Program-made: the position numbers and the translations under genes
Assembly: GCA_965217775.1 (NCBI GenBank)
Contig: CBDCJH010000002.1
Span: 1,056,001-1,120,000, forward strand
DNA length: 64,000 bases
Source of the DNA: Acidobacteriota bacterium
Lineage (GTDB): Bacteria; Acidobacteriota; UBA6911; RPQK01; JAJDTT01
Direction of reading: 5' to 3'
Notes under the pieces: model-generated
The model's database searches: none
Seen by the model: only the letters and a program-made list of their open reading frames with translations
Told to the model about the DNA's origin: nothing
In this document: positions 1 to 64,000 of the stretch, one piece after another
Position numbering within the stretch: the first letter of the stretch is position 1
Layout of the letters: every line of letters begins with the position of its first letter

Positions 1-1
1 C

Positions 2-205
2 GTGGTCACTGATATACCGGCGGTCGAGGCAGGTTTGACCCTGCTGCGCGCAGGCGGACACTTCGCCGACGGAGTCATCGCCCATCAAGGCGAAGGATTC
101 GGCGGAAGCGTGTTCGCCAGTTTCGATCGCAACGCCATCGCTCTCTTGAAGAGGAACGGGTCGGCGGCAGCCGAAGTCTCTGAGTTGATCGGCACCGGGC
201 GGTAA
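2..205 (+). CDS. PIN-domain (VapC-like) toxin, 3' part (runs off window start)
   Basis: C-terminal PIN signature HFADGVIAHQG...FASFDRNA. Confidence 0.75.
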   Translation: MVTDIPAVEAGLTLLRAGGHFADGVIAHQGEGFGGSVFASFDRNAIALLKRNGSAAAEVSELIGTGR

Positions 206-285
206 AATCCTTTACGAGAAGATCCTGCTCCAAGTGGATGAGACTCTGACGCCGAAGGCGTTACGGGTTCCGCTGGTTATGGCAT

Positions 286-417
286 CTAAAATGTTCTGTT
301 CATGAGCTGTCGCCGGAGTTCCATGAACTCAGACTCAAGGCACCCAAATACCTTATCGACATAATCGTCCAAATTTGCGCGGACTTCGTCGAAGTTGACT
401 TCAAAAGGAAACGACAT
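286..417 (-). pseudogene. Truncated 43-aa remnant of the gene coupled downstream of the methyltransferase (possible restriction endonuclease N-terminus)
   Basis: ATG at 417 overlaps MTase stop; reads MSFPFEVNFDEVRANLDDYVDKVFGCLESEFMELRRQLMNRTF*; identity inferred from position and recalled similarity. Confidence 0.4.
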
Positions 418-2755
418 CACGTGTCTCTTCGTCGGACTGTTTCTTTCGTAACAACGGTCCCGGCGATATTGGTACAGGATCGGCAGCGGCCACTAGTTCC
501 AAGATGTGGACAGGATCTCCAAGGCTGGATACTGTGTCGCCAAATGCCGCGATCTTGTTAGCTATCGGCTGACCCTTGTCCCAAAGCGGGCGGAGCTTCC
601 AGACGGCCATACGTGTCAGATGGCCGAAGACGATACAACGGGTGTCGCCTCGGGTCGGCTTTCTGCCCGCCTGCTCCAAGTCCGCCAAATCCACCGCCAC
701 GATTGCTGCAAGCTGTTCGGGCGTGTCGAATATCCAGCGGCGCGGCACTGCACCCGACGCCCGGCAGACGAACACGGTATCGATGATCGATGAACCCGTG
801 CCGTGGATGTGGATGGAGCCCCCCATCTCGGCGGGACAGGGCAGTGTGGCAGAAACGACCAGGTCGGCGTCCAGGATGGCCACTCCGACGGCGTGATACG
901 TCTCCAGCTTGTTGTGGTGGTAGGTGAACGCGAGCGGTGCGCCGGGCTTCAAGGCTTGGGCCATTCGCGAATAGGCGGCGGAGAGTCCTTCTGTGAAATG
1001 ATCCAATCCATGATTCCGGGTTACATTGCCATTAAGTTCGTCCTGAGATCGTGTGAGCGCGCGCTCAAAGCCATCCGCCTCGTTTCCCACCAAGCGTCGA
1101 AGCCAGACATAACAGAAGTCCATTAGCTCGCTATACTGCACGTTGCCGTAATACGGAGGGTCTGTGAACACGGCGTCGAGGCTCTCCGGCGAGACATCGA
1201 TAGAGGTGGCGCTGGCACAACGGATGGCCACTTTGCGCCGTTGCCCGCCCCGCTTCTCGCCGATCCATTCCCCTTTGATGGGAACCCGGACATTACGGGT
1301 CCCTCTGCGCCTGACTTCGAACGGCGCGCTGCAATACAGTTTCGCCTTGGCATATTTGTGGACAATGTTGGACCACCCGCCGGAGCCCACGTTGCGGCCG
1401 GCTCCGTTGTTTATGCGCAGGAGATTGGATTCGCACTGTACCAACCCCACCGGAAAGCCGTGCACGGAGAAGATGTCCAAAGATTTGAGCGCCGTAATGT
1501 CGTAGCGGCAGAGCATGTTCTGGTAGCGCAACAGGTCGGAGAGATTGGTGGCGATGGCATGCCGTATTCGCTGGTCCTTGACCTGGGAAATCAGCCGGCA
1601 ACTTAACAGTCCGTGGTGAAAGTCCCGCGAGCACCGAGACCGTTCCTGCGCCCGCCGGACAAGGCGCGATTCGGGTGCATACCGGGAGTATGTGCCCGAA
1701 TCGCAACGCCGTCCGCCGGGATGCAGGGACAGTCGAATGCCGTGATGACTTTTGCCACGGGCTGTTAACTCCAACCCTAGAAGTTGGCGTGGATTGAAGA
1801 GGTCTTTAAAGCGGGTGTACCCGCAGCGATGCAGACGATCGGTCTCGTCGCCGGCGAGGATCTCCTGGTTCGGAACGAAGCTGGGAGTGAGCTGTTCCCA
1901 TCGCTGTGAGGCAGCCTCCATGCGCAATGCATCTTCTTTGTCCGGTTTCTTGAAGAAACGGCCCTTGTGTTTCGCCTTTCGCGTGGGGTTGAAATATTCC
2001 ATCGCGAACATGCGGTGCCGCAGAGGACGTTGCGCCTCTCCCGGGTAGGCGTTGGAATGCCCGCAATGGGGGCATTCGCAGCGTCCTCTGCGCGCGGGGC
2101 CGGCTTGGCGAAGTTCGGTCCCACAGCTCGAGCAACCTCCCGAATCCCTGTAGTCCTCGACTTGGTTCAGATCACCGCAGGTCGGGCACACCAGGACATT
2201 CATCGGGTGACGCCGGTTCCTGGCGACCAGGTAGCCCGGAAAGAGGTCGAATGCTTGCCCGCAACGCACGCAATCGAGCACCTTGACCCAGAGGAAGGAC
2301 TTCACGGGTACGTTGGAATCCCCGTAGAGTGGGCAGGAGGTTCGGTAATATCGATCGATTTCCGTACGCAGAGCCGCAAGTAGCCTCTGAACTGCCTGCC
2401 GGTAAGCCGACAGGTCGACGGATTCAAGCTCTTCGCGGACAATCCACGCAGACATCGGATTGATGTCGAAACCCTGCACTTCGCATCCAACTCGATTGGC
2501 CTCAATGAGCGGGGTTCCACCGCCCATGAACGGGTCTGCGATCCGGATCCCCGAAAAGTCGTTTCTCCGGAAAAAAGTCTTTTCAAGACGGTCACGACCG
2601 AACTCGGCCAAAATCAGGCCACGAAACAGGGTGCCGGGACGGCGGGCGAACCACTTATGGACACCGATGATGGGACGGTAGTTCTGCTGTATCTGTTTTT
2701 CCTTGAATGCCATTCGGGCGACCAAGGAAACATCGAATCTGTGCTCGATACTCAT
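401..2755 (-). CDS. Amino (m6A/m4C-type) DNA methyltransferase with Zn ribbons (DUF1156-like), carrying a 54-aa in-frame MITE insertion
   Basis: HKWFARRP, DPFMGGG (motif I), TDPPY (motif IV), several CxxC pairs. Confidence 0.85.
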   Translation of the reverse strand: MSIEHRFDVSLVARMAFKEKQIQQNYRPIIGVHKWFARRPGTLFRGLILAEFGRDRLEKTFFRRNDFSGIRIADPFMGGGTPLIEANRVGCEVQGFDINPMSAWIVREELESVDLSAYRQAVQRLLAALRTEIDRYYRTSCPLYGDSNVPVKSFLWVKVLDCVRCGQAFDLFPGYLVARNRRHPMNVLVCPTCGDLNQVEDYRDSGGCSSCGTELRQAGPARRGRCECPHCGHSNAYPGEAQRPLRHRMFAMEYFNPTRKAKHKGRFFKKPDKEDALRMEAASQRWEQLTPSFVPNQEILAGDETDRLHRCGYTRFKDLFNPRQLLGLELTARGKSHHGIRLSLHPGGRRCDSGTYSRYAPESRLVRRAQERSRCSRDFHHGLLSCRLISQVKDQRIRHAIATNLSDLLRYQNMLCRYDITALKSLDIFSVHGFPVGLVQCESNLLRINNGAGRNVGSGGWSNIVHKYAKAKLYCSAPFEVRRRGTRNVRVPIKGEWIGEKRGGQRRKVAIRCASATSIDVSPESLDAVFTDPPYYGNVQYSELMDFCYVWLRRLVGNEADGFERALTRSQDELNGNVTRNHGLDHFTEGLSAAYSRMAQALKPGAPLAFTYHHNKLETYHAVGVAILDADLVVSATLPCPAEMGGSIHIHGTGSSIIDTVFVCRASGAVPRRWIFDTPEQLAAIVAVDLADLEQAGRKPTRGDTRCIVFGHLTRMAVWKLRPLWDKGQPIANKIAAFGDTVSSLGDPVHILELVAAADPVPISPGPLLRKKQSDEETRDVVSF
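1607..1764. mobile_element. MITE family A copy 1 (158 bp), inside the methyltransferase
   Basis: TIRs CAGTCCGTGGTGAAAGTC / CAGCCCGTGGCAAAAGTC (15/18); TTAA duplicated at 1603-1606 and 1765-1768. Confidence 0.95.
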
Positions 2756-3134
2756 CGCCTGTCCTGACTGATCTCTACTTTAGAGAGAGCGGCTCCGGGT
2801 CCCTGCCGCTTTGGGCCTCTTCGTACGGAACACCGTCGCGAGTTTGGCCTCCAGACAATCTCCGAATTCTACGCTGGAACCATGACAGAACCTCAGATGT
2901 CCGGACTCCCATCCCCCTCCCACGAAACGCCGCCAAAAATGCGGCGTCGTCTGGCCAATAGTCGAGCATGTTCGTTGTACCGGGAGGAGCCTAGGAAAAA
3001 GAGCGACGAGAGGAATGCACCCGTGCCGCTTCAGGGCGGCGGAGGGAACGAACCCCGAGCCAGACCGCCGACGTTGATCGGAATGTGTGTCGATGCGATC
3101 ATTTGCCGAGTATGGCAAGGAGAACAGCGAGACC

Positions 3135-3506
3135 ATGATCAAGGGCGTGCATACCATGTTCTACTCGTCGGAGCCGGAAGCGTTGCGCGAATTCCTCCGC
3201 GACACGCTGGGCTTCGACTCCTACACCGATGTCGGCGGCGGCTGGCTCATCTTCGACCTGCCGGAGGCGGACATGGGCGTGCATCCCACCGACCCCTCGG
3301 GGAAGCACGGCAGTCCGGCCGGGACCCACGACATTTCCTTCTACTGTGACGACATCCAGGCCACGGTTTCGGAACTGAAGGGCCGGGGTGTGGTGTTCGA
3401 CGGCGAAGTGACAGACCAGGGCTTCGGACTCGTGACGTATTTTCGGATGCCGGGCAACGTGCGGGTACAGCTCTGTGAGCCTTATTACCGGAAGGGCGTC
3501 CGCTAA
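3135..3506 (+). CDS. VOC/glyoxalase family protein
   Basis: RBS AAGGAG before ATG 3135; ISFYCDDIQATVSELKGRGV, DQGFG..TYFRMPG motifs. Confidence 0.85.
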   Translation: MIKGVHTMFYSSEPEALREFLRDTLGFDSYTDVGGGWLIFDLPEADMGVHPTDPSGKHGSPAGTHDISFYCDDIQATVSELKGRGVVFDGEVTDQGFGLVTYFRMPGNVRVQLCEPYYRKGVR

Positions 3507-3673
3507 GCCGGCGGCATTGACAGTTCCAGCGTCCGGTTGCCCCATGATCCCGGCTTGCAGGAGGCCGCGTTTGTTGTACCGAAAAGTGCAGCGGGTATAA
3601 TGGATCGCATCGACCGTTTGTCCAGGTCAGGATCTCCGAGGTGCTTATGCCAAGAACCTTCGTAAATTCTCCC

Positions 3674-5326
3674 ATGGATGTCAGGTTCGTTCTGCTTTCC
3701 CTGTTTCTGGTCCTGCTCCCGGTTCAGGCCAAAGAGAAGAAGCGGGACGACCGGGCCGTTCTCCAGGAAGAGCAGCAGGACTACTACAAGAAATGGCTCA
3801 AGGAGGACGTCGTCTACATCATCACCGATGAAGAGCTGGACGTGTTCGACGACCTTAGCACCATGGAGGAGAAGGAGCAGTTCATCGAGCAGTTCTGGCG
3901 CCGGCGCGACCCGGACCTGAGGACCGCCATCAACGAGTACAAGGAAGAACACTACCGGCGGATCGCCTACGCCAACGAGCGCTTTCCCAGCGGAAAGCCG
4001 GGCTGGATGACCGATCGGGGCCGCATCTACATCATTCATGGACCGCCGGATCAGATCACGTCCCGCGCCGGTGGGGGCTTCTATGCCCGCCCCATGCACG
4101 AGGGGGGCGGCGTGACCTCCACCTATCCCTTCGAAACCTGGCGCTACCGCTGGATCGAGGGTCTGGGGCAGGAAATCGAATTGGAGTTCGTGGACGCCTC
4201 TTTGAGCGGAGAGTACCGGCTGAGCCTGGACCCTGCCGAAAAGGACGCGCTGCTCTATCTTCCCGGTGGCGGCCTGACCCTGGCCGAGGAGATGGGTCTG
4301 GCCCAGAAGAAGGATCGGCCTTTCTTCTCCCCGGGCATGCGGGACAGCTTCCCCTACATGGCCACCCGGGCTCAGGACGACGTGTTCGAGCGCTACGAGC
4401 GTTACGTGATGATCAAGGCGCCCAAGAAGATCAAGTACGGCGATCTGAAGGGGCTGGTGGACGTCTCGGTCGGCTACGAGTCACTCCCTTTCCGAGTCCG
4501 GCGCGACTACTTCAAGCTGGGCGCCGATCGGGTGGTGGTTCCGGTGACGGTCGAACTCGACAACGGCGAACTATCGTTCAAGCTGGAAAAAAACCAGAGC
4601 TATGTGGCCAAGGTGGGTGTCTACGGCGCGGTCACCAGCATGACCAGGCAGGTGGTGGACGAGTTCGACTACGACCTGGTGCAGACCTACGTTCCGGAGG
4701 CGTACGCCGCCCAGGCTCAAAAACAGGGCCGGTCCACTTACCAGAAGATCCTGGTCCTGGAACGGAAGCTGCGTTACCGCCTGGACCTGGTGGTCAAGGA
4801 TCTGACCAGCGGCAAGGTGGGAGTCAGCCGGACCGCTATCGTTCCGCCGGCCTTCGGCGGTGAAAAGCTGAAAGCCAGCTCCATGATCCTCACCGATCTG
4901 GTTCGGCAGATGGAGGACGTTCCTCAGGAAGAGATGTTCATCCTGGGAAACGTGAAGGTGCGTCCGGTGCTGGATCACAGGTTCGCCGCCACGTCGCCTC
5001 TGGCCGTCTATCTTCAGGTCTATAATGTGAGCGCCGACCAGGCCACGATGGTCCCTTCCATTCAGGCCAGCTACCGGATTTCCAAGGGTAAGGATGTCCT
5101 GATGGAAGAAGTGGACGAGACGGGCGAGTCGATCCAGTACTTCTCGGGCCAGCGTATGGTCCTGATAAAGAGCCTTCCCATCCAGCAACTGAAGCCGGGC
5201 CGGTACCATCTGAACGTGCAAGTCCACGACAAGATCAGCGATCAGGAGGTCAGCGCCGGCCAGGTATTCCAGGTGCGCGCACCGTCTGCCGCCGATGGTC
5301 TGAACAAGACCGCGTCTCTCCAGTAG
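3674..5326 (+). CDS. GWxTD domain-containing secreted protein
   Basis: Signal peptide; FIEQFWRRRDP, EEHYRRIAYAN, GWMTDRGRIYI. Confidence 0.9.
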   Translation: MDVRFVLLSLFLVLLPVQAKEKKRDDRAVLQEEQQDYYKKWLKEDVVYIITDEELDVFDDLSTMEEKEQFIEQFWRRRDPDLRTAINEYKEEHYRRIAYANERFPSGKPGWMTDRGRIYIIHGPPDQITSRAGGGFYARPMHEGGGVTSTYPFETWRYRWIEGLGQEIELEFVDASLSGEYRLSLDPAEKDALLYLPGGGLTLAEEMGLAQKKDRPFFSPGMRDSFPYMATRAQDDVFERYERYVMIKAPKKIKYGDLKGLVDVSVGYESLPFRVRRDYFKLGADRVVVPVTVELDNGELSFKLEKNQSYVAKVGVYGAVTSMTRQVVDEFDYDLVQTYVPEAYAAQAQKQGRSTYQKILVLERKLRYRLDLVVKDLTSGKVGVSRTAIVPPAFGGEKLKASSMILTDLVRQMEDVPQEEMFILGNVKVRPVLDHRFAATSPLAVYLQVYNVSADQATMVPSIQASYRISKGKDVLMEEVDETGESIQYFSGQRMVLIKSLPIQQLKPGRYHLNVQVHDKISDQEVSAGQVFQVRAPSAADGLNKTASLQ

Positions 5327-5349
5327 TGCGATAGCTCCGGAGGTTCTCC

Positions 5350-6741
5350 CTGACCGCTACCCCGTCCCCTCCCCGGAGCCGGGTCCGCTACTCCGTCCTG
5401 GTCTGGCTCTGCGTGGCAGCCACCATCGCCTACATCCAGCGCAACTACCTCTCGGTGGCCGAGAGCACGATCCGGATCGACCTGGGCCTGAGCAAGGAGC
5501 AGATGGGATGGATCTTGAGCGGCTTCTTCTGGGTCTACGCCGGATTCCAGGTGCCTGCCGGCTGGCTCGGGGATCGCTGGGGCGCGCGGCGGACCCTCCC
5601 CTTCTACTCGGTGGTCTGGTCGGTTTGCACCGTGCTGTCGGGGGTGGCGGGAACGGCATTGGCTCTCTGGCTGGCGGGACCGGGGGGAGCGATCCTGGCG
5701 GCCTACCTCTGGTTGCTGATCCCCCGCATGTTCTCCGGAGCCGCCCAGGCGGGTCTCTTCCCCTGTTCCGCGGTCGTGTTGTCGAGATGGATGCCGGTGA
5801 ACCGGTTGGCCGTTTCGAGCGGCTCTCTCGGAGCCGGGATGCAGATCGGAGCCATCCTCGTCGCCTTTCTGACCGGGATTCTTCTGGAATGGGGTGTCGG
5901 CTGGCGTTGGCTCTTTGTCCTCTACGCGCTTCCGGGGGGGATCTGGGCGCTGCTGTTCTATCGCTGGTTTCGTGACCGCCCTCGGGACCACGCCTCCGTG
6001 ACGCCGGAAGAACTGGATCTTCTGCTGGCCGAGTCCAAAGCCACCCGGGAATCGAAAGGGGCAGCGGACGAAGGATCGGGCCGCGGCCGGCCCGTCAAGA
6101 CACCCTGGAAGCATCTGGCCGCGAGTCCGGCCATGTGGGCCATCTGCGGACAGCAGTTCTTCCGGGCCGCCGGGTATATCTTCTATGCCAGTTGGTTTCC
6201 CACCTATCTGCAGGAAGCGCGAGGCGTCTCGGTGGCCGAGTCGGGCCTGCTGACGAGTGTTCCCCTGATTGCGATTCTATTCGGAGGACCGCTGGGTGGT
6301 ATCGTCTCCGATTGGATCTACTCCAGAAGCGGGAATGTGGCAATGGCCCGGAAAGGGATGGCCTTGGGCTGCCTCCTGGTCGGAGTCCTGCTCACGGTGG
6401 CTGGATGTCTGGTTCACAATCCGCTGCTTGCCGTCTCTCTCATTGGGATCGGTGGCTTCTTTGGCGCTTTCGTCAGCCCTATCGTCAATTCCCTGACCAT
6501 CGCCATGGGCGGAAACAACGTGGCGACGATCTTCGGCACCATGAACATGGCGGGGAATCTGGGAGCGGCGGCGTTTCCCGTCGTGGTTCCGTTGCTTCTG
6601 GGGCCGTCGGGTGACAACTGGACCCCGGTCTTGTGGGTGTTCTGCGGCGTGTACGTGGTGGCGGCTCTGTTCTGGCTGATGCTCAAACCGCAGGGCACGT
6701 TCGTCGGGCAGTCGCTTCTTTCTCGGGTCCCCTCATCGTAG
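5350..6741 (+). CDS. MFS transporter (ACS/sugar-acid type); start probably at CTG 5350
   Basis: GWLGDRWGARR motif, about 12 TM; frame open upstream of 5413 with RVRYSVLVWLC and GGAGG 6 nt before CTG 5350. Confidence 0.85.
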   Translation: MTATPSPPRSRVRYSVLVWLCVAATIAYIQRNYLSVAESTIRIDLGLSKEQMGWILSGFFWVYAGFQVPAGWLGDRWGARRTLPFYSVVWSVCTVLSGVAGTALALWLAGPGGAILAAYLWLLIPRMFSGAAQAGLFPCSAVVLSRWMPVNRLAVSSGSLGAGMQIGAILVAFLTGILLEWGVGWRWLFVLYALPGGIWALLFYRWFRDRPRDHASVTPEELDLLLAESKATRESKGAADEGSGRGRPVKTPWKHLAASPAMWAICGQQFFRAAGYIFYASWFPTYLQEARGVSVAESGLLTSVPLIAILFGGPLGGIVSDWIYSRSGNVAMARKGMALGCLLVGVLLTVAGCLVHNPLLAVSLIGIGGFFGAFVSPIVNSLTIAMGGNNVATIFGTMNMAGNLGAAAFPVVVPLLLGPSGDNWTPVLWVFCGVYVVAALFWLMLKPQGTFVGQSLLSRVPSS

Positions 6742-6771
6742 TAGACTGGGCGGCAACCATGCGGGTCAACC
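6741..6771 (+). repeat. Truncated GTAG-type REP-like element
   Basis: GTAGACTGGGCGG...CGGGTCAACC matches the reverse complement of 60771-60809. Confidence 0.45.
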
Positions 6772-6775
6772 TAAA

Positions 6776-6933
6776 CAGCCCGTGGCAAAAGTCGTCACGG
6801 CATTCGACCGTCCCTGCATCCCGGCGGACTGCGTTGCTATCGGCTCACATACTCCCGGTATGCTCCTTCATCGCGCCTTGTCCGGCGGGCGCAGGAACGG
6901 TCTCGGTGCTCGCGAGACTCTTGCCACGGACTG
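6776..6933. mobile_element. MITE family A copy 2 (158 bp, more diverged, no intact TSD)
   Basis: Colinear with the other copies; TIRs 16/18; flanks TAAA and TCAT differ. Confidence 0.9.
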
Positions 6934-6935
6934 TC

Positions 6936-7565
6936 ATGCGTTGGGCCGCCCTGGGCGTTCTGCTCCAGGTCTGCCAGAGTGTCGGAACCGAAGCCGCCTC
7001 CATTCCCAAGCCGCGGCCACGCATTCCCTATCAAGCGGTCCAGCCGGCCAAGGGGGTGTTCCTGGTCGCCCGGAAGGGGATGCTCGACCCCCGGTTTCGG
7101 CAATCCGTGGTCCTGCTCGTGGCTCACGGCCCGGGCGGAACGCTGGGTGTAATCGTCAACCGGGCTACCGACGTCTCTTTGGAGGATGTCCTGCCCCAGA
7201 TCGAGACACCGGGTCGGAAGGCCCGGCTCTACTACGGAGGTCCGGTGGGTCTGGATACGCTCATGTTTCTGATCCGGAGCGAGGAACCGCTGGAGCAGAC
7301 GACCAATGTGATGGGGGACGTCTACTTCGGAGGCGACAAGAAGACGCTGGAACGTCTTCTGGAAGAGGAAAGGGAATCCCACGAACTCCGCCTCTTCGTC
7401 GGGCATTCGGGATGGGCTCCGGGCCAGTTGGATTCGGAGTTGGATCGGGGCGACTGGCGCCTTTTTCGGGCCAATGCCTTCACCGTATTCGAGAAGCGCC
7501 TGGACAGCATCTGGTCCGACTTCATGGAGCCCCCGAAATCCGAACGGGAAGTGGCGGCCCGGTGA
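6936..7565 (+). CDS. YqgE/AlgH (DUF179) family protein
   Basis: DPRFRQSVVLL, GTLGVIVNR, YYGGPV, FVGHSGWAPGQLDSEL; start uncertain (6759 or 6936). Confidence 0.9.
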   Translation: MRWAALGVLLQVCQSVGTEAASIPKPRPRIPYQAVQPAKGVFLVARKGMLDPRFRQSVVLLVAHGPGGTLGVIVNRATDVSLEDVLPQIETPGRKARLYYGGPVGLDTLMFLIRSEEPLEQTTNVMGDVYFGGDKKTLERLLEEERESHELRLFVGHSGWAPGQLDSELDRGDWRLFRANAFTVFEKRLDSIWSDFMEPPKSEREVAAR

Positions 7566-7586
7566 GAGGCTTGGTCTAGGAAGCGA

Positions 7587-8669
7587 ATGATGGGAAACAA
7601 GCTCAGAGATCCATCGTACTCCCGCCGCCAGTGGATGGGGCTGGCCACACTGGGCGGCATAACGGCAGTGTCCGCGGGACCACGACCGGCGACTTCGGAA
7701 ACACCGGCCGGTCCGCACCGTCTCGCTTTGAGGGCCGGAGAGTTGGAGGCCCTGGTGGTGGACAACCACGACGGGCTGGCCGGTGAGGAACAGAAACGCA
7801 GCCGGGCTTCGGTCCCCCATGTGGCCGGAGGATTGGGACGCCTTAGCGTCGCAGTCCCCTTCGAGAGGCGTCACAATGGCTACAACGGAGTCGCGCGCTT
7901 CAGTTACCGGGGATCTCCACACCCCTTTCTCCCCGTTGCTTCGGGTCTGAATTGCGAGTTCTTCTTCGACGGAACCGAGGGCACCTTCGAACCCCGCTGG
8001 AGTGACCTCGATAATTTCCAGGCCCAGCCGTCGAGCTTGAAGCGGGTATCCGAGCAAGAGGCTTGGCTCCGGATCGAACCCGGCGAACGGTGGGGCGTCC
8101 AGGTGGAGTCCACCTTCCGATTGGTGGAACCGTGGTTCCTGGACGTGGAGCACGCCTTCACACCCACCCGGCTGGACAAGATCCGGACCCGGTATTTGGG
8201 CGTGTTCTGGGCCAGCTACATCCAGGCTCCCCGAAATCCGGGCTACTACGTTTGGGGCCGGAGGTCGAACTTCGAATCGCCCGCTTGGCACGGTATCTTC
8301 GACGCCCTGGATTTGCACGAATCGGGAGCGATCCGGGCCGAGCGGGGTCCAGTGGGGGAGGGATTGCGGGCTCAGGGAAGGCGTCTGCTCTACAGCTTCG
8401 GCTCGGTGCGCTACGTCGAACCTCTGATGGCCGGCAAGGTCCACGGCATGTTGCTGGCCTACCTGTTCCGCCCTTCAGACGAGTTGGAAATCCGCCCCGC
8501 CTTCAACGCCGGCGGGGGAGGAGTCGGCGGCCCCGCTTGGGACTACCAGGCGGTGGTCCCGGACCCGGAGGAAGGACGCCGCTACAGCTTTCGGCTGAGA
8601 GTCGTCTACAAGCCGTTCGAAGCTCTGGACGAGGCCCTGGAACTCCATCGGGAGTGGGTCACGGGATAG
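7587..8669 (+). CDS. Tat-signal hypothetical protein (mutarotase-like beta fold possible)
   Basis: SRRQWMGLA twin-arginine leader; long ORF with typical codon usage. Confidence 0.6.
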   Translation: MMGNKLRDPSYSRRQWMGLATLGGITAVSAGPRPATSETPAGPHRLALRAGELEALVVDNHDGLAGEEQKRSRASVPHVAGGLGRLSVAVPFERRHNGYNGVARFSYRGSPHPFLPVASGLNCEFFFDGTEGTFEPRWSDLDNFQAQPSSLKRVSEQEAWLRIEPGERWGVQVESTFRLVEPWFLDVEHAFTPTRLDKIRTRYLGVFWASYIQAPRNPGYYVWGRRSNFESPAWHGIFDALDLHESGAIRAERGPVGEGLRAQGRRLLYSFGSVRYVEPLMAGKVHGMLLAYLFRPSDELEIRPAFNAGGGGVGGPAWDYQAVVPDPEEGRRYSFRLRVVYKPFEALDEALELHREWVTG

Positions 8670-8912
8670 TCTCTAAATGTAGTTGATCGAAAGGTAGGCA
8701 GGTGGAGCTCCACAAAACTCGGGACAACACCGCCTGCGACTTGGCTCGAAATGTACGAAGCTTGGTTGCAGGAATTTTCCGCCAATGCAACCGTCGTCTC
8801 CGAGACTCGACTCTCAGCGAAGCTGGTTTTTGTTACAACGAGATTCGGTCTCGGGCAAGCGCTGAAGGCTGAAATCCTGCGCGATCATCGCGCCCCCGGT
8901 GAGAAATTCGGG
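8670..8912. mobile_element. Chimeric or degenerate MITE: right end of family B, unrelated left part
   Basis: About 8860-8912 GCGCTGAAGGCTGAAATCCTGCGCGATCATCGCGCCCCCGGTGAGAAATTCGGG followed by CTAA matches the family B end; fills the gap between two TAG stops. Confidence 0.65.
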
Positions 8913-9227
8913 CTAAGCGGCCACGCCAGGTTGGGGCGTCACCTCCTTGTCGAGTCGATCCTTGAGGACAGCCTTCGCTGTTTCAAGCTCGTAGCGAGAC
9001 TGCAAATTCATCCAGAATCGAGCGGAGTTTCCAAAGTACCTGCTTAACCGGAGCGCCGTGTCTGCCGTGATGGCGCGCTTCTCGTGAAAGATCTCATTGA
9101 TCCGGCGGGGCGGCACCGAGATGTCCTTGGCCAGCCGGTATTGGGTCAGGCCCATCGGCTTCATGAACTCCTCCCGCAGAATTTCTCCGGGATGGATGGG
9201 TTGCAGGGTCTGGTCTCTCTGATCCAT
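8913..9227 (-). CDS. higA: HigA antitoxin
   Basis: PIHPGEILREEF, ITADTALRLSRYFG, FWMNLQ. Confidence 0.95.
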   Translation of the reverse strand: MDQRDQTLQPIHPGEILREEFMKPMGLTQYRLAKDISVPPRRINEIFHEKRAITADTALRLSRYFGNSARFWMNLQSRYELETAKAVLKDRLDKEVTPQPGVAA

Positions 9228-9252
9228 TGATCAGTCTCCTTCTACCCTCCTG

Positions 9253-9534
9253 CTAGTGGTAGTCCACCACCTCCACGTCAAACGCGTCGCCGGTCTCCCA
9301 GTGAAAGCAGATCCGCCATTGTCGATTGATCCGGACGCTATATTGGCCTTTGCGGTTGCCCGAGAGCGCCTCCAGCCGGCTGGAGGGTATCATCTTGAGG
9401 TCCCTGAGCGATTCGGCTGCGTCCAGCATTTCCAGCTTCCTGAGTGCAGCTTTCTTCAAAACCGGCGGAAACTTCCGTTGAAGCCGCCTGTTGAAGAGCT
9501 TTTCAGTGTCCTTGCAGTGGAAGCTCTTGATCAG
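9253..9534 (-). CDS. higB: HigB/RelE-family toxin
   Basis: IKSFHCKDTEKLF, RLEALSGNRKGQYSVRINRQWRICF, VVDYH; conserved start falls on CTG 9534. Confidence 0.9.
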   Translation of the reverse strand: MIKSFHCKDTEKLFNRRLQRKFPPVLKKAALRKLEMLDAAESLRDLKMIPSSRLEALSGNRKGQYSVRINRQWRICFHWETGDAFDVEVVDYH

Positions 9535-9540
9535 GGAAGG

Positions 9541-9569
9541 ATAATGACTCGGCGCGTTAAGGTTGTCAA
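9541..9569 (-). promoter_or_regulatory. Sigma70 promoter of higBA, probably leaderless transcript
   Basis: TTGACA (9569-9564), 17 bp spacer, CATTAT (9546-9541), ending 7 nt before the start codon. Confidence 0.65.
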
Positions 9570-9823
9570 GCGTTATGGTTCTCCCGCGCCGTCGAGGCGT
9601 GCCACCCTCCCCTGACCCAAATTGGCCCAGGTTTTTCCAACTCTTCAAGCGGTATCCGGCGTCCCGAAAGGTCTGCCCAATCCCAGCCTCCGAGAGTCAA
9701 TTCGGGGAGGACTGAGGCTGGAACCCTCTCCGTAGCCCGTTCCCGCATTCGGCCAGACGGGACTCTCTTGCATCACTAAATACTATCGAAGGTTCAACCT
9801 TCCGCCCGGAGGAACAGATCGCG

Positions 9824-11236
9824 ATGTCAGTCCACTTGCCAAGAAACCCGCACCTTCTGATGAACTACTGGCTCAGTCTGGCGAGGCTGAAACTTCCAAG
9901 AAAACGTTTTCGTCTCCTGTTCAGCTATTTTCAGCGGGAACCGACTTATTCGCTGGCGCTTGCCTCCCTGTCCGCGTACGCGAAGAATTTATTTCCGGAT
10001 GTTGAGGTGTCCCTGGTTTCCGTCCTCCAAAATGACGATGTCCAGGAATATGTGCGGCGTGTGGCGAAGCACAAGCCCGATCTCATCGCGGTCTCGGCCA
10101 TGCATCCGACCTGGTCGCCCATGCTTCCCTATTTGGAGGCTCTCAAGGGAGCGCGGCCGGCGACACCCGTCGTCGTCGGAGGATATCAGGCAATTTTCAG
10201 TCCTCAGGAGACCATCGGCCATCCGGCCGTCAACTACATCTGTGCGGGAGATGGCGAAATACCTCTGGCACAACTGATTCGACGTTTGAAAGATGGTGAG
10301 ACCCAGGAGGCCATTCCAGGGTTGTGGGAAAAGCGAGGCAGTGGAGAAATCGTCAAGAGCTCCCCAAGTCTGACCCCGAACTTGGACGAGATCCCCTTTC
10401 CCGACTACACGATCTTCGAGAAAGACGGGGAAATCTCCTGGCTCAGTTCTCATGCCATCGAGTCCGAGCGGCTGATCACGATGCCGGTCATGTCGGGCCG
10501 GGGGTGTCCCTACCGCTGCAGCTATTGTTGCAATACTCCATTGCTGGAAATGTATCGAGGACAGGGTAACTATTTACGAAAGTACAACCAGGAAAAGCTG
10601 ATCGAGGAATTAATTCGTTTGCGCGACCGTTACGGCATCCAATACTTCCAGTTTATGGATGAGACCTTTCTTTTCGACAAGCGATCCGCCCGGCGCCTTC
10701 TTGGGCTTTATCGGGAGCAGATCGGTCTTCCTTTCTCCATGTTCACCCGGGTGGAGCAGATGGACGAAGATTTTTGCCGCTACGCGGCAGCTGCCGGTTG
10801 TCACTCGATGTGGTTCGGTGTTGAAAGTGGGTCGGAGGCCTATCGCCGCCGCTACCTGGCTCGGAGAATGTCGAACCGGAAGATTCTGGATGCCGCCGAG
10901 ATGGCAAGAAGGCAGGGTATCAGGCGGATGGTCTTTTGCATGGTGGGGATGCCGTTCGAAAGCCGTGAGAATATTCTCGAAACCCTTGAGTTGACGAAAC
11001 TCATTGGGCCGGAACGAGCCATTTTCAGCCAGTATCTCCCTTTACCTGGAACGCCCTTGTACAAGGTCGCCGAACAAGCCGATCTTCTGCTGGACTCGAC
11101 CCGGAAGCAACAGATGTGGAGCATAGGCACGCTCAATATCAAGGAACAAGCCGGATCGGTCTCGGCACCGGAGTTCAAGGAGTTGGTGGACGAAATCTTG
11201 ACCTACGTCTGGGAAGGCAATCGGATTGACGATTGA
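9824..11236 (+). CDS. B12-binding radical SAM protein (class B methyltransferase-like)
   Basis: N-terminal B12-binding region (PDLIAVS, VVVGG, GDGE); GRGCPYRCSYC; FGVESGS. Confidence 0.9.
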   Translation: MSVHLPRNPHLLMNYWLSLARLKLPRKRFRLLFSYFQREPTYSLALASLSAYAKNLFPDVEVSLVSVLQNDDVQEYVRRVAKHKPDLIAVSAMHPTWSPMLPYLEALKGARPATPVVVGGYQAIFSPQETIGHPAVNYICAGDGEIPLAQLIRRLKDGETQEAIPGLWEKRGSGEIVKSSPSLTPNLDEIPFPDYTIFEKDGEISWLSSHAIESERLITMPVMSGRGCPYRCSYCCNTPLLEMYRGQGNYLRKYNQEKLIEELIRLRDRYGIQYFQFMDETFLFDKRSARRLLGLYREQIGLPFSMFTRVEQMDEDFCRYAAAAGCHSMWFGVESGSEAYRRRYLARRMSNRKILDAAEMARRQGIRRMVFCMVGMPFESRENILETLELTKLIGPERAIFSQYLPLPGTPLYKVAEQADLLLDSTRKQQMWSIGTLNIKEQAGSVSAPEFKELVDEILTYVWEGNRIDD

Positions 11237-11379
11237 CGATTGAGATGTCGGAAGCGGGTGTTGGATTCCGGCTTCAATGGAAATCCCGAGCCTTGCTTGA
11301 CTGCTGATTCCTGATCGACGGCAGGTTTGTAGAAGATCCGTAGTCCGGTCACCATGACCGCATGTCCGGCACCGGTTGA

Positions 11380-12603
11380 ATGCGCTTCGATATCGATAAA
11401 CCACGGGACCGGCTGATCAGCGGGCGCATTCAGGCGTTGAGTGGATGGATTGAGGCCGACGGTCCTGATTTCACTCTGGTCGCCGTGTGTGGACGCCGCG
11501 AAATCCGGCTCCGAGAGTGTGCTCATCCGGTACGCCATCTGATTCCCGGAGCCCGCGGCTTCTGGGGGTACCTCGTCCTGCAAGAGTTCCTGGGGTCCAT
11601 ACGACGAGAATTCCTTCATGTCGACCTGATCTGGAAGGGCTCGCGTCTCACGACTCTGCATTTCCGGGTCTTCCCCGTGGCCAAAGAGCTGGCGCGTCGT
11701 TATCCCCTCGATTTGAAGAACTATCCAGTGGGAAGTCGGCATCCGGTGTTCGAGCCTTCGAAACCTGCCCGCGCTCTCGTCTTCCCAGGTCTTGCCCAGG
11801 TCGGAGGGTCGTCACTGAACCAACTGATGCGTTGGAAGATGTATCAGGAGGACTGGTGCTTTCCGGTATACGAGGATGGCAACGATGCGGAAACCTGGAC
11901 CCAATTCCGTGCACTCGAAATCCCCTCGGTCCGCTGGATCGACGGCCACGATTGCTATGGTGCCGCCGACAGTTTGAGCCAGCCGTTTGCTCGAATCACT
12001 CTATTACGCGAACCAATACAACGCTATGTGTCTCTTTTCAACTACGCATCGCTCGTGCATCCACAAGAGTTTGGCTACGCCACCTTCGAAGAGTCCATAT
12101 ACTCAGGTAAAGCCAGACAATATTCTCAATCCTACAGATTGCTGCAATGCGCCGGACGCGACGTATCACCGTCGATTCCTGACGATGAACTCTACACCAG
12201 GGCCAAACAGGAACTTGAGGCTTCCTATGCCTTTGTCGGCATTACCGAGTTATATGAAGAGAGCATCTTCCTGATATGCGAACTTGCCGGTATCGAGTCC
12301 ATCGGCATGTGGTGGAGGATTCTGTCTTCTCCCAAAAGCATCCGGCTTTGGAGCCTTTCCCTTCGGGCCCGGAACCGGCTGCGACGGCTCTTGGCCGTTG
12401 ATCTTCGCCTCTATAGAGAAAAGAGGCAGGATCTGCTCAATCTTCTACGTCGATCAGATTTTGGCACCGCCCTGAAGTCGTATCGAAAGGCTGCGCTCGA
12501 ACAGCCGGAACTGCCCGATGTCTTCAAGGCCGTCGAGTGTCTGCGATGGAGGCAGACGATTGCGGAAGAGCGGCTTGCACGCTTCGAACGGGATAAACGA
12601 TGA
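11380..12603 (+). CDS. Sulfotransferase-fold protein (Sulfotransfer_2-like) with atypical 5'-PSB loop
   Basis: ITLLREPIQRYVSLFNY (3'-PB), FVGITELYEES, DLRLY; 5' loop FPGLAQVGGSSL. Confidence 0.7.
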   Translation: MRFDIDKPRDRLISGRIQALSGWIEADGPDFTLVAVCGRREIRLRECAHPVRHLIPGARGFWGYLVLQEFLGSIRREFLHVDLIWKGSRLTTLHFRVFPVAKELARRYPLDLKNYPVGSRHPVFEPSKPARALVFPGLAQVGGSSLNQLMRWKMYQEDWCFPVYEDGNDAETWTQFRALEIPSVRWIDGHDCYGAADSLSQPFARITLLREPIQRYVSLFNYASLVHPQEFGYATFEESIYSGKARQYSQSYRLLQCAGRDVSPSIPDDELYTRAKQELEASYAFVGITELYEESIFLICELAGIESIGMWWRILSSPKSIRLWSLSLRARNRLRRLLAVDLRLYREKRQDLLNLLRRSDFGTALKSYRKAALEQPELPDVFKAVECLRWRQTIAEERLARFERDKR

Positions 12604-15044
12604 CTGAGACACTCATGGGTCATACCGGTGCTCCGGCGGACCAATCCATTCATCGATCGGCGGCTGGAGGCTTCCTGACCAAGGCGGAGGCGTTGGAGTT
12701 TGTGCACGGAAATCTGAAATATGCGCAGATTCCGCCGTTTCTATATTTTTCCGTTGGCGAGTGGCGATGGCGCAACGAAAACGTTTTGCGCAAGGTCGCA
12801 GCCTTTCTGTCCGAACGTCCGCTCGCCGTACGAAGTTCCGCCCGGTGCGAGAACCTGAGCGGTGCCTCTCTGGCGGGGCATTTCCGGTCCTGTTTGAACG
12901 TGGAAAACGATCGGAGGCCGGTCCGGGAAGCTGTCGAGCGGGTGATCGCTTCCATGGGCGGCCACCGGGACGATCAGGTTCTGATTCAAGAGATGGTGGT
13001 CGGCGTTTCTCTCAGCGGGGTCATTTCCACGCGAGACTCGGATACCGGTGCTCCCTACTACCGAATCGAATATGACGAGTCGTCCGCGACGGATCTCGTG
13101 ACCAGAGGGGCGGAGGGACACCAGACCATTCTCTTCCATCGGCAGTCACCGCGAGAACTGATCGGACCGGATTGGGTCTGCCGGGTTCTGGATGCCTCCT
13201 CGGAGCTGGAGCGGTGCTGGGGCCGGACTCCACTGCATATCGAGTTTGCACGGACTCATGACGGGAAAATCCAGATTCTTCAGGTGCGGCCGATATCGAG
13301 CCGGGAGCAACGGGGACGGGGGCATGAGGCGCGAACGATTGCAGCCCTGCGGAAGCTTGAGATCTCCTTGGTCGAACATTCTCGTCGCCGGCACGGCGTC
13401 GCCGGATCAACCACGATTCTCGGGCAGATGCCGGACTGGAACCCGGGAGAACTGATCGGAAGTACGCCTCGACCGCTCGCCGTGTCACTGTTTCGCAAAC
13501 TGATCACGGATAGGGTGTGGCAGGAAGCTCGTTCCACCATGGGTTACCGTCCCGTCCCGGACACGCCGCTGATGGTCGTGCTCGCCGGGAGACCTTACGT
13601 GGATGTCCGGGCGAGCTTCAATTCGTTTCTCCCCGCGGGACTGCGCCGTCTCGACGAAGGTGCGGTTGTAAATGCTTGGCTTGGCCGATTACGTCAATAT
13701 CCGGAATACCACGATAAAATTGAGTTTCAGGTCGCCCAGACAGTATTGGACTTTTCGTTCGGGCAAGACTATCGGCGGCGATATGCAGGCACGCTGTCTC
13801 GCAAGTCGTTCTTGGACTATGCCGAGCGAGTGCGTTGCCTGACGAATCGCAACGTTTCCCTTGGCCCTTCCGCGTCGTTGGCTGAGGCGCTCCGCAAGTT
13901 ACGGAAGTTGGAACAGGCTCAGAGTTGCCGAGAATCTGCGATTCGGCCGTCTCTCTCCTTTGCGTTTCGATTGTTGCGGGAGTGTCGTCTGCTCGGCACG
14001 CTCCCGTTCGCCATTGTCGCGCGCCACGCCTTTATCGCGGAATCGATACTCCGGTCCGCAATGCGGAGGTCCGCGTTGAGCCGGGAACGATTGGATCAGT
14101 TCCGGCGTTCGTGGAGTACCGTGGGTCGGAATGTGGGGCGTGACTTGGCCAGAGTCATGCACGGCGAGGTCGACGCGGTTTCGTTCCTTGGAAAATACGG
14201 ACATCTGAGACCGGGCTCTTTCGACATCCTCTCTCCCCGCTACGACCAACGGCCGGACCTGTTTGCGGGCAATTCCGTCCACCCATCGACATTCGAGTCC
14301 GAAGGGGACTGTTTTGTTTGGACTCCAAAAGAAATCGTCCACATCGAACGCCTTATCAGGGAAGCAAGGCTGACCTTCAGCGCTGAAGAACTGTTCCGCT
14401 ACTCAGCGACGGCCGTCACGGCTCGAGAACATGCGAAATTCGTTTTCAGCCGGCATCTATCGGACGCTTTGGAATCCATCGCCGGTTGGGGAAAGGGGGT
14501 CGGCCTCAGTCGCGAACAGCTCTCGTACTTGACGGTTGAGGATCTGAAATCCGCACTCCGCTCTCCCCTTGGCGATGGCGGAGTCGCGTTGGCGGCCGTG
14601 GCAGAGTCCGGACGGTCGGCAACACGAAGCCGGCGAGGTCTCCGCCTGGGCTGCCTGATCCGCAACCGCAGAGATATCTACCTTCCGCTACAGCATGCAT
14701 GGCCCAACTTCATCAGCTCTCGCCGCGCCGAGGGTAGACCGGTGTTTCTGCATAACCGGGAGTCGGTTGCGTTGGATCTGAGCGGGAAAATAGTCTGCAT
14801 CGAGAGCGCGGACCCAGGCTTCGATTGGATATTCTCTATGGGGATCGCAGGCTTGATCACCAAGTTCGGCGGCTCCAATTCCCATATGGCGATCCGCTGC
14901 GCAGAGATGGGAATACCGGCTGCCGTCGGAATCGGTGAAACCCGCTTTGAACTCCTTCGAAAGTCGAAATCCGTCGAATTGAGCTGTGGTGACAGAGCGA
15001 TTCGGGCCATTCCTGGCCCACAGCCCGAACCCATGACCTGGTAA
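12600..15044 (+). CDS. PEP-utilising enzyme, L-glutamine kinase (Cj1418-like)
   Basis: AVRSSA..E, QMPDWNPGELIG, PYVDVRASFNSFLP, ADPGFDWIF, GGSNSHMAIRCAE (phospho-His domain). Confidence 0.9.
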   Translation: MTETLMGHTGAPADQSIHRSAAGGFLTKAEALEFVHGNLKYAQIPPFLYFSVGEWRWRNENVLRKVAAFLSERPLAVRSSARCENLSGASLAGHFRSCLNVENDRRPVREAVERVIASMGGHRDDQVLIQEMVVGVSLSGVISTRDSDTGAPYYRIEYDESSATDLVTRGAEGHQTILFHRQSPRELIGPDWVCRVLDASSELERCWGRTPLHIEFARTHDGKIQILQVRPISSREQRGRGHEARTIAALRKLEISLVEHSRRRHGVAGSTTILGQMPDWNPGELIGSTPRPLAVSLFRKLITDRVWQEARSTMGYRPVPDTPLMVVLAGRPYVDVRASFNSFLPAGLRRLDEGAVVNAWLGRLRQYPEYHDKIEFQVAQTVLDFSFGQDYRRRYAGTLSRKSFLDYAERVRCLTNRNVSLGPSASLAEALRKLRKLEQAQSCRESAIRPSLSFAFRLLRECRLLGTLPFAIVARHAFIAESILRSAMRRSALSRERLDQFRRSWSTVGRNVGRDLARVMHGEVDAVSFLGKYGHLRPGSFDILSPRYDQRPDLFAGNSVHPSTFESEGDCFVWTPKEIVHIERLIREARLTFSAEELFRYSATAVTAREHAKFVFSRHLSDALESIAGWGKGVGLSREQLSYLTVEDLKSALRSPLGDGGVALAAVAESGRSATRSRRGLRLGCLIRNRRDIYLPLQHAWPNFISSRRAEGRPVFLHNRESVALDLSGKIVCIESADPGFDWIFSMGIAGLITKFGGSNSHMAIRCAEMGIPAAVGIGETRFELLRKSKSVELSCGDRAIRAIPGPQPEPMTW

Positions 15045-15103
15045 TCCGAAAACTCGAGGAGAGAATGAGAATCTGACGGCTCGAATTCTGGTGAGGAAAA
15101 CAT

Positions 15104-15748
15104 TTGAGCGGCACATGGCGACTGGGTTTGACGATGCGAGTGCAAGGATGTGACGACTCGCATGAACTTCGGGACGTGTTGGCCCATGACTGGCCGGTGC
15201 TCATCCGCGCCAGTCTGGGCGACGTGCCCTGGCTGGCGATACCGAATCTCGAGGAATCGGTAAAGGACTACCTGCAACGATGGCGGATCGGCGCCGTGAT
15301 TCTCACGGGCGGTGAAGACATCGGGACTTCCCCTTTGCGCGATGAGACCGAACGCCATGTTCTGGACTACTGCACCGAGAGGAGAATGCCGGTATTGGGA
15401 GTGTGCCGCGGGCATCAAATGATTCAGGTGTACTGCGGAGGCAGTCTGCAGAACGTGCCAACGGCGCGGCATGTCGGGACCAATCACTCGGTATTCGTTT
15501 GTCATGACAGGAGTCGTGCCGTATGGGGAAGCGGTCCGTTGAAGGTGAACTCCTACCATCGCCAGGGTGTGTCCCTGGAACGTCTCGGCCGGGGCCTGCA
15601 TCCGTGGTTGGTCTCCTCCGATGGTCTGGTCGAAGGGTTTTTCCATTCCGAAATGAATCTATTGGGCGTTCAATGGCATCCGGAACGGCGTCTTCCGGAC
15701 CCCGGTATGGCCAATAGACTCATGCGTTTCCGTTTCACTCGAAAATAG
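15104..15748 (+). CDS. Class I glutamine amidotransferase / gamma-glutamyl-CDP-amidate hydrolase (Cj1417-like)
   Basis: ILTGGED, GVCRGHQ, VNSYH, GVQWHPER. Confidence 0.85.
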   Translation: MSGTWRLGLTMRVQGCDDSHELRDVLAHDWPVLIRASLGDVPWLAIPNLEESVKDYLQRWRIGAVILTGGEDIGTSPLRDETERHVLDYCTERRMPVLGVCRGHQMIQVYCGGSLQNVPTARHVGTNHSVFVCHDRSRAVWGSGPLKVNSYHRQGVSLERLGRGLHPWLVSSDGLVEGFFHSEMNLLGVQWHPERRLPDPGMANRLMRFRFTRK

Positions 15749-15793
15749 GGCTGATCGCTGAGTGGGATCGACGGGTTCTCCAGGCCGAAAAGA

Positions 15794-16606
15794 ATGCCTC
15801 CAATGGACAAAGACGTTCGGAGTATGAAGCCAGGCCGGAATCGTGCGGGAAGTGTGAGGGCTCTGGTCTTGGCAGCGGGACGCGGCACTCGATTGAATCA
15901 TCTGACCCGCGATCGACCGAAGTCCCTGGTCACACTGGAGGGCAAGACCCTGTTGGAATGGCAGATCGCGTCCTTGAGGGCGGCGGGTGTCTCCGATATT
16001 ACGGTAGTTCGTGGATATCGGGGGGAGATGATCGATCTTCCCGGACTTGCGTACCTGGAGAACGCCGATTGGGCACGAACCAACATGGTCCATTCGTTGA
16101 GATGTGCCGATGAGTGGTTGAAGGCGTCGGTCTGCATCGTCTCCTACGGAGATATTGTCTACCACCCAAGCTTGGTTTCCGCCCTGGTCGATACGCCCGG
16201 AGAGATCGTCGTCGCCTATGACGTTCTATGGGAAAGGCTTTGGCAAGAGCGCTTCGAGGATCCGGCAGTCGACGTGGAGAGCTTTCGAATCGAGGATGGA
16301 TGGATCGTGGAGATCGGGGAAAGCGTCAGTTCATTGGAATCGGTCGAAGGCCAATACCTGGGACTGTTCAAGTTGGCGCCCGAGGGTTGGCGCAAGATAC
16401 GTGGGTTTTTGAGCCTGACGGAGGACGCGACGGCTCGAAGTCTTGACGTGACCGCCTTGCTCAGCCGTCTGATTGGGGAAGGGATCAAAGTCAAGGGAAT
16501 CCCGATCCGAGGCCGCTGGTGCGAGCTCGACCACGTCACGGACCTACGGATATATGAGCGAATGATCCAATCAGACACGCAGTGGAGCCACGATTGGCGG
16601 CTCTGA
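15794..16606 (+). CDS. NTP transferase, phosphoglutamine cytidylyltransferase (Cj1416-like)
   Basis: LAAGRGTRL..LT.DRPK, TNMVHSL, SYGDIVY, WCELDH. Confidence 0.85.
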   Translation: MPPMDKDVRSMKPGRNRAGSVRALVLAAGRGTRLNHLTRDRPKSLVTLEGKTLLEWQIASLRAAGVSDITVVRGYRGEMIDLPGLAYLENADWARTNMVHSLRCADEWLKASVCIVSYGDIVYHPSLVSALVDTPGEIVVAYDVLWERLWQERFEDPAVDVESFRIEDGWIVEIGESVSSLESVEGQYLGLFKLAPEGWRKIRGFLSLTEDATARSLDVTALLSRLIGEGIKVKGIPIRGRWCELDHVTDLRIYERMIQSDTQWSHDWRL

Positions 16607-16666
16607 AGCACCGTGGGGCCGTGGGGCGGGACTGACGTCGAGGGGGCTACGCCATGGGGTTCCCCA

Positions 16667-17230
16667 ATGAATGAGATCTGGCCGGACTGGCCTGAGATCG
16701 GGTCCGAGGGCAAGAGGGGATGGGTGTTCTGGGTGACCGGTTTGTCAGGTAGTGGAAAGACCACGATCGGACAGCTTCTTTTCCGGCGCCTGCGGGAGCG
16801 GGCCGTCAATTCAGCATTTTTGGATGGAGACGTTCTACGCCAGGTTTTCGGCAATGATTTGGGGTACACACTGGAAGAAAGAAGGAAGTGCGCACGGCGC
16901 TACTCACGGATCAGTGCGATGCTTGCCGGCCAGGGTCTGAACGTGGTGATCGCGACGATTTCGATGTTCCACGAATGTAGCGAATGGAATCGGGCGAACC
17001 TTCCCCGATACTTTGAAATCTACCTGCGGGTTCCGCGGGATATCCTGGCTATCCGACGGTCTCCGGATCTGGGCGCCAATCCGGAACGGAGTCAGATGGA
17101 ATCCGTTGTCGGTTGGGATCTGCCCTTCGATGAGCCTCTCAATCCCGATCTGATCATCGACAACGACGGCTCGATGGCTCCGCAGGAAGTTGCGGACTCC
17201 ATTTGGAGTAGGGTCGTAGCGTCGTTATGA
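16667..17230 (+). CDS. APS-kinase-like protein, cytidine diphosphoramidate kinase (Cj1415-like)
   Basis: WVTGLSGSGKTT, FLDGDVLR, ATISMF; context beside Cj1416-18 homologues; start uncertain (16613 or 16667). Confidence 0.8.
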   Translation: MNEIWPDWPEIGSEGKRGWVFWVTGLSGSGKTTIGQLLFRRLRERAVNSAFLDGDVLRQVFGNDLGYTLEERRKCARRYSRISAMLAGQGLNVVIATISMFHECSEWNRANLPRYFEIYLRVPRDILAIRRSPDLGANPERSQMESVVGWDLPFDEPLNPDLIIDNDGSMAPQEVADSIWSRVVASL

Positions 17231-17239
17231 CGTCCATCC

Positions 17240-18043
17240 ATGATGGATACCTGGGATTACACTGCTTTAGCTGCTTCCTACAACAAGCGGGCACCCTATT
17301 CGAAACAGGTCATTGACGAATTTCTGCGGAACTCAGGTGTCAGGAGCGGTGCGAAAGCCTGCGACATCGGGGCCGGAACCGGTAACTTGACGTTGTTCCT
17401 GCTCAAATGGGGACTTCGAGTCGTAGCTGTAGAGCCGAACCCGGCCATGCGCGCGATCGGGATGCCTCGGACGAAGTCTTTTCCCGATATTCGTTGGATA
17501 AATGCCCGTGGCGAGGCAACCGGACTACCGGCGTCGGAATTCGACGTCGTCACCTTCGGCTCGTCGTTCAATGTCCTCGATCGGAACCGAGCTCTCGTGG
17601 AGACCGCTCGCATCCTCAAGCCGAAGGGTTGGTTCGCCTGCGTCTGGAATTACAGAAACCTCGACGACCCGTTGCAGAGGAGGATCGAGGAGGTGATCCA
17701 CGGATTCGTGTCCCGCTACGATTACGGCGTGAGGCGCGAAGATCAGACCGAAGTTATCCAGGCGAGCGGTCTTTTTGACCGGATCGTCAGGATTGACCGG
17801 GGGTTCAAACACCGGACAAAAGCATCGGATTGCATGGATGCCTGGCGAAGTCACGCCACCCTCGCTCGTCAAGCCGGTCCGAAAACGCTCGGTCGGATCC
17901 TCGAGAAGATCGAATGCTTGCTGACGGAACCGGGTGGAAGGGACGTCGAGGTGCCCTACACGACCTCCCTCTGGATGGCAAAAAAGTCCGACGCCTGGAA
18001 TGAATCACCGGGTCCGGCTGCTCAGCGGAACCGTAGCGAGTAG
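17240..18043 (+). CDS. Class I SAM methyltransferase (Cj1419-like)
   Basis: WDYTALA..Y.KRAPYS, DIGAGTG, VEPN, TFGSSFNV, WRSHATL. Confidence 0.85.
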   Translation: MMDTWDYTALAASYNKRAPYSKQVIDEFLRNSGVRSGAKACDIGAGTGNLTLFLLKWGLRVVAVEPNPAMRAIGMPRTKSFPDIRWINARGEATGLPASEFDVVTFGSSFNVLDRNRALVETARILKPKGWFACVWNYRNLDDPLQRRIEEVIHGFVSRYDYGVRREDQTEVIQASGLFDRIVRIDRGFKHRTKASDCMDAWRSHATLARQAGPKTLGRILEKIECLLTEPGGRDVEVPYTTSLWMAKKSDAWNESPGPAAQRNRSE

Positions 18044-19503
18044 AGGTCCGCGTCCTTCATCACGAAACGCAGGCGCACCGGCTTCCCCGAGAATCGCGCC
18101 AGGGGTTTGGACGAGGTGGCCTTGGGATGGTTTCGTTTCCACCGGACCGTGTGCTCGATCTCGTCGCCCCAGATCAACGGGGACTCCTCCAGGGCGAATC
18201 CGGCCAGGGGCCGTCCGCCGGCGTCCTGGATCTCCAACCGGATGCTTCCCGCCGCCGAGGTCGCGAAGTTCAACACCAGGTTCTCACCCGTGAAGGTCAG
18301 AGGCCGGGTGATCAGTTCGCCTCCTTCCGGGCCGGCATGCACCGACATGAATCCGTCGGTCCGGATCACCATCCGCTCCAGGTAGTTGGTGGGAAACGTG
18401 TAGTGGCGTTGGACGAACAGCGAGATCTCGTCTGGCGCGGTCGCCAGTAGGCCCCAGGCGGGCGTGTTGGAGCGATGGGACCAGTTCCGTATCTCGGTCC
18501 CAGGACGAATGAAGGCATCCAGTTGGCGATTCCAGTGGATGGCGTCGCGGCTGGACATGAAGATGGCGTCGGAGCAACCGCCGCCTTGAGCCTGATTGAA
18601 GGGGCCCCGCGTCTTCCAGGGGTGGAAACGCCGGGGAAAGGCCAGATAGATGTGAGGCGCCCTGAAGTAAGGGCGGGTCGCGTTGGTGTAGAGGTGCTCG
18701 GCGGGTGCATCCCCGAACTCTCCCCATTGGCCCGGCGTCCAATTCCTGAAGTCGGTGGAGGTGGCGATCTTGATGGTGCGAACTCCGAGCTTGAAATCCC
18801 GGTAGACGGAGACGTAGCGCTGGTGGGCCGTGTCCCAGAAGGCCAGATTGGGAGAGTCGAAGGCCCCGTCGGTGATGATGGGCTCCTCCCTCATCTCCTT
18901 CCAGTGGATTCCGTCGGGTGAAACGAATGCGTAGAGAGCCCGTCGGTGCGGACCCACGGCCTTGTAGAGTTCGGAAACGGGCGCCTCAGGGTTCGAATCC
19001 TTGAAGGGAAGAAAGGCCGGCGTGCCTTTTCCCATCCAGACGATGTTGTTGTCCCTGGTTCCTTCGTACTCGTATAGCCCCAGCGAGGGCCGGGTCCAGT
19101 GGATCCCGTCCCGGCTCTCGGCGTAGCACGCGGTATGGGGGTGCTCGGGGATCACCTCCTCACCCGGCTCCAGGAGCGACTCCAGGGCGTATCCGGCATG
19201 ACTGCTGCCCCGGTAGTACATTCGGTAGAGATCACCGTCCTGGAAAACGACAGCCGTGCTTCCACTGGTCACTCCCTCCCAGGGCCGGTCGAAGACCAGC
19301 ACCTTTCCGGCGCGCCGAGGGGTGTGGAGCTTGAGTTCCAGACCCTTCAGGGAGTCGATGAGGTAGTTGTCGACAAAAATCTCCAGACGGGAGTCCAACT
19401 CCCGCACCTCTGCGAGAGCCTTCCGGTCGTGCCGGCCGCCTTCGAGGGCGGAAGGAGAGATCATGATCAGGACGAGTAACGGGTTAAGGAATCGGAATCT
19501 CAA
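18022..19503 (-). CDS. Secreted beta-propeller glycoside hydrolase-like protein
   Basis: Signal peptide; repeated Asp-box-like S.DGIHW motifs; MKDADLYSLRF end. Confidence 0.65.
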   Translation of the reverse strand: MRFRFLNPLLVLIMISPSALEGGRHDRKALAEVRELDSRLEIFVDNYLIDSLKGLELKLHTPRRAGKVLVFDRPWEGVTSGSTAVVFQDGDLYRMYYRGSSHAGYALESLLEPGEEVIPEHPHTACYAESRDGIHWTRPSLGLYEYEGTRDNNIVWMGKGTPAFLPFKDSNPEAPVSELYKAVGPHRRALYAFVSPDGIHWKEMREEPIITDGAFDSPNLAFWDTAHQRYVSVYRDFKLGVRTIKIATSTDFRNWTPGQWGEFGDAPAEHLYTNATRPYFRAPHIYLAFPRRFHPWKTRGPFNQAQGGGCSDAIFMSSRDAIHWNRQLDAFIRPGTEIRNWSHRSNTPAWGLLATAPDEISLFVQRHYTFPTNYLERMVIRTDGFMSVHAGPEGGELITRPLTFTGENLVLNFATSAAGSIRLEIQDAGGRPLAGFALEESPLIWGDEIEHTVRWKRNHPKATSSKPLARFSGKPVRLRFVMKDADLYSLRFR

Positions 19504-19517
19504 GGAAGTGTTGCTCC

Positions 19518-20057
19518 TCAGGGTTTCCCATCGCCAGCGGTGCCGTACAGCTCGAAACGAACTCGGATCGGGCCGCTGGGATGGTTCTCATGAAAAAGGG
19601 CCGAAACCGTTCCGGTCGGGTCCTCGCTGCGGTACAGGCGTAGCGTGGCATTCCAGAATCGCGGCGTTTCCAGGTATTGAGGCATGCCGGTCTTGCTCTT
19701 GTGGCGTTCAGCGTCGGTGCCGATGGGGATTGACGTGGGGTGCAGGTGCACCGTTCCCACCAGAGGCCACCCGGTGGGGGTGGTCCAATCGGTGGCGTCC
19801 ACGGGCACACCCCGGAGAGCGACCGGGCCGCCCGACGAGGAGAGGAAATGCAGCCGGATAGCCCCGTCCTCTGACCGGACCTCCAAGTCGAAGGGTCCCT
19901 TTTCCAGAAGGGTCCCCTCAGCGGTTCGAAGACTCACCGGCAGTCGGACCTTACCGGCAAAGGGGGCCGCGCTCTGGGGCAGGGGACCGGCGACCGTAGC
20001 GGACATCAGGCCCAGAAGAGCGAACGCCCGCCACGCCGTCTCAAGCCGAATGGCCAA
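19518..20057 (-). CDS. Hypothetical secreted protein
   Basis: Signal-like N-terminus, overlaps DUF1501 stop. Confidence 0.55.
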   Translation of the reverse strand: MAIRLETAWRAFALLGLMSATVAGPLPQSAAPFAGKVRLPVSLRTAEGTLLEKGPFDLEVRSEDGAIRLHFLSSSGGPVALRGVPVDATDWTTPTGWPLVGTVHLHPTSIPIGTDAERHKSKTGMPQYLETPRFWNATLRLYRSEDPTGTVSALFHENHPSGPIRVRFELYGTAGDGKP

Positions 20058-21513
20058 TGGACCTCCCCGTCAGCCTCCGATACAGGTTCTCGCCGGCCTC
20101 GCCGGCTTCGCCGACTCCACTGAGACGCCGGTCCAGGCCCTGGAAGAAATAGGTCAGCCTGCGGTGGTCCAGTCCCATCAGCCCCAGCATGGCGGCGTGG
20201 AGGTCGTTGACGTGCATCTTGTCCTGGGTGGCCACGAAACCCAGATCGTCGGTGGCGCCGATGGCCTGGCCTCCGCGAACACCGCCTCCCGCCATCCAGG
20301 CGCTGAAGCCGAAGGGATTGTGGTCGCGCCCCTCCTTGCCCTGCATGACCGGAGTCCGGCCGAATTCGCCCGTGGAAATGACCAGGGTGCTCTCCAGCAG
20401 TCCCCGCTGTTTGAGGTCTTCCAGCAGGCCGGCCATGGGCTGGTCCGTCTTCCACGAGTTCTTCATGTGGTTCTTGTCGCACTCGCCGTGAGCGTCCCAG
20501 CCGCCGCTGTAGAGATGGACGAAGCGGACGCCCCGCTCCACCATTCGCCGCGCCAGGAGGCACATGCGGCCGAACTTGCGGGTCTGATCCTGATCCAGGC
20601 CGTACATCCGCTTCACATGCTCCGGCTCCCCGGAGAGGTCGATGAGCTCGGGCGCCGCCATCTGCATGCGGAAAGCCAACTCGTAGTTCCGGATTCTGGC
20701 CTCCAGGCGGCTGTCTCCGGGCCGGGTCTGCAGATGCGTCTGGTTCCATCCCTCGATTCTCTCGAGCAGAGCCCGCTGCCGGTTCAGGTCCATCTGGGAA
20801 GGGGGCCGCAGGTTCTGGAAGGGCTGCCCCTCCGTATTGATGAGTGTCCCCTGGTAGATCGCCGGGAGGAAGCCGGTGCTGAAGTTGGAGGTGCTGGACC
20901 GAAAGATGCTGTCGGTCATCACGATGTAGGAGGGCAGGTTGTCCGTCTCGCTCCCCAGGCCGTACAGGATCCAGGAGCCCATGCTGGGACTTCCCAACTG
21001 GAGGCTCCCCGTGTGCAGGTAGGTGAGAGCCGGACCGTGGACGAACGACTCGTGGTGACAGGACCGGATGACGGCCATGTCGTCCGCGTGCTTCGCGAGT
21101 CCTTCGAAGAGATCCGAGATCTCGATGCCGGACCGCCCCCTCTTCTTGAAGGTCCGGCGGCTGGCCATGAGCTTGGACTCGTAGGGATTGATCTGGGCCA
21201 GTTCCAGGTCCGTCCGGTAGCTGGAGGGAAGAGGTTGGCCGTCGTAGCGCTCCAAAGCGGGCTTGGGGTCGAAGCTGTCCACCTGGCTCAAGCCGCCCTG
21301 CATGAAGAGAAAGATGACGCTCTTGGCCTGGGACGGAAAGTGGGGTTCTTTGGGAGCGAGAGGATAAACAGTCCGGTCGATGCCCGCAAGGAGCCGGCCC
21401 TCCTGTTCCAGAAGACCGCCCAGGGCCAGCGAGCCGAACCCGAAGGAGGAGGCTTTCAGAAAATCGCGCCGTGAACCGACCTGAACGGTGCCCTGGCAAG
21501 CGTTGGGAATCAA
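20041..21513 (-). CDS. DUF1501 domain protein (Tat signal)
   Basis: SRRDFLK; AKSVIFLFMQGGLSQVDSFDPKP; LARRMVERGVRFV; GEFGRTP. Confidence 0.92.
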   Translation of the reverse strand: MIPNACQGTVQVGSRRDFLKASSFGFGSLALGGLLEQEGRLLAGIDRTVYPLAPKEPHFPSQAKSVIFLFMQGGLSQVDSFDPKPALERYDGQPLPSSYRTDLELAQINPYESKLMASRRTFKKRGRSGIEISDLFEGLAKHADDMAVIRSCHHESFVHGPALTYLHTGSLQLGSPSMGSWILYGLGSETDNLPSYIVMTDSIFRSSTSNFSTGFLPAIYQGTLINTEGQPFQNLRPPSQMDLNRQRALLERIEGWNQTHLQTRPGDSRLEARIRNYELAFRMQMAAPELIDLSGEPEHVKRMYGLDQDQTRKFGRMCLLARRMVERGVRFVHLYSGGWDAHGECDKNHMKNSWKTDQPMAGLLEDLKQRGLLESTLVISTGEFGRTPVMQGKEGRDHNPFGFSAWMAGGGVRGGQAIGATDDLGFVATQDKMHVNDLHAAMLGLMGLDHRRLTYFFQGLDRRLSGVGEAGEAGENLYRRLTGRSIGHSA

Positions 21514-21573
21514 GTTCCTCTCCTTGAATCGATGTTCCTATTGAAGCCCTGCGGACACGGCACCGTCAAGACA

Positions 21574-21623
21574 GGAGGGGAGACATCTTGTCCCCCACTG
21601 GGAAGGGGGACATCCCTGTCCCC
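21574..21623. repeat. Two tandem REP-like imperfect palindromes
   Basis: GGAGGGGAGACATCTTGTCCCCC and GGAAGGGGGACATCCCTGTCCCC, 27-bp period. Confidence 0.5.
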
Positions 21624-21739
21624 TAACTCCCAAGATTCGCGCGTTGCAAAACCCCCGTTCCTATCCCGAACCGATCCCCGCCTTCGACGAGTCTCCGGGT
21701 CCGGCATTATCCAACTCCGAATCCACCAAGTATCAGGCA

Positions 21740-24397
21740 TCAGTCGACGAAGAGGAACTCATTGAGATTGAAGACGGCCAGACAGAGTTCCGTCAGTCCC
21801 TGGGCCTGACTCCGCTCGATGGTCTTCAGTTCGGGGGGAGTACCCTCCGGCAACTCCTCCCACTTCTCGCCCCCGGCGGATGCCAAGGTCTCAAGTGCGT
21901 CCCGGGTCTCCCGATCGGTGGGCGGCCGCCCCAGGGCGGTCCGCCAGGCCCGGTCCACCCATTGGCTCGGCTCGGAACCCCCTTCCCGGACCAGGCGCCC
22001 GGCGAAGGCCAGGGCCTGCCGGAATACGGCATCGTTGTTGAGGAGCCACAGGGACTGGGGCGCCACCGTGGTCACGGAGCGCTCGGGACAACTGACCGCC
22101 GGATCGGGAGTATCGAACTTCTCGAACATGGGGAAGACGAAGTTCCGCCGCGAGAGGATATAGATGCCTCTGCGGCTGTGCTCTGCCGGGTCCGCCGGCA
22201 CGGTCCACGCCCACTTGAGCCGGAAGCCGGCCAGTTCATCGTCCGACAGCGGCGGAACGAAAGGCCGGCCGTACATCTTTGAGTTCAGGGTGCCGGCCAC
22301 GGCATGGATGCTGTCCCACAAGACCTCGGCCTCGACCCGTCTCCGATTGGCCCGCCAGAGGTAGGCGTTGTCCGGGTCGGCGGCGGCGTTGTGAGGATCG
22401 TCGAAGCGGCTGGTGAGCCGGTAGGTCGAGGATTGGACGATCAGCCGGTGCATCGCCTTGAGGCTCCAGCCTTGGCGGACAAACTCGGTGGCCAGCCAGT
22501 CCAGCAGCTTCGGATGGGACGGGGATTGCCCCTGGAGGCCGAAATCGTTGGACGTGGACACGATCCCCCGCCCGAAATGCCATTGCCAGAGGCGATTCAC
22601 CATGACCCGCGCGGTCAGCGGATGGTCGGGACGGGTGAGCCACAGGGCCAGTTGCTTCCGGTACCGGGGGCCATGGCCTTCGTTGGTGTGGAAATCGACT
22701 CCGTCTGCCAGAATCCGGGGCAGTCCGGCCTCCACGAGCTTCCCGGGGCGGTCCAGATCGCCCCGCTCCAGGATCCGGGTCTCCGGGATCAACTCCCCCT
22801 GAATGTGACCCAGGACGGTGGCCGAAGGCGGGTCGTAGAATCCGTCCCATCGGACGGCGTGGGAGGCGTCCTTGACGGGGATCTCCAGCACCTTCTCGGC
22901 GATGGCCAGCAGCAGGCGGGTGCTTTCTTCCTTCTCCTCTTGCGTCAGGTGCTCCTTGAGCTTGAAGGTCGTTGGGCTGAAGAAGTCCGCCAAGGCCTCC
23001 TGAAGGGGCGCCGCCAGCCTCTTCTCCTCCTCCGAGCGTTCCCCCTCCCGCTTCTCGTAGGCTCGGCGCACCTCTGCCGGGAAACGGGCTTTCCGTTCCT
23101 CGGTCAAACGCTGCCGGACCTTGGCCTCGAACATCCCGTGGGCCCGGCGCCGTTCGTCCAAGGCGATGGTCCGGGGGTAGTACTCGTTCCGGTGGAACAT
23201 GCTCATGGCCGTGATCACCGGAAGCGTCACCGGATGGGAGGGGGCGAAGATGGCCTGCACCCGGAAATAGTCTTCCTGGCTGATGGGATCGAACTTGTGG
23301 TCGTGGCAGCGGGCGCAGGCCAGGGTCAGACCCATGAAGGCCGCTCCCGTCATGTCGATCCAATCGGTCAGACGTTCGTAGCGGAGCTTGGGGGCGTCCA
23401 GGGTGGACTCGCCGATGGAGGGTCCAAACCCGTATAGGCTGGTGCCCACGCGGGCTTCCAGGTGAGCCACCTTTGCGGGCCGAATGGCGTAGCTGGTGTC
23501 GTAGAGGTCCAGGTTGTCGGGCCACAGCTCGTCGGCCGCGACCTGTTCCTGGATGAAGCGGTCATACGGTTTGTCTTCGTTGAACGACTTGATCACGTAG
23601 TCCCGGTAGCGCCAGGCGTTGGGATAATACTCGTCCGTCTCGAACCCGCCGCTATCGGCGTAGCGCACCACGTCGAGCCAATGCCGGGCCCAGCGCTCGC
23701 CATAGGCGGGCGACTCCAGCAACTGGTCCACGAGCTTCTCGAACGCCTTGGGGGACTCGTCCCGGAGGAAGGACTCCACTTGATCCGGCGAGGGCGGCAG
23801 TCCGATCAGGTCGATGTAGACTCTGCGGACCAACTCCGGCCGGCTCGCTTCGGGAGCCGGTTTCAGCCCCTGGGCATGGAGCCGGGCCAGCACGAAGTTG
23901 TCGATGGGATTGCGAATCCGTCGGGTCGCTTCGAGGACTTGGGGAGACTCGGGACGAACCGGTGCGCGAAAGGACCACCAAGTGGGGCCGCCGGCTTCCG
24001 TAGCGGCAGAGTCGGGCCAGGATGCCCCGGCCTCGATCCAGGCCTTGAGGGTTTCCAGGTCCTGCTCGGGAAGCCGTTTCTCTCCCGGGGGCATCTCCAG
24101 ATCGCCTATGTGGGCGACGGCCTGGTAGAGCAGGCTGAAGTCGGGCCGGCCCGGCTCCACTGCCGGACCACGGTTGCCGCCACGCAACATACCCTCCCGG
24201 GACCTGAGATCCAGGCCCGAGGCGCGGATGGAGCCGTGGCAGCTCAGGCACTCGTGCTTGAGGATCTCCGAGGCCCGATCGGCGCGGCTCGACCCGGAAG
24301 GCGCCGGCCAGCCCGTCGCCCCGCTGAGGACGGCGACGGCGAGGACCACCCGAAGACAGCGTGCCTGCATGGCGGGGGTGGGCTGCGAAATGTTCAC
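21740..24397 (-). CDS. Planctomycete cytochrome c + DUF1549 + DUF1553 (PSD1) protein
   Basis: CLSCH, YGERWARHWLDVVRYADS, CARCHDHKFDPI, TARVMVNRLWQWHFGRG. Confidence 0.92.
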   Translation of the reverse strand: MNISQPTPAMQARCLRVVLAVAVLSGATGWPAPSGSSRADRASEILKHECLSCHGSIRASGLDLRSREGMLRGGNRGPAVEPGRPDFSLLYQAVAHIGDLEMPPGEKRLPEQDLETLKAWIEAGASWPDSAATEAGGPTWWSFRAPVRPESPQVLEATRRIRNPIDNFVLARLHAQGLKPAPEASRPELVRRVYIDLIGLPPSPDQVESFLRDESPKAFEKLVDQLLESPAYGERWARHWLDVVRYADSGGFETDEYYPNAWRYRDYVIKSFNEDKPYDRFIQEQVAADELWPDNLDLYDTSYAIRPAKVAHLEARVGTSLYGFGPSIGESTLDAPKLRYERLTDWIDMTGAAFMGLTLACARCHDHKFDPISQEDYFRVQAIFAPSHPVTLPVITAMSMFHRNEYYPRTIALDERRRAHGMFEAKVRQRLTEERKARFPAEVRRAYEKREGERSEEEKRLAAPLQEALADFFSPTTFKLKEHLTQEEKEESTRLLLAIAEKVLEIPVKDASHAVRWDGFYDPPSATVLGHIQGELIPETRILERGDLDRPGKLVEAGLPRILADGVDFHTNEGHGPRYRKQLALWLTRPDHPLTARVMVNRLWQWHFGRGIVSTSNDFGLQGQSPSHPKLLDWLATEFVRQGWSLKAMHRLIVQSSTYRLTSRFDDPHNAAADPDNAYLWRANRRRVEAEVLWDSIHAVAGTLNSKMYGRPFVPPLSDDELAGFRLKWAWTVPADPAEHSRRGIYILSRRNFVFPMFEKFDTPDPAVSCPERSVTTVAPQSLWLLNNDAVFRQALAFAGRLVREGGSEPSQWVDRAWRTALGRPPTDRETRDALETLASAGGEKWEELPEGTPPELKTIERSQAQGLTELCLAVFNLNEFLFVD

Positions 24398-24448
24398 GGC
24401 GCGATCCGATCGATTAGCTTCGATCTTAGCAGCCGTCGGCGACTCTTG

Positions 24449-26632
24449 TCATGGACGTGCGGCGTTGGAATCGCCACCCGCTTCGGCTGCGCCGCCGCGG
24501 CCCGGACCGGATTTCCGGGACCATTCCAGCCGCTCCCGGTAGATTCTCTCCGCTTCGGCCAGTTGTCCCAGAACCTCCCGTTGCTGGTGCAGGCTCTCGA
24601 AGGAGCCGCCGGCGAGAGAGGTCTGGCGCATCTCGTCGAACCTCTCCAGGAAGAACTGCAGGGCTTCGGGGTCGGCGTAGGGCCGTCCGCCCACGGTGAC
24701 GTAGACCGGAGTGGTGTGGGCAAAGAGATCGGGATTGTTGACCACCAATGGATGCTCTCCGCCGCGGACCCGAGCGGCCATCCAACCGCTGGACGGAACC
24801 CGGATGGTCCCCCGGTGAATCAAACGGGTCTCGTCCTGTAGCGGGATCTCCTGCAGGACCTCGCTGTTGAACAGAATCTCCACCTTCTCCATGGGAACCT
24901 GGGAATGCGCCTCCAACTCCAGCTCCACCGGTCCGGGCTCGTCCAGGGCGATCTCGCTTCCGGGAAGGCGGCCCTGGACCCGGAAGTAGAGGAGAGGTCC
25001 GTTGCTGACGAAGGTCTTCCCCTGCTGCAGGGCCCGAACCCAGGACTCGTACGACAGACTGTCCCCGGTGTAGGCGTAGACTCGATCGCCTCCCAGGACC
25101 TTGTGGCGGCGGACGTTGTTGAAGGTGTCGGTTCCGGCAACCGCGCTCAGGCGCCATCCGCAATCCAGCAGCAGGCGGTAGAGAGCGTTGGAACCCTCGG
25201 TGCTGGACAGGCCCAGGATCTCCATGCCGTCGACGGTTCCCAGGGCGGCGTCCACGGGGATCCAGCGTTGCCGGCCCAGAGAGGGGTGGACGTAGAAGAC
25301 GGCGGCTCCTTCCTTGCGGACCTCCCGGACGGCGGTGGTGTTGGACGGGTAGTCGAAGGGAAAGAAACTGGCGGGGAATCCGTTGTAGGGGGGCTCCAGA
25401 AAACGCTTCAGGTTCAGGACGCCGATGTGTCCGTAGAGAGCGGGGCGGATCTCCTGGCTCCAGTAGAGGATATGCCGCGGCGTGCTCAGGGGATGGGGAG
25501 CGCCGGTGAAGTGCTGCCGGTCGTAAAGGACCGCCCCCTGCGAGTTGCAGACCAGGAGGTTGGCCACGTTCAAGTCCTCGGCCTCCACCTGGAGGCGGAC
25601 GTCGGCGGGGTTGACGACCTGGTCCATGGTCTTGTGGACCAGGTTGGGATGGATGTGGATGTCTCCCGAGTACCAGCCGCGGGAGGCCGCGTCGTGGAAG
25701 CGCTCCAATCGAAACTCCAGCGAGTTGGGGCCGGAAGGCTGCAGGTCGACGACCCGTTCCTGGAAGCGGTGCTCGAATCCGCGGACCACGCGGATTCGCG
25801 TCTTGCCTGCCGGGAGGACCAGGCTGCTGGTTCCCCGCGTGTGAAAGTAGGCGCCCGCCCGGATCGGCGTATAGCGGAGATAAGTGCCCGAAGGGGCCCG
25901 CCCCAGGCCGTCGGACCCGACCACTTCTACCCGCGCGGGGACCATCCGGCCGTTCTCATCCAGAACCCGTATCTGGAGACGGCAGGAGGGGTTCCAAGCC
26001 AGGGGAAGACTCACCCGGCGAATCCGGCCGTTGGTCCCGACCTGCAGGTCCAGATTCCTACTGCCCTCTCCCCAGACCCGGGCGATGACGGCATGGACTT
26101 CCTGAGGGGCCAAGCGGACTTGTCGAGGCCGGAAATACAGCGGACCCTCCGCCGGTTCCAGACTCACATTCTGGGAACGGCGGGACAGGTTCCGAAGCAG
26201 GACCAACACCCGGTTCTCCAATCCCCGGGTGAACTCCAGCCGGGATGGACGGACCTGGACCACCGGCGGGGCGACCTCGATCTTGAGCAGCTCAGGGGAG
26301 GAGAGGTTCCAGAGGGAGACGCTGATCTGGGACCTCACAACCGGAGCCGGTAGGACAGTGCGGTCACCGTAGACGTTCCTCTGGAGCAAGGTGAGAGGAC
26401 GGACCTGGCCGTAGACGCTGAAGGCCGCCTCCCGATTCACCCGTTGGTTCAGGAGCAGTGCCGAGAAGAACTCGATGAAGTGCCGGTGACGGGGGTCCCG
26501 AATCTGCAGGCCGTCGAGGGTGTCTTCGGTCAGGCCGTAGGGATTGAAGATCGGCTCCCCCGACTGGCCGGGAAGGCTGGTCGACAGTAGGATCGCCAGA
26601 ACGGGGACGAGCCCCCACGATACTCGATTCAA
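24449..26632 (-). CDS. CehA/McbA family (PHP-like) metallohydrolase
   Basis: GWYSGDIHIH, YGHIG, AGTD, FVSNGPLL, AHTTPVYV. Confidence 0.8.
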   Translation of the reverse strand: MNRVSWGLVPVLAILLSTSLPGQSGEPIFNPYGLTEDTLDGLQIRDPRHRHFIEFFSALLLNQRVNREAAFSVYGQVRPLTLLQRNVYGDRTVLPAPVVRSQISVSLWNLSSPELLKIEVAPPVVQVRPSRLEFTRGLENRVLVLLRNLSRRSQNVSLEPAEGPLYFRPRQVRLAPQEVHAVIARVWGEGSRNLDLQVGTNGRIRRVSLPLAWNPSCRLQIRVLDENGRMVPARVEVVGSDGLGRAPSGTYLRYTPIRAGAYFHTRGTSSLVLPAGKTRIRVVRGFEHRFQERVVDLQPSGPNSLEFRLERFHDAASRGWYSGDIHIHPNLVHKTMDQVVNPADVRLQVEAEDLNVANLLVCNSQGAVLYDRQHFTGAPHPLSTPRHILYWSQEIRPALYGHIGVLNLKRFLEPPYNGFPASFFPFDYPSNTTAVREVRKEGAAVFYVHPSLGRQRWIPVDAALGTVDGMEILGLSSTEGSNALYRLLLDCGWRLSAVAGTDTFNNVRRHKVLGGDRVYAYTGDSLSYESWVRALQQGKTFVSNGPLLYFRVQGRLPGSEIALDEPGPVELELEAHSQVPMEKVEILFNSEVLQEIPLQDETRLIHRGTIRVPSSGWMAARVRGGEHPLVVNNPDLFAHTTPVYVTVGGRPYADPEALQFFLERFDEMRQTSLAGGSFESLHQQREVLGQLAEAERIYRERLEWSRKSGPGRGGAAEAGGDSNAARP

Positions 26633-26678
26633 GCGTTTCTCCTCCTTAACGGGAGCTTCAACGGGAGCTGTGACGCCG

Positions 26679-28472
26679 TCATTCGGGGAAATAGCTCAGG
26701 TCCCACTCTCCCAGCTTCCACAATGGACTGGAAGTCGATTGGGGTTCGGGCCGGCCCGCCATGATCCAGGCGGCAATCTCCTCATGGTGTCCCAGACGGG
26801 CCAGCGTCTCGGAGGCCTGGCCGCCGGCGATGGCGGTGTCCCAGAAGGCCAGGTGCTCGACTCCCAGGGAGTAGAGCTGGCCGGCCTTGTTCCGGTACTG
26901 GGTGGCGTCCAGGTTTCGGGGCAGCACATTGAGCGCCAGACGGCAATTTCCCGCGCGGGCCAGGCGAACCCAATAGCTGACGTCGGCGGGGTCTTCCCAG
27001 GCGGTCTGAAAGCTGAACAGGCTCCGGGCCGAGGTGTAGGGGACCAGCGTGTCCACCAGACCCTCCTGAACCCACCGCTCGACGTCAATCCCGTAAAGCA
27101 GATTCTCCTCGCGGGAGCCGAACAGCCAGGCGGTGACCGGGAGGGGCGCGGACGCGTCCTGTTCCTGGGCGGCCTCCGCCAGTTCGGCCTGCAGGTCCTC
27201 CATGAAACCGGTGAGGACCCCGCTCTTGTAGGCCAGCCAGCGGGGGTCCGTTTCGGGCAGGCGCCGGGGGTCCACTCCGAACTCCGCCTGGAACCCCTCC
27301 ACCAGCGGCCTTTCGTACTCCAGGAAGGGGGGCTGCCGGTTGTAGAGAATGGCGATGCCGTCGATGGGATAGCCGGTCATCTCCCGGATCAATGAGAGGA
27401 CGTAGCGGCGAGTTTCGGGAAAGGCATACGACAACCCGAGCGAGGGCTGGCCGTCGCGGCCCACGCAACGGAGCTCGGGGCGCTGGTCGTAGAGTCCGCC
27501 GCGATTGAATTCGTCGAAGGGCGGAGGCCAGTAGAAGGGCCGCCAGCCGATTCGGTAACAGGCGTGGAACTCCATCCCCAGTTCGTGAGCGAAGTCGGCG
27601 GCGACGCGAAAGGGATCGATTCCGCGTTCGACGTAGTCGTCCCAGGCTTCCCGGGCCAGACGGTCGTAGCGCCTGGGGGGATCCTGGGTCCGGATGCCCC
27701 GGTGGTCCCAGACCCGCCCGATGCGGGTCAGGTAGTTGCAGATGTCCCCGTGGGCGCCGTCCCAGTAGATGCGTCCGAAATCGGTGTGCCGGTAAGGTTC
27801 CAGTTGGGCCTGAATGGCCGTCTCTTGGGACCGGCCTCCCGGCATTCGGTATCCCCGGTCGCCGTCGAACCAGGAGTCGTTGTAGGCGAACAACCGGCGA
27901 TGGGTGGGGTCGGACCGATCCTGTTCCAGGTCTCGGACCTCTTCGTCGGTGAGAGGGACCAGCTTGATGTAGGCGAGCCAGACCTTGCCGCTGATGTTGC
28001 CGAAGGCCTGTTCGTCGGGCACCGCCCGCTGGCACGGTTGCCGGAACGCCAGGGTCTGGTCCGAAAGGTCGGCTGTCTTCCAGAAGACGTCCTGGATTCT
28101 GGGGCCCTGTTTCTGATCATTGTCCGGGACGCCCCAGGGGCGTTCGCTGGGGACGGGAAGATAGATGAGCGAGAACGCCGGATCTCCGCTGAGCCGGGCG
28201 AAGACCCGTTGAGCCTCATAGGGCCGCCACGCATTGTTGAAGAGGCCGATATGGACGTCATGCCACCCCTGGACCTCGAGCGGGTAGGTGATCTCCGCCG
28301 CCTCGGTCTCCTCGCCGGCGAAGAGGAGCGTTCCCACGGCGGTATCGGTCTCGAATTCCAGCATTCGCCAAGCAAACCGGCGGGCCGTGCGGCTGAGGGC
28401 GGTCGCCGGCTGGCAGCGGTCCAGATCGGCCAGGTAGACGGGATCGTTCTGCCTCCGGAATCGATTGAGCAT
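26679..28472 (-). CDS. TIM-barrel glycoside hydrolase-like protein (GHL10-like)
   Basis: AHELGMEFHACYR, LSYAFPETRRY, YPIDGI; ATG 28472 with GGAG RBS. Confidence 0.6.
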   Translation of the reverse strand: MLNRFRRQNDPVYLADLDRCQPATALSRTARRFAWRMLEFETDTAVGTLLFAGEETEAAEITYPLEVQGWHDVHIGLFNNAWRPYEAQRVFARLSGDPAFSLIYLPVPSERPWGVPDNDQKQGPRIQDVFWKTADLSDQTLAFRQPCQRAVPDEQAFGNISGKVWLAYIKLVPLTDEEVRDLEQDRSDPTHRRLFAYNDSWFDGDRGYRMPGGRSQETAIQAQLEPYRHTDFGRIYWDGAHGDICNYLTRIGRVWDHRGIRTQDPPRRYDRLAREAWDDYVERGIDPFRVAADFAHELGMEFHACYRIGWRPFYWPPPFDEFNRGGLYDQRPELRCVGRDGQPSLGLSYAFPETRRYVLSLIREMTGYPIDGIAILYNRQPPFLEYERPLVEGFQAEFGVDPRRLPETDPRWLAYKSGVLTGFMEDLQAELAEAAQEQDASAPLPVTAWLFGSREENLLYGIDVERWVQEGLVDTLVPYTSARSLFSFQTAWEDPADVSYWVRLARAGNCRLALNVLPRNLDATQYRNKAGQLYSLGVEHLAFWDTAIAGGQASETLARLGHHEEIAAWIMAGRPEPQSTSSPLWKLGEWDLSYFPE

Positions 28473-28734
28473 CGCAACGGCTCCAGGAGGCGCCTGCGCC
28501 GGTCTCGGGGGCTCCTCCTTGGGAGGGGGATTGTATCCAGCCTCAATCGGGGGGATCAAGCGGTTTGTTTATCGACCATTCGGAACTTTCGGAGGACCAT
28601 GGTGGATTATTGCGTGGGAATACGGGGGCGGCTCTTATTGTCGTTGCGGGTCCTGCAGAAACTGCGGAAACCCATAGCCAATATTGTGGCCGAGCCATTT
28701 GCACCGTTTGAGCAAGACGCGACTCCACCCATTT

Positions 28735-29727
28735 TCACTTCCTCCATTTTGTCAAGTAGTATGAAATAAGAATAACTAAAAAACCAACTATCACTGCAAT
28801 TAAAGGGATCGTTGCTTTCCCCAACGTCGTTCCTTGAAGATATGTCATGCCTCCGTACATCATCGTCAGCGCGCCGACTATCCCGCCTGCTATTCTGATA
28901 AACTTTCGCTCGAACAAAGATTCTACAGTGTCCAAGAGACTCTTTCGGGTGTCCTCCAGTTTTTCAGAGAGCCGTTCTGTTTCGGCCGCAAACGTCTCTG
29001 CTAGTGTATCCGTTGTACGTTGGAAGCCATCTCGCATCATTCGTACGTCAGTCGATACAACCTCAAATTTGCCGTGAAGATTAGTTAGTTCGGTTCCTAT
29101 ATGGTCGAAAGGATAGCCCGCCTCACGCAGTTGCTTCTTCGGATCGAGGTTTTCGAAGGTAGACGAAACGATCTGGGTTTTTGGTATGTTTGCAGGGATC
29201 GTGCGCGCCGACCGAACAATTCCTTCACTATCCTGGTAGCTGTCCTTTGGGCGATCGCCGTACCCGGTTTCCGGGCTCTCGGTTTCGTCCAAGGCGAATA
29301 TTGTCAACTTGAAAATCGGCTCTCCATACTGGAGTATAAGATTCTTCGTAGAACCATTTCGCAACCCCCAATTAAGCATACCTCGAAATCCCGCATCGAT
29401 CTTTGTAGCTGCTTGCGAAATGCCTTCCCGCATCATTGTGGTGGTCGGAGTAATAAACGCCATTAAGGTGCAACCAGGAAAAAGCTCCTGGATTTTGGAT
29501 GAACGAAAATTGATTTGTTCAATGCTGGAAATGGAAATACTTTCTCCAGGATTGACTTTCAGGAATTGTCCGGCAGCAAGTTCTCGTTCTTCGTCGGTGG
29601 AGTGAAATAAAACGTGCTTTCCAAGACGCAATTCAATTCCATTTGGATTTATAAGTTCAGGATCGGCATGTTTGATCACTGAACCGAGTAGGCGATTGAT
29701 GTCTCTATCAGGAAGAATGGTAGCCAC
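28735..29727 (-). CDS. Degenerate dCTP deaminase/dUTPase-fold protein with coiled coil and two C-terminal TM helices
   Basis: ILPDRDI, NPNGIELRLG, KIDAGFRG, GEPIFKL; hydrophobic C-terminal pair; visibly AT-richer than flanks. Confidence 0.7.
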   Translation of the reverse strand: MATILPDRDINRLLGSVIKHADPELINPNGIELRLGKHVLFHSTDEERELAAGQFLKVNPGESISISSIEQINFRSSKIQELFPGCTLMAFITPTTTMMREGISQAATKIDAGFRGMLNWGLRNGSTKNLILQYGEPIFKLTIFALDETESPETGYGDRPKDSYQDSEGIVRSARTIPANIPKTQIVSSTFENLDPKKQLREAGYPFDHIGTELTNLHGKFEVVSTDVRMMRDGFQRTTDTLAETFAAETERLSEKLEDTRKSLLDTVESLFERKFIRIAGGIVGALTMMYGGMTYLQGTTLGKATIPLIAVIVGFLVILISYYLTKWRK

Positions 29728-30319
29728 TATCCCTGCCCCATTTCATACCGTTTCTGTGGCTTCTGGCACCCTGACGATGGGCGTCTTGTCGGTGTCCGTG
29801 GGCGTCATCTTATTACGATGCGGTTTTCCACCTTCGCAATTATGCACGCTTCTCAGGATACTGCTCACTTCGTAGCCAAGCGGTCGTCCAGAACCGAAAA
29901 ACGACAGGATTGCCGTTGATCCAACGTGCCAGTGGTTGGCGTAAGACGGGGATCCAAAGCGTCCAGCCTAGCCGACGCACCGGAGAATCGGGGACGTGCT
30001 CTTCTGGAAAGAACAACCCGATTCGCGTTGGCGGGCGAGTATGACTGGACGCACGGAGAACATCAAGGGCGTTTGGGAGCTCACTGCATCTGATGCCGTC
30101 AGGTGCCGGCTGATTGGTTGGCAAGGCTTGGCGGAGGGACCGGAGGGGGTGTGCGACTTTGGCTGGAGTGTGACGAGAATAGTGAGAGTGGACCAGGGCT
30201 GGGCCCCAAGGGGAGACTTGCCAGCACTTCTGCCACCGCAGCCCGGGTAGCGGAGAGGGGAGCGTGGGAGCGGTTTCTTTGAACCGGACAGCACGGCTTG
30301 TATAGTGGACGGTGCCAAC

Positions 30320-33300
30320 ATGATCCCTCCCCTGGTACACACCTTCCATCTGGACGAAGGAGCCGTCTTTCGCTGGCGCTTCGCGGGATTGATCCTGGGG
30401 GGCCTGCTTCTGGTGGCCTACTGGCAGGAGTGGATCGTCTCCCCCTTTCCCTGGGACCTGGGCCTCATCCTGACCTTCCTCTACGGGTACAGCACCTTCC
30501 ACCGGGCGTTCCAGGACGTGATCTCCCGGCGGATCAGCGCCGATCAGGCGGTGACTCTCGCAGCCTTGGCCGCGCTCTATGTGGGCGAGTATCTGGCCGC
30601 CGCCGAGGTGGTCTACATCATGCTCGTGGGGGAGACGCTGGAGGCCTACGCCTCCCAAAGGTTCCACACCGACCTGACCCAGCTGCTCTCGTTGCTGCCC
30701 CGGGAGGCCCACCGCTGGGGAGACGACGGCGAGGAGCGGGTGGCTCTGGGCGAACTCCGGCCGGAGGACCGGTTGGTGGTCTATCCGGGCGAGCGAGTCC
30801 CGGTGGACGGCGTCATCCTGGAAGGGGAATCGCTTCTGGACGAGAGTTCCATCACCGGGGAGTCGGTGCCCCGGGAGCGGTCGGTCCGCGACCAGGTCTA
30901 CGCCGGCAGCGTGAACCAGACTGCCCGGCTCCTGGTCCGCGCCCGCCAAGTGGGCGAAACCACGGTGTTGAACCGGATCGTGGAGCTGGTGCGCCAGGCC
31001 CGGGAGAGCAAGGCTCCGATTCAACGGACCGCGGACCGCTACGCCCAATGGTTTCTGCCGCTGGTGCTGGGAATCGCGGTCCTCTGCTACGTGGTGACGG
31101 GGGACTGGATGCGCTCGGTGGCGATCCTGATCGTGGCCTGCCCCTGCGCCATGGTCCTGGCGACGCCGGCGGCGGTCCTGGCCACCATCAGCGCCCTGGC
31201 CCGGAAGGGCATCGTCGTTCGCGGCGGGGTCCAGATCGAGGAGCTCTCCAAGATCGACTGCTTCGCCTTCGACAAGACCGGGACCCTCACCCGGGGCCGG
31301 CCCGAGCTGGTCCGGGTGATCCCCTTCGGCGAATTTCGGCCCGACGCGATCCTGGGTTGGGCGGCATCCCTGGAATTCTTCTCTGAGCATCTGCTGGCCA
31401 AGGCCATTCGGGAGGCGGCCGAGAGCCGCGGACTCGACGTGTCGCCCGGGGAATCGGTCCAAAGGCACGCCGGTCTGGGTCTGGAAGGGACGGTGGCGTC
31501 CAGCGGCGGGAAAGCGGGTCCGACCGTACTGGTGGGCAGCGCACGATTCCTGGAGCAGCGGGGAGTGACCCTCTCCAAGCCGGAGCAGGACGCCCTGGAT
31601 CAAGCTGCTTCCGAAGGAGGCATCGCCGTCCTGGTCGGGCGGGAAGGGCAAGCTGCCGGAGTCCTCCTACTGCAGGATCAGCCCCGGCAGGAGGCGGGCC
31701 AAGCGGTGGCCGAGTTGCGCCAACTGGGGATCCGGAAGTCCCTGCTGTTGACGGGAGACAACGAAAAAGCGGCCCACCGGGTGGCCCGGGAGGTGGGGAT
31801 CGCCCAAGTGCACGCGGGACTGCTCCCGGAGGAAAAGCTGGCCCACCTGGAGGATCTCAAGCTCCAGGGCCTCCGGGTGGCCATGGTGGGAGACGGTGTC
31901 AACGACTCGCCTTCGCTGGCCGCCGCCCACGTCGGCATCGCCATGGGGGACACGGGGACCGACATCGCAGCCGAAGCTTCGGGCGTGGTGCTGGTCGGAG
32001 ATAGTGGGCTGGACCGCCTGAAGCCGTTGATCCGCATGAGCCGCCACGCCGTCAAGACCATCAACGACAACATCTTCTGGTTCGGTCTGGTCTTCAATCT
32101 GGCCGCGGTCATGGCCGCCTTCTGGGGCTACCTGAGCGCCGTGGGCGCCGCCGTGGTCCACCAGGGTTCCTCGTTCCTGGTGCTGATGAATTCCCTCAAG
32201 CTGCTGGATCGCCGGCCGTCGGAGCTTCTTCCCCACGGGCTTCGCCACCGGCTGCACCACCTCCACCACCGGTACCACCATCTCCGCCACGACTTCCACC
32301 ATCTCCAACACGATGTCCTCCACTGGTTGCACCATCGGAATCCGGCCCATCTTTTCAGGCACTTTCTCCATTGGGCGGGTCATCGCAAGAAATCCCTCCT
32401 GCGCTGGGCCGCGGCCGCGGCCGTCCTGGCGTATCTGTTCTCCGGGGTCCGGATGCTGGCGCCGGAGGAGGTGGGAGTGGTCCAGCGCCTGGGCCGGCTC
32501 GTCGAGGGGTCGCTGGACCCGGGGCTTCATTACGTGGCTCCGTGGCCCGTGGAGACCCTCCACCGGCTCCGGCCCGCGCAGGTCCGCACCGTGGAGCTGG
32601 GTTTCCGGATCTCCGACTCGGCGCCCGGGGCCGCAGGCGGGCCGGCCGCCTACGAGTGGAACAATCAACATCGGCAGGGACGTTACCTGCGCCGGGAAGA
32701 CGAGGCGCTCATGCTCACGGGAGATGAGTATCTGGTGGAGGTCAATGCGGTGGTCCACTACTCCATTGCCGACTTCCACCAGTACCTCTTCGCCAGTTCG
32801 AACCTGGAATCCACCTTGCAGTTCCTGTGCGAAAGCGCCTTGCGCCAGGTAGCGGCCACGATGGAGTTGGATCGGATTCTGGCCCTGGACCGGCGCACCA
32901 TCGAGAGCGCGGCGATGGCGATCGTCCGAGCGGAGGCGGACCGACTGGGCCTGGGGGTCCGGGTCCAGGCGTTCCACCTCCAGGACGTGCATCCGGCGCT
33001 GGAAGTGGTGGGTGCGTTTCGGGACGTGGCCAGCGCCCTGGAACAGAAGAGCCGCATGATCAACGAAGCGCATGCGTACGCCAACCAGCGGGTGCCCATT
33101 GCGGCGGGCGAGTCCCAGGGTCGCCAGATCCAGGCTCAGGCCTATGCGTTTTCGCGGGTCCGGCGTTCCGAGGGCGAATCCCGCCGTTTCGAACTGCGCT
33201 ACGACGCCTACCGGCAGTCCCCGCGAACGACCCGCATTCGTGTCTACCTGGAGGCCATCGAAGCGGGCTTGGCGGGCAAGAAGAAATACATCCTGGACCA

Positions 33301-33391
33301 GGGCTCCGGACGCCGGAAGATGCTTCTGTTTCGTAATTCGGTGTTCAATTTCGGAGACTTCGAGAAGGCGGTCGCCGCCCGCGATCAATGA
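30320..33391 (+). CDS. P1B-type heavy-metal ATPase fused to an HflK-like SPFH domain via a His-rich linker
   Basis: TGES, CPC, DKTGTLT, SEH, TGDN, GDGVND; then TM plus GVVQRLG, PGLHY..PWP, MLTGD..LV (HflK); start 30305 or 30320. Confidence 0.92.
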   Translation: MIPPLVHTFHLDEGAVFRWRFAGLILGGLLLVAYWQEWIVSPFPWDLGLILTFLYGYSTFHRAFQDVISRRISADQAVTLAALAALYVGEYLAAAEVVYIMLVGETLEAYASQRFHTDLTQLLSLLPREAHRWGDDGEERVALGELRPEDRLVVYPGERVPVDGVILEGESLLDESSITGESVPRERSVRDQVYAGSVNQTARLLVRARQVGETTVLNRIVELVRQARESKAPIQRTADRYAQWFLPLVLGIAVLCYVVTGDWMRSVAILIVACPCAMVLATPAAVLATISALARKGIVVRGGVQIEELSKIDCFAFDKTGTLTRGRPELVRVIPFGEFRPDAILGWAASLEFFSEHLLAKAIREAAESRGLDVSPGESVQRHAGLGLEGTVASSGGKAGPTVLVGSARFLEQRGVTLSKPEQDALDQAASEGGIAVLVGREGQAAGVLLLQDQPRQEAGQAVAELRQLGIRKSLLLTGDNEKAAHRVAREVGIAQVHAGLLPEEKLAHLEDLKLQGLRVAMVGDGVNDSPSLAAAHVGIAMGDTGTDIAAEASGVVLVGDSGLDRLKPLIRMSRHAVKTINDNIFWFGLVFNLAAVMAAFWGYLSAVGAAVVHQGSSFLVLMNSLKLLDRRPSELLPHGLRHRLHHLHHRYHHLRHDFHHLQHDVLHWLHHRNPAHLFRHFLHWAGHRKKSLLRWAAAAAVLAYLFSGVRMLAPEEVGVVQRLGRLVEGSLDPGLHYVAPWPVETLHRLRPAQVRTVELGFRISDSAPGAAGGPAAYEWNNQHRQGRYLRREDEALMLTGDEYLVEVNAVVHYSIADFHQYLFASSNLESTLQFLCESALRQVAATMELDRILALDRRTIESAAMAIVRAEADRLGLGVRVQAFHLQDVHPALEVVGAFRDVASALEQKSRMINEAHAYANQRVPIAAGESQGRQIQAQAYAFSRVRRSEGESRRFELRYDAYRQSPRTTRIRVYLEAIEAGLAGKKKYILDQGSGRRKMLLFRNSVFNFGDFEKAVAARDQ
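32252..32314 (+). repeat. 3 x 21-bp coding tandem repeat (His heptads)
   Basis: CTGCACCACCTCCACCACCGG / TACCACCATCTCCGCCACGAC / TTCCACCATCTCCAACACGAT. Confidence 0.8.
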
Positions 33392-33455
33392 CCCGGAGGC
33401 ACCGCCCGCGTTGGCGGCACCCTGCGGCGGACGCCGGTAGTTGGAGAACAAGTCG

Positions 33456-34355
33456 ATGACCCGAACTCGGAAAATAATCCGGAACCGGTTGTTCTGGATC
33501 CTGATCCTCTTGATCCTCTCCTATCGGAGCCTGTTCCTGGTGAACGAACAGGAGATGGTCCTGGTCACCCAGTTCGGCCGGCCGGTCGCCCAATACAAGG
33601 ATGCGGGGCCCCGTCTCAAATGGTTCTTCCAGGGGCTCACACGCATCGACAAACGTCTGCACCTGTACAATCCGCGGCCCTCCGAATATCTGACCCGGGA
33701 CAAGAAGAATCTCCTGGTGGAGACCTACGTCATCTGGCAGGTGGAGGAGCCGCTCCAATATCTGAGGACCGTCGGGGATCGCTCCGGCGCCGAGATGCGC
33801 CTGCACGACATCGTGTGGTCGTCGGTCTCGGCCGATCTGGGCCGGACCGAGCTTTCCGAATTGGTGGCTACGGACCCGGACCAGGTCCGGCTGGAGCCCT
33901 TGATGGAGAAGCTCACACGCGAGTGCGATGAGATCTCCCGCCAACGTTACGGAGTTCGAATCGCCTCGGTGGACGTGAAGCGGATCAATCTGCCCACCCA
34001 GAACCGCGAGAGCGTCTATGCCCGGATGCGGGCCGAGCGGGACCGCATCGCCAAGAAATATCGGGCCGAAGGGGAGGAGGAGGCCCGCAAGATCCGGGCC
34101 GAGGCGGACCGCCAAGCCGAGGAGCTGCTGTCGGCGGCCTACAAACAGACGGAGATCATCCGGGGCGAGGCGGACGCCCAAGCCACCCGGATCTACGGAA
34201 GGGCCTATTCTCGGGACCCCGAGTTCTACCAGATGGTACGGACGCTGGAAGCGTACCAGCGGATCCTGGACGACAAGACCACCGCGGTCCTTTCGGCGGA
34301 CTCTGAGTTGCTCAAGCTGCTGACCGAGGGGAGGAACGGAAGGTTGGCCCGGTGA
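33456..34355 (+). CDS. hflC: HflC-like SPFH protein
   Basis: LVTQFGRP, LTRDKKNL, VKRINLP, RMRAERDRIAKKYRAEG, DPEFY. Confidence 0.9.
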   Translation: MTRTRKIIRNRLFWILILLILSYRSLFLVNEQEMVLVTQFGRPVAQYKDAGPRLKWFFQGLTRIDKRLHLYNPRPSEYLTRDKKNLLVETYVIWQVEEPLQYLRTVGDRSGAEMRLHDIVWSSVSADLGRTELSELVATDPDQVRLEPLMEKLTRECDEISRQRYGVRIASVDVKRINLPTQNRESVYARMRAERDRIAKKYRAEGEEEARKIRAEADRQAEELLSAAYKQTEIIRGEADAQATRIYGRAYSRDPEFYQMVRTLEAYQRILDDKTTAVLSADSELLKLLTEGRNGRLAR

Positions 34356-35275
34356 GAATCTGGTTGAGAGAAAACATTCTACTGGTGCTGGCCGTGGTCA
34401 TTGCCTTGTTCCTGGCTTCGGGGATCTACTACGTTCCCACCGATCGGCAGGCGGTGAAGTTGCGGCTGGGCCGGCTGCTTCCGGAGCGGATCCAACCGGG
34501 TCTCCAGTATGCCGCGCCCTATCCTCTGGAGGAGGTGGTCCTCTTGAAGACCAGCGAAGCCCAGCGGCTCACCGTCGGGGGAACCGATCTGGACCGCGCA
34601 CTGGGAGTGCGGGTCCTGACCGAGGACGACTCCCTTTTGAGCGGCGACCAGAACCTGGTCCGGGTCCGGGCTTCCATTCAGTACTACATCCAGGATCCGG
34701 GCCGGTATCTGTATCGGTCACAGGCCCTTCCCCGAGTCCTGGAAGTCCTTCTCTACCGCTCCCTCTCTCGAGCCGTGGCGGTCCGGGGCGTCGACGACGT
34801 GCTCACCACGGGCCGCATCGAGATTCAGAATCGGGTCCGGGAAGATCTGCAGCACGAGGCGGACCGCTTGGCTTTGGGTGTGGCCGTGACCTCCCTGGCC
34901 CTGGAACAGGTCCGTCCTCCAGAACAGGTCCGGGACGCCTTCCTGGAGGTGGCCAACGCCAGGGAGGACCGGAACCGGATCGTGCAGGAGGCCAGGGGCT
35001 ACTCCAGCGAGTTGCTGCCGCGAACCCGGGGCCAAGCCCAGGAAAACCTCCAAAAAGCTCGAATCTATGGCCGCGAGGTGGTTGATCGGGCTCAAGGGAA
35101 GTCGCAGCATTTCCTGAGTCTGTGGGGAGAGTACCGGCGCCATCCCACTGTCACCACGGCCCGGCTCTTCCTGGAGGCCATGGAGGAGATCCTTCCGCGC
35201 ACCCGCAAGGTCATTCTGGACGACGCCGGGAGCAAACAGGGGCTGGACCTGGATATATTCGCGCTGGAGGAGTGA
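34352..35275 (+). CDS. hflK: HflK-like SPFH protein
   Basis: PGLQYAAPYP, LLSGDQNLV, PPEQVRDAF.EV..ARED, RLFLEAMEEIL; 4-nt overlap with hflC. Confidence 0.88.
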   Translation: MRIWLRENILLVLAVVIALFLASGIYYVPTDRQAVKLRLGRLLPERIQPGLQYAAPYPLEEVVLLKTSEAQRLTVGGTDLDRALGVRVLTEDDSLLSGDQNLVRVRASIQYYIQDPGRYLYRSQALPRVLEVLLYRSLSRAVAVRGVDDVLTTGRIEIQNRVREDLQHEADRLALGVAVTSLALEQVRPPEQVRDAFLEVANAREDRNRIVQEARGYSSELLPRTRGQAQENLQKARIYGREVVDRAQGKSQHFLSLWGEYRRHPTVTTARLFLEAMEEILPRTRKVILDDAGSKQGLDLDIFALEE

Positions 35276-35311
35276 GGGAAGCCGGGGAGGGGGACCTCCG
35301 GGGAGACGGAG

Positions 35312-35785
35312 ATGGAACCGAGAAAATGGGTCTCCCTGCTGGCGATCCTGGGCTGCTTCCTCTATTTCGCCTCCCGCGATGCGCCCATCAGGGAAACCGT
35401 AAGGGAAGAGAGACCCGAAGATGTCCTGATCGCCATGGTCCAGGCCATGGAGCGCGGTGACGTCCAGGCGCTCAAGGAGTGCTTCGGAGGAGACCTGAGG
35501 CGGCGCCTGGAGGACCTGTTGGCGCGGGATTCGTCACCCCGGCAGTCCGAGTGGCTCAGGAGACGGGGAAGCGCCGTCAAGGGTCTGGCCATTCTGGGCC
35601 AGGAGGAACTGGGGCCGGATCAGGTCCGGGTGCTGACCGAGACGGTCTACAACGACCGCAACACCCGGCAGTCCTTCCTGTTGGAGCGGGAGAGCGGATC
35701 CTGGCGGGTGACCCAGAGCGATTTCGAAATGGTCAGCGACTGGGAAAACGATTTTGGGAAGTCGATTCGCGAGGTGGAGCGTTAG
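35312..35785 (+). CDS. Small membrane-anchored protein (NTF2/DUF4878-like fold possible)
   Basis: N-terminal TM; PEDV...MERGD; FLLERESGSWRV end; co-directional with the operon. Confidence 0.65.
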   Translation: MEPRKWVSLLAILGCFLYFASRDAPIRETVREERPEDVLIAMVQAMERGDVQALKECFGGDLRRRLEDLLARDSSPRQSEWLRRRGSAVKGLAILGQEELGPDQVRVLTETVYNDRNTRQSFLLERESGSWRVTQSDFEMVSDWENDFGKSIREVER

Positions 35786-36022
35786 TGATTCTGGAGAGTC
35801 AGCAGTGGGAGCATCGCGCGCCGCCGTGGGCACCTTGACGACTGATTCTGGCCCGTTTGTGGCCATTGGTTGGCGCGAACTGGTTGACGGTTGCGACGGC
35901 GTGAACGACTCGAATCTCGATGCCTTTCCGGCGAGCGACCTTGCCGAAGTATGCAAACCTTCCGGACCGAAAGCATCGTAACTCTGGCTCATGCTTGTGT
36001 TTGCGACTGACACCCAGACCAG

Positions 36023-37204
36023 ATGAATCCCGAGACCAGCCCGTTCAGACCGGGGCAACCCGTTCCCATTGAGTTCTTCGTCGGTCGTGTCGACGAAATC
36101 AGTCGTCTGCACGGTATGGTGAAAGCCAGCACACAAGGCAGGTTCAAAATAGGATTCATCAGTGGCGAACGCGGCATTGGGAAGAGTTCCCTGGCGTCTT
36201 TCGTGCGCCACCTTCCCGAGCAAGGGAGCGCAGTCGCAGGGTGCCATGTGTCTCTTGGCGGCGTCCGGGGATTGCAGGAGATGCTAAGGAGGACCTTCAA
36301 TCGCCTCTTGAAGGAGAGCAGGGACAAGCCCTGGCACGGACAAATCCGGGAGTTTTTCGGAAACCATGTTCGCAAAGTGGGAATGTTCGGCATCAGCCTG
36401 GAATTGGATCTCAAGGACAGAGACCTGTCGACGGTTGCCCATGACTTCGTTCCAACCATCAGGCGGCTCATGGACAGTCTCAAGGGCCACAAGAGCGCCC
36501 TTTTTCTGATACTGGACGACATCAATGGACTCGCTGGTTCCGAAGCCTTCGCCAATTGGCTCAAGAGCATGGTGGACGAGATTGCCACTTCGGGACGTAC
36601 GGTGCCCCTCTGTATTCTCGTCGTCGGCCTCGAGGAAAGACGACAGGAACTGATAGAGCATCAGCGATCTCTCGCCCGCGTTTTCGAGTTGATCGACCTC
36701 GCGCCCTGGTCGACGGGTGAAGTCAAGCAGTTTTACGACACATCTTTCGACTCCGTGAACGCAAAGATCACTGACTCCGATATGGAACGACTTGTCCGGT
36801 TCACCGGCGGACTTCCTGTACTGGCTCATGAAATCGGTGACGCGGTATGGCGCACGGCGCGAAACTTGGACATCAGTGCAAGAGAAGTTACGGCCGGTAT
36901 TCGGACCGCCGCCGACGTGATCGGCCGAAAACTGCTGGAACCACGGATATTCGCCGCCATCCATAGTGAGCGTTACCGTTCGATTCTTCGAAAATTGTCG
37001 GCCGAGCCTCGGATGCGCTTTCGTAGATCGGAACTCGTGGATCGTCTGACGGACGACGAAAAAAGAGTCATGGACAATTTCCTGAGGCGTATGAAACAAC
37101 TCGGAGCGTTGGATGCCGATCCCGGAATCAGAGGCGGGTACCGATTTCCGAACCTCCTCCACGCGTTGTATTTCTGGATGGAGGCACAGCGAACCAGCGC
37201 ATGA
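36023..37204 (+). CDS. Stand-alone AAA/STAND-like ATPase
   Basis: SPFRPG, FVGR..E, Walker A GERGIGKSS, Walker B LFLILDD, TGGLP. Confidence 0.85.
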   Translation: MNPETSPFRPGQPVPIEFFVGRVDEISRLHGMVKASTQGRFKIGFISGERGIGKSSLASFVRHLPEQGSAVAGCHVSLGGVRGLQEMLRRTFNRLLKESRDKPWHGQIREFFGNHVRKVGMFGISLELDLKDRDLSTVAHDFVPTIRRLMDSLKGHKSALFLILDDINGLAGSEAFANWLKSMVDEIATSGRTVPLCILVVGLEERRQELIEHQRSLARVFELIDLAPWSTGEVKQFYDTSFDSVNAKITDSDMERLVRFTGGLPVLAHEIGDAVWRTARNLDISAREVTAGIRTAADVIGRKLLEPRIFAAIHSERYRSILRKLSAEPRMRFRRSELVDRLTDDEKRVMDNFLRRMKQLGALDADPGIRGGYRFPNLLHALYFWMEAQRTSA

Positions 37205-37280
37205 ATCCGAGAGCAACGTTAACGGGACCACGTTCCGACGGCTGCAACTGCCAATCTGAGGGATTGATTGGTGACGAAAT

Positions 37281-37424
37281 ATGAAGGATCCAATCCTCAA
37301 GGAAATTCGAAAGACAAGGGACGCCCCCGCCACCAAGTTTCATTCTGACCTGCACACGATCTGCGAGGACCTTCGCAAGAAAGAGAAGATCTGCGGTCAT
37401 CCGGTCGTCTCCCTTCCGCGGTAA
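37281..37424 (+). CDS. 47-aa small protein of a type often found next to PIN toxins (orphan antitoxin-like)
   Basis: MKDPILKEIRKTRD...DLHTICEDLRKKEK..GHPVVSLPR; family from recalled similarity. Confidence 0.45.
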   Translation: MKDPILKEIRKTRDAPATKFHSDLHTICEDLRKKEKICGHPVVSLPR

Positions 37425-37724
37425 ACGCATCCTCAAGAAGTCGTCCGTGTGAAATGGCGGAATCAGCCACTTCATGTCTAGCCCGCATTTCTCACCAGGT
37501 CGCTACGCGTATGATGAAAAAGAATTTGTTTTTGAGCATTTACGCGGATTATGCCAAGGTTTCTCCGGGACAGACTGCGCGCTGGGCGCTCGCTCGCTGG
37601 TCTTTTCGCCCTCAGCGCGCACATGCTCCCTCAAACGTAGTCACCACTACGCTCTCGGTCGCGAGCACGCGCTGAGGGCGAAAATCCTGCGCGATCGTCA
37701 CGCCCCCTTCTGAGAAACAACCCT

Positions 37725-39068
37725 TTATGTCGCCTGCGAAACTAGCTTGTAGCCGAGGAGACGGGCCTGGTTTCGCACCCGGCGTTCGAAACGTTGCCGG
37801 TCCTGGTGCTCGGTCTCGGTGATCTTGTCCTCCTTATAGTCCACGCGATCGGTGATGAGGCGATAGATGATCCGGGCGAGTTTATGCGCGGTGGCGACGA
37901 TCGCCGCCGGCGTGCCCACTCGGGCGCGCAGCCGGCGGAAGTATTGCCCGAGAGGCGATTGGCTGCGAAACAGGGACTGGGTGGCCCAGCGCAGAGCCTG
38001 GGCGGCCCGGTTCGCGCCCGGTCCGGTGCTGGAACTGATCACCTTGCCGCCGCTGATCTTGTTCTTGGGACACAGGCCCAGCCAGGAGGCGAAGTGCGCC
38101 GAATTGGGAAAGCGGGACAGATCCGGTCCCACTTCCGTGAACAGGACCAGGGCGGTCTGCTCCCCGATGCCGGGGATGCACATCAGGTCCGTGCCCATCA
38201 GTTGCTTCAGTTGCACCCGCAACGGCACCGCCGCAGCCGAGGCGTCCGCACCCTCTGAGGCCCTCGCTTCAAGCGGTAGCGTCGAGCGTTCGAACCCCCG
38301 GATCAGGACGGCGATTTCCTGATCACATTCCCCCAAGAGCTGCTGGAAGTGGGCATAGGTCTCCCGAGCTTGGCGTAGCGTGAACAGCAGTTCGTCGCGC
38401 CAGTTCCCTTCCAACGCTGCGATCAACAGTTCCCGTTTTCGGGTCCGAATCCGCGGGTGGGCCAAGTCGGCCAACCGGGCCGGATCCCGCTCGCCAGCCA
38501 GGATGGCGTCGATGATCCGCAGCCCCGAGAGTCCCGTGATGTCGGTGATCGCATGGTGCAGATGGACATTCATCTGGTCCATCGCCTTTTGCATGTGCAG
38601 CGTCGCCTTCGCGGCGGCCTTGACCAAGGTGTCGCGGTGCCGTAGCAGGGTGCGCACCCGACAGATCTCGTCGGCCGGTCGGAACGAGCCCCGCAACAAG
38701 CCCACCGAGTGCAGGTACCGCAGCCACTCGCAGTCGGCCACGTCGGACTTGCGTCCGGGGACCACACTCACATGACGGGCGTTGACCAGCACCACATCGA
38801 ACCCGTAGTGCTCCAGGATCTGGTACACCGGGATCCAGTAGACTCCCGTCGACTCCATGGCCACGCTTTTTACGTGGCACCCCTGCAGCCACCGCGCCAG
38901 GGCGTGCAGTTGGGAAGTAAAGCTGCGAAACGATCGGATCGGCTGCGGATCGCGGTCGGGGCGGATCGCGACGTACAGTTCCCGAGCGCCGATGTCGATG
39001 CCGGCGGCCTCCGGATGCACGACGTTGGGTTGGGCGCTCCGAGTGCCGGTGCGTTTGCGTCTTGCCAT
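37725..39068 (-). CDS. IS110-family DEDD recombinase/transposase
   Basis: AGIDIG, AMESTGVYW, KSDVAD, IPGIG, ASWLGLCP..KISGG, AHKLARIIY; GGAGG RBS before ATG 39068. Confidence 0.95.
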   Translation of the reverse strand: MARRKRTGTRSAQPNVVHPEAAGIDIGARELYVAIRPDRDPQPIRSFRSFTSQLHALARWLQGCHVKSVAMESTGVYWIPVYQILEHYGFDVVLVNARHVSVVPGRKSDVADCEWLRYLHSVGLLRGSFRPADEICRVRTLLRHRDTLVKAAAKATLHMQKAMDQMNVHLHHAITDITGLSGLRIIDAILAGERDPARLADLAHPRIRTRKRELLIAALEGNWRDELLFTLRQARETYAHFQQLLGECDQEIAVLIRGFERSTLPLEARASEGADASAAAVPLRVQLKQLMGTDLMCIPGIGEQTALVLFTEVGPDLSRFPNSAHFASWLGLCPKNKISGGKVISSSTGPGANRAAQALRWATQSLFRSQSPLGQYFRRLRARVGTPAAIVATAHKLARIIYRLITDRVDYKEDKITETEHQDRQRFERRVRNQARLLGYKLVSQAT

Positions 39069-39089
39069 GATGATTGCCTCCACGTTGAT

Positions 39090-39300
39090 TTGGAAAATGT
39101 GCCAATATGGAGCGGGGCGGCCAGGGCGTGAGTTCCGGTAATCTTCTGTTTGGGATGATCCTCTCTGGCTTGCTGCCAGGGAGGATCTCACCATGGATTC
39201 CGCCACCCGCCCCGGGACCAAGCTGATGACCGGGTTCGCCTCGAAAGGCTCAACGCCAGTGGGGGACCGGACTACTTCACGCCCCACTCCGAAACTGGCC
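39090..39300 (-). ncRNA. Candidate IS110 bridge/seek RNA
   Basis: Structured non-coding end upstream of the recombinase; TAGAAT at 39308-39303; 6-9 nt words matching target and donor flanks. Confidence 0.55.
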
Positions 39301-39527
39301 CCATTCTAGCGAAAGCGAACCCCCCTGTTTCTCTTAGGATTTCGCCGGCCCCAGGCCGGTGGGGGAGCTGGTGAGAAATGCGGGCTAGGATAAGAACGCA
39401 GAATGGGAGCCTGCGGCGTTATAAGGAATTAAGTCTGGAGACGGTGTGGGTCATCGATGGAGAGTCCGTGTCCCGGGTGGGGAACGCTACCCGGATCGCT
39501 CAATAATTCGTACATGGGTAAATCTTC

Positions 39528-41981
<2,454 letters not shown>

Positions 41982-41991
41982 ACTGACACGG

Positions 41992-44505
41992 ATGTGGAAG
42001 TACTTCCTGCACGTGGCTGCGCTCGCCAGTCTGTCGCTGGCCCAACCGATCTTTGATCTCCTCTCTCAATTCCCCCAGTTTCTCGTCGCGCATCACGCCG
42101 GACTCATGGAGGTGCTGCTGCTCGTCCTCCTCCTCACCCTCGTCGTGCCGGGATCGGTGGTGGCCTTGGAATCATTCCAGGACCGGATCATGGGCGCCCG
42201 TTACAGGCTTCCAGGCTCGGGTATCGCTCTGTTTGTATTTCCTCTCGCCCTGCTCATCCTGAAACTCCCCGAAGGGATTCCAGGAACGCTGCTGGTCGGC
42301 GCTGCGGTGCTGCTGGCGTGGCTCAGTCGCCGCGCCTATCTTCGTATTCGGCCTGTTCGGGTGTACCTGACGATTCTGTCGCCGGCGATTCTCATCGTGC
42401 CGATCCTGTTCCTGACCGGACCCTCGGTTCGAAGAATCATCACTCCCGCCAAGCCGCAGGGCGTCGCGCTCGCGAATGGACAGACAGATACCCCGATCTT
42501 CATGGTTGTCTTCGACGAACTGCCCCTTCGATCTCTCCTCGATCGCCGGGGTGACATCGATTCGGTGCGTTTTCCCAATTTCGCCGATCTGGCCGGTCGA
42601 GCCGACTGGTACCGGCGCACGACCTCCGTCTCCTACTCTACCCAATACGCTTTACCGGCCATCCTGACCGGAAATCTCCCGCAGGCTGACCATTCGTTTC
42701 TCCCTACCCTGGCCCACTATCCGGACAATCTCTTCACTTGGCTTCGAAATTCTCACCAGCTCAATATTTCCGAGTCGATCACGCACCTCTGTCCCGATTG
42801 TCCGGAGTCCAAACCCGGTCACCTGCGAAGAGCGTTTCGGCTGCTGGTTGATCTTCCGGAGATCTATCTTCATCTCGTTCTGCCCGAGGATCTCACGACG
42901 GGATTGCCCGACATCCGTCACGGCTGGACGGTGCCGAATCAGCAGAGATGGCGGCTGGGCCACCCCGTCCGACAGTTCGAAGCGTTCTTGGAGACCCTTC
43001 CGGAAAAAGGCGAGCCCAGTCTGAATTTCATCCATATGCAGATTCCTCATTTGCCCTGGATCTACCTTCCTTCGGGAAAGCGCTATGTGTCCGGAGGGGA
43101 CATGAGCTTGTTCACGAAGAGGGATATCTGGACTCGAGACGAAACTCTGGTGACGCTGGCGTTCCAGCGCCATCTACTGCAAGTGGGTTTGGCCGACCGG
43201 CTCCTGGGCCGGCTGCTCCGGAAGTTGAAGGCTGACCGTCTCTACGACCGGAGCCTGATTATCGTCGTATCGGACCATGGAGTTGGGTTTCAGCCTGGTG
43301 GGAACCGGAGAAAAATTACAGAGGCAAACTTCAGGGACCTTCTGACGGTGCCGCTTTTGATCAAAGCTCCGTACCAGATACTGGGCCGGGTATCGGACCG
43401 GCCCACACGAACCACCGACATCCTCCCCAGCATTGCCGAGATCCTGCGAGTTCCGACGCCGTGGCCGACCGATGGAATCTCGGTCAACGAAACTGCAATG
43501 ACCCAGGAAAGAGATCCGGCGGCGCCTTCCCTCATCACGGTTCCTCCGTCCAAGTTTCTACGTTATCGAACGACCGTTTGTCTGGAAGGGATGACGTTCG
43601 AAGTGAGGCAGGACGGGGCTTGGGCCCATTTGGGGGAACTGACAGAAAGGGGAGACAAGATCATTTTGTGGGGCTGGGCGGCAGACATGGAGACCCTGGA
43701 ACCGGCCGAATCCATCCTCGTGTTCGTCAATGATGAACTGATCTTTCAAGGGATGACTCGGCACCCGCGGCCGGATGTGGCCAAGTTCTTCAAAGCAGTG
43801 GAGTTGGAGGATTCCGGATTCTATCTCGAGCTCGGCCGGGACCTCTTCCAAGGGAGCCCGGCAGTGCGTTGCTTTGCCGTCCTTGGGGATCGAATCCGCG
43901 AGGTGCAATATCCGCTCAGTTTCCCATGGCCTGTCGAACCGAAGTCGAGTCGGGAAGAAACCCACTCCTCCAATATCGATGGGACCTCTTGCATCGATCA
44001 GAAGCCGGCGCGTTCTTTTCTGATCACTCGCTCGCTGAGCCCGGAGACCCTGTGGGAAAGCTCTGGGTCCAGTGAATTTGAGACGGGTCTTCGCGAACTG
44101 GCCTGGGATGCGGGTCCGGACGGCGTGTTTAAAATGGGCCCTGCTGACTCACTGCTCGGGAAGCCGCTGGATCAGTTGCCTGTGACCGAACGAAGGGGAC
44201 TGCGAATCGAGTTGGACCAGCCGCGACTCTACGAGAGGGTTCGGCTCGATGCCGACTTCATCCCGGCTGCAATCGAAGGTTGGGTCTCGGCAACGGATGC
44301 CGAATATGTGGCCATTGGCTTGAACGGAACTCTCAGGGCCGTTGCCGCGACGTTCGAGGGTCCCGACGGCCGGCGGCGGTTCCAAGCCATCGCGCCGGAA
44401 GCATCCTTTGTGAATGGCGCCAACCGGATTCAGATGTTCGTCGTGGCGCGCGAGAATGGAAAAGTATTACTGCTTTCTCCGCCCGAGAACCGTCGGTCGC
44501 GTTGA
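41992..44505 (+). CDS. Membrane-anchored sulfatase-like hydrolase/transferase
   Basis: About 5 N-terminal TM; VVFDELP, T.YALPAILTG, PHLPW, VSDHG. Confidence 0.75.
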   Translation: MWKYFLHVAALASLSLAQPIFDLLSQFPQFLVAHHAGLMEVLLLVLLLTLVVPGSVVALESFQDRIMGARYRLPGSGIALFVFPLALLILKLPEGIPGTLLVGAAVLLAWLSRRAYLRIRPVRVYLTILSPAILIVPILFLTGPSVRRIITPAKPQGVALANGQTDTPIFMVVFDELPLRSLLDRRGDIDSVRFPNFADLAGRADWYRRTTSVSYSTQYALPAILTGNLPQADHSFLPTLAHYPDNLFTWLRNSHQLNISESITHLCPDCPESKPGHLRRAFRLLVDLPEIYLHLVLPEDLTTGLPDIRHGWTVPNQQRWRLGHPVRQFEAFLETLPEKGEPSLNFIHMQIPHLPWIYLPSGKRYVSGGDMSLFTKRDIWTRDETLVTLAFQRHLLQVGLADRLLGRLLRKLKADRLYDRSLIIVVSDHGVGFQPGGNRRKITEANFRDLLTVPLLIKAPYQILGRVSDRPTRTTDILPSIAEILRVPTPWPTDGISVNETAMTQERDPAAPSLITVPPSKFLRYRTTVCLEGMTFEVRQDGAWAHLGELTERGDKIILWGWAADMETLEPAESILVFVNDELIFQGMTRHPRPDVAKFFKAVELEDSGFYLELGRDLFQGSPAVRCFAVLGDRIREVQYPLSFPWPVEPKSSREETHSSNIDGTSCIDQKPARSFLITRSLSPETLWESSGSSEFETGLRELAWDAGPDGVFKMGPADSLLGKPLDQLPVTERRGLRIELDQPRLYERVRLDADFIPAAIEGWVSATDAEYVAIGLNGTLRAVAATFEGPDGRRRFQAIAPEASFVNGANRIQMFVVARENGKVLLLSPPENRRSR

Positions 44506-44544
44506 TCGGGCGTGAGCCGGGCGGCGGTTGAGATAATCAAGGTA

Positions 44545-45045
44545 ATGAAAAAGAAATCCAAGAAGACGCTGTATCTGGCCAATCCATACGGATTTTCCCG
44601 GCAGCAGCGGGAAGGTCCACTGGCGCTCCTGGTGGCCGCGTTGCAGGGGATCGGTGCCGAAGTCTGGGAGCCGTTTGCCCGCAACAACCAGATTGACCAA
44701 TCGAATCCGGGGTGGGCCTACCGGATCGGTCAGGCTGACGTCCGAGACGTGAGGGATGCCGACGGCATCTTCGCCGTGGTCAATGGCTGCCCCCCGGACG
44801 AAGGGGTGATGGTGGAACTGGGGCTGGCCATCGCTTGGCAAAAGCCGGTGTTCCTGTTCCGGGACGACTTTCGCCGATGCACCGACAGCGAGACTTATCC
44901 CCTCAACCTGATGGTGTTCGCAGGCCTGCCGGAGACGGGCTGGGAAGACTATTGGTACGCCTCCATCGACGAAATTGCCGATTCCGAAAAAGCGTTGGTC
45001 CGGTGGCTGCAGGAAGAGGACGATCTTCGGTCGCCAGAGAGTTGA
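44545..45045 (+). CDS. Nucleoside 2-deoxyribosyltransferase family protein
   Basis: LYLANPYGFS, DVRDVRDAD, PDEGVMVELG.A.A..KPV, NLMV. Confidence 0.85.
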   Translation: MKKKSKKTLYLANPYGFSRQQREGPLALLVAALQGIGAEVWEPFARNNQIDQSNPGWAYRIGQADVRDVRDADGIFAVVNGCPPDEGVMVELGLAIAWQKPVFLFRDDFRRCTDSETYPLNLMVFAGLPETGWEDYWYASIDEIADSEKALVRWLQEEDDLRSPES

Positions 45046-45079
45046 GCCGGGATGATTTCGCGGCTCGCTCCGCCTGGTA

Positions 45080-48000
45080 TCAGAAAATCAACCGGAGCCC
45101 CCACTGCACGATCCGCTGGAACGGGGCGGTGCCCATGCCGCCGCTGAAAATGGTCTTGTCCAGGAACTGGTCGGTGCCGGGAGTGACGTATCCGGGAAAG
45201 CCCGTGGCATTGACGGTGGTATTGAACACGGATCCGTTGCCCACGATAGGGTTGGGGTGGTTGACAGTCCGTGGTGAAAGTCCCGCGAGCACCGAGACCG
45301 TTCCTGCGCCCGCCGGACAAGGCGCGATTCGGGTGCATACCGGGAGTATGTGCCCGAATCGCAACGCCGTCCGCCGGGATGCAGGGACGGTCGAATGCCG
45401 TGATGACTTTTGCCACGGGCTGTTGAAGGCGTTCCACAACTCGGCACGGAACTGCAGTCTCATCCCTTCTTTGCCTGGAAGATCCAGATTCCTGAAAATC
45501 CCCAGGTTCCAGACCTTGATCCCGGGTGAGAGGAACGTGCCCCGGCCCATGTTGGTCTGGGCGCCCGTTCCTCCCCGGATGTACCTTGCCCCCGGATCCC
45601 GAGCGACGTAGCCGACCACGTTGGCGGGGCCTCCGCACCGGTCGGAACTCTCCGCGATTCCGATTTCAGTCCCCTGCCGGCAGACGAAATTCACGTCCGT
45701 TCCGGTTTGGCCGCGGCCTTGGGGATTCTCGATGGCCGTATCGCCGGCGGTGTTGAAGTCCCCGTTCAGGTCGCGGCGGGAGATGATGGTGAGCGGCTGT
45801 CCGCTCTCGGCCAGATAGGTCCCGTTGATCTGCCACCCGCGGGTCAACAGGTTCAGCAAGCGGTTACCCCGGCTGACGCCCGGGAGGTTCCACAGCCAAC
45901 TGAGGGAAAGCTTGTGGGCATGGTGCAGTCCCGAGAGACCCCGGCCGGAGCGAATGTCCAGGTGATCGAAGGGCCGCCGAGGATTCATGAAGCTGGTGAA
46001 CAGGTCGTTCTCCATGAAGTCGATGGTCTTGCTCCAGGTGTAGTTGGCGTTGAACGAGAACCCTTTCGAAAACCGTTTCTGCAGCAACACGGAGCCCCCG
46101 TGGTACCAGGACTGGCCGTCGGGAGCGAACTCCGTCACCACTCCGGCGAACCCGTAGGGCCAGAGCAGCAGGCCCAGACCCAGGGGCGTCCCATCCGTGG
46201 CGGTGGAGCGCCTTCCCTTGAGGAAATCGGCCAGCGTCGGAGCGCCCCGAAAGTCCTGCTCCAAGGCATCGGACTCCCGGACGAAGGTGGGAAGGCGATG
46301 GGGGTTGGGGAGTCCCGCGCTCTTCCACCGCTGGACCGGCAGGTGGATCGCGTGATTGCCGACATATCGTGCTTCGATCATGTAGTCACCCGCCAACTGC
46401 TGCTGAAGAGCCAGGGACCAGGTGTAGGTTTCGGGCGACACGTCGTCGCGCACGAGGACTCCGGTGGCGGCCCGGGCGACATAGGTGTCGGTGAAGGTCG
46501 TGGGCGGCAGACTCGTCAGCAGGCCGCCCCCGCCCAGAAACCCGACGGTGGAGTGCCGGATGTCGGCGCTCAGAGCGTCACCGCCCGTTTCCATCAGGGC
46601 ACACCAGCCAGGCGAGGGGCTGATGGCGCAGGCGTTGGTTTCGCGATTCTCCGCCTGGATCTGTGGCGGCAGCATCAACAACGGCAGGTTGCCGAAGATG
46701 ACGTCGTGGGCCACCCCCACGCCTCCCCGAAGGGAGGTCTTGTGGGTCCCGAAGAGATCCCAGGCAAAGCCGATCCGGGGCGCCCAGTTGTTTCGATCGG
46801 CATGGGGTTTGCGGAAGATGAGCGACTCGCCCACATGGTTCAAGAGCGCGGACTGATGGGCCGGGGGCAGGGAATCGAAGATCTTGGCGCCCAAAAGAGG
46901 AGAGTCCGGGGCTACGCCGAGTGAGCCCAGGAGCTGCGGTGTGAAGACCTCTTCCCGAATGGATTCGATGTTGGACAGGGCGTTGAGGTCCTGCAGGGCG
47001 GTGTCCCGGGCCACCTGGGTGTATTCGTAGCGGAGTCCCAGATCCAAAGTGAGGTGCGGGTGAACCTGCCAGTTGTCCTGCAAATAGCCGAACATCGCCG
47101 CCCGGTTCTGGGCGAAGAACCCGGTTCCGACGCCTCGAATGGCCACCACGCTGGGGAAACGGTCGCGGACGAACTCGTCGAGGTCTGCGTAGGTGTACTC
47201 CGCCCGTCCCCGCGGGAGGAACAGGCTGCCCGCGATGATGTTCCTGTAGTCGGCTCCCATTTTGATGGTGTGGGAGCCCAGGCTCCAACTGAAGTTCTCG
47301 CTGACCTGATAGACGTTGTCGGTGCCCGCCTGAGGAAAGAGCAAATGAGGTCCGATGAACAGGCTGATGTCGTTGATGTTGTAGTTGCCGAAGGTGTCGG
47401 TGGGACCCGGGGCCGGGGGCAGATCCACCGGGAACCCGTTGGCGTTGCGGTTGTAGCCGATCCGCAGCTCATTGATCCGGGTCGGGCCGAGAGTGAAGAC
47501 GTCGCTCACCGTGACCCGTTGAGTGTCGGTGAAGACGTCGCTGTTGAAACGGGCGACCGGAAGCTCGCCGGCGGCAACCTGCCGATTCCGGCTGTAGTGG
47601 TATCGGGTGCTGATGCGGTGCCGGTTGGTCTGGTAGTCGCTGCTGATCAGGAAAAGGTGGGTTCGATCGAACTGGGGTGCCGACAACGACAGGACCCCCA
47701 GTTCGATGGGGACTCGCCGGCCGGTGGCTTCGTTGAGAACCGCCGCAGTGGCGGAGGCGGCAGCGGCGGGAGGCACGTGGTCCGCGATGATGCCGACGGT
47801 GACGGGACTGACACCGGTGCCCGGCTCCGCCGCCAGATTGCGCAACGCGGCCAGTCCCGCCCGGGTGGGGCCCAGGATCTGCCCAGGCGAGGTCCCGTCC
47901 AAGGTGAGATTCCGGTACTCGTAGGACCCGAAAATGAACCATTTGTCCTTTAGAACCGGACCTCCCAGCTGTCCCCCGAAGCGGTTCCAGTCATAACGGG

Positions 48001-48160
48001 GCTTGCGGTCCCCCGGCCGAGTGGCGGCCCGGGTCAAATTGTCCAGGGAGTTCGTATGCCGATTCTGGTTGAACCACCAGGCCCGGCCCTGCCATGAGTT
48101 GGTCCCCGACTTGGTCGTGGTGATGAACTGCCCGGCCGTGGAGTGGCCGTTGGGCCCGCC
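45080..48160 (-). pseudogene. TonB-dependent receptor barrel lacking its N-terminus and plug, fused in frame to a GWxTD C-terminus; contains a MITE insertion
   Basis: TKSGTN, NRFGGQLGGP, YLQDNWQV..LTLDLGLRYE, NNWAPRIGFAWD, RIVQWGLRLIF; junction position approximate. Confidence 0.8.
45265..45422. mobile_element. MITE family A copy 3 (158 bp), inside the TonB receptor
   Basis: Nearly identical to copy 1; TTGA duplicated at 45261-45264 and 45423-45426. Confidence 0.95.
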
Positions 48161-49444
48161 GGCGGTGAACGTGTTGTCCACCGACGGGTGGATCCGGACG
48201 TCGCCCAGGACAAACCTGCGGCCCGCTTCCGAAGTCCCCCCGACCGGTCGCAGATCGTGGGACAGGATGAGGGAACTGGCGGCCAGCGTGTCGTCCGGGT
48301 AGGAAGGCGGATCGACGGGTCGGCGAACGATTCCCGCCTTGCCGCTATTGAGGTCCCTGACCACCAGGTCGATCCGGTAGCGTCCTCGGCGGTCGAGGGA
48401 AATTAGTTACTGGTAGAGCGACCGGGATGCCCGAGCCCGGCCCAGGTCTTGCGGAAGGTAGCCCGAGACCAGTTCGTCCTCGAACTCCGCAACGAGCTGC
48501 CGGGAAACGCTGGTGACGATGCCGTAGACGGACACCCTCGCCGTCAGGGATCCGGCATCCGGCTCGTAGGTCAGTGCCTGGTCCCGGTTCAGTTTGAAAT
48601 GGTCTTGCCGCAATTTGAGCGGGAGGTCTCGATAACCGACCTCGAGCCGAACCAGCTCCCTCAGCTCCGTCGATTTGATCTCCGTGGGACGTTGGACTCG
48701 GCTGTAAGTCTCATAGCGATCGAATGGCGAGTCTTTGGCTCGCAGGGCGTTGAAGGAAGGAGGAGGCCGATATGCCTTGCGAGTCAGGCCTCTCCCCTCC
48801 GACCAGGTCAGGCCCGCGCCGGGAACCTGCCGGAGAACGTCCTTTTCGTCCGGGTTCAGGGCCAACCGGTATTCGCCCCCGCCCACCGGGTCCACGAACT
48901 CGAGCTCGACGTCGTCCCCGATGCCTTCGAGGCGGCGGTAACGCCAGATCTCGAAGGGATGGGTGGACGTGAACCCGCCGCCTTCGTGAACGGGGCGCTG
49001 GTAGGGGCCCCCGGAGGGGTGGCTCTCGATCTCGTCCGGTGGACCATGCAGGATGTAGATCCGCCCCCGGTCGGTCGTCCAGCCGGGCTTGCCGCTCCGG
49101 AACCACTGGTTGGCGTAGGCGATTCGCCGGTAATGCTCCTCCTTGTACTCGCAGACGGCGGTGCTGGGATCCGGGTCGCGGCGCCGCCAGAACTGCTCGA
49201 TGAACGTTTCCCGTTCCAGGTCGGTGTTCAGGCTCTCGAAGACGGTCTTTTCCCCAGGCGTGATGATGTAGGCGACAACCTGGTTGAGCCACCTTTCGAA
49301 GTGGTCGTCACTTTCCTCTTGCCCGCCCGCAGCGGCGGAGGCGGACGCCGCCGGTGGAGGCGAGGCCGAGGCTCCGAACGGAGAGTGGGAGACGAGGAGC
49401 AGTGCGAAGCAGAGACAAAATCTCCGGACGCTCTCGAGTCCCAT
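48161..49444 (-). pseudogene. Second GWxTD gene with in-frame TAA (48407-48409), small internal deletion and truncated C-terminus
   Basis: GWTTDRGRIYI; LYQ*LISLDRRGRYRIDLVVRDLNSGK aligns to paralog TYQKILVLERKLRYRLDLVVKDLTSGK. Confidence 0.85.
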
Positions 49445-49457
49445 GGGCGCGGTTGGG

Positions 49458-52310
49458 TTACCGGCGGGTGACCCAGATCGCCGAGGACCAGGCCATCATC
49501 TCGTCTTCCTGGATGACCCTCACGTAGTAGTAGCTGGTTCCCGGTCCGGAGTCCTGGTCCAGGTAGGTCACCGAGGCCTCGCGTTGGTGGGGCCGGGTCT
49601 GGTAGACGAACGTGTTGTCCTTGACCACGTCGATCTGCCGGATGGGTCCGGTCCCGATGGCCTTGATTTCCAGCTTCGGGGTTTCGGAGAGGGTGGTTTC
49701 GTCCCCCATGAAGGCGTCGCCGATACGGAAGTCGATGACGATGTTGTCGGTGGAGGCCAGGGTATGGCGCTGTTTCAGGCCCTGGAAGATCCCTTCCCGC
49801 GTGAACTCCGTGGCCCAGACTCCGGCGTAGGACATGTGGGTGGATTCATGGTCGGAGCTGCCGATGACGCCGATGCGGTGTCCGCGGGCCAGGGCGTCCC
49901 ACAACATGTGGGGTCCTTCGGGCCGGTTCCCCAGGGGACCCCGGCTCTCTTCGGGAAGTGCGTCCGCATGCTCGTAGGAGCGGCGAAAGCCCTGGTACAT
50001 TTCCAGCACCGGCTGGCTGACCGGATCATGCCACTTCCAGCTCACCCGGGGGCCCAGGGGAGAGTGGGGTATGGAGATTCCGTCGGTCCCCTTGAGCCTT
50101 TCCCACAGGCCCAGGGGAATGTTGTCCGAAGGAATGCCCACGTCGCCGGGAATCAATTCGCCGCGGCGTTCGGGCCAGATCAGGTTGCGGTGTCCCCCCG
50201 GATATTCCATGCTCCGCTCGTATCCGAACAGGGACACGAATCGGCCCGGAAACAGGTACATGTCCGCCACCTTCTGGGTTCGCCACCAGCCATACTCGCC
50301 CAGCGCGTCCTCCTTGCCGACGTTCCTGGCCCCTTTGGCCACCATGTTGTAGGTCTGGTTGTGGTCCGTGGTGGCCATGAAATCCAGTTCCGCCCCGTCC
50401 AGCGCGTAGCGGTATTGACCCGAGATGGAGAGGTCGGTCCAACCGTGGCCCACGATGTCGGTGTGGCGATGCAGGTCCCCGTAGTAGAGGCGATAGGTCT
50501 TGCCTCCCACCGTGGTCTCGTAGAGCTTGTTGGGCGTGGCGGAATAACGGGTCTCCGGCCCCGGAGCCGGGACCGGCCGCAGATCGCCGGCCTCACCGGC
50601 GGCCGGCGGCGCGGCCAAGCGCGAGGACCAGAGGTCCCACTGTCCCAGACGCCGGATTCCGCCCGCGCGGTAGTCGGTGGAATAGAGTACCCAGACGCTT
50701 CCGTCCGGGTGCGCGGCCGCGGGAAACTCCTGGGTCAAACGGCCGCTGCTGAAGGCCAGTTCCCGCGGCCGGGACCACTGCTCTCCGTTGAAATGGACGG
50801 CGTACAGGTTCCAGACCTCGTCCGGGTACATGCGGCTGGTCCACTGGCGGAAGATGAGCCAGAGGTTGCCATTCCGGCCCATCAGGAGCCGCGGCTGCTC
50901 CTGGAAATTCAGAGGCAGATCCAGGAAGCGGCTTCCCGGATCCTGTCCCATCCGGTGCCAGCTCCCTTGACTCCGGCAACGAATCCGGATCTTGCGGTCG
51001 GAATGGAGCAGAGTTGCCCCGAAATTGCTCTCCTGAGCGTAGTCCTTGCCCCACTCGGGACCCGATTCTTCCCAGGCGACCCAGAGCCGGTCCCGGGAAT
51101 CGAAGACAACCGAAGCATTGGCTTCGTAGTAGCGTGTGGCCGAGACCGGTTCCACTCTTCCCAGACGGCCACGGGGTCCGATGGTTCTCAGATAGATGTC
51201 GTAGTCGCCGTTCCGGTAGGTGTCCCAGGCGATGGCGGCCCCGCCCGAGGAGTCGACAGCGACGGCTGGGTGCCAGTCGGTCCCGGGATGCTCGGTGACG
51301 CGGATCTCGTCCGGCAGCCGACCGAAGTCGGCGATGGAGAGAGCGTAGATGTCGGAGTTTCCCTCTCTCAGGCCTTGCCAGACCAGCCAGTTCCTCCCGC
51401 TTGAGTCGAAAGCGGTCACCGGGTTGATGTCGTTGCCGGGGTGGCGGGTCAACTGGATCGGATCCTCCAGAGACGGCTTCAGTTGACGGGCCCAGAGGTC
51501 GAACTGGTCCTCCGCGAGCTGATTGTAGATGAGCCAGAGACTCTCGCCGGGACCCCTGGTGATCAGGGCCGTCCCGTAAATGGGGTTCCCGCCTGCCGAG
51601 GGGATTCGGTGAGGCGGGCCCCAGCCGTTCCGGCCCAGGGTGCTGGTGTAGAGGTGATCGGCCCCGTCCTGGTATTGGATCCAGGCCGCGTGAAGGTGAC
51701 CGTCCGGACCGACCACGATGGAAGGGTAGTCCTCTTCGCCGGGCGAGCGGGAAACCGGGAGAGCCGCGGGGGATCTCTCCACCGATGCGGCGCCGTCCAA
51801 GAACCATGCGGGGTCCGTGTCCGGAAGCTGGTCCAGGTCGACCTGGAAATCTCCCTGAACCGTGTTCACGTCCATCCGAGCTCCAGGCAGCGAGTCCAGT
51901 TGCAGCCAGACGCCCACGGGACGGGTGAGCTTGAAGCCATAGCGGGGCCGTGAGTTCCCGAGTCCCTTGACGGTCCAGCTCGTGTCCACGTCCGGGCGCT
52001 TGGTCCCGACCCTCCAGGCGATCTTCGGTTCCTGGATCACCTCGGACCCCTCCTCGTTGAAGTTCCAACCCTGGATCCGGTGGAAATCGCCCCGGTTCAG
52101 GTGGGCGATTCCGTTCCAGTCCCGGAGCTCCGCGTCCTTCAGGCCAAGTGAGACCTTCACGGTGAGGGGAAGCTGCGACGGTTCAAAGGAAGGCGCTGGA
52201 GATGAGGCCTGTGCCGGCTTTCCCGCGGACGGGAGCCACTCGGATCCGAAACGGATCCCCGCGGCGGCCGCCAGAGCCAAAATGAGCACAGCCGAGAGGC
52301 GTCGAGTCAT
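49458..52310 (-). CDS. Secreted beta-propeller + PHP-like metallohydrolase (DUF3604/CehA-McbA-like)
   Basis: Propeller repeats; YYGDLHRHT, TDHN, GHRN, IPH, GSSDH, YYYVRVIQED. Confidence 0.7.
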   Translation of the reverse strand: MTRRLSAVLILALAAAAGIRFGSEWLPSAGKPAQASSPAPSFEPSQLPLTVKVSLGLKDAELRDWNGIAHLNRGDFHRIQGWNFNEEGSEVIQEPKIAWRVGTKRPDVDTSWTVKGLGNSRPRYGFKLTRPVGVWLQLDSLPGARMDVNTVQGDFQVDLDQLPDTDPAWFLDGAASVERSPAALPVSRSPGEEDYPSIVVGPDGHLHAAWIQYQDGADHLYTSTLGRNGWGPPHRIPSAGGNPIYGTALITRGPGESLWLIYNQLAEDQFDLWARQLKPSLEDPIQLTRHPGNDINPVTAFDSSGRNWLVWQGLREGNSDIYALSIADFGRLPDEIRVTEHPGTDWHPAVAVDSSGGAAIAWDTYRNGDYDIYLRTIGPRGRLGRVEPVSATRYYEANASVVFDSRDRLWVAWEESGPEWGKDYAQESNFGATLLHSDRKIRIRCRSQGSWHRMGQDPGSRFLDLPLNFQEQPRLLMGRNGNLWLIFRQWTSRMYPDEVWNLYAVHFNGEQWSRPRELAFSSGRLTQEFPAAAHPDGSVWVLYSTDYRAGGIRRLGQWDLWSSRLAAPPAAGEAGDLRPVPAPGPETRYSATPNKLYETTVGGKTYRLYYGDLHRHTDIVGHGWTDLSISGQYRYALDGAELDFMATTDHNQTYNMVAKGARNVGKEDALGEYGWWRTQKVADMYLFPGRFVSLFGYERSMEYPGGHRNLIWPERRGELIPGDVGIPSDNIPLGLWERLKGTDGISIPHSPLGPRVSWKWHDPVSQPVLEMYQGFRRSYEHADALPEESRGPLGNRPEGPHMLWDALARGHRIGVIGSSDHESTHMSYAGVWATEFTREGIFQGLKQRHTLASTDNIVIDFRIGDAFMGDETTLSETPKLEIKAIGTGPIRQIDVVKDNTFVYQTRPHQREASVTYLDQDSGPGTSYYYVRVIQEDEMMAWSSAIWVTRR

Positions 52311-52437
52311 GGGAGGTCTGCGGGAATGAGGCTATTCGGTTGCCGACGGAGGTGTCAAGGAGCCGCCAGGCACAACGCTGCTTGTTCGGGATGGCTGCGA
52401 GACCGCCGGAACGTTTTTTTGTGGATCCTCTCCTCAA

Positions 52438-52595
52438 CAGCCCGTGGCAAAAGTCATCACGGCATTCGACCGTCCCTGCATCCCGGCGGACGGCGTTGCT
52501 ATCGGCTCACATACTCCCGGTATGCACCCGAATCGCGCCTGGTCCGGCGGGCGCAGGAACGGTCTCGGTGCTCGCGGGACTTTCACCACGGACTG
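52438..52595. mobile_element. MITE family A copy 4 (158 bp, intergenic)
   Basis: Same TIRs; TCAA duplicated at 52434-52437 and 52596-52599. Confidence 0.95.
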
Positions 52596-52674
52596 TCAAA
52601 GTTCATGGAAAACGGCAGGCAGTCGTTCTTATTGACAGGACCTGACCGAGTCAGTAGGTTCCATTGGAGGAAAC

Positions 52675-52950
52675 ATGAGCGTCGAATTGATCAGTGTTCT
52701 GGTGGCGATGGCGGCGATTGGCCTCGCTTTGGCGGGGTTGATCCTCACAACCAACCGGGGTCTGCGTCAGGATATGGCCCAAATGGAGAAGCGGCTGGAC
52801 GGCAGGATCGACGCTCTCGCATCTCGCTTCGATGAGTTTCAATCCCAGATGGAACGTCAGATTTCCGCGCTCCGTGAGCGTATGGCGCATGTGGAAGGAC
52901 TTTTGAGCGGACTACGAGAAGCCATCGTCAGACGGTCAATCGAGGGCTAG
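52675..52950 (+). CDS. Small TM + coiled-coil protein
   Basis: GGAGG RBS; N-terminal TM; LRERMAHVEGLLSGLRE. Confidence 0.7.
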   Translation: MSVELISVLVAMAAIGLALAGLILTTNRGLRQDMAQMEKRLDGRIDALASRFDEFQSQMERQISALRERMAHVEGLLSGLREAIVRRSIEG

Positions 52951-53190
52951 CCCGCATTTCTCCCCAGGGGGCGTGACGATCGCGCAGGATTTTCGCCCTC
53001 AGCGCGTGCTCGCGACCGAGAGCGTAGTGGTGACTACGTTTGAGGGAGCATGTGCGCGCTGAGGGCGAAAAGACCAGCGAGCGAGCGCCCAGCGCAGTAT
53101 GTCCCGGAGAAACCTTGGAAAATTCCGCGTAAATGCTCAAAAACAGATTATTTTTCATCATACGCGTAGCGACCTGGTGAGAAATTCGGG
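52951..53190. mobile_element. MITE family B intact copy (240 bp, inverted relative to 37482)
   Basis: TIRs CCCGCATTTCTCCCCAGG / CCCGAATTTCTCACCAGG; flanks CTAG / CTAA; internal 17-bp perfect inverted repeat TTTTCGCCCTCAGCGCG. Confidence 0.92.
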
Positions 53191-53222
53191 CTAAGGAGAG
53201 ACCGGGAAAAGGGACGAGGCAG

Positions 53223-54515
53223 ATGTGGTTTCGGGCCTGTTTCCCGGTTCACCTTTTTTTGTTGCCGGTTTCCACCCTTGCGGCGGTGCAGTCCCCGCCC
53301 GAGCCTGACTTCAATCGAGATATTCTGCCCATCTTCCAACGCGAGTGTGTGGGTTGCCACAGCTCCACCCTGAAGCTGGGCGGATTGGTCCTGGAGAGCT
53401 ACCAGGACTTGATGACGGGGGGAGAGCAGGGAACCCCTCTGGTGCCGGGTCACGCCGATCAGAGCCTGCTGGTGAGGATGCTGGAGGGAACGGCTGAGCC
53501 CAGGATGCCCCTCAACGGCGAGTTGCCGGCCGAACAGATCCAACTGGTGCGAGCCTGGATCGACGCCAGCGCCCTCCCTCCGGTGACCCTGGAAACGGCC
53601 GCCGAAGCGGTCCCCATCCCGGACATTCCTCCCCAAGTTGAAGTCGAACCTCCGCTCGCGGCCCTGGGTTTCCATCCCGGGGGGAAGTTGTTGGCACGGG
53701 GCGGGTTCCGGAAGGTCGATCTCCTGGACTTGGCGGAGAATCGGACGATCCAAAGTCTCGAGGGCCCCCAAGACCTGGTTCGGAGTCTCAGTTTCAGCCG
53801 TGACGGAAAGCTGCTGGCGGCGGGAGGAGGAGCTCCAGCGCAGCAAGGTGAGATTCGCGTTTGGAGTCTGGACGGGTTTGGGCTCCAGACCGAGTTGAAA
53901 GGTCATTCGGACTGTGTCTACGCGTTGGATTTCAGTCCCGTCGGCCGAATTCTGGCCAGCTCCAGCTACGATCGGCTGATCCGGTTGTGGGATGTCGAAT
54001 CCGGGACCAGTCTCGGCACCCTGGAGGAACACAACGGGCCCGTCTATTCCATCGCTTTCCTGCCTTCGGGAAACGAACTGGTATCCGCTTCGGCGGACGG
54101 CACGGCGAAGGTCTGGGATGTCGCCTCGCGCCGGCGCCTCGTCACCCTCGCCGGAGCCGAGGGTCCCCTCTACGGCGTGGCCGTCCATCCGGAAGGCGGC
54201 CAGTTTGCGACTGCGGGTGGCGACGGGACCATCCGAGTGTGGGTCCGGGAGGGGGACGAGTGGCAGGTGAAGCGCTCCGTTGTGGCGCATCGGAGCGGTA
54301 CGGAGCACATCGTCTACTCCAGGGACGGACGGAGGATCGTCACCGGCGGCACCGATCGGGTGGTCAAGATCTGGGATTCGAACCCCCTGTCGCGCATCGG
54401 GGCCTGGGATCCTGAGCCCGACTCCATCTTGGCTCTGGCCCTGTCCGGCGACGGAAGCCTTGCTCTGGGACGTTATGACGGAGCCCTGAAACTCGTGGCC
54501 AACGCTGTGGAATAG
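53223..54515 (+). CDS. Planctomycete cytochrome c + WD40 repeat protein
   Basis: DFNRDILPIF..CVGCH; RMP; several GH...WD repeats. Confidence 0.88.
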   Translation: MWFRACFPVHLFLLPVSTLAAVQSPPEPDFNRDILPIFQRECVGCHSSTLKLGGLVLESYQDLMTGGEQGTPLVPGHADQSLLVRMLEGTAEPRMPLNGELPAEQIQLVRAWIDASALPPVTLETAAEAVPIPDIPPQVEVEPPLAALGFHPGGKLLARGGFRKVDLLDLAENRTIQSLEGPQDLVRSLSFSRDGKLLAAGGGAPAQQGEIRVWSLDGFGLQTELKGHSDCVYALDFSPVGRILASSSYDRLIRLWDVESGTSLGTLEEHNGPVYSIAFLPSGNELVSASADGTAKVWDVASRRRLVTLAGAEGPLYGVAVHPEGGQFATAGGDGTIRVWVREGDEWQVKRSVVAHRSGTEHIVYSRDGRRIVTGGTDRVVKIWDSNPLSRIGAWDPEPDSILALALSGDGSLALGRYDGALKLVANAVE

Positions 54516-54539
54516 CTGGACATACTGGCCGCCGCCTAG

Positions 54540-54698
54540 GAGCCTGCGCGGCAGAAATTGATCTACTGCGAAAGCGGTAGAATCGGTCCGGATTTCCCCG
54601 ATTTCTCGGCGAATAGAACAACTATGCACCTCAAAATCGAGAAAATCTGGCCTCGATTCCCCACTTTCTCGCTACGATCATTTCTACCGCGCAGACTC
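54540..54698. mobile_element. MITE family C (159 bp)
   Basis: TIRs GAGCCTGCGCGGCAGAAAT / GAGTCTGCGCGGTAGAAAT (17/19); CTAG at 54536-54539 and 54699-54702. Confidence 0.85.
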
Positions 54699-54759
54699 CT
54701 AGCGACACATGAACCGGCAGCCGGACGCGGGCGCCGGACGGAGTGACCTGACCGTGGGC

Positions 54760-56037
54760 ATGGATTTTTCGGCGTTCGGACGGCGGCTGTTGGGCGACTC
54801 GGGGACTTGGTCGCTGATGGACGACCTCGGCGGAATTGCTGCGTCCGGCGGCTCGATCATGAATCTTGGAGGAGGCAATCCCAGCCTCGTCCCGGCCGCC
54901 GTAGTCCGGTTTCGCCGCCGCATGCAGGCACTGCTGGAGCGGGAAGGGGCGTTCGAGCGGGCGATCGGCTTCTACGGTGGGCCCGACGGAGACCGGAATT
55001 TCGCCCGCGCCCTGGCCCGATTCCTGCGGAGAGAGCTCGGCTGGGAGATCAGGGAGCGCAACATCGCCCTGACCAACGGGAGCCAATCCGCCTTCCTGCC
55101 CCTGTTCAATCTCCTGGCCGGCCCGATGGAGGCCGGCCGGCCGATGCGCCGCATCCTGCTGCCGTTGGCGCCGGAGTACATCGGCTACGCGGACCTGGGG
55201 CTCACGCCCGGTCTCTTGACCGCTTGCCGTTCGACCATCCATGAGCTGGACGACAAGCTCTTCAAATACGGGGTGGACTTCGAAGGACTGGACGGTGTCG
55301 AGGACATTGGAGCGATCTGCGTGTCCCGTCCGTCCAATCCGACCGGCAACGTGGTCACCGACTTGGAGGTCGACCGGCTCCGCGCCGCCGCCCGTTCCCG
55401 CGGTGTGCCCCTGATCCTGGACACCGCCTACGGATCGCCGTTCCCGGGCATCGTCTTCGGTCGGGAGACCCCCGTGTGGGACGAGCAGATGGTGGTCTGC
55501 ATGAGTCTGTCGAAACTCGGACTGCCCGGATTGCGCACAGGCATCGTGATTGCGAACGAGGAGATCGTCGCGGCGTTGGCCGCCGCCACGGCCATCTTCT
55601 GCCTGTCTCCGGGCCGGCTCGGACCCGCCCTCGCCACCGATCTGATCGAGAGCGGCGAGGTGCTGACGCTGGTCCGGGAGGTCATCCGGCCCCACTACGC
55701 GGAGCGCGCGGAGCGCGCCGTGGACCGGCTCCGCGCCGGGCTGGAGGACTATCCGATTCGCATCCACAAACCCGAGGGGGCGTTTTTCCTCTGGCTCTGG
55801 ATGCCGGGTCTCCCCATGACCAATGCCGCGCTCTACAAACGGCTCAAAGCGCGCGGCGTCATCGTCGTGTCGGGCCACTACTTCTTTCCCGGGCTCGAGG
55901 ACGACGACTGGCCGCACAAACGGGAATGTATCCGCATCAGTTATGCCGACGACTGGGACCGAATCGAACGCGGGCTCGACATCATCGTGGAGGAAGTGCG
56001 CCGGGCATACGACGGATCGCCGCCGGTCTCCCCATGA
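54760..56037 (+). CDS. avtA: Valine--pyruvate transaminase
   Basis: MDFSAFG, NLGGGNP, NIALTNGSQ, PLAPEYIGY, VSRPSNPTGNV, SLSKLGLPGLRTG. Confidence 0.92.
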   Translation: MDFSAFGRRLLGDSGTWSLMDDLGGIAASGGSIMNLGGGNPSLVPAAVVRFRRRMQALLEREGAFERAIGFYGGPDGDRNFARALARFLRRELGWEIRERNIALTNGSQSAFLPLFNLLAGPMEAGRPMRRILLPLAPEYIGYADLGLTPGLLTACRSTIHELDDKLFKYGVDFEGLDGVEDIGAICVSRPSNPTGNVVTDLEVDRLRAAARSRGVPLILDTAYGSPFPGIVFGRETPVWDEQMVVCMSLSKLGLPGLRTGIVIANEEIVAALAAATAIFCLSPGRLGPALATDLIESGEVLTLVREVIRPHYAERAERAVDRLRAGLEDYPIRIHKPEGAFFLWLWMPGLPMTNAALYKRLKARGVIVVSGHYFFPGLEDDDWPHKRECIRISYADDWDRIERGLDIIVEEVRRAYDGSPPVSP

Positions 56038-56131
56038 AGTCTTTGGCCTCGAGGTCCACCCGCTTTGGAAATCATTCTGACGGCGGGGTCCATCTCTGTT
56101 ATCCTTCTGTCGAGCCGATAGAGCTTTAATC

Positions 56132-57142
56132 ATGGCTGATCAAATTTTCGACATGCCCGAGTTTCGTCCTCCGAGGATCAATTGGAGGTACGTCCGACTA
56201 GGATTCCTGGTCATTTGTGTGGTGGTTCTGGCCTTTGGGACCGTCTATCAGGTGCAGCCGGAAGAGGTCGGAGTGGTCCTGTTTTTCGGGCAGCACGTTC
56301 GCACCGCCCAGCCGGGACTTCGCTTCAAGCTCCCCTTCATGGAAGACGTGCTGAAGGTCCCGGTGCAGCGCCAGCTCAAGCAGGAATTCGGGTTTCGGAC
56401 CACCCAGCCGGAGATCCGGACCCGCTATGCCTCCAAGCGGTTCCTGGACGAGTCGTTGATGCTCACCGGAGATCTGAACGTGGCGGTGGTGGAGTGGATC
56501 GTCCAGTTCCGGATCACCGATCCATTCCTCTTTCTCTTCAGGGTCCGGAACGTTCAGGAGACGTTTCGGGACATGAACGAAGCGGTGATGCGCGAGGTGG
56601 TGGGGGATCGGACCGTCACCGAGGTCTTGACCGTGGGCCGCCAGGAAATCGAGGACATCGCGGAGCAGAAGTTGCAGGAACTCTGCAGGCAGTATGAGAC
56701 CGGAATCACCGTGGACCAGGTCGTCTTGCAGAACGTGAATCCGCCCGATCCTGTCAAGCCGTCGTGGGACGAAGTGAACCAGGCCCAGCAACAGATGGAC
56801 CGCCTCATCAACGAGGCTCGCGCCGAGTACAACAAGGTGATCCCCCGGGCCAAGGGTGAAGCGGAACAGGCCGTCCTGCAGGCTCAGGGTTACGCCCTCG
56901 AGCGCGTCAACGAAGCCAAGGGGGATGCCTCCCGCTTCAAGTCTCTGCACGACGCCTACCGCCGGGCGCCCGAGGTCACCCGGCGGCGGATGTACCTGGA
57001 GACCATGCAGAAGATCCTGCCTCGTTCGGGTCGCAAACTGTTTCTGGACCAGGATGCGGACGGCGTCGTTCCGCTGCTGCCCATGGAGTCGCTGGAGAAG
57101 ATGATATCGGGTCGTTCACAAGCGGAGGGATCGGGCCCATGA
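56132..57142 (+). CDS. hflK: FtsH modulator HflK
   Basis: SLMLTGDLNVAVVEW, VNPPDPV, RMYLETM. Confidence 0.92.
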   Translation: MADQIFDMPEFRPPRINWRYVRLGFLVICVVVLAFGTVYQVQPEEVGVVLFFGQHVRTAQPGLRFKLPFMEDVLKVPVQRQLKQEFGFRTTQPEIRTRYASKRFLDESLMLTGDLNVAVVEWIVQFRITDPFLFLFRVRNVQETFRDMNEAVMREVVGDRTVTEVLTVGRQEIEDIAEQKLQELCRQYETGITVDQVVLQNVNPPDPVKPSWDEVNQAQQQMDRLINEARAEYNKVIPRAKGEAEQAVLQAQGYALERVNEAKGDASRFKSLHDAYRRAPEVTRRRMYLETMQKILPRSGRKLFLDQDADGVVPLLPMESLEKMISGRSQAEGSGP

Positions 57143-58068
57143 AGCGCCGACATCTGTATCTACTCCTGGGTGTGGCCATCCTGGCCCTGGTGGTGGACGG
57201 CACCTACGTCACGAACGAAGCCGAGCAGGTCATCATCACCCAGTTGGGTAGACCGGTCGGAGACCCGGTCACCGATCCGGGTCTTCACCTGAAACTTCCC
57301 TTCATCCAGACGGCCAACTATTTCGACAAGCGATTCCTGGAGTGGGACGGCGACGCGGACCAGATGCCGACCAAGGACAAGCGATTCATCTGGGTGGACA
57401 CCTACGCCAGGTGGCGCATCAGCGATCCGCTCCGATTCCTGGAGAGGATGCGGGACGAACCCAGGGCCCAGTCCCGGCTGGACGACATTCTGGACGGCGA
57501 GACCCGCAACGCCATCGCTCGCCACGAACTGGTGGAGGTGGTCCGGACCAGCAACCGGCAGGCCCAGGAAACCCAGGAGTCAGCCGAGGAGGAGACCTCG
57601 GTCCTCGAGATCATCGAGACCGGCCGCCAGGCAATTACCCGGGAGATTCTGGAGACGGCCACTCCCAAGGTGGCCGACTTCGGGATTGAGCTCATCGATC
57701 TTCAGCTCAAGCGGATCAATTATGTGGAAGAGGTCCAGAAGGACGTCTTCGCCCGCATGATCGCCGAGCGCAACCGAATCGCGGAGCGCTATCGCTCGGA
57801 GGGTCAGGGCCAGGCCGCCCGGATCCGGGGCGAGCGGGAGAGAGAACTGCAGCGGATTCAGTCGGAAGCGTACAAGACCGCTCAGGAGACCCGAGGCAGG
57901 GCGGACGGAGAAGCCACTCAGATCTACGCCGAAGCGTACAACCGGGATGCCTCCTTTTACGCCTTCATGAAGAGCATGGAGACGTACGAGCGGGGCGTCG
58001 ACGCCAAGACGATCCTGATCCTCACCACCAAGGGCGAGTTGCTCAGGCATCTCCAACGGGCTCAGTAA
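57139..58068 (+). CDS. hflC: FtsH modulator HflC
   Basis: IITQLGRP, PTKDKRFI.VDTYARWRI, KRINY, RMIAER..IAE.YRSEG. Confidence 0.92.
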   Translation: MKRRHLYLLLGVAILALVVDGTYVTNEAEQVIITQLGRPVGDPVTDPGLHLKLPFIQTANYFDKRFLEWDGDADQMPTKDKRFIWVDTYARWRISDPLRFLERMRDEPRAQSRLDDILDGETRNAIARHELVEVVRTSNRQAQETQESAEEETSVLEIIETGRQAITREILETATPKVADFGIELIDLQLKRINYVEEVQKDVFARMIAERNRIAERYRSEGQGQAARIRGERERELQRIQSEAYKTAQETRGRADGEATQIYAEAYNRDASFYAFMKSMETYERGVDAKTILILTTKGELLRHLQRAQ

Positions 58069-58086
58069 GCCCGGCCCCAATTCGAG

Positions 58087-59544
58087 CTAATCGGCGAATC
58101 GCCAGGCCGGAACCGGTTTTCCCGAGGAGTGGACCTCCTCGAGATAGGCTCCGGACTGGGGGGCCGGTCCCAACTGGCGGACGATCTCTCCGTACTCCAA
58201 AATCCGGGTCACCATGACGTTGTGCCAGCGTCCGTCCCGCAGTCTCAGATTCACTGCCATGGGATGATCCACGTTCCAATTGGAGCCTCCGGGAGGAGTG
58301 CCGAATTCGCTCCGGCAGTCGCGGGCGATGATGGGTGTCTCCAGGCCCGTTCGGTCCGCGCGCAGAGGCCACAGCGCCAGAGCTTCGCGCGACCAACCGC
58401 CGCCTCGTGGATTCCCCCGGCGGTCCCGGGGGAGGCGGTAGGTGTGGGGCCAGGGATGCATCTGAACCTGATAGATGTTGGACGCCACGTAGAGAGTGCC
58501 GTCGGTGGCCCGGTTGAGGCAGATGGGTGTGCTGCCGACGATCCCCCGGACGTAGATGATCTGTTCCCAACTCCGGCCCTGATCCCGGGAACGCCAGATG
58601 CGCACGTCGTTGTAATCCGGCTCCTTGCCGCCGCGCACGCAGAAGAGGAGGGAACCGTCCAGGTCGCGCGCCACGCTGGGTTCGAAGGAGTTGTCCCCTC
58701 CGGTCACGGGAATGACGTCTGCCGCTTCCCATCGTCCGTTCCGATGCGTCCAGCGCACCAGCACCGCTCCGGTGGGTTCCGATGGCATGGTACCGGAGGG
58801 AGGCAGAGGCGCCGCCACCATCCCCAGGACCAGGTCGTCTCCGTCTGGGATGGCCGGGCTCAGGCCGCGGTTCGTGACCCGCCAGCCGGAAATGAGCTCG
58901 GTTTCCCCCACCTTGCGGGTCTCCGCCACCCGGAACGCCTCGCCGTCGAACGCGTATTGTTGAACCTCGAAATATCTGTATCTCTCATCTCCCTCGAAGG
59001 GTTCGACCCCCCGAGGATTGTCGAAATGCCAGACCTCGCCCCCGGACGGATCGGACTCGGCGGCCGGCCATCCGATAGCGCTGGCCACGCCGAACCCGGT
59101 CCCGCCCTGTTCGTATTCGGACCCGTCCACCCGCCTTGCCCCCAGGGGAAAGAACCCGCCCTGGACCGGATACTTGACCATGACGGCCGGCTTTCCGGGG
59201 GGGTGGGAGTTGGGATTGGGTTCGAGGTGATTTCGAGAGAGGACGACGGCCCGGGAGGCCCGGACGTCAGAGAGGTCGTCGAACAGGACCCCGTCGGTGC
59301 CGATCTCGAAATCGACTCCGGGACCATATTCTCGGCGGATGCCGCAAAAAAGAATCGCTTGGCGAGGGCCGACTTGGTAGGTGGCGCCCAATCCGTATCG
59401 CCAAGTGGCATTGACAGGCTGGCTCGGCGGCACCTGAATGTCGGGGCCGCCGCGGGTGATGCCGATGATGCCGGCCGCAGAAACCGGGACGGCCGCCATC
59501 ATTCCGGAACAAAGACACAGTAAAACCGCAGTCTTTCTGCTCAT
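58087..59544 (-). CDS. Secreted sialidase-like (BNR) protein
   Basis: Signal peptide MSRKTAVLLCLC; FEPSV; Asp-box SRDQGRSW. Confidence 0.55.
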   Translation of the reverse strand: MSRKTAVLLCLCSGMMAAVPVSAAGIIGITRGGPDIQVPPSQPVNATWRYGLGATYQVGPRQAILFCGIRREYGPGVDFEIGTDGVLFDDLSDVRASRAVVLSRNHLEPNPNSHPPGKPAVMVKYPVQGGFFPLGARRVDGSEYEQGGTGFGVASAIGWPAAESDPSGGEVWHFDNPRGVEPFEGDERYRYFEVQQYAFDGEAFRVAETRKVGETELISGWRVTNRGLSPAIPDGDDLVLGMVAAPLPPSGTMPSEPTGAVLVRWTHRNGRWEAADVIPVTGGDNSFEPSVARDLDGSLLFCVRGGKEPDYNDVRIWRSRDQGRSWEQIIYVRGIVGSTPICLNRATDGTLYVASNIYQVQMHPWPHTYRLPRDRRGNPRGGGWSREALALWPLRADRTGLETPIIARDCRSEFGTPPGGSNWNVDHPMAVNLRLRDGRWHNVMVTRILEYGEIVRQLGPAPQSGAYLEEVHSSGKPVPAWRFAD

Positions 59545-59575
59545 TTCCGTCCTTCCTCTCGGTTCAGAAATTTCG

Positions 59576-60739
59576 CTACCTTTGCGGGGTTTCACTCCGG
59601 CCAAGGCCCGCCCAGTGGATGCCCGCGCTCCCGTGGTCATACTTCCGGTAGTGATCCGCCAAGACGTCGAAGCCGAAATCGTTCTCGTAGTCCCGCCAGA
59701 CCGAATGACTGTGGTTGCTCAGGTTCTGGGTGTTGTCGTATTCGATGAGGAAGGTGGGCGCCTGGACGCGATAGTAGTTGCCCCTGGCCTCCCGGTTCCC
59801 GGTGGTCCTGCCGCCGATGGGAACGGCCTTGGGCTGGGGTCGGCCGATTTGCCCCGCCCAGGCGAAGTAGAGCTGATCCCGGGGCGTTTCCCGAGCGGAC
59901 TTCAGGCGGCGGGCCGCCACTTCCTGGGGCATGTTGCCGGCGTATTCGCCGACGAGCTCCATCAGGCTCTCATATTGAGACTGGGTCATCTTCGACGCCG
60001 GCAGCCCCTGGGGAGCGCCCTCCAGCGTGGCCCGGCGATCCGCCATGGTCAGGATGTCCTCGGGCGCCACTTCCTGGTAGATGGCCTGCCCCTGCCGCTC
60101 CGGATCCAGGCTCTTGAGCAAGGCAACCGCCAGATCCTCCTCCCGTTCCAACACTCTCATCCCCTTGTGGGCTCCCTGGGCCACTTCGTGGGGATTGGCT
60201 CCGAAGAAGGTGGGACTGGATGAGATGAGCTTGCCGTCCTGGAGGGTGTAGTGCACCGAGAGGTGGTGTCCCTCCACCCGCCAGCCCCAGTTGCCCTTGT
60301 CCCCAGGGGTTCCGAAGATGGAGAAATGGAACCTCTCGGCGTCCCGGTGGCCCGTGTGATCGTCCTCGATGGCTCGGATGATCTCTTCCATGCTCATGAC
60401 CCGGGTCGCCTTGGCGAAACCGCTGCGGCTCAGCCCCGAAGCCAGCAGGGCGCTGGCCAGGTGTTTCTGCATGGGGTTCATCTGTTTGAAGGTGATGCCG
60501 TTGCGGACGTAGCCGTGGACCCGGGTGAATCCCCCTTCGGGAAAGTAATGCCAGTCGGCGCGGTGATCGGCGTCGAACGGGAAGAGTGTGTAGGATCTCT
60601 GGACCCGGTCCAGGGACTGGGACAGGACCTGGGCGGCGTCACGCATGAGCGCTTCGGTCGTCCGCGTCCCGTGGTTGGCTACCAGAGCGGCACCGGAAAA
60701 GAGCAGGGCCGCCAACCAGATTCGCAAGTGTTTTCTCAT
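59576..60739 (-). CDS. DUF3500 domain protein
   Basis: WGWRVEGHHLS, PTFFGANP, YYRVQAP.FLIEYDNTQ..NHSHSVWRD..NDFG. Confidence 0.88.
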   Translation of the reverse strand: MRKHLRIWLAALLFSGAALVANHGTRTTEALMRDAAQVLSQSLDRVQRSYTLFPFDADHRADWHYFPEGGFTRVHGYVRNGITFKQMNPMQKHLASALLASGLSRSGFAKATRVMSMEEIIRAIEDDHTGHRDAERFHFSIFGTPGDKGNWGWRVEGHHLSVHYTLQDGKLISSSPTFFGANPHEVAQGAHKGMRVLEREEDLAVALLKSLDPERQGQAIYQEVAPEDILTMADRRATLEGAPQGLPASKMTQSQYESLMELVGEYAGNMPQEVAARRLKSARETPRDQLYFAWAGQIGRPQPKAVPIGGRTTGNREARGNYYRVQAPTFLIEYDNTQNLSNHSHSVWRDYENDFGFDVLADHYRKYDHGSAGIHWAGLGRSETPQR

Positions 60740-60770
60740 GTTTTTCCTCTCTCTGGGATCAGGTCCGGAC

Positions 60771-60809
60771 TAAGACGGGTTCGACCCGGGTGACACCCGC
60801 CCAGTCTAC
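60771..60809 (-). repeat. GTAG-type REP-like hairpin
   Basis: Minus strand GTAGACTGGGCGGGT...ACCCGTCTTAGTC imperfect palindrome. Confidence 0.5.
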
Positions 60810-60834
60810 CAGAGTCCCGTCCCCGCGACCCACG

Positions 60835-62361
60835 TCAACCCGTCCGAAACCGGCGGAGATATTGGTGAACGTAGCTCGCCAGACTTCCGACCAGCAGATT
60901 CGCCGCCAGGGCAAACGGTCCGATCCAGATGAAGCTCACCGGGTCGTAGCCGGTCTCCGGATCGAATCCGAAGATGGGTCCGGAGTAGGCCACCAGGACG
61001 GCCGTCGTGATGCCGGCCACGGTTCCGCAGACCACACCCAGGGGGGTGGCGAAGGGGACGAAGAAAGCGAAGAAGAAGAGAGCGAACAGTGGAGTCGAAA
61101 GCAGCCCCGACGTCTTCTGGCCGACCGCCCAGATGTTTCCCGGCACGTTGTCTATAAGGGACCCGCCCACCACCACGATCGTACCGATCGAGAACGCCAT
61201 GATCTTGGCCAAGCGGATCCGGGCGCGCCGGCTGTCCGGCAATCTCCCGAAACGGTGCAGAAAATCGCGGCTGACCACGGCAGTAATGGAGTTGACGCCC
61301 GAGTCGACGCTGGACATGGCGGCGGCGAAAATCGCCGACACCACCAGCCCCGAGATGCCGGGAGGCAGCACGTAGGCAATGAAATAGGGAAAGACACTGT
61401 CGGCCCCCGGGCCGACGTTGATGCTGGAGGGAAGCGTCCGAGCCGCCTGCTGCACGTACCCCAGTAGGGCGAGCCCGGTGGTCCAGAGAGTGAGCACGAC
61501 AGCGAGACCTGCAATGATATTGGCGATAAAGGAGCGCCGAGCGGCCTTCAGGCTCCCCGTGGCCATATATCTTTGGACGTGGCTCTGGTCGGAGGCGGCT
61601 CCACAGATGCTCTCGAGGGTGACGTAGATCACCGATCCGAATACGGTGACCCGAACCGCCGGGTCGAAGCTGAACCAAGGCTGGTGGTCCCAATGGGGCT
61701 GCCAGGAGGTCGGGATCCAGGTGACGGCGCCCAGTTGGTAGGTCACGATCCCGATCACCAGCCAGGCTCCTCCCAGCATGAGGGTCAGTTGGAGGGTGTC
61801 CGTGATGACGACGGTTCGCAGACCCCCGACCGACGTGTAGATCACGGCGACGAATCCCGTTACCAGGATGACGACTGGAATCCACGATTCGTCCACGCCC
61901 AACATGACGGTCATGGCCCGGGCCGACAGGTAGACGAGAAGCGACATCCAGATCAGGCGCGAAAAGAGGAATATGGCGGCGCCCAGGAGCCGGATCCGCA
62001 AACCCAGTCTCTCTTCCAGGTACTCGTAGGCACTCGTGACGCGCCGGCGCATGTAGAGCGGAAGGAAGACGTATCCCATGACCAGGTAGAGGATGGGATA
62101 GACCATGAAGTTGTTGAACATGGCTCCCGGGCCCTTGCCGATGGCCTCGCCGGGGACCGCCAGGTAGGAGATGGTGCTCAGACCGGTCGCGAAGATGGAG
62201 AACCCCACCAGGGTGGAATTCATGCGCCCGCTACCGGTGAAGTATTCGTTGAGGCTGGTCTGACGGCGGCCGTAAAAATAGCCCAAGACGAGTGTGCCCA
62301 GCGCGTAGAGGGCGATGATCGCCCAGTCGATACCTGCGAGTCCCGCGCCGGAACTATTCAC
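60835..62361 (-). CDS. Sodium:solute symporter
   Basis: IDWAII..Y, EYFTG, SAYEYLEERLG, DQSHVQRYM, FAAAMSSVDSG. Confidence 0.92.
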   Translation of the reverse strand: MNSSGAGLAGIDWAIIALYALGTLVLGYFYGRRQTSLNEYFTGSGRMNSTLVGFSIFATGLSTISYLAVPGEAIGKGPGAMFNNFMVYPILYLVMGYVFLPLYMRRRVTSAYEYLEERLGLRIRLLGAAIFLFSRLIWMSLLVYLSARAMTVMLGVDESWIPVVILVTGFVAVIYTSVGGLRTVVITDTLQLTLMLGGAWLVIGIVTYQLGAVTWIPTSWQPHWDHQPWFSFDPAVRVTVFGSVIYVTLESICGAASDQSHVQRYMATGSLKAARRSFIANIIAGLAVVLTLWTTGLALLGYVQQAARTLPSSINVGPGADSVFPYFIAYVLPPGISGLVVSAIFAAAMSSVDSGVNSITAVVSRDFLHRFGRLPDSRRARIRLAKIMAFSIGTIVVVGGSLIDNVPGNIWAVGQKTSGLLSTPLFALFFFAFFVPFATPLGVVCGTVAGITTAVLVAYSGPIFGFDPETGYDPVSFIWIGPFALAANLLVGSLASYVHQYLRRFRTG

Positions 62362-62779
62362 GGAGCCCTTCTCGCTCTGGATTGAAGGCTCCGGCCTCGG
62401 TTGCCGACGCCCGGGAGCGATCCCGCAGGCTGAGCCCGACGCCGCCGGCAACGGAGGTCAGGAAGGCGCCGACGATGACGGGTTCCAGAACCGGATCCGG
62501 TATCTCCAGACCAGTCCCTTCCCTGATCAGAAAGCCGATGTAGTTGTGGGGCAGGTTGAGCTCACCCAGCGATCGCCGGACCTGCCAGTGCCAGTCGGTG
62601 CAGATGCAGTATCCCCACCCTCGCCAATAGCCGAGTCCGAACCAGGAAATAGCGGTCAGGCCCAGTGCCGCCAGGCTATACCGCCGGGTCCGGGACCAGA
62701 TCCAACCCAGAACCACCAAGAGGATCCAGAGGGAATGGAAAAGGAGGAAAAAGACGTCCAGAAGTTGAAGGAAGCTCAT
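62354..62779 (-). CDS. DUF2784-like membrane protein
   Basis: SWFGLGYWRGWGYCICTDWHWQV. Confidence 0.7.
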   Translation of the reverse strand: MSFLQLLDVFFLLFHSLWILLVVLGWIWSRTRRYSLAALGLTAISWFGLGYWRGWGYCICTDWHWQVRRSLGELNLPHNYIGFLIREGTGLEIPDPVLEPVIVGAFLTSVAGGVGLSLRDRSRASATEAGAFNPEREGLRE

Positions 62780-63021
62780 CGTTTCCTTCCGTTTGCAACG
62801 GCTCCCGTCAACTCTCCTATTTCAATCAGACGTCGCTGAACGATACTGTTTGGAGCATTTTGCCGCAAATTGTGCGCCGCGACGTCGGCAGATTCCGCAT
62901 CTTCCCTGTTGCCCGGATACCTCCTCTTTTGGCTTCTCTCTTTCCTATTTTTCTCTTTTCTCTTTTCCTCATCCCCGCCTTGATTCCGTTTCGGGAAATA
63001 TGACAAGATTCGCGCCCGAAT

Positions 63022-64000
63022 ATGGACGCATTGAAGTGTGATCTTCTGATCGTGGGCGGCGGGGCAGCCGGGCTGCGGGCCGCGGTGGCGGCGGTCGAGG
63101 TTCAGCCGGACCTGGACATCGTCGTGGTCTCCAAGGTCTATCCCATGCGCAGCCACACGGTGTCGGCCGAGGGCGGCACGGCGGCCGTGCTGCGGGAATA
63201 CGACAGCCTGGATCTGCACTGCTTCGATACCATCCGTGGAAGTGACTACCTGGCGGACCAGGACGCCGTCGAGCTGTTCGTCGACACGGCTCCCGACGAA
63301 GTTCTGCAACTGGAGCACTGGGGATGTCCGTGGAGCCGGGACCGGGACGGCCGTATCAGCGTTCGGGCCTTCGGCGGCATGAGCGTCAAGCGAACCGTCT
63401 TCGCCTCGGACAAGACCGGCTTCCATATGCTCCACAGCCTCTTCCAGCACTCGCTCCGGTATGCCAGGATCCGCCGCTATGACGAGTGGTTCGTCACCTC
63501 TCTCCTGGTGGACGACGGCAAGTGCGTGGGAGTGACCGGCCTGGATCTGGCCACCGGACGGATTCAACCGATCCTGGCCAAGTCGGTGATGCTCTGTACG
63601 GGCGGAGGCGGCCGGATCTTCCCCTTCACCACCAACGGCAACATCAAGACCGGGGACGGGATGGCCATGGCCTACCGGGCCGGGGCGCCGTTGAAGGACA
63701 TGGAGTTCGTCCAGTACCATCCCACCGGCCTGCCCGGGACCGGAATCCTGATCACGGAGGCCTCCCGGGGCGAAGGCGGGTATCTTTTCAACCGCGAGGG
63801 CGAGAGGTTCCTGGAGCGCTATATCCCCGGCAAGATGGAACTGGGACCCAGGGACATCCTCTCCCGCGCCATCATTTCCGAACGTCAGGCGGGCCGGACC
63901 TTCGAAGGCCGGCATGGAGAGTATGTCCATCTCGATCTCACGCATCTGGGTGAGAAGGTCATCAACGAGAAGCTTCCCTTCGTCCGGGAGTTGGCGTCCA
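63022..64000 (+). CDS. Fumarate reductase/succinate dehydrogenase flavoprotein subunit (partial, runs off window)
   Basis: Manually translated: [50 protein letters not shown]. Confidence 0.93.

Follow-up and report, generated by a model that had tools for sequence, protein, structure and literature searches.

Introduction

Within a window of 64,000 nucleotides, by which is meant the whole stretch of DNA analysed here, a gene for a DNA methyltransferase-like protein carries a short hairpin repeat that adds 54 residues to the predicted product and leaves the reading frame open. The locus raises the question of whether such a repeat is adapted to residence within genes, the initial annotation having proposed that its length and coding neutrality allow it to colonise them, or whether it is a mobile element of a familiar kind. 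We consider it probable that the repeat is an ordinary hairpin MITE moved by an insertion sequence (IS), that its frame neutrality is incidental, and that its insertions into genes are mostly purged.

An in-frame insertion in a methyltransferase gene

The features of this locus, in window coordinates, are as follows:

401..2755, minus strand: P0001, a DUF1156-type DNA methyltransferase-like protein of 784 aa, in which residues 330-383 are the MITE plus one duplication copy
1603..1606: left TTAA duplication of copy 1; public contigs join 1602 to 1765
1607..1764, plus strand: MITE copy 1, its CAGTCC... strand being the window plus strand
1607..1624, plus strand: left terminal inverted repeat of copy 1, CAGTCCGTGGTGAAAGTC, which pairs with 1747-1764
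1747..1764, plus strand: right terminal inverted repeat of copy 1, GACTTTTGCCACGGGCTG
1765..1768: right TTAA duplication of copy 1

P0001 is encoded on the minus strand and hence reads the stop-free CAGCCC... strand of copy 1, its translation passing from LLGLE-L into TARGKSHH...HHGL and out into LSCRLI. The protein corresponds to a family of 730 aa, the length found in 93 of 121 aligned sequences (P0001 included), plus 54 residues, and the insert columns are empty in all 120 homologs. Similarly, a 730-aa allele without the insert, 99% identical, is on record from assembled contigs, and public contigs in each of four public runs join 1602 to 1765, skipping exactly 162 bases with 5 ambiguous letters; in run X1 the depth of this joint is 28.9, compared to 30.1 and 23.6 in the flanks. 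The homologs, the insert-free allele and the skipped joint establish the in-frame insertion as genuine, and the arithmetic by which 158 bp and a 4-bp duplication make 162 bp, or 54 codons, is right at copy 1.

Contigs from two metatranscriptome runs, which cover parts of the methyltransferase gene and are silent on transcription and strand, are among those that skip exactly 162 bases between 1602 and 1765, a pattern that would also arise if the insert were removed after transcription or translation, in the manner of an intron or intein, and the host protein restored. Speaking against such removal, the same joint is present at full flank depth in another two runs, whose library type is not on record, RNA libraries may contain DNA, and the insert-free protein comes from assembled contigs, which shows that there is an insert-free DNA allele. 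Moreover, the target duplication delimits the missing segment, just as it would at an empty site, no Rfam intron family is matched, and intein motifs are absent from the peptide as judged by eye only. We therefore regard removal of the insert from RNA or protein as extremely unlikely.

The insert splits the block FNPRQLLGLE/LSCRLI, which is conserved at 97-100%, and P0001 carries two private changes, W311C and G447R, at columns that are 100% conserved. Judged from sequence comparison, the insertion is recent and has most likely inactivated the methyltransferase; a search of the other 8 genomes of the genus turned up no ortholog of it. An AlphaFold2 model of P0001 built from 44 aligned sequences is of poor quality, with a mean pLDDT of 47.7, and of 20-26 in the insert region, while a profile search of solved structures yielded a match limited to the AdoMet motif (residues 68-114). 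When the 54-residue peptide was searched with phmmer against 1.84 billion representative sequences, 108 matches of 69-459 aa were obtained, mostly short ORFs, a result of little weight since long hosts cluster with their insert-free relatives in such a set.

A MITE family and its partner insertion sequence

Three further copies lie in the window, one of them in a second gene:

6776..6933, minus strand: MITE copy 2, more diverged than the other three of the window, its duplication degenerate (ATGA/TTTA)
45080..48364, minus strand: gene for a TonB-dependent-receptor-like outer-membrane barrel, a 5'-truncated pseudogene that hosts copy 3
45265..45422, plus strand: MITE copy 3, flanked by its TTGA duplication at 45261-45264 and again at 45423-45426
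52438..52595, minus strand: MITE copy 4, intergenic, with duplication TTGA (TCAA on the plus strand)

All four copies named in the initial annotation (at 1607, 6776, 45265 and 52438) are thus present, and the 4-bp duplications that flank copies 1, 3 and 4 are perfect (TTAA, TTGA and TTGA, respectively). Copy 2 is located between an MFS transporter gene (5413-6741, plus strand) and the 3' end of an ORF (6837-8444, minus strand) that terminates within it, and copy 4 directly upstream of the start of an ORF at 49458-52310 (minus strand). Copy 1, of 158 bp (window 1607-1764), starts with CAGTCCGTGG and ends with CCACGGGCTG. The terminal inverted repeats are of approximately 18 nt, with pairing that includes wobble and ends that are invariant across 19 sequences. 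A transposase gene is absent from the 158-bp element, the longest possible peptide in the six frames being 52 residues.

Genome-wide, 213 near-full-length copies were found in addition to fragments, of which 149 are exactly 158 bp long and 154 are flanked by a perfect 4-bp NTAN duplication with central TA; the repeat itself is certainly beyond chance. Target preference is strong: 27 copies occupy TTAA and 19 occupy CTAG, of which the chromosome has only 1,333 and 1,675 sites, respectively. Each of the 8 further genomes of the genus that were searched carries the MITE, and at E<=0.001 a search of 32 genomes from outside the genus gave no match. Older subfamilies in the genome are mostly of 159-160 bp, and of the 73 copies with less than 92% identity just 17 measure 158 bp. 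Among the 22 relatives, at an identity of only 70-77%, the 158-bp length is kept by 14. Empty sites are found in alleles or orthologs of the methyltransferase, receptor, sulfatase, Schlafen-like, OB-fold and LamG genes, which shows that these insertions are recent. The short length, inverted repeats, fixed 4-bp duplication, copy number and empty sites bear out the identification as a MITE.

The initial annotation further proposed an IS5/IS1182-type origin and a search for an autonomous IS with the same ends, and such an IS, with the same 4-bp duplication, was found. Specifically, an IS of 1,475/1,476 bp shares its outer 16-20 nt with the MITE, the interiors being unrelated; the 1,476-bp copy at G000:C2:2325898-2327373 matches the right end of the MITE at 20 of 20 bases and is flanked by TCAA, and the duplications of the IS are CTAG and TCAA. 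Of its copies, one encodes the intact 452-aa transposase and two, identical to each other, are frameshifted; fragments also occur. The transposase passes the Pfam models DUF772 and DDE_Tnp_1_6, whereas the IS1182 equivalog NF033551 (NCBIfam) reaches 171.3 bits, below its cut-off of 270, with the IS5 models likewise falling short of theirs; its closest annotated plasmid homologs are 47-52% identical, one being labelled an IS5 family transposase. Because of these missed cut-offs and distant homologs, the IS is filed only under the IS5/IS1182 superfamily. Since only the outer 16-20 nt are shared, the MITE is not a simple deletion derivative of the IS.

The repeat is a non-autonomous DNA transposon of 158 bp, almost end to end a single hairpin, and from the shared ends it may be proposed that the DDE transposase of the 1,475-bp IS, resident in the same genome, moves it in trans. 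The 452-aa enzyme would recognise the outer 16-20 nt common to both elements and cut at NTAN, with TTAA and CTAG preferred, to leave the 4-bp duplication. In its small size, lack of coding capacity, inverted repeats, 4-bp central-TA duplication, hundreds of copies, mostly intergenic location, and partner IS of like ends and footprint, the element resembles other MITEs of the IS5/IS1182 superfamily, from which it differs in an interior unrelated to the IS and in a hairpin that covaries, with invariant loops, across families of the phylum. It is a newly seen member of an already known class, the prokaryotic MITEs; no published description of this family was found in searches of the literature on Acidobacteria and sponges and on IS1182-linked MITEs.

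Reading frames within the repeat

The CAGCCCGTGG strand of the genome-wide consensus contains no stops in any of its three frames, and the same holds for 182 of the 213 copies, as the initial annotation had observed for the window. The opposite strand has 0-2 open frames, two of them in copy 3, again as claimed, and five of six frames are open in 74 of the 213 copies, the most abundant subfamily (74 copies) having this arrangement. These counts were compared to dinucleotide shuffles, mononucleotide shuffles, a palindromic null, and random genomic and intergenic 158-mers. A fully open strand arises by chance at 11.6% under dinucleotide shuffling, at 1.9% under mononucleotide shuffling and at 3.7% under the palindromic null, and among random 158-mers the share is 14% for genomic and 7% for intergenic ones; at least five of six frames are open in 2.1%, 2.9% and 0.26% of the dinucleotide, palindromic and mononucleotide nulls, respectively. 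A stop-free strand, arising in 2-14% of null sequences, is only mildly unusual. Across 20 family sequences the mean number of open frames is 3.25 of six, compared to 1.85 in their mononucleotide shuffles, and dinucleotide shuffles of the consensus (G000) have 2.4. Among 22 distant family members, only 3 have an all-open strand.

Insertion of the element adds 162 bp, so the frame is never shifted, and since one strand of the currently active subfamily is free of stops, genes that receive it in this orientation stay open and gain 54 residues. This neutrality is probably a by-product of a G+C-rich, stop-poor hairpin and not a device for living in genes.

Insertions within genes

Only 15 of 213 copies (7%) are deep within coding sequence, where 37.8% of target-matched and 57% of random sites fall; the depletion against target-matched sites is approximately 5-fold. 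A further 138 copies are intergenic, in a genome of which only 14% is intergenic. Twelve of the 15 deep-coding copies are read through, with no significant orientation bias (10:5, p=0.30; 13:8 with relatives pooled). Genes were called with a home-made codon-usage caller in a genome of 62% G+C, such that strand calls are sometimes ambiguous and several copies are called on opposite strands by two criteria; with these calls, 39 of the 213 copies are interior to genes, at orientations of 18:21, and the 57 copies in relatives give 3:3 in genes. Interior calls of high coding score lie in the direction that the initial annotation predicted, with 11 in the open and 4 in the stop orientation (p=0.12). 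Old and young copies have an equal genic share (30-39%).

In the window, copy 3 lies approximately 60 codons from the 3' end of the receptor gene, which reads through it in frame (45080-48364, minus strand); compared to its ortholog in G002, this gene has a 1,033-bp 5' deletion that removes approximately 239 codons and the upstream region, including a CarboxypepD_reg domain present in the ortholog, and is for this reason regarded as a pseudogene. The site of copy 3 is empty in the receptor orthologs of G001, G002 and G005. The two window copies called clearly intragenic in the initial annotation are both in compromised hosts, the receptor being truncated and the methyltransferase motif split. 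Of the seven hosts that were examined, the receptor and a sulfatase are deletion pseudogenes; the sulfatase has lost 439 bp, and its Pfam match starts at profile position 99 where that of the ortholog covers 1-299. Homologs with empty sites occur in other genomes of the genus for five of the seven, and in a TPR protein host homology in relatives begins only downstream of the insert. A Schlafen-like ATPase, an OB-fold protein and a LamG/He_PIG protein have read-through inserts and no other lesion. None of the seven has an insertion conserved across species in a functional gene, the insertion common to G000 and G006 being in the sulfatase, which is broken in both. We infer that selection removes most genic insertions and that those remaining are recent, polymorphic and in accessory, decaying or already broken genes. 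The strong depletion in genes and the several hosts already broken make frame neutrality look incidental.

A different interpretation is suggested by the Rickettsia palindromic elements (RPE; Ogata et al., 2000), described in PMC10969869 as palindromic repeats of approximately 150 bp that can lie in frame within ORFs and add a peptide; by this account ORFs hold nearly half of the copies of three families, and of 12 homologs from other species 11 are likewise in frame. By analogy, element-level selection would have favoured a length of 3n and a stop-free strand, frame-open copies would survive in genes, and the 54-residue peptides would be tolerated, even useful, protein modules. The addition of 162 bp by 149 copies and the 158-bp length of 14 of 22 distant relatives accord with this, but the older subfamilies of 159-160 bp have an equal genic share. 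The fully open strand of 182 copies, the five open frames of 74 (a state reached by 0.3-3% of nulls) and the excess of open frames over shuffles in the family likewise accord with adaptation, but just 3 of the 22 have the all-open strand. Read-through in 12 of 15 deep-coding insertions would be expected from five or four open frames of six without selection, and the 11:4 ratio in high-scoring genes stands beside an overall lack of significant orientation bias. Three read-through hosts appear intact, but both genic hosts in the window are compromised, and no cross-species fixed insertion was found in the seven hosts, the sole shared one being in the broken sulfatase. Above all, deep coding sequence is depleted approximately 5-fold and even the open orientation is usually purged, so that any gain in copy number could only be small.

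We consider RPE-like adaptation quite unlikely, and would give as little credence to the broader proposal that selection at the element level favours structure and invisibility to the ribosome, with 54-residue modules persisting in Acidobacteriota genes. The claim that length and coding neutrality let the element colonise genes is not supported, given the depletion, the lack of significant orientation bias, the compromised hosts in the window and the poor conservation of the open strand. If neutrality were an accident of G+C content, the initial annotation reasoned, genic copies should be randomly oriented and occur only in dead genes; orientation agrees with the first expectation, while the second holds only in part, three hosts looking intact. 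As far as the account of RPE in PMC10969869 extends, the present element is alike in being a palindromic repeat that can sit in frame inside ORFs, and unlike in being only 7% deep-coding, in its polymorphic or species-specific insertions and in its several broken hosts. Were adaptation true, the RPE phenomenon would be extended to a free-living phylum with a known transposase, which the data do not favour. To our knowledge, RPEs have no known transposase partner, whereas this element does have one.

On the preferred reading of an ordinary, mostly purged MITE, the main significance lies in the annotation of sponge-associated Acidobacteriota genomes. The three open frames of approximately 200 copies in each genome are bound to yield spurious ORFs and 54-residue "insertions" in predicted proteins, and in-frame read-through is no proof of a living gene. 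The family also provides a clean, quantifiable case of insertion polymorphism, of strong preference for TTAA and CTAG, and of IS110-type homing to a MITE apex.

The hairpin and its IS110-family guest

Copy 1 is predicted to fold as a single long hairpin (-108 kcal/mol, z = -11.3), and the CAGTCC strand folds more stably than the other (-108 vs -94 kcal/mol). In an alignment of 19 sequences, drawn from the family of the present genome and from other Acidobacteriota families, 95.3% of cells pair, and compensatory changes occur in 26 of 54 pairs, compared to 13.1 +/- 2.1 in shuffles (none of 500 reaching 26); slid controls give 5-10. The internal loops hold invariant motifs, namely GCACCGAGA, CAAGGCG, GCAACG, GGGATGCA and TCGAATGC.

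Such conservation would also be expected if the element were mainly an RNA or a single-stranded DNA that is conserved for its structure and has its own function, be it in transposition of the element, in service to the host or as an IS110-type landing pad, length and low stop content being side effects. G-U pairs outnumber A-C mismatches by 80:12 when families are compared and by 1,150:28 among the copies of the genome, in keeping with a function on the more stable CAGTCC strand, but the wobble counts are not independent, the copies stemming from few masters, and the structure was predicted on the same strand that it then favours. Palindromes can, moreover, be maintained at the DNA level. Intergenic copies are unbiased in orientation with respect to neighbouring genes (60:62 downstream, 54:67 upstream), and Rfam gave no match in the window at gathering score and only chance-level matches to the element at E<=5 (best E 0.15). 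A structural function, which is in any case compatible with the element being a MITE, seems to us rather unlikely as the main explanation.

Among small mobile repeats, ERIC, BOX and Correia elements of Proteobacteria and Firmicutes are described in PMC10969869 as sometimes intragenic and read through, a likeness to the present element that is drawn by description only. In Coxiella burnetii, according to the account in PMC5896051, the internal palindrome of QMITE2 is the specific target of the IS110-family IS1111, and this MITE has 7-11-nt duplications and a GTAG REP. On that account the two are alike in an IS110-family guest in the palindrome, occasional in-frame insertions and overlaps with gene 3' ends, and differ in that the present element has a 4-bp NTAN duplication, another hairpin and a distinct 1.52-kb IS110-type guest. 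Split copies, in which 1.5 kb separates positions 1-64 from 71-158, were at first taken for the autonomous parent of the MITE; the intervening DNA is instead this IS110-family element of 1.52 kb, all four copies of which occupy one site near the apex of the hairpin, as a landing pad would have it.

A MITE read in frame

The element at the left of the window is indeed a MITE, and its in-frame insertion is equally real. A repeat search of the window recovered four copies, two per strand and 90-99% alike, and alignment of these copies with their flanks demonstrated that similarity ends exactly at CAG...CTG. Three copies are bordered by 4-bp duplications (TTAA, TTGA and TTGA), while those of the most diverged copy are degenerate (ATGA/TTTA).

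1607-1764 (+), MITE copy 1, 158 bp, CAGTCCGTGG...CCACGGGCTG, TTAA on each flank
401-2755 (-), 784-aa ORF reading straight through copy 1 (protein P0001)

Because four copies, sharp ends, 4-bp duplications and an ORF running through copy 1 are all present, the initial annotation, which had described a MITE with in-frame read-through here, was correct in that observation. Separately, a 535-aa ORF without a Pfam match (6837-8444 (-)) terminates within copy 2, such that its last ~31 codons come from the MITE.

Copy number, target sites and a partner element

The genome holding the window (G000) is assembled as 6.43 Mb in two contigs at 62% G+C. The genome-wide BLASTN count called for initially, with copy 1 as query, returned 273 matches, 213 of them near full length (102 and 111 by strand). 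Most of these 213 copies are exactly 158 bp long (149), with 34 of 159 bp and 20 of 160 bp. Of the 213, 154 are flanked by perfect 4-bp duplications, almost all of them centred on TA (TTAA 27, CTAG 19, ATAT 13, TTGA 13, GTAG 12); since TTAA (1,333 sites) and CTAG (1,675 sites) are both rare in the genome, these counts indicate a strong preference for the two tetramers. Three head-to-tail pairs lie exactly 4 bp apart, as if the newer copy had targeted the duplication of the older one, and a 95-bp derivative, in which positions 1-52 are joined to 104-158, may be mobile in its own right, because it is found at four loci.

G000:C2:483865-484186, 2174457-2174777 and 4957274-4957593, head-to-tail MITE pairs with 4-bp spacing
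G000:C2:985933-986029, 3579131-3579227, 4889634-4889730 and 5007959-5008055, 95-bp derivative

A fuzzy search for MITE ends outside the known copies identified a candidate for the autonomous partner that had been sought: inverted pairs of MITE-like ends spaced 1,475-1,476 bp, flanked by duplications of CTAG or TCAA and enclosing a gene for a 452-aa protein with Pfam domains DUF772 and DDE_Tnp_1_6. The top NCBIfam model for this protein is IS1182 (171 bits, under the cut-off of 270), and its nearest annotated plasmid homologs, one labelled IS5 family, are 47-52% identical. One copy is intact and two identical copies are frameshifted; several fragments are also present. The match between MITE and partner is confined to the outer 16-20 nt, the interiors being unrelated. 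Taken together, the ends, duplications, domains, model scores and homologs uphold the proposed IS5/IS1182-type origin at the superfamily level, with assignment to IS1182 itself falling short of the model's cut-off, and we infer that the MITE is mobilised by the partner's transposase.

The MITE is present in all eight other genomes of the genus (62-226 first-look candidates each); of 32 genomes examined outside the genus but within its family and order, none contains it at E<=0.001. When species representatives were scanned for an exact 42-mer, matches came from Acidobacteriota MAGs only, one labelled Aminicenantes. Within a 301-genome sample of the phylum, 19 genomes (G000 counted) in 11 of 185 genera contain a match, and matches outside the genus are 70-77% identical and mostly full length.

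Depletion from genes

Genes were called with a home-made codon-usage model trained on long ORFs after removal of the elements from the genome, yielding 4,541 genes at 86% coverage. By these calls, which put some MITE copies on opposite strands under different criteria, 138 of the 213 copies are intergenic and 39 interior, while 20 lie at the stop codon or in the last 1.5% of a gene and 16 in the first 5%, a zone of unreliable start calls. Interior copies divide 18 to 21 between the stop-free orientation, in which the host gene reads the CAGCCC strand, and the other; where the gene score is >=50 the ratio is 11:4 for the stop-free orientation (p=0.12).

A test independent of start calls, requiring 80 stop-free codons with a positive coding score on both sides, placed 15 of the 213 copies (7.0%) deep in coding sequence; positions drawn at random pass it in 57% of cases, and those matched for target tetramer in 37.8%. 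Twelve of these 15 are read through, and their orientation is 10:5 (p=0.30); among 57 distinct copies found in other species by the 42-mer scan, six are deep-coding, at 3:3. The MITE thus shows strong depletion from genes, also in the orientation that leaves their frames open, and a bias in its orientation within genes is not demonstrable. These figures do not support the earlier proposal that length and coding neutrality let the element colonise genes.

Fate of the host genes

The host of copy 1, the methyltransferase-like protein P0001 (METHYLTRANSFERASE), weakly matches the model for the DUF1156 anti-phage-associated methylase and contains FMGGG and DPPY motifs. The 120 best of its 4,699 homologs (E<=1e-10) include 93 of exactly 730 aa, and all 120 are gapped across the 54 columns of the insert; P0002, a homolog lacking the insert, shares 99% identity with P0001. 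The insertion falls inside a 97-100% conserved block (FNPRQLLGLE|LSCRLI), and P0001 departs from all 120 others at two columns that are otherwise 100% conserved (W311C and G447R). In each of the four public runs compared with the gene, 1602 is joined directly to 1765 with exactly 162 bases left out, and coverage of this joint is as deep as that of the flanks; two runs are metatranscriptomes labelled sponge metagenome, and for the other two the library type is unrecorded. The eight other genomes of the genus yielded no ortholog. We read the insertion as recent, polymorphic and situated in an accessory defence-type gene; judged from its sequence, the insert-bearing protein has probably lost function. 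A partial paralog covering the first 204 residues at 73% identity, in a 307-aa open frame, lies at G000:C2:2121532-2122143.

Two further hosts carry deletions:

45080-48364 (-), window, TonB-type receptor gene, host of copy 3, insert 60 codons before the end
G000:C2:4119092-4121005, sulfatase gene, 439 bp deleted, Pfam match beginning at profile position 99

On the barrel profile the receptor insert maps to the final 25 positions, and it is precisely absent from orthologs in three other genomes of the genus (G001, G002 and G005; 88-90% identical). A deletion of 1,033 bp in the G000 receptor gene took out ~239 codons together with the upstream region, and the CarboxypepD_reg domain of the ortholog falls in the deleted part; the gene is a pseudogene. 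At an intergenic site 3' of the G002 ortholog (locus L093, 1157-1293) stands another repeat of ~135 bp, absent there in G000; with at least 18 copies in G000, it represents one more MITE-like family whose insertions are polymorphic. The insert-free sulfatase ortholog of G007 spans profile positions 1-299, and the insertion is common to G000 and G006, the latter without the 3' part of the gene. In a TPR protein, homology with relatives begins downstream of the insert, which therefore probably sits at or before the true start. Lastly, three hosts (a Schlafen/AlbA_2-type ATPase, an OB-fold protein and a LamG/He_PIG protein) show no lesion besides the insert, and for each of them relatives supply homologs without it.

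That genic copies occur only in dead genes, the outcome against which the initial annotation had set its proposal, is thus partly borne out: of the seven hosts, two are dead and one is probably inactivated, while one is doubtful and three look intact. None of the seven provides a case of a working gene in which the insertion has been retained across species.

Open frames and hairpin structure

In the consensus, the CAGCCC strand is free of stops in every frame, and the three frames of the opposite strand hold 0, 2 and 1. One strand is fully open in 182 of the 213 copies, and five of six frames are open in 74. A fully open strand arises in 11.6% of dinucleotide shuffles, 1.9% of mononucleotide shuffles, 3.7% of a palindromic null, 14% of random genomic 158-mers and 7% of intergenic 158-mers; at least five open frames arise in 2.1% (dinucleotide), 2.9% (palindromic) and 0.26% (mononucleotide). 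The length of 158 bp recurs in 14 of the 22 distant relatives retrieved, the fully open strand in only three. Below 92% identity to copy 1, lengths of 159-160 bp prevail and 17 of 73 copies measure 158 bp, versus 132 of 140 among younger copies, and overlap with gene calls is 30-39% in each age class in G000. The stop-free strand is probably incidental; against that reading, the family averages 3.25 open frames (20 sequences) versus 1.85 in mononucleotide shuffles of those sequences and 2.4 in dinucleotide shuffles of the consensus. The adaptive view, in which the MITE writes peptides into proteins, is a possible though unlikely one, and these tests do not support it.

The MITE folds as a single long hairpin, at -108 kcal/mol for the CAGTCC strand (z = -11.3) and -94.2 for the other. 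In an alignment of 19 sequences drawn from several families, pairing holds in 95.3% of cells and several internal-loop motifs are invariant; relatives from other Acidobacteriota families (L113-L130), aligned with window 1607-1764, keep the hairpin register at only 70-77% identity. Compensatory changes occur in 26 of 54 pairs; shuffles give 13.1 +/- 2.1, with none of 500 attaining 26, and slid controls give 5-10. G-U pairs outnumber A-C mismatches 80:12, a ratio to be read with care since the structure had been predicted on that strand. Relative to neighbouring genes, intergenic copies are oriented without bias (60:62 and 54:67), and no Rfam family matches. Together these data suggest that structure rather than coding constrains the sequence of the MITE, and perhaps its length too.

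An IS110-family guest and known systems

Outside the window, a 1.52-kb IS110-family element occurs in four copies, each of them inserted in a MITE at the same point close to the hairpin apex and facing the same way relative to it:

G000:C2:1656568-1658241, 3134809-3136482, 5760147-5761892 and 6039542-6041287 (L001-L004)

The copies, 99.7-100% alike, code for a DEDD transposase of 317 aa that matches the NCBIfam model 'RNA-guided transposase' at 217 bits, and they appear to target the MITE specifically. A literature search found no paper on this MITE family. A 2024 review calls in-frame fusions made by intragenic MITEs 'not unusual', with Rickettsia palindromic elements (RPEs) as the extreme case (PMC10969869). 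The Coxiella report describes in-frame QMITE insertions and an IS110-family element targeting a MITE palindrome, much as the IS110-family element of G000 sits at the MITE apex (PMC5896051).

Unrelated repeats in the window

A second repeat family, unrelated to the 158-bp MITE, is present as inverted copies 93-98% alike, with shorter related pieces at 8845-8936 and 39365-39408. A pair of 417-nt arms with 74% complementarity probably represents paralogous genes that have diverged.

37479-37717 and 52957-53193, second repeat family, ~240 bp
3779-4195 and 48890-49306, 417-nt arms, in or beside a GWxTD-domain gene (3641-5326)

The second arm lies just past the deletion that truncated the receptor gene.

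Follow-up and report, generated by a model that had tools for sequence, protein, structure and literature searches.

A sulfotransferase-fold protein without the loop lysine is encoded in a phosphoramidate-donor cassette of an Acidobacteriota bacterium and is a candidate phosphoramidate transferase

The window, a stretch of 64,000 nucleotides from a soil bacterium of the Acidobacteriota, contains a cassette of seven genes in the order B12-radical-SAM gene, sulfotransferase-like gene, homologues of Cj1418, Cj1417, Cj1416 and Cj1415, and SAM methyltransferase gene (Table 1). The Cj1418 homologue was recognised by NF004508, the Cj1418-type glutamine kinase family, and the Cj1415 homologue by NF004041 (158.3 bits, cut-off 127). 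The best NCBIfam match of the Cj1417 homologue, NF045546, was under its cut-off (100 bits, cut-off 250), and every NCBIfam match of the radical SAM protein was far under cut-off. The position of the nucleotidyltransferase gene in the cassette is kept across related loci. Neither a further transferase-type protein nor a sulfate-activation gene was found in the cassette with Pfam and NCBIfam, and no polysaccharide gene could be recognised flanking the cassette in the window. The sulfotransferase-like gene is an open frame encoding a protein of 407 amino acids, and its stop codon (TGA, 12601-12603) shares the sequence ATGA with the start codon of the glutamine kinase gene (ATG, 12600), as had been read in the earlier note.

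The same note had assumed a cassette without a Cj1421-type gene. NF058596 (CJJ1420_fam) and PF11186 (DUF2972), presumably the families of Cj1421 and Cj1422, gave no match in the window's genome, in agreement with this assumption, neither search having a positive control; searches of control genomes also gave no match. The two models did not match the 407-aa protein or 28 of its relatives either (Pfam E up to 10, NCBIfam 0.01).

Table 1. Features of the cassette and of the sulfotransferase-like gene, with positions in the window.
Feature	Position	Strand	Remarks
B12-binding radical SAM protein, methylase-like family	9824..11236	+	Pfam Radical_SAM 82 bits, B12-binding 54.5 bits
Sulfotransferase-like gene	11380..12603	+	Candidate phosphoramidate transferase; Ig-like residues 1-~100, sulfotransferase fold ~127-367
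5'-phosphosulfate-loop equivalent FPGLAQVGGSSL	residues 135-146, 11782..11817	+	Gln140 at Lys/Arg position
Gln140 codon	11797-11799	+	Lys/Arg position of sulfotransferases
His190, putative general base (WIDGHDC)	11947..11949	+	Invariance, alignment to heparan sulfate 2-O-sulfotransferase
3'-phosphate motif LREPIQRYVS (Arg210, Ser218)	residues 209-218, 12004..12033	+	Row counts, alignment
L-glutamine kinase homologue (Cj1418 type)	12600..15044	+	NF004508 802.6 bits, cut-off 501; Pfam PPDK_N, PEP-utilizers
Gamma-glutamyl-CDP-amidate hydrolase homologue (Cj1417 type)	15104..15748	+	Pfam Peptidase_C26 85.7 bits
Nucleotidyltransferase, presumed CTP:phosphoglutamine cytidylyltransferase (Cj1416 type)	15794..16606	+	Pfam NTP_transf_3 64.5 bits
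APS-kinase-family kinase, presumed CDP-amidate 3'-kinase (Cj1415 type)	16613..17230	+	Pfam APS_kinase 92.7 bits
Class I SAM-dependent methyltransferase, presumed O-methylation	17240..18043	+	Pfam Methyltransf_11 56.4 bits

About 68 homologues of the 407-aa protein were identified, with identities of 39-97%. Its matches to Sulfotransfer_2 (PF03567, 16.9 bits, gathering cut-off 22) and Gal-3-O-sulfotransferase (PF06990, 14.6 bits, gathering cut-off 27) were both under the cut-offs, and among 29 family members weak matches (E up to 10) to these two models were obtained for 17 and 26, respectively. With the 407-aa protein alone as query, a sequence search of the PDB gave no match, and a search of the ESM Atlas returned solely Sulfotransfer_2/Gal-3-O-sulfotransferase clusters. 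The PF03567 search of the window's genome, run with no positive control, gave no match. The AlphaFold2 model of the protein was confident (mean pLDDT 90.3, pTM 0.90); in it, a clear sulfotransferase fold is preceded by an Ig-like sandwich at the N-terminus. The best Foldseek matches of this model were heparan sulfate 6-O- and 2-O-sulfotransferases (E 6.9e-6), and the top seven were all sulfotransferases. By VIA-align the heparan sulfate 2-O-sulfotransferase 4ndz_B was aligned with a Z-score of 16.1 over 232 residues (rmsd 3.6), followed by dozens of sulfotransferases with Z-scores of 8-14, so that the fold proposed in the earlier note is borne out by structure prediction.

The active site of this fold is partly kept and partly lost. 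The 3'-phosphate motif LREPIQRYVS was confirmed as intact and lies opposite IRDPIERLVS of heparan sulfate 2-O-sulfotransferase; in the profile alignment, RvTlLRePlrRlvS of the family is opposite INVIRDPIERLVS of that enzyme. Arg210 was found in 75/75 and Ser or Thr at position 218 in 76/76 family rows. His190 is present in 76/76 family and 141/143 outgroup rows; in heparan sulfate 2-O-sulfotransferase its counterpart is the second His of the GHVSY stretch, which is opposite GHxC of the family. In an alignment of the 407-aa protein with 28 of its 68 homologues, G142, G143, H190, R210, P212 and R215 were invariant. Lys or Arg at the loop position, which is required for sulfuryl transfer, was found in none of 71 family rows compared to 110/121 outgroup rows, and the His position of the 'HIPK' stretch is Gly in 65/71 family rows. 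Of these two losses, both previously noted for the protein in the window, that of Lys/Arg extends to the whole family, but the Gln found in the window's protein is not typical of the family: the position is mostly occupied by Ala (40 of the 71 rows) or Gly (23), and Gln (6) is special to close relatives of the window's protein. Position 205 is Arg in 75/75 family rows and Tyr in 108/144 outgroup rows.

The neighbourhood of the gene was compared across 40 related loci, 11 on genome contigs and 29 from metagenomes, all of them derived from MAGs or metagenomes. A donor-pathway gene lies beside the sulfotransferase-like gene in 28 of the 40, and 10 of the remaining 12 end at a contig edge, so close homologues accompany the phosphoramidate genes and do not occur mostly without them. 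Only two loci, L053 and L062, have more than 1 kb of downstream sequence and no donor gene. In L053 a radical SAM gene, the sulfotransferase-like gene and a methyltransferase gene are followed by 6 kb without donor genes (428 bp upstream); in L062 the sulfotransferase-like gene is frameshifted and no cassette gene is present in the 1.4 kb downstream. At the genome loci, the glutamine kinase gene is directly downstream in 9/11 and the other two contigs stop within 35 bp, and the APS-kinase-type kinase and methyltransferase genes were found in all seven loci that reach that far. The metagenome loci contain the glutamine kinase gene (17 of 29), the kinase gene alone (2), only the radical SAM and/or methyltransferase gene (8), or nothing (2). 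The B12-radical-SAM gene adjoins the sulfotransferase-like gene in 10/11 genome and 21/29 metagenome loci.

Among 41 related genomes, a glutamine kinase above the cut-off was identified in four (G000, G002, G030 and G039). Three of these, G000, G002 and G039, carry the sulfotransferase-like gene, and the G030 contig begins at the kinase gene; a fifth genome, G007, has a decayed copy. Pairwise divergences of the 407-aa family and the glutamine kinase over 16 loci were correlated with r = 0.955, a value equalled by 0/2000 permutations, which is not independent proof because related sequences share their history. When the ORFs of 12 loci were compared all against all, no gene outside the 6-7-gene cassette was conserved between loci. 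In this comparison and in tblastx of the 1.5-kb flanks, no acceptor-related gene or small ORF was conserved around the cassette; the matches obtained were limited to shadow ORFs and a HigB/HigA pair.

Glutamine kinase cassettes outside the 407-aa family were also inspected. In two loci of another phylum, L081 and L084, Sulfotransfer_3-type proteins are encoded beside kinase-containing cassettes, and they lack the loop Lys/Arg: their loops read GPSGT and ATSGT, where CurM ST and TPST2 have PRSGS/PRSGT. A sulfotransferase-fold neighbour does not accompany every kinase-containing cassette: among 8 such loci from outside the family (L072, L081-L085 and the plasmid matches H1 and H2), one was recognised in only these 2. 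Neither of the two 413-aa hypothetical proteins encoded next to the kinase-containing cassette of plasmid CP026658.1 matched Pfam or the family profile. In a 747-aa TPR protein of an Azospirillum plasmid, the C-terminal half resembles, by eye, a Lys-less sulfotransferase domain. In kinase-free cassettes, CDP-using phosphotransferases are found in place of the sulfotransferase fold. For example, a Vibrio alfacsensis plasmid encodes a member of the CDP-glycerol glycerophosphotransferase family, pAtS4e a CDP-alcohol phosphatidyltransferase, and a Pseudohalocynthiibacter plasmid a protein with a weak Glyphos_transf match (21.2 bits, under the cut-off of 22.1). The plasmid search returned no Campylobacter record. 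A sample of 401 genomes of the phylum of G423 contained one glutamine kinase, in G423 itself, and a viral search with the glutamine kinase alignment found only two contigs, one short and the other from a giant virus.

In Campylobacter, the homologous glutamine kinase, cytidylyltransferase, gamma-glutamyl hydrolase and 3'-kinase build a phosphoramidate donor. An excerpt of PMC11800397 names CDP-phosphoramidate 3'-phosphate as the likely donor; the analogy between 3'-phospho-CDP-amidate and PAPS rests in part on the same source. Since a protein of sulfotransferase shape without the key lysine lies inside a cassette making a PAPS look-alike, it is the probable attaching enzyme, and because the cassette contains no other transferase-type protein and no gene outside it is conserved, the role would fall to it by elimination. 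We therefore consider it rather probable that the 407-aa protein transfers phosphoramidate, possibly methylated, from 3'-phospho-CDP-amidate. The earlier note had arrived at this reading by inference, and inference it still is, now supported by the co-occurrence, the fold, the kept 3'-phosphate site and His, and the lost Lys/Arg.

The protein would act as a cytoplasmic transferase whose donor is not PAPS but 3'-phospho-cytidine-5'-diphosphoramidate or its O-methyl ester, supplied by the neighbouring enzymes, the O-methyl group coming from the SAM methyltransferase. The 3'-phosphate would be held by the motif containing Arg210 and Ser218 and the alpha-phosphate by the glycine-rich loop (G142, G143 and S145). 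His190 would deprotonate the acceptor hydroxyl, which would then attack the terminal phosphorus with release of cytidine 3',5'-bisphosphate. The changes from Lys to Ala, Gly or Gln at position 140, from His to Gly at 137 and from Tyr to Arg at 205 may have re-tuned the pocket from -SO3 to -PO2(NH2) or -PO(OCH3)(NH2). It is not obvious why the loop Lys should have to be lost for a phosphoryl-type transfer, in which a cationic residue normally helps. The N-terminal Ig-like domain may bind the acceptor, and the B12-radical-SAM partner might introduce one further modification.

It is unlikely, but the best of the alternatives, that the protein binds a 3'-phosphorylated cytidine nucleotide and has a role other than phosphoramidate transfer to a sugar hydroxyl. 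The Cj1417-type hydrolase gene is missing from six family loci (L006, L008, L009, L050, L052 and L054), so the donor there may differ, and N-phosphoglutamine transfer from 3'-phospho-CDP-glutamine would be one option, although these genomes could carry the hydrolase gene at another position. Other options are modification of a small molecule or peptide that is also modified by the radical SAM enzyme, whose presence is nearly obligatory, and hydrolysis or recycling of the nucleotide; the lack of a glycosyltransferase or polysaccharide gene conserved around the cassette, or recognisable in the flanks in the window, is consistent with such roles. However, the kept general-base His and the sulfotransferase layout of the active site fit group transfer to a hydroxyl.

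It appears improbable that the protein is an ordinary PAPS-dependent sulfotransferase and sulfates the very acceptor that other cassette products decorate. Fold, catalytic His and 3'-phosphate motif are all of the sulfotransferase type, a 592-aa frame at another place on the contig contains a second APS-kinase domain (220.6 bits), so that PAPS may be available, and a Lys-containing relative is present in the kinase-free locus L086. Against this stand the family-wide loss of the loop Lys/Arg, the lack of a sulfate-activation gene in the cassette, and the finding that the gene was never without cassette genes in a locus that was long enough. Least credible is that the protein is a sulfotransferase relic without catalytic activity, acting as scaffold or nucleotide sensor for the cassette: it has lost both His137 and Lys140, hallmarks of the loop, which could mark a non-catalytic protein, but 34 columns, among them the catalytic His and every 3'-phosphate residue, are invariant over 29 sequences (39-87% identity), dN/dS to the L002 orthologue (92% identical) is 0.40, and the family gained new invariant residues near the site, Arg205, Trp186 and Cys192.

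Phosphoramidate transfer by the 407-aa protein may also be one case of a wider pattern. Tentatively, and at somewhat less than an even chance, loss of the loop Lys/Arg with a kept 3'-phosphate site and His could be a signature of a donor switch from PAPS to 3'-phospho-CDP-(methyl)phosphoramidate. This switch would have taken place independently on at least three occasions, in the Sulfotransfer_2-like 407-aa family and in two Sulfotransfer_3-like lineages. If so, the sulfotransferase fold would have a second, unrecognised chemistry, phosphoramidate decoration in environmental bacteria would reach far beyond what is suggested by the Campylobacter capsule, and in the 407-aa family the obligatory B12-radical-SAM partner would imply a further-modified P-N group that has not yet been described.

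In the literature consulted, no paper stating a phosphoramidate-transferring sulfotransferase fold and no reconstitution of the O-methyl phosphoramidate attachment step were found; in an excerpt of PMC12409886 the decoration step is still to be worked out as of 2025. The 407-aa protein is soluble, its model is confident and the proposed roles of its active-site residues are clear, which makes it a directly testable candidate for this attachment and for the purpose of the 3'-phosphate of the donor. If confirmed, it would add a new reaction to a well-studied fold, which assumes that Cj1421 and Cj1422 are not sulfotransferase-like. It would also provide a simple criterion by which 'sulfotransferases' could be re-annotated, namely a missing loop Lys/Arg together with a Cj1415-type kinase in the vicinity, and place P-N decoration in Acidobacteriota, Binatia, Verrucomicrobiae and 'Deltaproteobacteria' MAGs.

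Among known systems, Cj1421 and Cj1422 of Campylobacter jejuni are genetically required for O-methyl phosphoramidate on the capsule, according to an excerpt of PMC11800397. Their genes adjoin cj1415-cj1418, as the gene of the 407-aa protein adjoins the homologues, but there is no sequence match between the families, and the NF058596 model has 596 positions compared to 407 amino acids. The best structural matches, the heparan sulfate 2-O- and 6-O-sulfotransferases (4ndz, 3f5f and 5t03; Z-scores of 16.1-14.4 over ~230 residues), have the GH general-base stretch, the RxPxxRxxS motif and the G(I/V)TE helix in common with the family at 12-18% identity to the 407-aa protein. They use PAPS, whereas the family lacks the loop Lys and has the extra N-terminal Ig-like domain, and no membrane anchor is evident in the sequence of the 407-aa protein. 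The Sulfotransfer_2-type outgroup with its F.HIPKTGGT loop shares the domain, scoring 85-150 bits with the family profile, and has His, Arg and Ser at the equivalent positions; in contrast to the family, it mostly keeps the loop Lys/Arg and Tyr at 205, and lacks the N-terminal domain. Its eight genome loci (L013-L020) have no adjacent cassette, and three are near an APS-kinase-like gene (26-29% identity). The TagF-type and CDP-alcohol phosphatidyltransferase neighbours share the presumed role of last-step transferase of the P-N group, but they have another fold, their presumed donor is CDP-amidate without the 3'-phosphate, and their cassettes are those without a Cj1415-type kinase.

Re-reading of the sequence confirmed three details of the earlier note on P0001, the 407-aa candidate sulfotransferase-fold protein: the open reading frame with its FPGLAQVGGSSL loop (residues 135-146), the LREPIQRYVS motif (residues 209-218) and the ATGA overlap between its stop codon and the start of the following gene. 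The gene belongs to a tight run of seven genes on one strand, which also contains the donor-pathway genes (homologues of Cj1418, Cj1417, Cj1416 and Cj1415). By inspection of the sequence, no hydrophobic N-terminus was evident in P0001.

Features of the P0001 cassette and its flanks (window coordinates)
Feature	Position	Strand	Evidence
Open reading frame	7587-8669	+	no Pfam or NCBIfam match
HigA-like HTH antitoxin and HigB-like RelE-family toxin pair	8913-9227 and 9253-9648	-	
B12-binding radical SAM protein	9824-11236	+	Pfam/NCBIfam search
P0001, sulfotransferase-fold candidate	11380-12603	+	open frame, 407 aa
Glutamine kinase homologue	12600-15044	+	NF004508, 802.6 bits (cut-off 501)
Class-I glutamine amidotransferase-type hydrolase	15104-15748	+	top NCBIfam match gamma-glutamyl-CDP-amidate hydrolase, 100 bits (under the 250 cut-off)
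NTP_transf_3 nucleotidyltransferase	15794-16606	+	
APS-kinase-family kinase	16613-17230	+	NF004041, 158.3 bits (cut-off 127)
Class I SAM methyltransferase	17240-18043	+	
Open reading frame	18022-19503	-	no Pfam match
Open reading frame	19684-21474	+	no Pfam match

The G+C content of the cassette is 57.3%, compared to 61-63% in the flanks. The toxin-antitoxin pair lies immediately upstream of the cassette, and a related HigA/HigB pair (∼50% identity by tblastx) was observed immediately downstream of the cassette at the distant locus L003 (16255-16851). Together, these pairs and the lower G+C content hint at mobility of the cassette as one unit. The three sizeable flanking frames were not kept beside the cassette in other loci.

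Sequence-level recognition of P0001 was marginal (Sulfotransfer_2, 16.9 bits, cut-off 22), and a PDB sequence search with P0001 as single query gave no match. The sulfotransferase fold was borne out by structure prediction: an AlphaFold2 model built from a 29-sequence alignment reached a mean pLDDT of 90.3 and a pTM of 0.90, and all seven Foldseek matches with E ≤ 0.001 were heparan sulfate 6-O- or 2-O-sulfotransferases. VIA-align placed 4ndz_B (Z 16.1, 232 residues, rmsd 3.6) and 5t05_B (Z 14.4) before many further sulfotransferases (Z 8-10), and each of these alignments covers model residues ∼127-367. Apart from this region, residues 1-100 make up an Ig-like sandwich, which matched unrelated Ig/FnIII-type domains at Z 7.4-7.7.

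A word-index search identified 73 proteins, of which 68 showed 39-97% identity (complete members P0004-P0063, 391-456 aa), while the remaining five were weak matches to ordinary 'sulfotransferase family 2' proteins. An exhaustive profile search gave 15 full-length representatives (50% clustering) at 451-608 bits, plus fragments; the next non-fragment scored 150 bits. It found 1803 proteins at E ≤ 1e-10, and among the matches listed these were mostly single sulfotransferase domains of 250-300 aa without the N-terminal domain. Alignment of P0001 and 28 homologues drawn from these 68 revealed 34 invariant columns, including G142, G143, R151, W186, G189, H190, C192, R205, T207, R210, P212, R215, H227, P228, E290 and E294. 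Relative to the 92%-identical orthologue at locus L002, dN/dS was 0.40, at a dS of merely 0.095.

For analysis of the active site, all 212 proteins collected were aligned to the family profile, yielding 243 domain rows. At position 140, the Lys of F.HIPKTGGT, none of the 71 family rows carried Lys or Arg (Ala 40, Gly 23, Gln 6, Ser 2), whereas Lys was found in 100 and Arg in 10 of 121 outgroup rows. Position 137, the His of the same motif, is Gly in 65/71 family rows and His in 105/119 outgroup rows; position 205 is Arg in all 75 family rows and Tyr in 108/144 outgroup rows. His190, Arg210 and Pro212 are conserved throughout the family and position 218 is Ser (70) or Thr (6) in 76 rows, the same residues occurring in 141-144 of 143-144 outgroup rows. 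The family has therefore retained the general base and the site for the nucleotide 3'-phosphate, and the surroundings of the transferred group have been replaced in a fixed way; the intact 3'-phosphate motif and lost loop Lys, first noticed in P0001 alone, hold family-wide. The best-scoring outgroup proteins (P0089, P0090, P0093, P0095 and P0099) likewise have no Lys or Arg at the loop position. One such gene, in a Bdellovibrionota MAG (L013), has no adjacent cassette; that genome has a glutamine kinase locus on the same contig, at a distance of 575 kb.

Full-length relatives of P0001 were located at 11 genome-contig loci (L002-L012) in MAGs of Acidobacteriota, Candidatus Binatia, 'Deltaproteobacteria', Polyangiaceae and Verrucomicrobiae. 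In nine, the gene immediately downstream is the glutamine kinase, the other two contigs stopping within 35 bp of the P0001-type gene, and the radical SAM gene adjoins in all except the Verrucomicrobiae locus L004 (10/11). The APS-kinase-family kinase and the methyltransferase are present in 7/7 genome loci reaching that far, and the hydrolase in four of these. Among 29 metagenome loci, 17 contain the glutamine kinase, two short ones have the kinase directly after the gene, eight have solely the radical SAM and/or methyltransferase gene, and two have no cassette gene; L044 of this set and L003 of the genome set are one contig. Thus, instead of homologues occurring mostly without phosphoramidate genes, a donor-pathway gene was present at 28 of 40 loci, and for 10 of the other 12 the contig ends within ∼1 kb. 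At L053, a radical SAM gene, the P0001-type gene and a methyltransferase gene precede two PD40-repeat genes, and the upstream sequence amounts to only 428 bp; at L062 the P0001-type gene is frameshifted.

Glutamine kinase scored above cut-off in 4 of 41 related genomes: in G000, G002 and G039 it adjoins the P0001-type gene, and in G030 the contig starts at it. G007, of the same genus as the window's genome, carries a decayed cassette in which the P0001-type gene is reduced to its last 60 residues. In this copy (L038, G007:C43:72000-91999, about 12500-16000) the radical SAM gene lies in two pieces ∼2 kb apart, the glutamine kinase was matched over residues 1-456 and 554-814 with 457-553 unmatched, and the four genes downstream share 95-97% identity with their counterparts in the window.

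Across 16 loci, divergence of the P0001 family correlated with that of the glutamine kinase (r = 0.955, reached by 0 of 2000 permutations), a correlation that shared ancestry alone would also produce. Between the loci compared, no genes beyond the 6-7-gene cassette and no nearby polysaccharide gene were conserved. In six family loci (L006, L008, L009, L050, L052 and L054) the hydrolase is absent between glutamine kinase and nucleotidyltransferase; either it is encoded elsewhere or a different donor is used, e.g., a CDP-glutamine derivative.

Of 401 genomes sampled from the phylum to which genome G424 belongs, seven have the glutamine kinase, and six new loci (L081-L086) were examined. As an independent replicate, a Sulfotransfer_3-type protein lies directly beside two kinase-containing cassettes, i.e., those with the APS-kinase-family kinase, at L081 (52 bits) and L084 (92.9 bits). 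Where CurM ST and TPST2 have PRSGS and PRSGT loops, these proteins read GPSGT and ATSGT; as in the P0001 family, the loop has no cationic residue. The kinase-free L086 encodes a Sulfotransfer_2-like protein retaining the Lys (IPKCATHT) and L082 a LicD-family protein; no recognised candidate was found at L083 and L085. Since a recognised sulfotransferase-fold neighbour occurs at just two of eight kinase-containing loci outside the P0001 family, the pairing is not strict. A plasmid search gave 14 records with glutamine kinase, and three kinase-free plasmid cassettes encode CDP-using phosphotransferases: Vibrio alfacsensis pYa108, Pseudohalocynthiibacter pRR4-35_2 (a weak match, Glyphos_transf 21.2 bits, under the 22.1 cut-off) and Allorhizobium ampelinum pAtS4e. 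These phosphotransferases and the Lys-less proteins at L081 and L084 fit a donor 3'-phosphate that serves a sulfotransferase-type nucleotide site.

On plasmid p2 of the cultured Azospirillum sp. TSA2s, a kinase-containing cassette includes a 747-aa 'tetratricopeptide repeat protein' (L089, 15651-17894, -). Its C-terminal ∼350 residues matched no Pfam family, and by eye show a Lys-free glycine-rich loop and an R.P..R..S-like stretch; judged from these motifs, a further sulfotransferase-like domain without Lys may be present here, in an organism that is tractable. A kinase-containing cassette on plasmid CP026658.1, with a B12-radical-SAM gene nearby, lies between the genes of two 413-aa hypothetical proteins that are paralogues (L092, 7646-8887 and 12842-14083, +); these proteins matched neither Pfam nor the P0001-family profile and may be yet another transferase type. 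An IMG/VR giant-virus MAG contig of 23.5% G+C encodes a 1273-aa ORF (L087, 8576-12397, +) in which hydrolase, nucleotidyltransferase and glutamine kinase domains (Peptidase_C26, NTP_transferase, PPDK_N/PEP-utilizers) are fused, with neither kinase nor sulfotransferase-like gene within 10 kb by the queries used here.

The earlier note had proposed that P0001 transfers phosphoramidate from a PAPS-like donor, and each computational test that could be made (co-occurrence, fold and active site) favoured this function. Fold, conserved residues and genetic linkage are the observed part of the proposal. The donor would be 3'-phospho-CDP-amidate or its O-methyl ester, with Arg210 and Ser218 holding its 3'-phosphate and the GG(S/A)S loop its alpha-phosphate; His190 would activate the acceptor hydroxyl and cytidine 3',5'-bisphosphate would leave. 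Loss of Lys140 and His137 and gain of Arg205 might make the pocket suited to an -NH2 or -OCH3 substituent. Several points weigh against it. Loss of a cationic residue would not be predicted a priori for a phosphoryl-type transfer, PAPS may be present because the window's genome encodes a second APS-kinase domain, and the hydrolase is absent from the six family loci named above. On balance, these tests suggest with moderate confidence that P0001 is a phosphoramidate transferase.

A search among openly accessible papers for literature linking glutamine kinase with a sulfotransferase found none; judged from the listings, phosphoramidate with sulfotransferase and Campylobacter gave nothing related and 'phosphoramidate transferase' only phase-variation work. 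According to PMC11800397, loss of Cj1421 or Cj1422 abolishes the decoration, and in PMC12409886 the decoration step is still future work as of 2025. NF058596 and DUF2972, taken as models of Cj1421/Cj1422, matched neither P0001 and its relatives nor, in searches run without a positive control, the window's genome. In the family profile, GHVSY of heparan sulfate 2-O-sulfotransferase aligns with GHaCy and its INVIRDPIERLVS with RvTlLRePlrRlvS. P0001 would be a non-orthologous last-step enzyme in a variant of the known phosphoramidate pathway, and possibly represents a second chemistry for the sulfotransferase fold.

What the first reader, a model, noticed from the sequence alone, without database searches (positions are those of the whole stretch)
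30320..35785. P1B metal pump covalently fused to HflK, in an operon with its own HflC and HflK: a possible SPFH cage built around a metal ATPase
Seen: one uninterrupted ORF with all P-ATPase motifs (TGES, CPC, DKTGT, GDGVND), then a His-rich linker, a TM helix and a full HflK-type SPFH/coiled-coil domain. It is followed by hflC-like, hflK-like (4-nt overlap) and small TM genes. No ftsH is nearby, and a separate ordinary hflK-hflC pair lies at 56132-58068. Established: HflK and HflC alternate to form a periplasmic cage over a membrane patch containing FtsH; P1B ATPases end in the cytoplasm, so the added TM would put the SPFH domain in the periplasm as in HflK. Inference: free and fused HflK subunits co-assemble with HflC, tethering pumps in a caged microdomain that could confine exported metal for loading or storage, or couple metal status to proteolysis. 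I know of no functional description.
Basis: partly seen in the sequence, partly recalled or inferred. Interest (0 to 1): 0.88.

Follow-up and report, generated by a model that had tools for sequence, protein, structure and literature searches.

The report
Metal pump fused to HflK scaffold
A heavy-metal export pump is permanently joined to a subunit of an HflK/HflC-type membrane scaffold and always travels with its own HflC-like and second HflK-like genes, a conserved arrangement also found with two unrelated kinds of metal exporter and not described in the papers I could search.

Summary
One ORF (ATG 30320 to 33391) encodes a complete P1B-type ATPase, a cytoplasmic linker, a ninth TM helix and a full HflK-type SPFH/coiled-coil domain ("K1"). 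It is followed by an HflC-like gene (C2), a free HflK-like gene (K2, 4-nt overlap) and a small membrane-anchored NTF2-like protein.

It is not an assembly artefact. 70 of 80 related loci carry the single-ORF fusion (3 split, 7 cut by a contig end). C2 follows in 70/70 and K2 in 66/66. Contigs from other sequencing runs bridge the junction.

- K1-like domains are fused to three unrelated metal-efflux families: P1B ATPases, CDF transporters and SO_0444-type Cu/Zn permeases.
- The free K2 is specific to these systems: 6/6 CDF-type and 3/3 ATPase-type loci, against 0/30 ordinary hflK-hflC loci.

K1+K2 and C2 each form a clade apart from canonical HflK and HflC.

Best reading: an old paralogous three-subunit SPFH assembly that carries tethered metal exporters, with K2 as a cargo-free spacer. 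Co-assembly, the pump's position, the metal and any FtsH involvement are inferred, not shown. The His-rich linker is lineage-specific. I found no paper describing this.

The parts
30320..33391 (+). Fusion gene: P1B ATPase, linker, TM helix and HflK-type domain (K1). 1023 aa from ATG 30320; the ORF opens at GTG 30305 (P0001 numbering, 1028 aa).
   Evidence: Start choice: Met6 is nearly invariant and the closest database protein is 1023 aa.
30320..32209 (+). P1B-type ATPase part (P0001 residues 6-635). It has 8 TM helices (MA, MB, M1-M6) and no N-terminal metal-binding domain. Motifs: TGES 183, CPC 279-281, DKTGT 323, GDGVND 529. In 107 relatives N598 and H619 are invariant and Q620 is present in 106, with S622 and S623.
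32210..32344 (+). Cytoplasmic linker (residues 636-680). It is His-rich in this genus only; in most relatives it is about 45 aa and Arg-rich.
   Evidence: 19 His over residues 636-697 here; 5 or more His in 25 of 107 relatives; median 1. The AF2 helix 644-670 has low confidence.
32345..32440 (+). Ninth TM helix (residues 681-712). It corresponds to the single TM helix of HflK and carries the chain to the periplasm.
   Evidence: AF2 secondary structure. It aligns to E. coli HflK residues 83 onward.
32441..33388 (+). K1: periplasmic HflK-type SPFH domain, coiled coil and C-terminal 'hat' region (residues 713-1028).
   Evidence: TIGR01933 175.3 bits, over the cut-off. PDB HflK 7vhp_E, E 5.7e-27.
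32585..32704 (+). K1-specific 40-residue insertion (residues 761-800) with invariant Y783, E784, W785, N786 and H789. It replaces the 9-residue loop of E. coli HflK that holds the FtsH-contact residues R141 and E142.
   Evidence: pLDDT is below 50 in the monomer model. A similar Y[QE]WESRH insertion occurs in 6 of 13 CDF-K1 fusions.
33456..34355 (+). C2: HflC-like subunit. 299 aa from ATG 33456; the ORF opens at TTG 33441.
   Evidence: TIGR01932 189.5 bits, cut-off 134.4. 35% identical to the canonical HflC of the same genome. Orthologues are 299 aa.
34352..35275 (+). K2: free HflK-like subunit, 307 aa. Its GTG start overlaps the C2 stop by 4 nt.
   Evidence: TIGR01933 198.6 bits. 31-32% identical to K1 and to canonical HflK. 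Present in 66/66 related loci.
35312..35785 (+). Small accessory protein, 157 aa: an N-terminal TM anchor plus an NTF2-like domain, probably periplasmic. Seen only in ATPase-type operons.
   Evidence: No Pfam family. AF2 pLDDT 77.9. Foldseek finds NTF2-like proteins; the best is 4ovm, E 2.7e-6. Present in 53/61 loci. No conserved Cys or His.

Best explanation
The four genes at 30320-35785 encode a specialised paralogue of the HflK/HflC membrane scaffold. Its client is a metal exporter that is covalently attached to one subunit.

**Shown here**
- The pump is a complete, catalytically intact-looking P1B ATPase without an N-terminal metal-binding domain. Its signature is CPC in M4, an invariant Asn in M5 and HQxSS in M6.
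- After M6 come a cytoplasmic linker, one more TM helix and a full HflK-type periplasmic domain (K1).
- K1 always travels with an HflC-like subunit (C2) and a second, cargo-free HflK-like subunit (K2).
- The same K1/C2/K2 trio occurs with CDF and SO_0444-type Cu/Zn exporters fused in place of the ATPase.
- K1+K2 form a clade distinct from ordinary HflK, and C2 forms a clade distinct from the ordinary HflC of this genome.

**Inferred**
- K1, C2 and K2 co-assemble, like HflK and HflC, into a ring or dome on the periplasmic face of the inner membrane. K-type and C-type subunits alternate.
- K2 fills K positions that carry no pump. It has the shortest client-facing loop and has lost the basic residue that HflK uses to touch its client. 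This keeps the number of bulky pumps per ring below twelve.
- The pumps are held within the enclosed membrane patch, because the K1-specific conserved insertion sits where E. coli HflK faces its enclosed client, FtsH.

**Function (inferred, least certain)**
- The assembly is a delimited microcompartment for metal efflux. It organises or regulates the exporters and receives the exported ions under the dome.
- It probably works without FtsH, which has its own canonical HflK/HflC pair in the same genome.
- The metal is a divalent or monovalent transition metal of the Zn/Cd/Co/Cu group. It cannot be assigned from sequence.
For: **The fusion is real**
- establish the ORF and its domains.
- 177 long proteins match the K1 part. 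The 120 listed all carry Band_7 plus P-type ATPase Pfam families.
- 21 of 401 genomes of the phylum have the K1 part in an open frame of 1000 aa or more. One more genome has it split.
- In 80 named loci, 70 are single-ORF fusions, 3 are split and 7 are cut by a contig end.
- Contigs of four other runs bridge 32106-32572 without indels.

**The operon is conserved**
- C2 follows in 70/70 loci, K2 in 66/66 and the small gene in 53/61.
- No other neighbour is conserved.

**It generalises to other exporters**
- ArsP_1/SO_0444-K1 fusions in the same phylum are followed by C2 and K2. The cargo scores 358 bits against NF033936, cut-off 300.
- Of 120 K1-like long proteins, 88 carry PF03773, 13 carry PF01545 (CDF), 13 carry P-type ATPase families and 6 carry none. 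A BLAST recount gave 90, 13, 14 and 3.
- A ZntA-like P1B ATPase is also found fused to K1.

**K2 is specific to cargo systems**
- A second K follows C in 6/6 CDF-type and 3/3 ATPase-type loci, against 0/30 solo hflK-hflC loci.

**Phylogeny** (careful tree, 55 rows, LG+G4, rooted on C-type rows)
- K1+K2 form a clade at 94/94 (ultrafast bootstrap / SH-aLRT).
- C2 from all three cargo types forms a clade at 94/95.

**Client-facing features**
- The loop is a median 42 aa in K1, 25 in K2 and 30 in solo K.
- The column equivalent to E. coli R185 is basic in 74/92 K1, 14/71 K2 and 49/55 solo K.
- E. coli HflK R141, E142 and R185 matter for FtsH binding (PMC13220708, section 11 read).

**Assembly regions are retained**
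- The HflK and HflC models are covered almost end to end.

**Other**
- There is one ftsH, 4.6 Mb away, and a canonical hflKC pair in the window.
Against: - No physical evidence of assembly exists.
- K1 monophyly (35/88) and K2 monophyly (42/56) are weak in the careful tree. 'One ancient K1/K2 split with cargo swapping' is therefore the best tree, not a demonstrated history.
- Most K1 keep Arg at the R185-equivalent position: 72 of 92. FtsH binding by K1 is not excluded. This genome's K1 has Gln there.
- A 45-aa cytoplasmic linker would allow the pump to sit outside the ring as well as inside.
- Gene order gives two K genes to one C gene, which does not by itself fit strict 1:1 alternation.
- Unfused relatives of the ATPase with the same HQ motif exist: 19 of 104 unfused representatives. 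The pump does not depend on the scaffold in principle.
- The K1 insertion is modelled with pLDDT below 50. The motif is absent from all 90 SO_0444-type K1.
- The small NTF2-like protein has no conserved metal ligands.
Confidence: 0.55

Rival explanations
1. FtsH-coupled turnover. The K1/C2/K2 ring still houses FtsH, as HflK/HflC does. Tethering the exporter to K1 presents it to the protease, so pump abundance is set by regulated proteolysis. Metal status could be read by the cytoplasmic linker or by the pump's conformational stability.
For: - K1 and K2 reach the curated HflK cut-off and C2 the HflC cut-off.
- Most K1 keep a basic residue at the column of E. coli HflK R185, one of three residues whose mutation weakens FtsH binding: 74/92.
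- SPFH assemblies are generally coupled to membrane proteases (general knowledge; abstracts listed).
- This genus has a His-rich cytoplasmic linker that could sense metal.
Against: - The R141/E142 contact loop is replaced by a 40-residue K1-specific insertion.
- This genome's K1 has Gln and its K2 has Glu at the R185 column.
- The genome keeps a canonical hflK-hflC pair for its single FtsH, and no ftsH gene is linked to any of the loci examined.
- In 120 K1-like fusions the cargo is always a metal exporter. Generic quality control would not predict that.
- The His-rich linker is absent from most relatives.
Confidence: 0.22
2. Clustering scaffold only. The SPFH ring forms, but the pumps hang on its outside or are merely concentrated in a lipid microdomain. 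The benefit is local lipid environment, stability or polar localisation, with no confinement of exported metal and no role for the periplasmic dome.
For: - The linker of about 45 residues is long enough to reach either side of the ring of TM helices.
- The SPFH literature mostly proposes microdomain organisation (abstracts listed).
- No conserved periplasmic metal ligands were found in the small protein.
Against: - It does not explain why only metal exporters, from three unrelated folds, are fused.
- It does not explain the conserved K1 insertion at the client-facing loop, shared by ATPase- and CDF-type K1.
Confidence: 0.15
3. Cis-acting periplasmic domain. K1 does not build a large ring. It acts on its own pump as a periplasmic regulatory or gating module, with C2 and K2 forming a small complex or working separately.
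For: The monomer model gives no information on oligomers. Nothing here shows assembly.
Against: - K1 keeps the full coiled-coil and C-terminal regions that build the HflK/HflC cage wall and hat (coverage; alignment to HflK residues 147-353).
- K1 is strictly linked to C2 and K2.
- Every solved SPFH protein seen in the papers listed forms large rings (listing and abstracts only).
Confidence: 0.06
4. Artefact. The long ORF results from a lost stop codon, a frameshift or a chimeric assembly.
For: 3 of 80 related loci have the gene split into two ORFs: L081, L090 and L120.
Against: 70 of 80 independent loci and 21 of 401 genomes carry the intact fusion. Linker and TM helix are conserved, and contigs of four other runs bridge the junction without indels.
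Confidence: 0.01

Closest known systems
E. coli HflK/HflC-FtsH complex (PDB 7VHP, 7WI3, 9CZ2, 9PAW)
   Same: K1 and K2 are HflK-type and C2 is HflC-type by curated models. Each has one TM helix, then periplasmic SPFH, coiled-coil and C-terminal regions. The K and C genes are adjacent.
   Different: - There are three subunit types instead of two.
- One K subunit is covalently fused to a transporter.
- No ftsH is linked.
- The loop holding the FtsH-contact residues R141 and E142 is replaced in K1 and shortened in K2.
- The system is a separate clade that coexists with a canonical pair.
P1B-4 ATPases such as sCoaT (PDB 7QBZ) and P1B-1 CopA (PDB 3RFU)
   Same: Eight TM helices, no classical N-terminal metal-binding domain, and an M6 histidine aligned to sCoaT H657. 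It has CPC in M4, as CopA does, and CopA is the top PDB hit at 325 bits.
   Different: - M4 is CPC, not SPC. M6 is HQxSS, not HEGxT: Gln replaces the release glutamate E658.
- It does not fit the Cu(I) signature as I recall it (YN in M5, MxxSS in M6).
- It carries a C-terminal extension with a ninth TM helix and an SPFH domain.
SPFH-NfeD operons (QmcA-YbbJ, YqiK-YqiJ; recalled, not tested beyond Pfam)
   Same: An SPFH gene sits in an operon with a small membrane-anchored accessory protein.
   Different: The accessory protein here has no NfeD Pfam match and an NTF2-like fold. The SPFH subunits are HflK/HflC-type, and QmcA is only a weak match (E 6.7e-9).
Ferrosome P1B-6 ATPase FezB (recalled from memory, no call)
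   Same: A P1B-type ATPase dedicated to a specialised metal-handling compartment rather than to bulk efflux.
   Different: Ferrosomes are cytoplasmic membrane-bound iron stores with no SPFH proteins. Here the compartment would be a periplasmic protein dome. This is a resemblance in concept only.

Membership tests
P1B-type (heavy-metal) P-type ATPase | Catalytic motifs DKTGT, TGES and GDGxND, and a CPx-type motif in M4 | tested here: met
   DKTGT 323, ITGES 183, GDGVND 529, CPC 279-281. CPC is present in 107/107 relatives.
P1B-type (heavy-metal) P-type ATPase | Curated family model over its cut-off | tested here: met
   TIGR01525 554 bits against a cut-off of 346.25.
P1B-type (heavy-metal) P-type ATPase | Eight TM helices (MA, MB, M1-M6) | tested here: met
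   AF2 helices 20-40, 52-73, 79-93, 96-129, 238-265, 268-300 (kinked at CPC), 568-606 and 612-634. The alignment to 7qbz covers residues 33-636.
P1B-4 subgroup (sCoaT/CzcP/CtpD type) | SPC in M4 and HEGxT in M6 (PMC8880997, passages read) | tested here: not met
   CPC and HQGSS. His is kept in 107/107, Gln replaces Glu in 106/107, and Ser replaces Thr.
P1B-4 subgroup (sCoaT/CzcP/CtpD type) | No classical N-terminal heavy-metal-binding domain | tested here: met
   About 20 residues precede MA, with no HMA Pfam hit and no CxxC in the first 250 residues.
P1B-1 Cu(I) subgroup (CopA type) | CPC in M4, YN in M5, MxxSS in M6 (motifs recalled from memory) | tested here: inconclusive
   CPC is met. Asn598 is invariant but the preceding residue varies (V/F/L). 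M6 has His where Met is expected, and SS is kept. TIGR01511 scores 415 bits against a cut-off of 397.
HflK (FtsH protease activity modulator) | Curated equivalog model over its cut-off | tested here: met
   K1 175.3 bits and K2 198.6 bits against 159.4. The canonical copy in the window scores 276.7.
HflK (FtsH protease activity modulator) | Residues that contact FtsH (E. coli R141, E142, R185; PMC13220708, section 11 read) | tested here: inconclusive
   - The R141/E142 loop is replaced by a 40-aa insertion in K1 and is short in K2.
- The R185 column is Gln in this K1 and Glu in this K2.
- That column is basic in 74/92 K1, 14/71 K2 and 49/55 solo K.
HflK (FtsH protease activity modulator) | Physical association with FtsH and modulation of its activity | not testable with these tools
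   The only ftsH lies 4.6 Mb away.
HflC | Curated equivalog model over its cut-off, with the gene adjacent to a K-type gene | tested here: met
   C2 scores 189.5 bits against 134.4. It lies between K1 and K2 in 70/70 loci.
SPFH-NfeD operon | An NfeD-family partner protein | tested here: not met
   The small protein has no Pfam family and an NTF2-like fold.

The most novel reading that the evidence does not exclude
The K1/C2/K2 trio is a dedicated, FtsH-independent periplasmic nanocompartment for metal export. Exporters of three unrelated folds are tethered inside a three-subunit SPFH dome, with K2 as a spacer. The dome captures the ions they release, possibly on the conserved YEWNxxH loop that lines the membrane-proximal inner wall. 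The ions would then be buffered, sequestered or handed on instead of diffusing freely in the periplasm. This would be the first SPFH cage with a defined, genetically hard-wired client and a function in ion handling rather than proteolysis.
Probability: 0.25. Interest if true: 0.92.

Novelty: new variant of a known kind. Interest (0 to 1): 0.82.

Why it matters
What SPFH cages (HflK/HflC, prohibitins, stomatins, flotillins, erlins) actually do to the membrane proteins they enclose is an open question. One reason is that clients are loosely defined and stoichiometries are heterogeneous.

Here the client is written into the gene. A metal exporter is covalently joined to one subunit, there is a dedicated partner set (C2 and K2), and there are natural variants carrying three different exporter folds. 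That gives a tractable system for asking:
- how a client is positioned in an SPFH ring;
- why a cargo-free paralogue is needed;
- what enclosure does to transport.

For metal homeostasis it points to an undescribed layer of organisation of Zn/Cu/Cd-type efflux. The scan matched 516 K1-like loci in the 185,579-species collection, and the 80 examined were all of this system. It also defines an unclassified P1B signature: CPC, Asn, HQxSS.

Tried and rejected
**Complex prediction.** I folded the ATPase plus linker plus K1 TM helix (A1, residues 1-715) with the small protein (A4) as partner. The verdict was no support: 0.21 against a mark of 0.32. This is not evidence either way.

**Regulatory signals upstream.** One promoter-like site at 30279-30306 was found against 0.8 expected by chance, and one weak palindrome at 30236-30253. 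Nothing usable, and no metal-regulator operator or regulator gene.

**Conserved neighbours beyond the four genes.** Only a DUF3604-like gene recurs, in two lineages. I rejected it as part of the system.

**His-rich linker as a defining feature.** Rejected.

**The small protein as a lipoprotein.** The Cys of 'ILGC' is not conserved. Rejected.

**The small protein as a metal chaperone.** No conserved Cys, His or Met. Not supported.

**FtsH-contact test.** Inconclusive. The EMBO J paper quotes 'Arg191' of HflK from Qiao et al. In the PDB chain alignment, residue 191 is Ala and the nearby arginines are 185 and 193. Qiao et al. is not in the library, so I used R141, E142 and R185 from PMC13220708.

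**RNA-library coverage.** Contigs of X8 and X10 cover 30.2-35.8 kb and give no cover on the flanks 29800-30213 and 35803-36000, where X1 and X4 continue. Both RNA libraries are from one study, they are contigs, and DNA carry-over is possible. I do not use this as evidence of transcript ends or of expression.

**L204.** A 960-aa open frame with a K domain showed no cargo family and is probably an over-long ORF.

**Metal specificity.** It could not be assigned. PDB scores are near-equal for CopA (325 bits), sCoaT (302) and ZntA (290).

**Supplements.** Supplementary files of papers were closed. Supplements of PMC13220708 and PMC8880997 (contact maps, subgroup alignments) might refine the contact residues and the P1B subgrouping.

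**Rows left out of trees.**
- One search used G000 plus 10 of the 20 loci. It left out the near-duplicates L038, L040-L042, L044, L047, L051, L052 and L055, and the split L048.
- Searches used 6 of the 10 CDF-type loci (those with a complete trio) and 14 or 12 solo-K loci, which I picked for full flanks.

**Unpublished genomes.** G152 and G049 were among the 401 genomes, each with one ordinary-type match.

Full report
**1. What is in the sequence**

One search lists a single ORF at 30305..33391 (+).

- Pfam finds E1-E2_ATPase (129-301), Hydrolase (317-542) and Band_7 (720-925).
- NCBIfam places residues 82-633 in the heavy-metal P-type ATPase subfamily (554 bits, cut-off 346). It places residues 716-1006 in the HflK equivalog (175.3 bits, cut-off 159.4).
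Met6 is nearly invariant among 63 relatives, and the 98%-identical database protein has 1023 residues.
- An AlphaFold2 model built on 63 relatives has mean pLDDT 79.3, about 90 over the ATPase. It shows eight TM helices, a low-confidence linker helix (644-670), a ninth TM helix (681-712) and then the SPFH and coiled-coil parts. With a cytoplasmic N-terminus, nine helices put the SPFH domain in the periplasm, as in HflK.

Downstream lie three genes:
- an HflC-type gene, C2, at 33441/33456-34355 (189.5 bits, cut-off 134.4);
- an HflK-type gene, K2, at 34352-35275 (198.6 bits), overlapping C2 by 4 nt;
- a 157-aa membrane protein at 35312-35785.

A canonical hflK-hflC pair is at 56132-58068, scoring 276.7 and 262.8 bits. 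The genome's only FtsH-type peptidase is 4.6 Mb away.

**2. It is not an artefact, and the operon is conserved**

- A search restricted to long proteins, scored on the K1 part, returned 177 hits. The 120 listed all carry Band_7 together with P-type ATPase Pfam families. Sources name them either 'HflK' or 'cadmium/copper ATPase'.
- In 401 genomes sampled from the phylum, 21 have the K1 part inside an open frame of 1000 aa or more. One further genome has it split.
- In the 18 ATPase-type loci I cut out, the order fusion, C2, K2, small gene is kept. The small gene was not detected in one of them.
- A scan of one genome per species found 516 related loci. The best 80 are almost all titled Acidobacteriota, Bryobacteraceae or Bryobacterales, Blastocatellia, Terriglobia or Solibacteraceae. 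Single records are labelled Clostridia, Abditibacteriales and Aminicenantes.
- In those 80 loci, 70 are single-ORF fusions, 3 are split into two ORFs and 7 are cut by a contig end. C2 is present in 70 of 70 loci with enough downstream DNA, K2 in 66 of 66, and the small gene in 53 of 61.
- Nothing else in the neighbourhood is conserved. In this window the flanks are a dCTP-deaminase-like gene, a STAND-type NTPase and an IS110 transposase, in lower-GC DNA.
- Contigs of four other public runs, two of them RNA libraries, bridge the M6-linker-TM-SPFH junction (32106-32572; one spans 31103-32572) without indels.

**3. The pump**

The ATPase part scores about equally against three solved pumps: CopA (3rfu, 325 bits), the P1B-4 pump sCoaT (7qbz, 302 bits, aligned over residues 33-636 including MA and MB) and ZntA (4umv, 290 bits). 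The M5-M6 region alone matches only sCoaT: VHQGSS here against VHEGST there.

In 107 full-length relatives, CPC, Asn598 and His619 are invariant and Gln620 is present in 106.

According to the sCoaT paper (passages read):
- P1B-4 pumps are defined by SPC and HEGxT;
- they have eight helices and lack classical metal-binding domains;
- they use the His as an internal counter-ion and the Glu in release.

This family shares the architecture and the His. It has CPC and Gln instead, so it is not a P1B-4 member by motif. It does not fit the Cu(I) signature as I recall it either.

Among the 150 best representatives of 50%-identity clusters related to the pump, 46 carry a K domain, and 35 of those have HQ in M6. 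The other 104 carry no K domain: 19 of them have HQ, and many have HN or HE. The pump belongs to a wider, unclassified CPC/Asn/H[QNE] group, of which a large part is fused. I cannot name the metal.

The His-rich linker (19 His) is a feature of this genus. Only 25 of 107 relatives have five or more His, and the typical linker is about 45 residues and Arg-rich.

**4. The scaffold subunits are a separate three-member system**

In this genome K1, K2 and canonical HflK are 31-32% identical to one another, and C2 is 35% identical to canonical HflC.

A careful tree of 55 rows rooted on C-type proteins shows:
- K1 plus K2 as one clade (ultrafast bootstrap 94, SH-aLRT 94), apart from solo HflK;
- C2 proteins as one clade (94/95), apart from this genome's canonical HflC, the only canonical HflC row in that tree;
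- K1 (35/88) and K2 (42/56) each on one side of a branch in the best tree, but weakly.

The quick trees agree.

**5. The key generalisation**

Three genomes of another genus in the phylum have open frames of 741-750 aa holding the K1-like part. In the two I cut out, an ArsP_1 permease is fused to the K1-type domain and is again followed by C2 and K2. That cargo reaches the equivalog cut-off of the 'SO_0444 family Cu/Zn efflux transporter' (358 bits, cut-off 300).

I searched with that K1 domain among long proteins and got 120 hits. By the precomputed Pfam column:

| Cargo | Hits |
|---|---|
| PF03773 (ArsP_1 / SO_0444) | 88 |
| PF01545 (CDF cation efflux) | 13 |
| P-type ATPase families | 13 |
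| None | 6 |

- My BLAST recount gave 90, 13, 14 and 3.
- Source names include Rokuibacteriota, Gammaproteobacteria, Myxococcota, Chloroflexi and Lentisphaeria.
- One ATPase group is ZntA-like, not HQ-type.
- I confirmed Cation_efflux + Band_7 and ArsP_1 + Band_7 myself on examples.

In metagenome loci:
- a second free K gene follows C in 6 of 6 CDF-type and 3 of 3 ATPase-type loci with at least 1.1 kb beyond C;
- a seventh CDF-type locus shows a K2 cut by its contig end;
- no second K follows C in 30 ordinary hflK-hflC loci.

So a cargo-fused K1 with a C2 and a cargo-free K2 is a fixed trio, and the cargo is always a metal exporter, from three unrelated folds.

**6. Client-facing surface**

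In E. coli, FtsH binds the cage only through HflK. Mutating R141, E142 and R185 of HflK weakens that binding (PMC13220708, section 11 read).

- Alignments to the PDB chain show that K1 has 40 residues (761-800) where E. coli HflK has the nine residues 138-146 that include R141 and E142.
- That insertion holds the invariant Y783, E784, W785, N786 and H789.
- A similar insertion, Y[QE]WESRH, occurs in 6 of 13 CDF-type K1. It occurs in none of the 90 SO_0444-type K1.
- Over 92 K1, 71 K2 and 55 solo K, the loop is a median 42, 25 and 30 residues.
- The R185 column is basic in 74/92 K1, 14/71 K2 and 49/55 solo K.
- This genome's K1 has Gln there and its K2 has Glu.

My reading is that K1 keeps and elaborates a client-facing surface while K2 has lost it, which fits a spacer role. 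It does not settle whether FtsH is bound.

**7. The small protein**

- It has no Pfam family.
- It has an N-terminal TM helix with more positive charge on its N-side, so the domain is probably periplasmic. This is my inference from the sequences.
- It has an NTF2-like fold (pLDDT 77.9; Foldseek best hit E 2.7e-6).
- It has no conserved Cys or His.
- My BLAST query for it hit only ATPase-type operons. Its role is open.

**8. Mechanism**

*Shown:* the fusion, its topology by model, the conserved trio, the restriction of cargo to metal exporters, and the separate ancestry.

*Established elsewhere:* HflK and HflC alternate in a 24-subunit cage whose TM helices surround a membrane patch holding FtsH (PMC12048511, passages read).

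*Inferred:*
- K1, C2 and K2 build such an assembly.
- K2 dilutes the pumps. Twelve P-type ATPases would be a tight fit in or on one ring; this is my estimate, not computed.
- The pumps sit within the ring and release metal under the dome.

I favour a function tied to exported metal over generic quality control. The only property the three cargo families share is that they release transition-metal ions into the periplasm, which is exactly where the dome sits.

My confidence is about 0.97 that the system is real and conserved. It is about 0.7 that the three subunits co-assemble with tethered pumps, and about 0.4 that it works without FtsH as an efflux microcompartment. The 0.55 scored for the best explanation is for the whole.

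**9. Comparison and novelty**

The system works like HflK/HflC, and its subunits pass the curated HflK and HflC models. It differs in five ways: three subunit types, a covalently attached client, altered client-facing loops, separate ancestry, and coexistence with a canonical pair.

Databases already hold these proteins under automatic names, for example JGI's 'copper-(or silver)-translocating P-type ATPase/HflK protein'. Five full-text searches found no paper that describes the fusion or the trio. Subscription journals are not covered by that library. I class it as a new variant of a known kind.

**10. Verdict**

The finding is real and of high interest. It is weaker in two places: the His-rich linker is local, and loss of the FtsH contact is unproven.

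Noticed in passing
window 28735-29727 (-), 36023-37204 (+), 37725-39287 (-): The operon is flanked by lower-GC DNA (0.535 at 28-30 kb, 0.568 at 36-38 kb). It holds a 330-aa dCTP-deaminase-like protein, a STAND/AAA_16 NTPase and an IS110-family transposase. These look like mobile or defence-island genes.
   Followed up: partly
L048 / L081 (G393), L090, L120: Three relatives have the fusion gene split into two overlapping ORFs. These may be frameshifts, sequencing errors or pseudogenes. In G393 the break lies just after the K1 TM helix.
   Followed up: partly
G000:C1:81949-82494 (locus L060): A third P-type ATPase of the genome sits in a 1007-aa open frame on the other contig. No Band_7 hit lies on that contig, so it is a long unfused pump.
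   Followed up: no
window 35293: In all four runs laid, contigs carry an extra A after 35293, in the 36-nt spacer between K2 and the small gene. This is a strain difference or a homopolymer error in the window.
   Followed up: no
window 21740-24397 (-): An 885-aa protein with PSCyt1, PSCyt2 (DUF1549) and PSD1 (DUF1553) domains, an architecture named after planctomycetes. The 727-aa gene next to it (24449-26632) has no Pfam family.
   Followed up: no
proteins P0183, P0186, P0193, P0209: A second kind of ATPase-K1 fusion, 1106-1133 aa. It is ZntA-like (554 bits to PRK11033 for P0183) and has an N-terminal extension of roughly 190-235 residues holding 9-14 His.
   Followed up: partly
runs X8-X11: RNA libraries labelled 'sponge metagenome' hold 39% of the sampled words of the junction region. 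Contigs of X8 and X10 cover most of the operon. This does not show transcription.
   Followed up: partly
G000 as a whole: The genome is 97.88% complete but has 7.47% contamination by marker genes. The operon is shared with five same-genus genomes at about 90% identity, so it belongs to this lineage.
   Followed up: no
window 39528-41981 (+): A RecQ-type helicase with a C-terminal HTH_40 domain, followed by an 853-aa sulfatase-family protein and a nucleoside 2-deoxyribosyltransferase.
   Followed up: no
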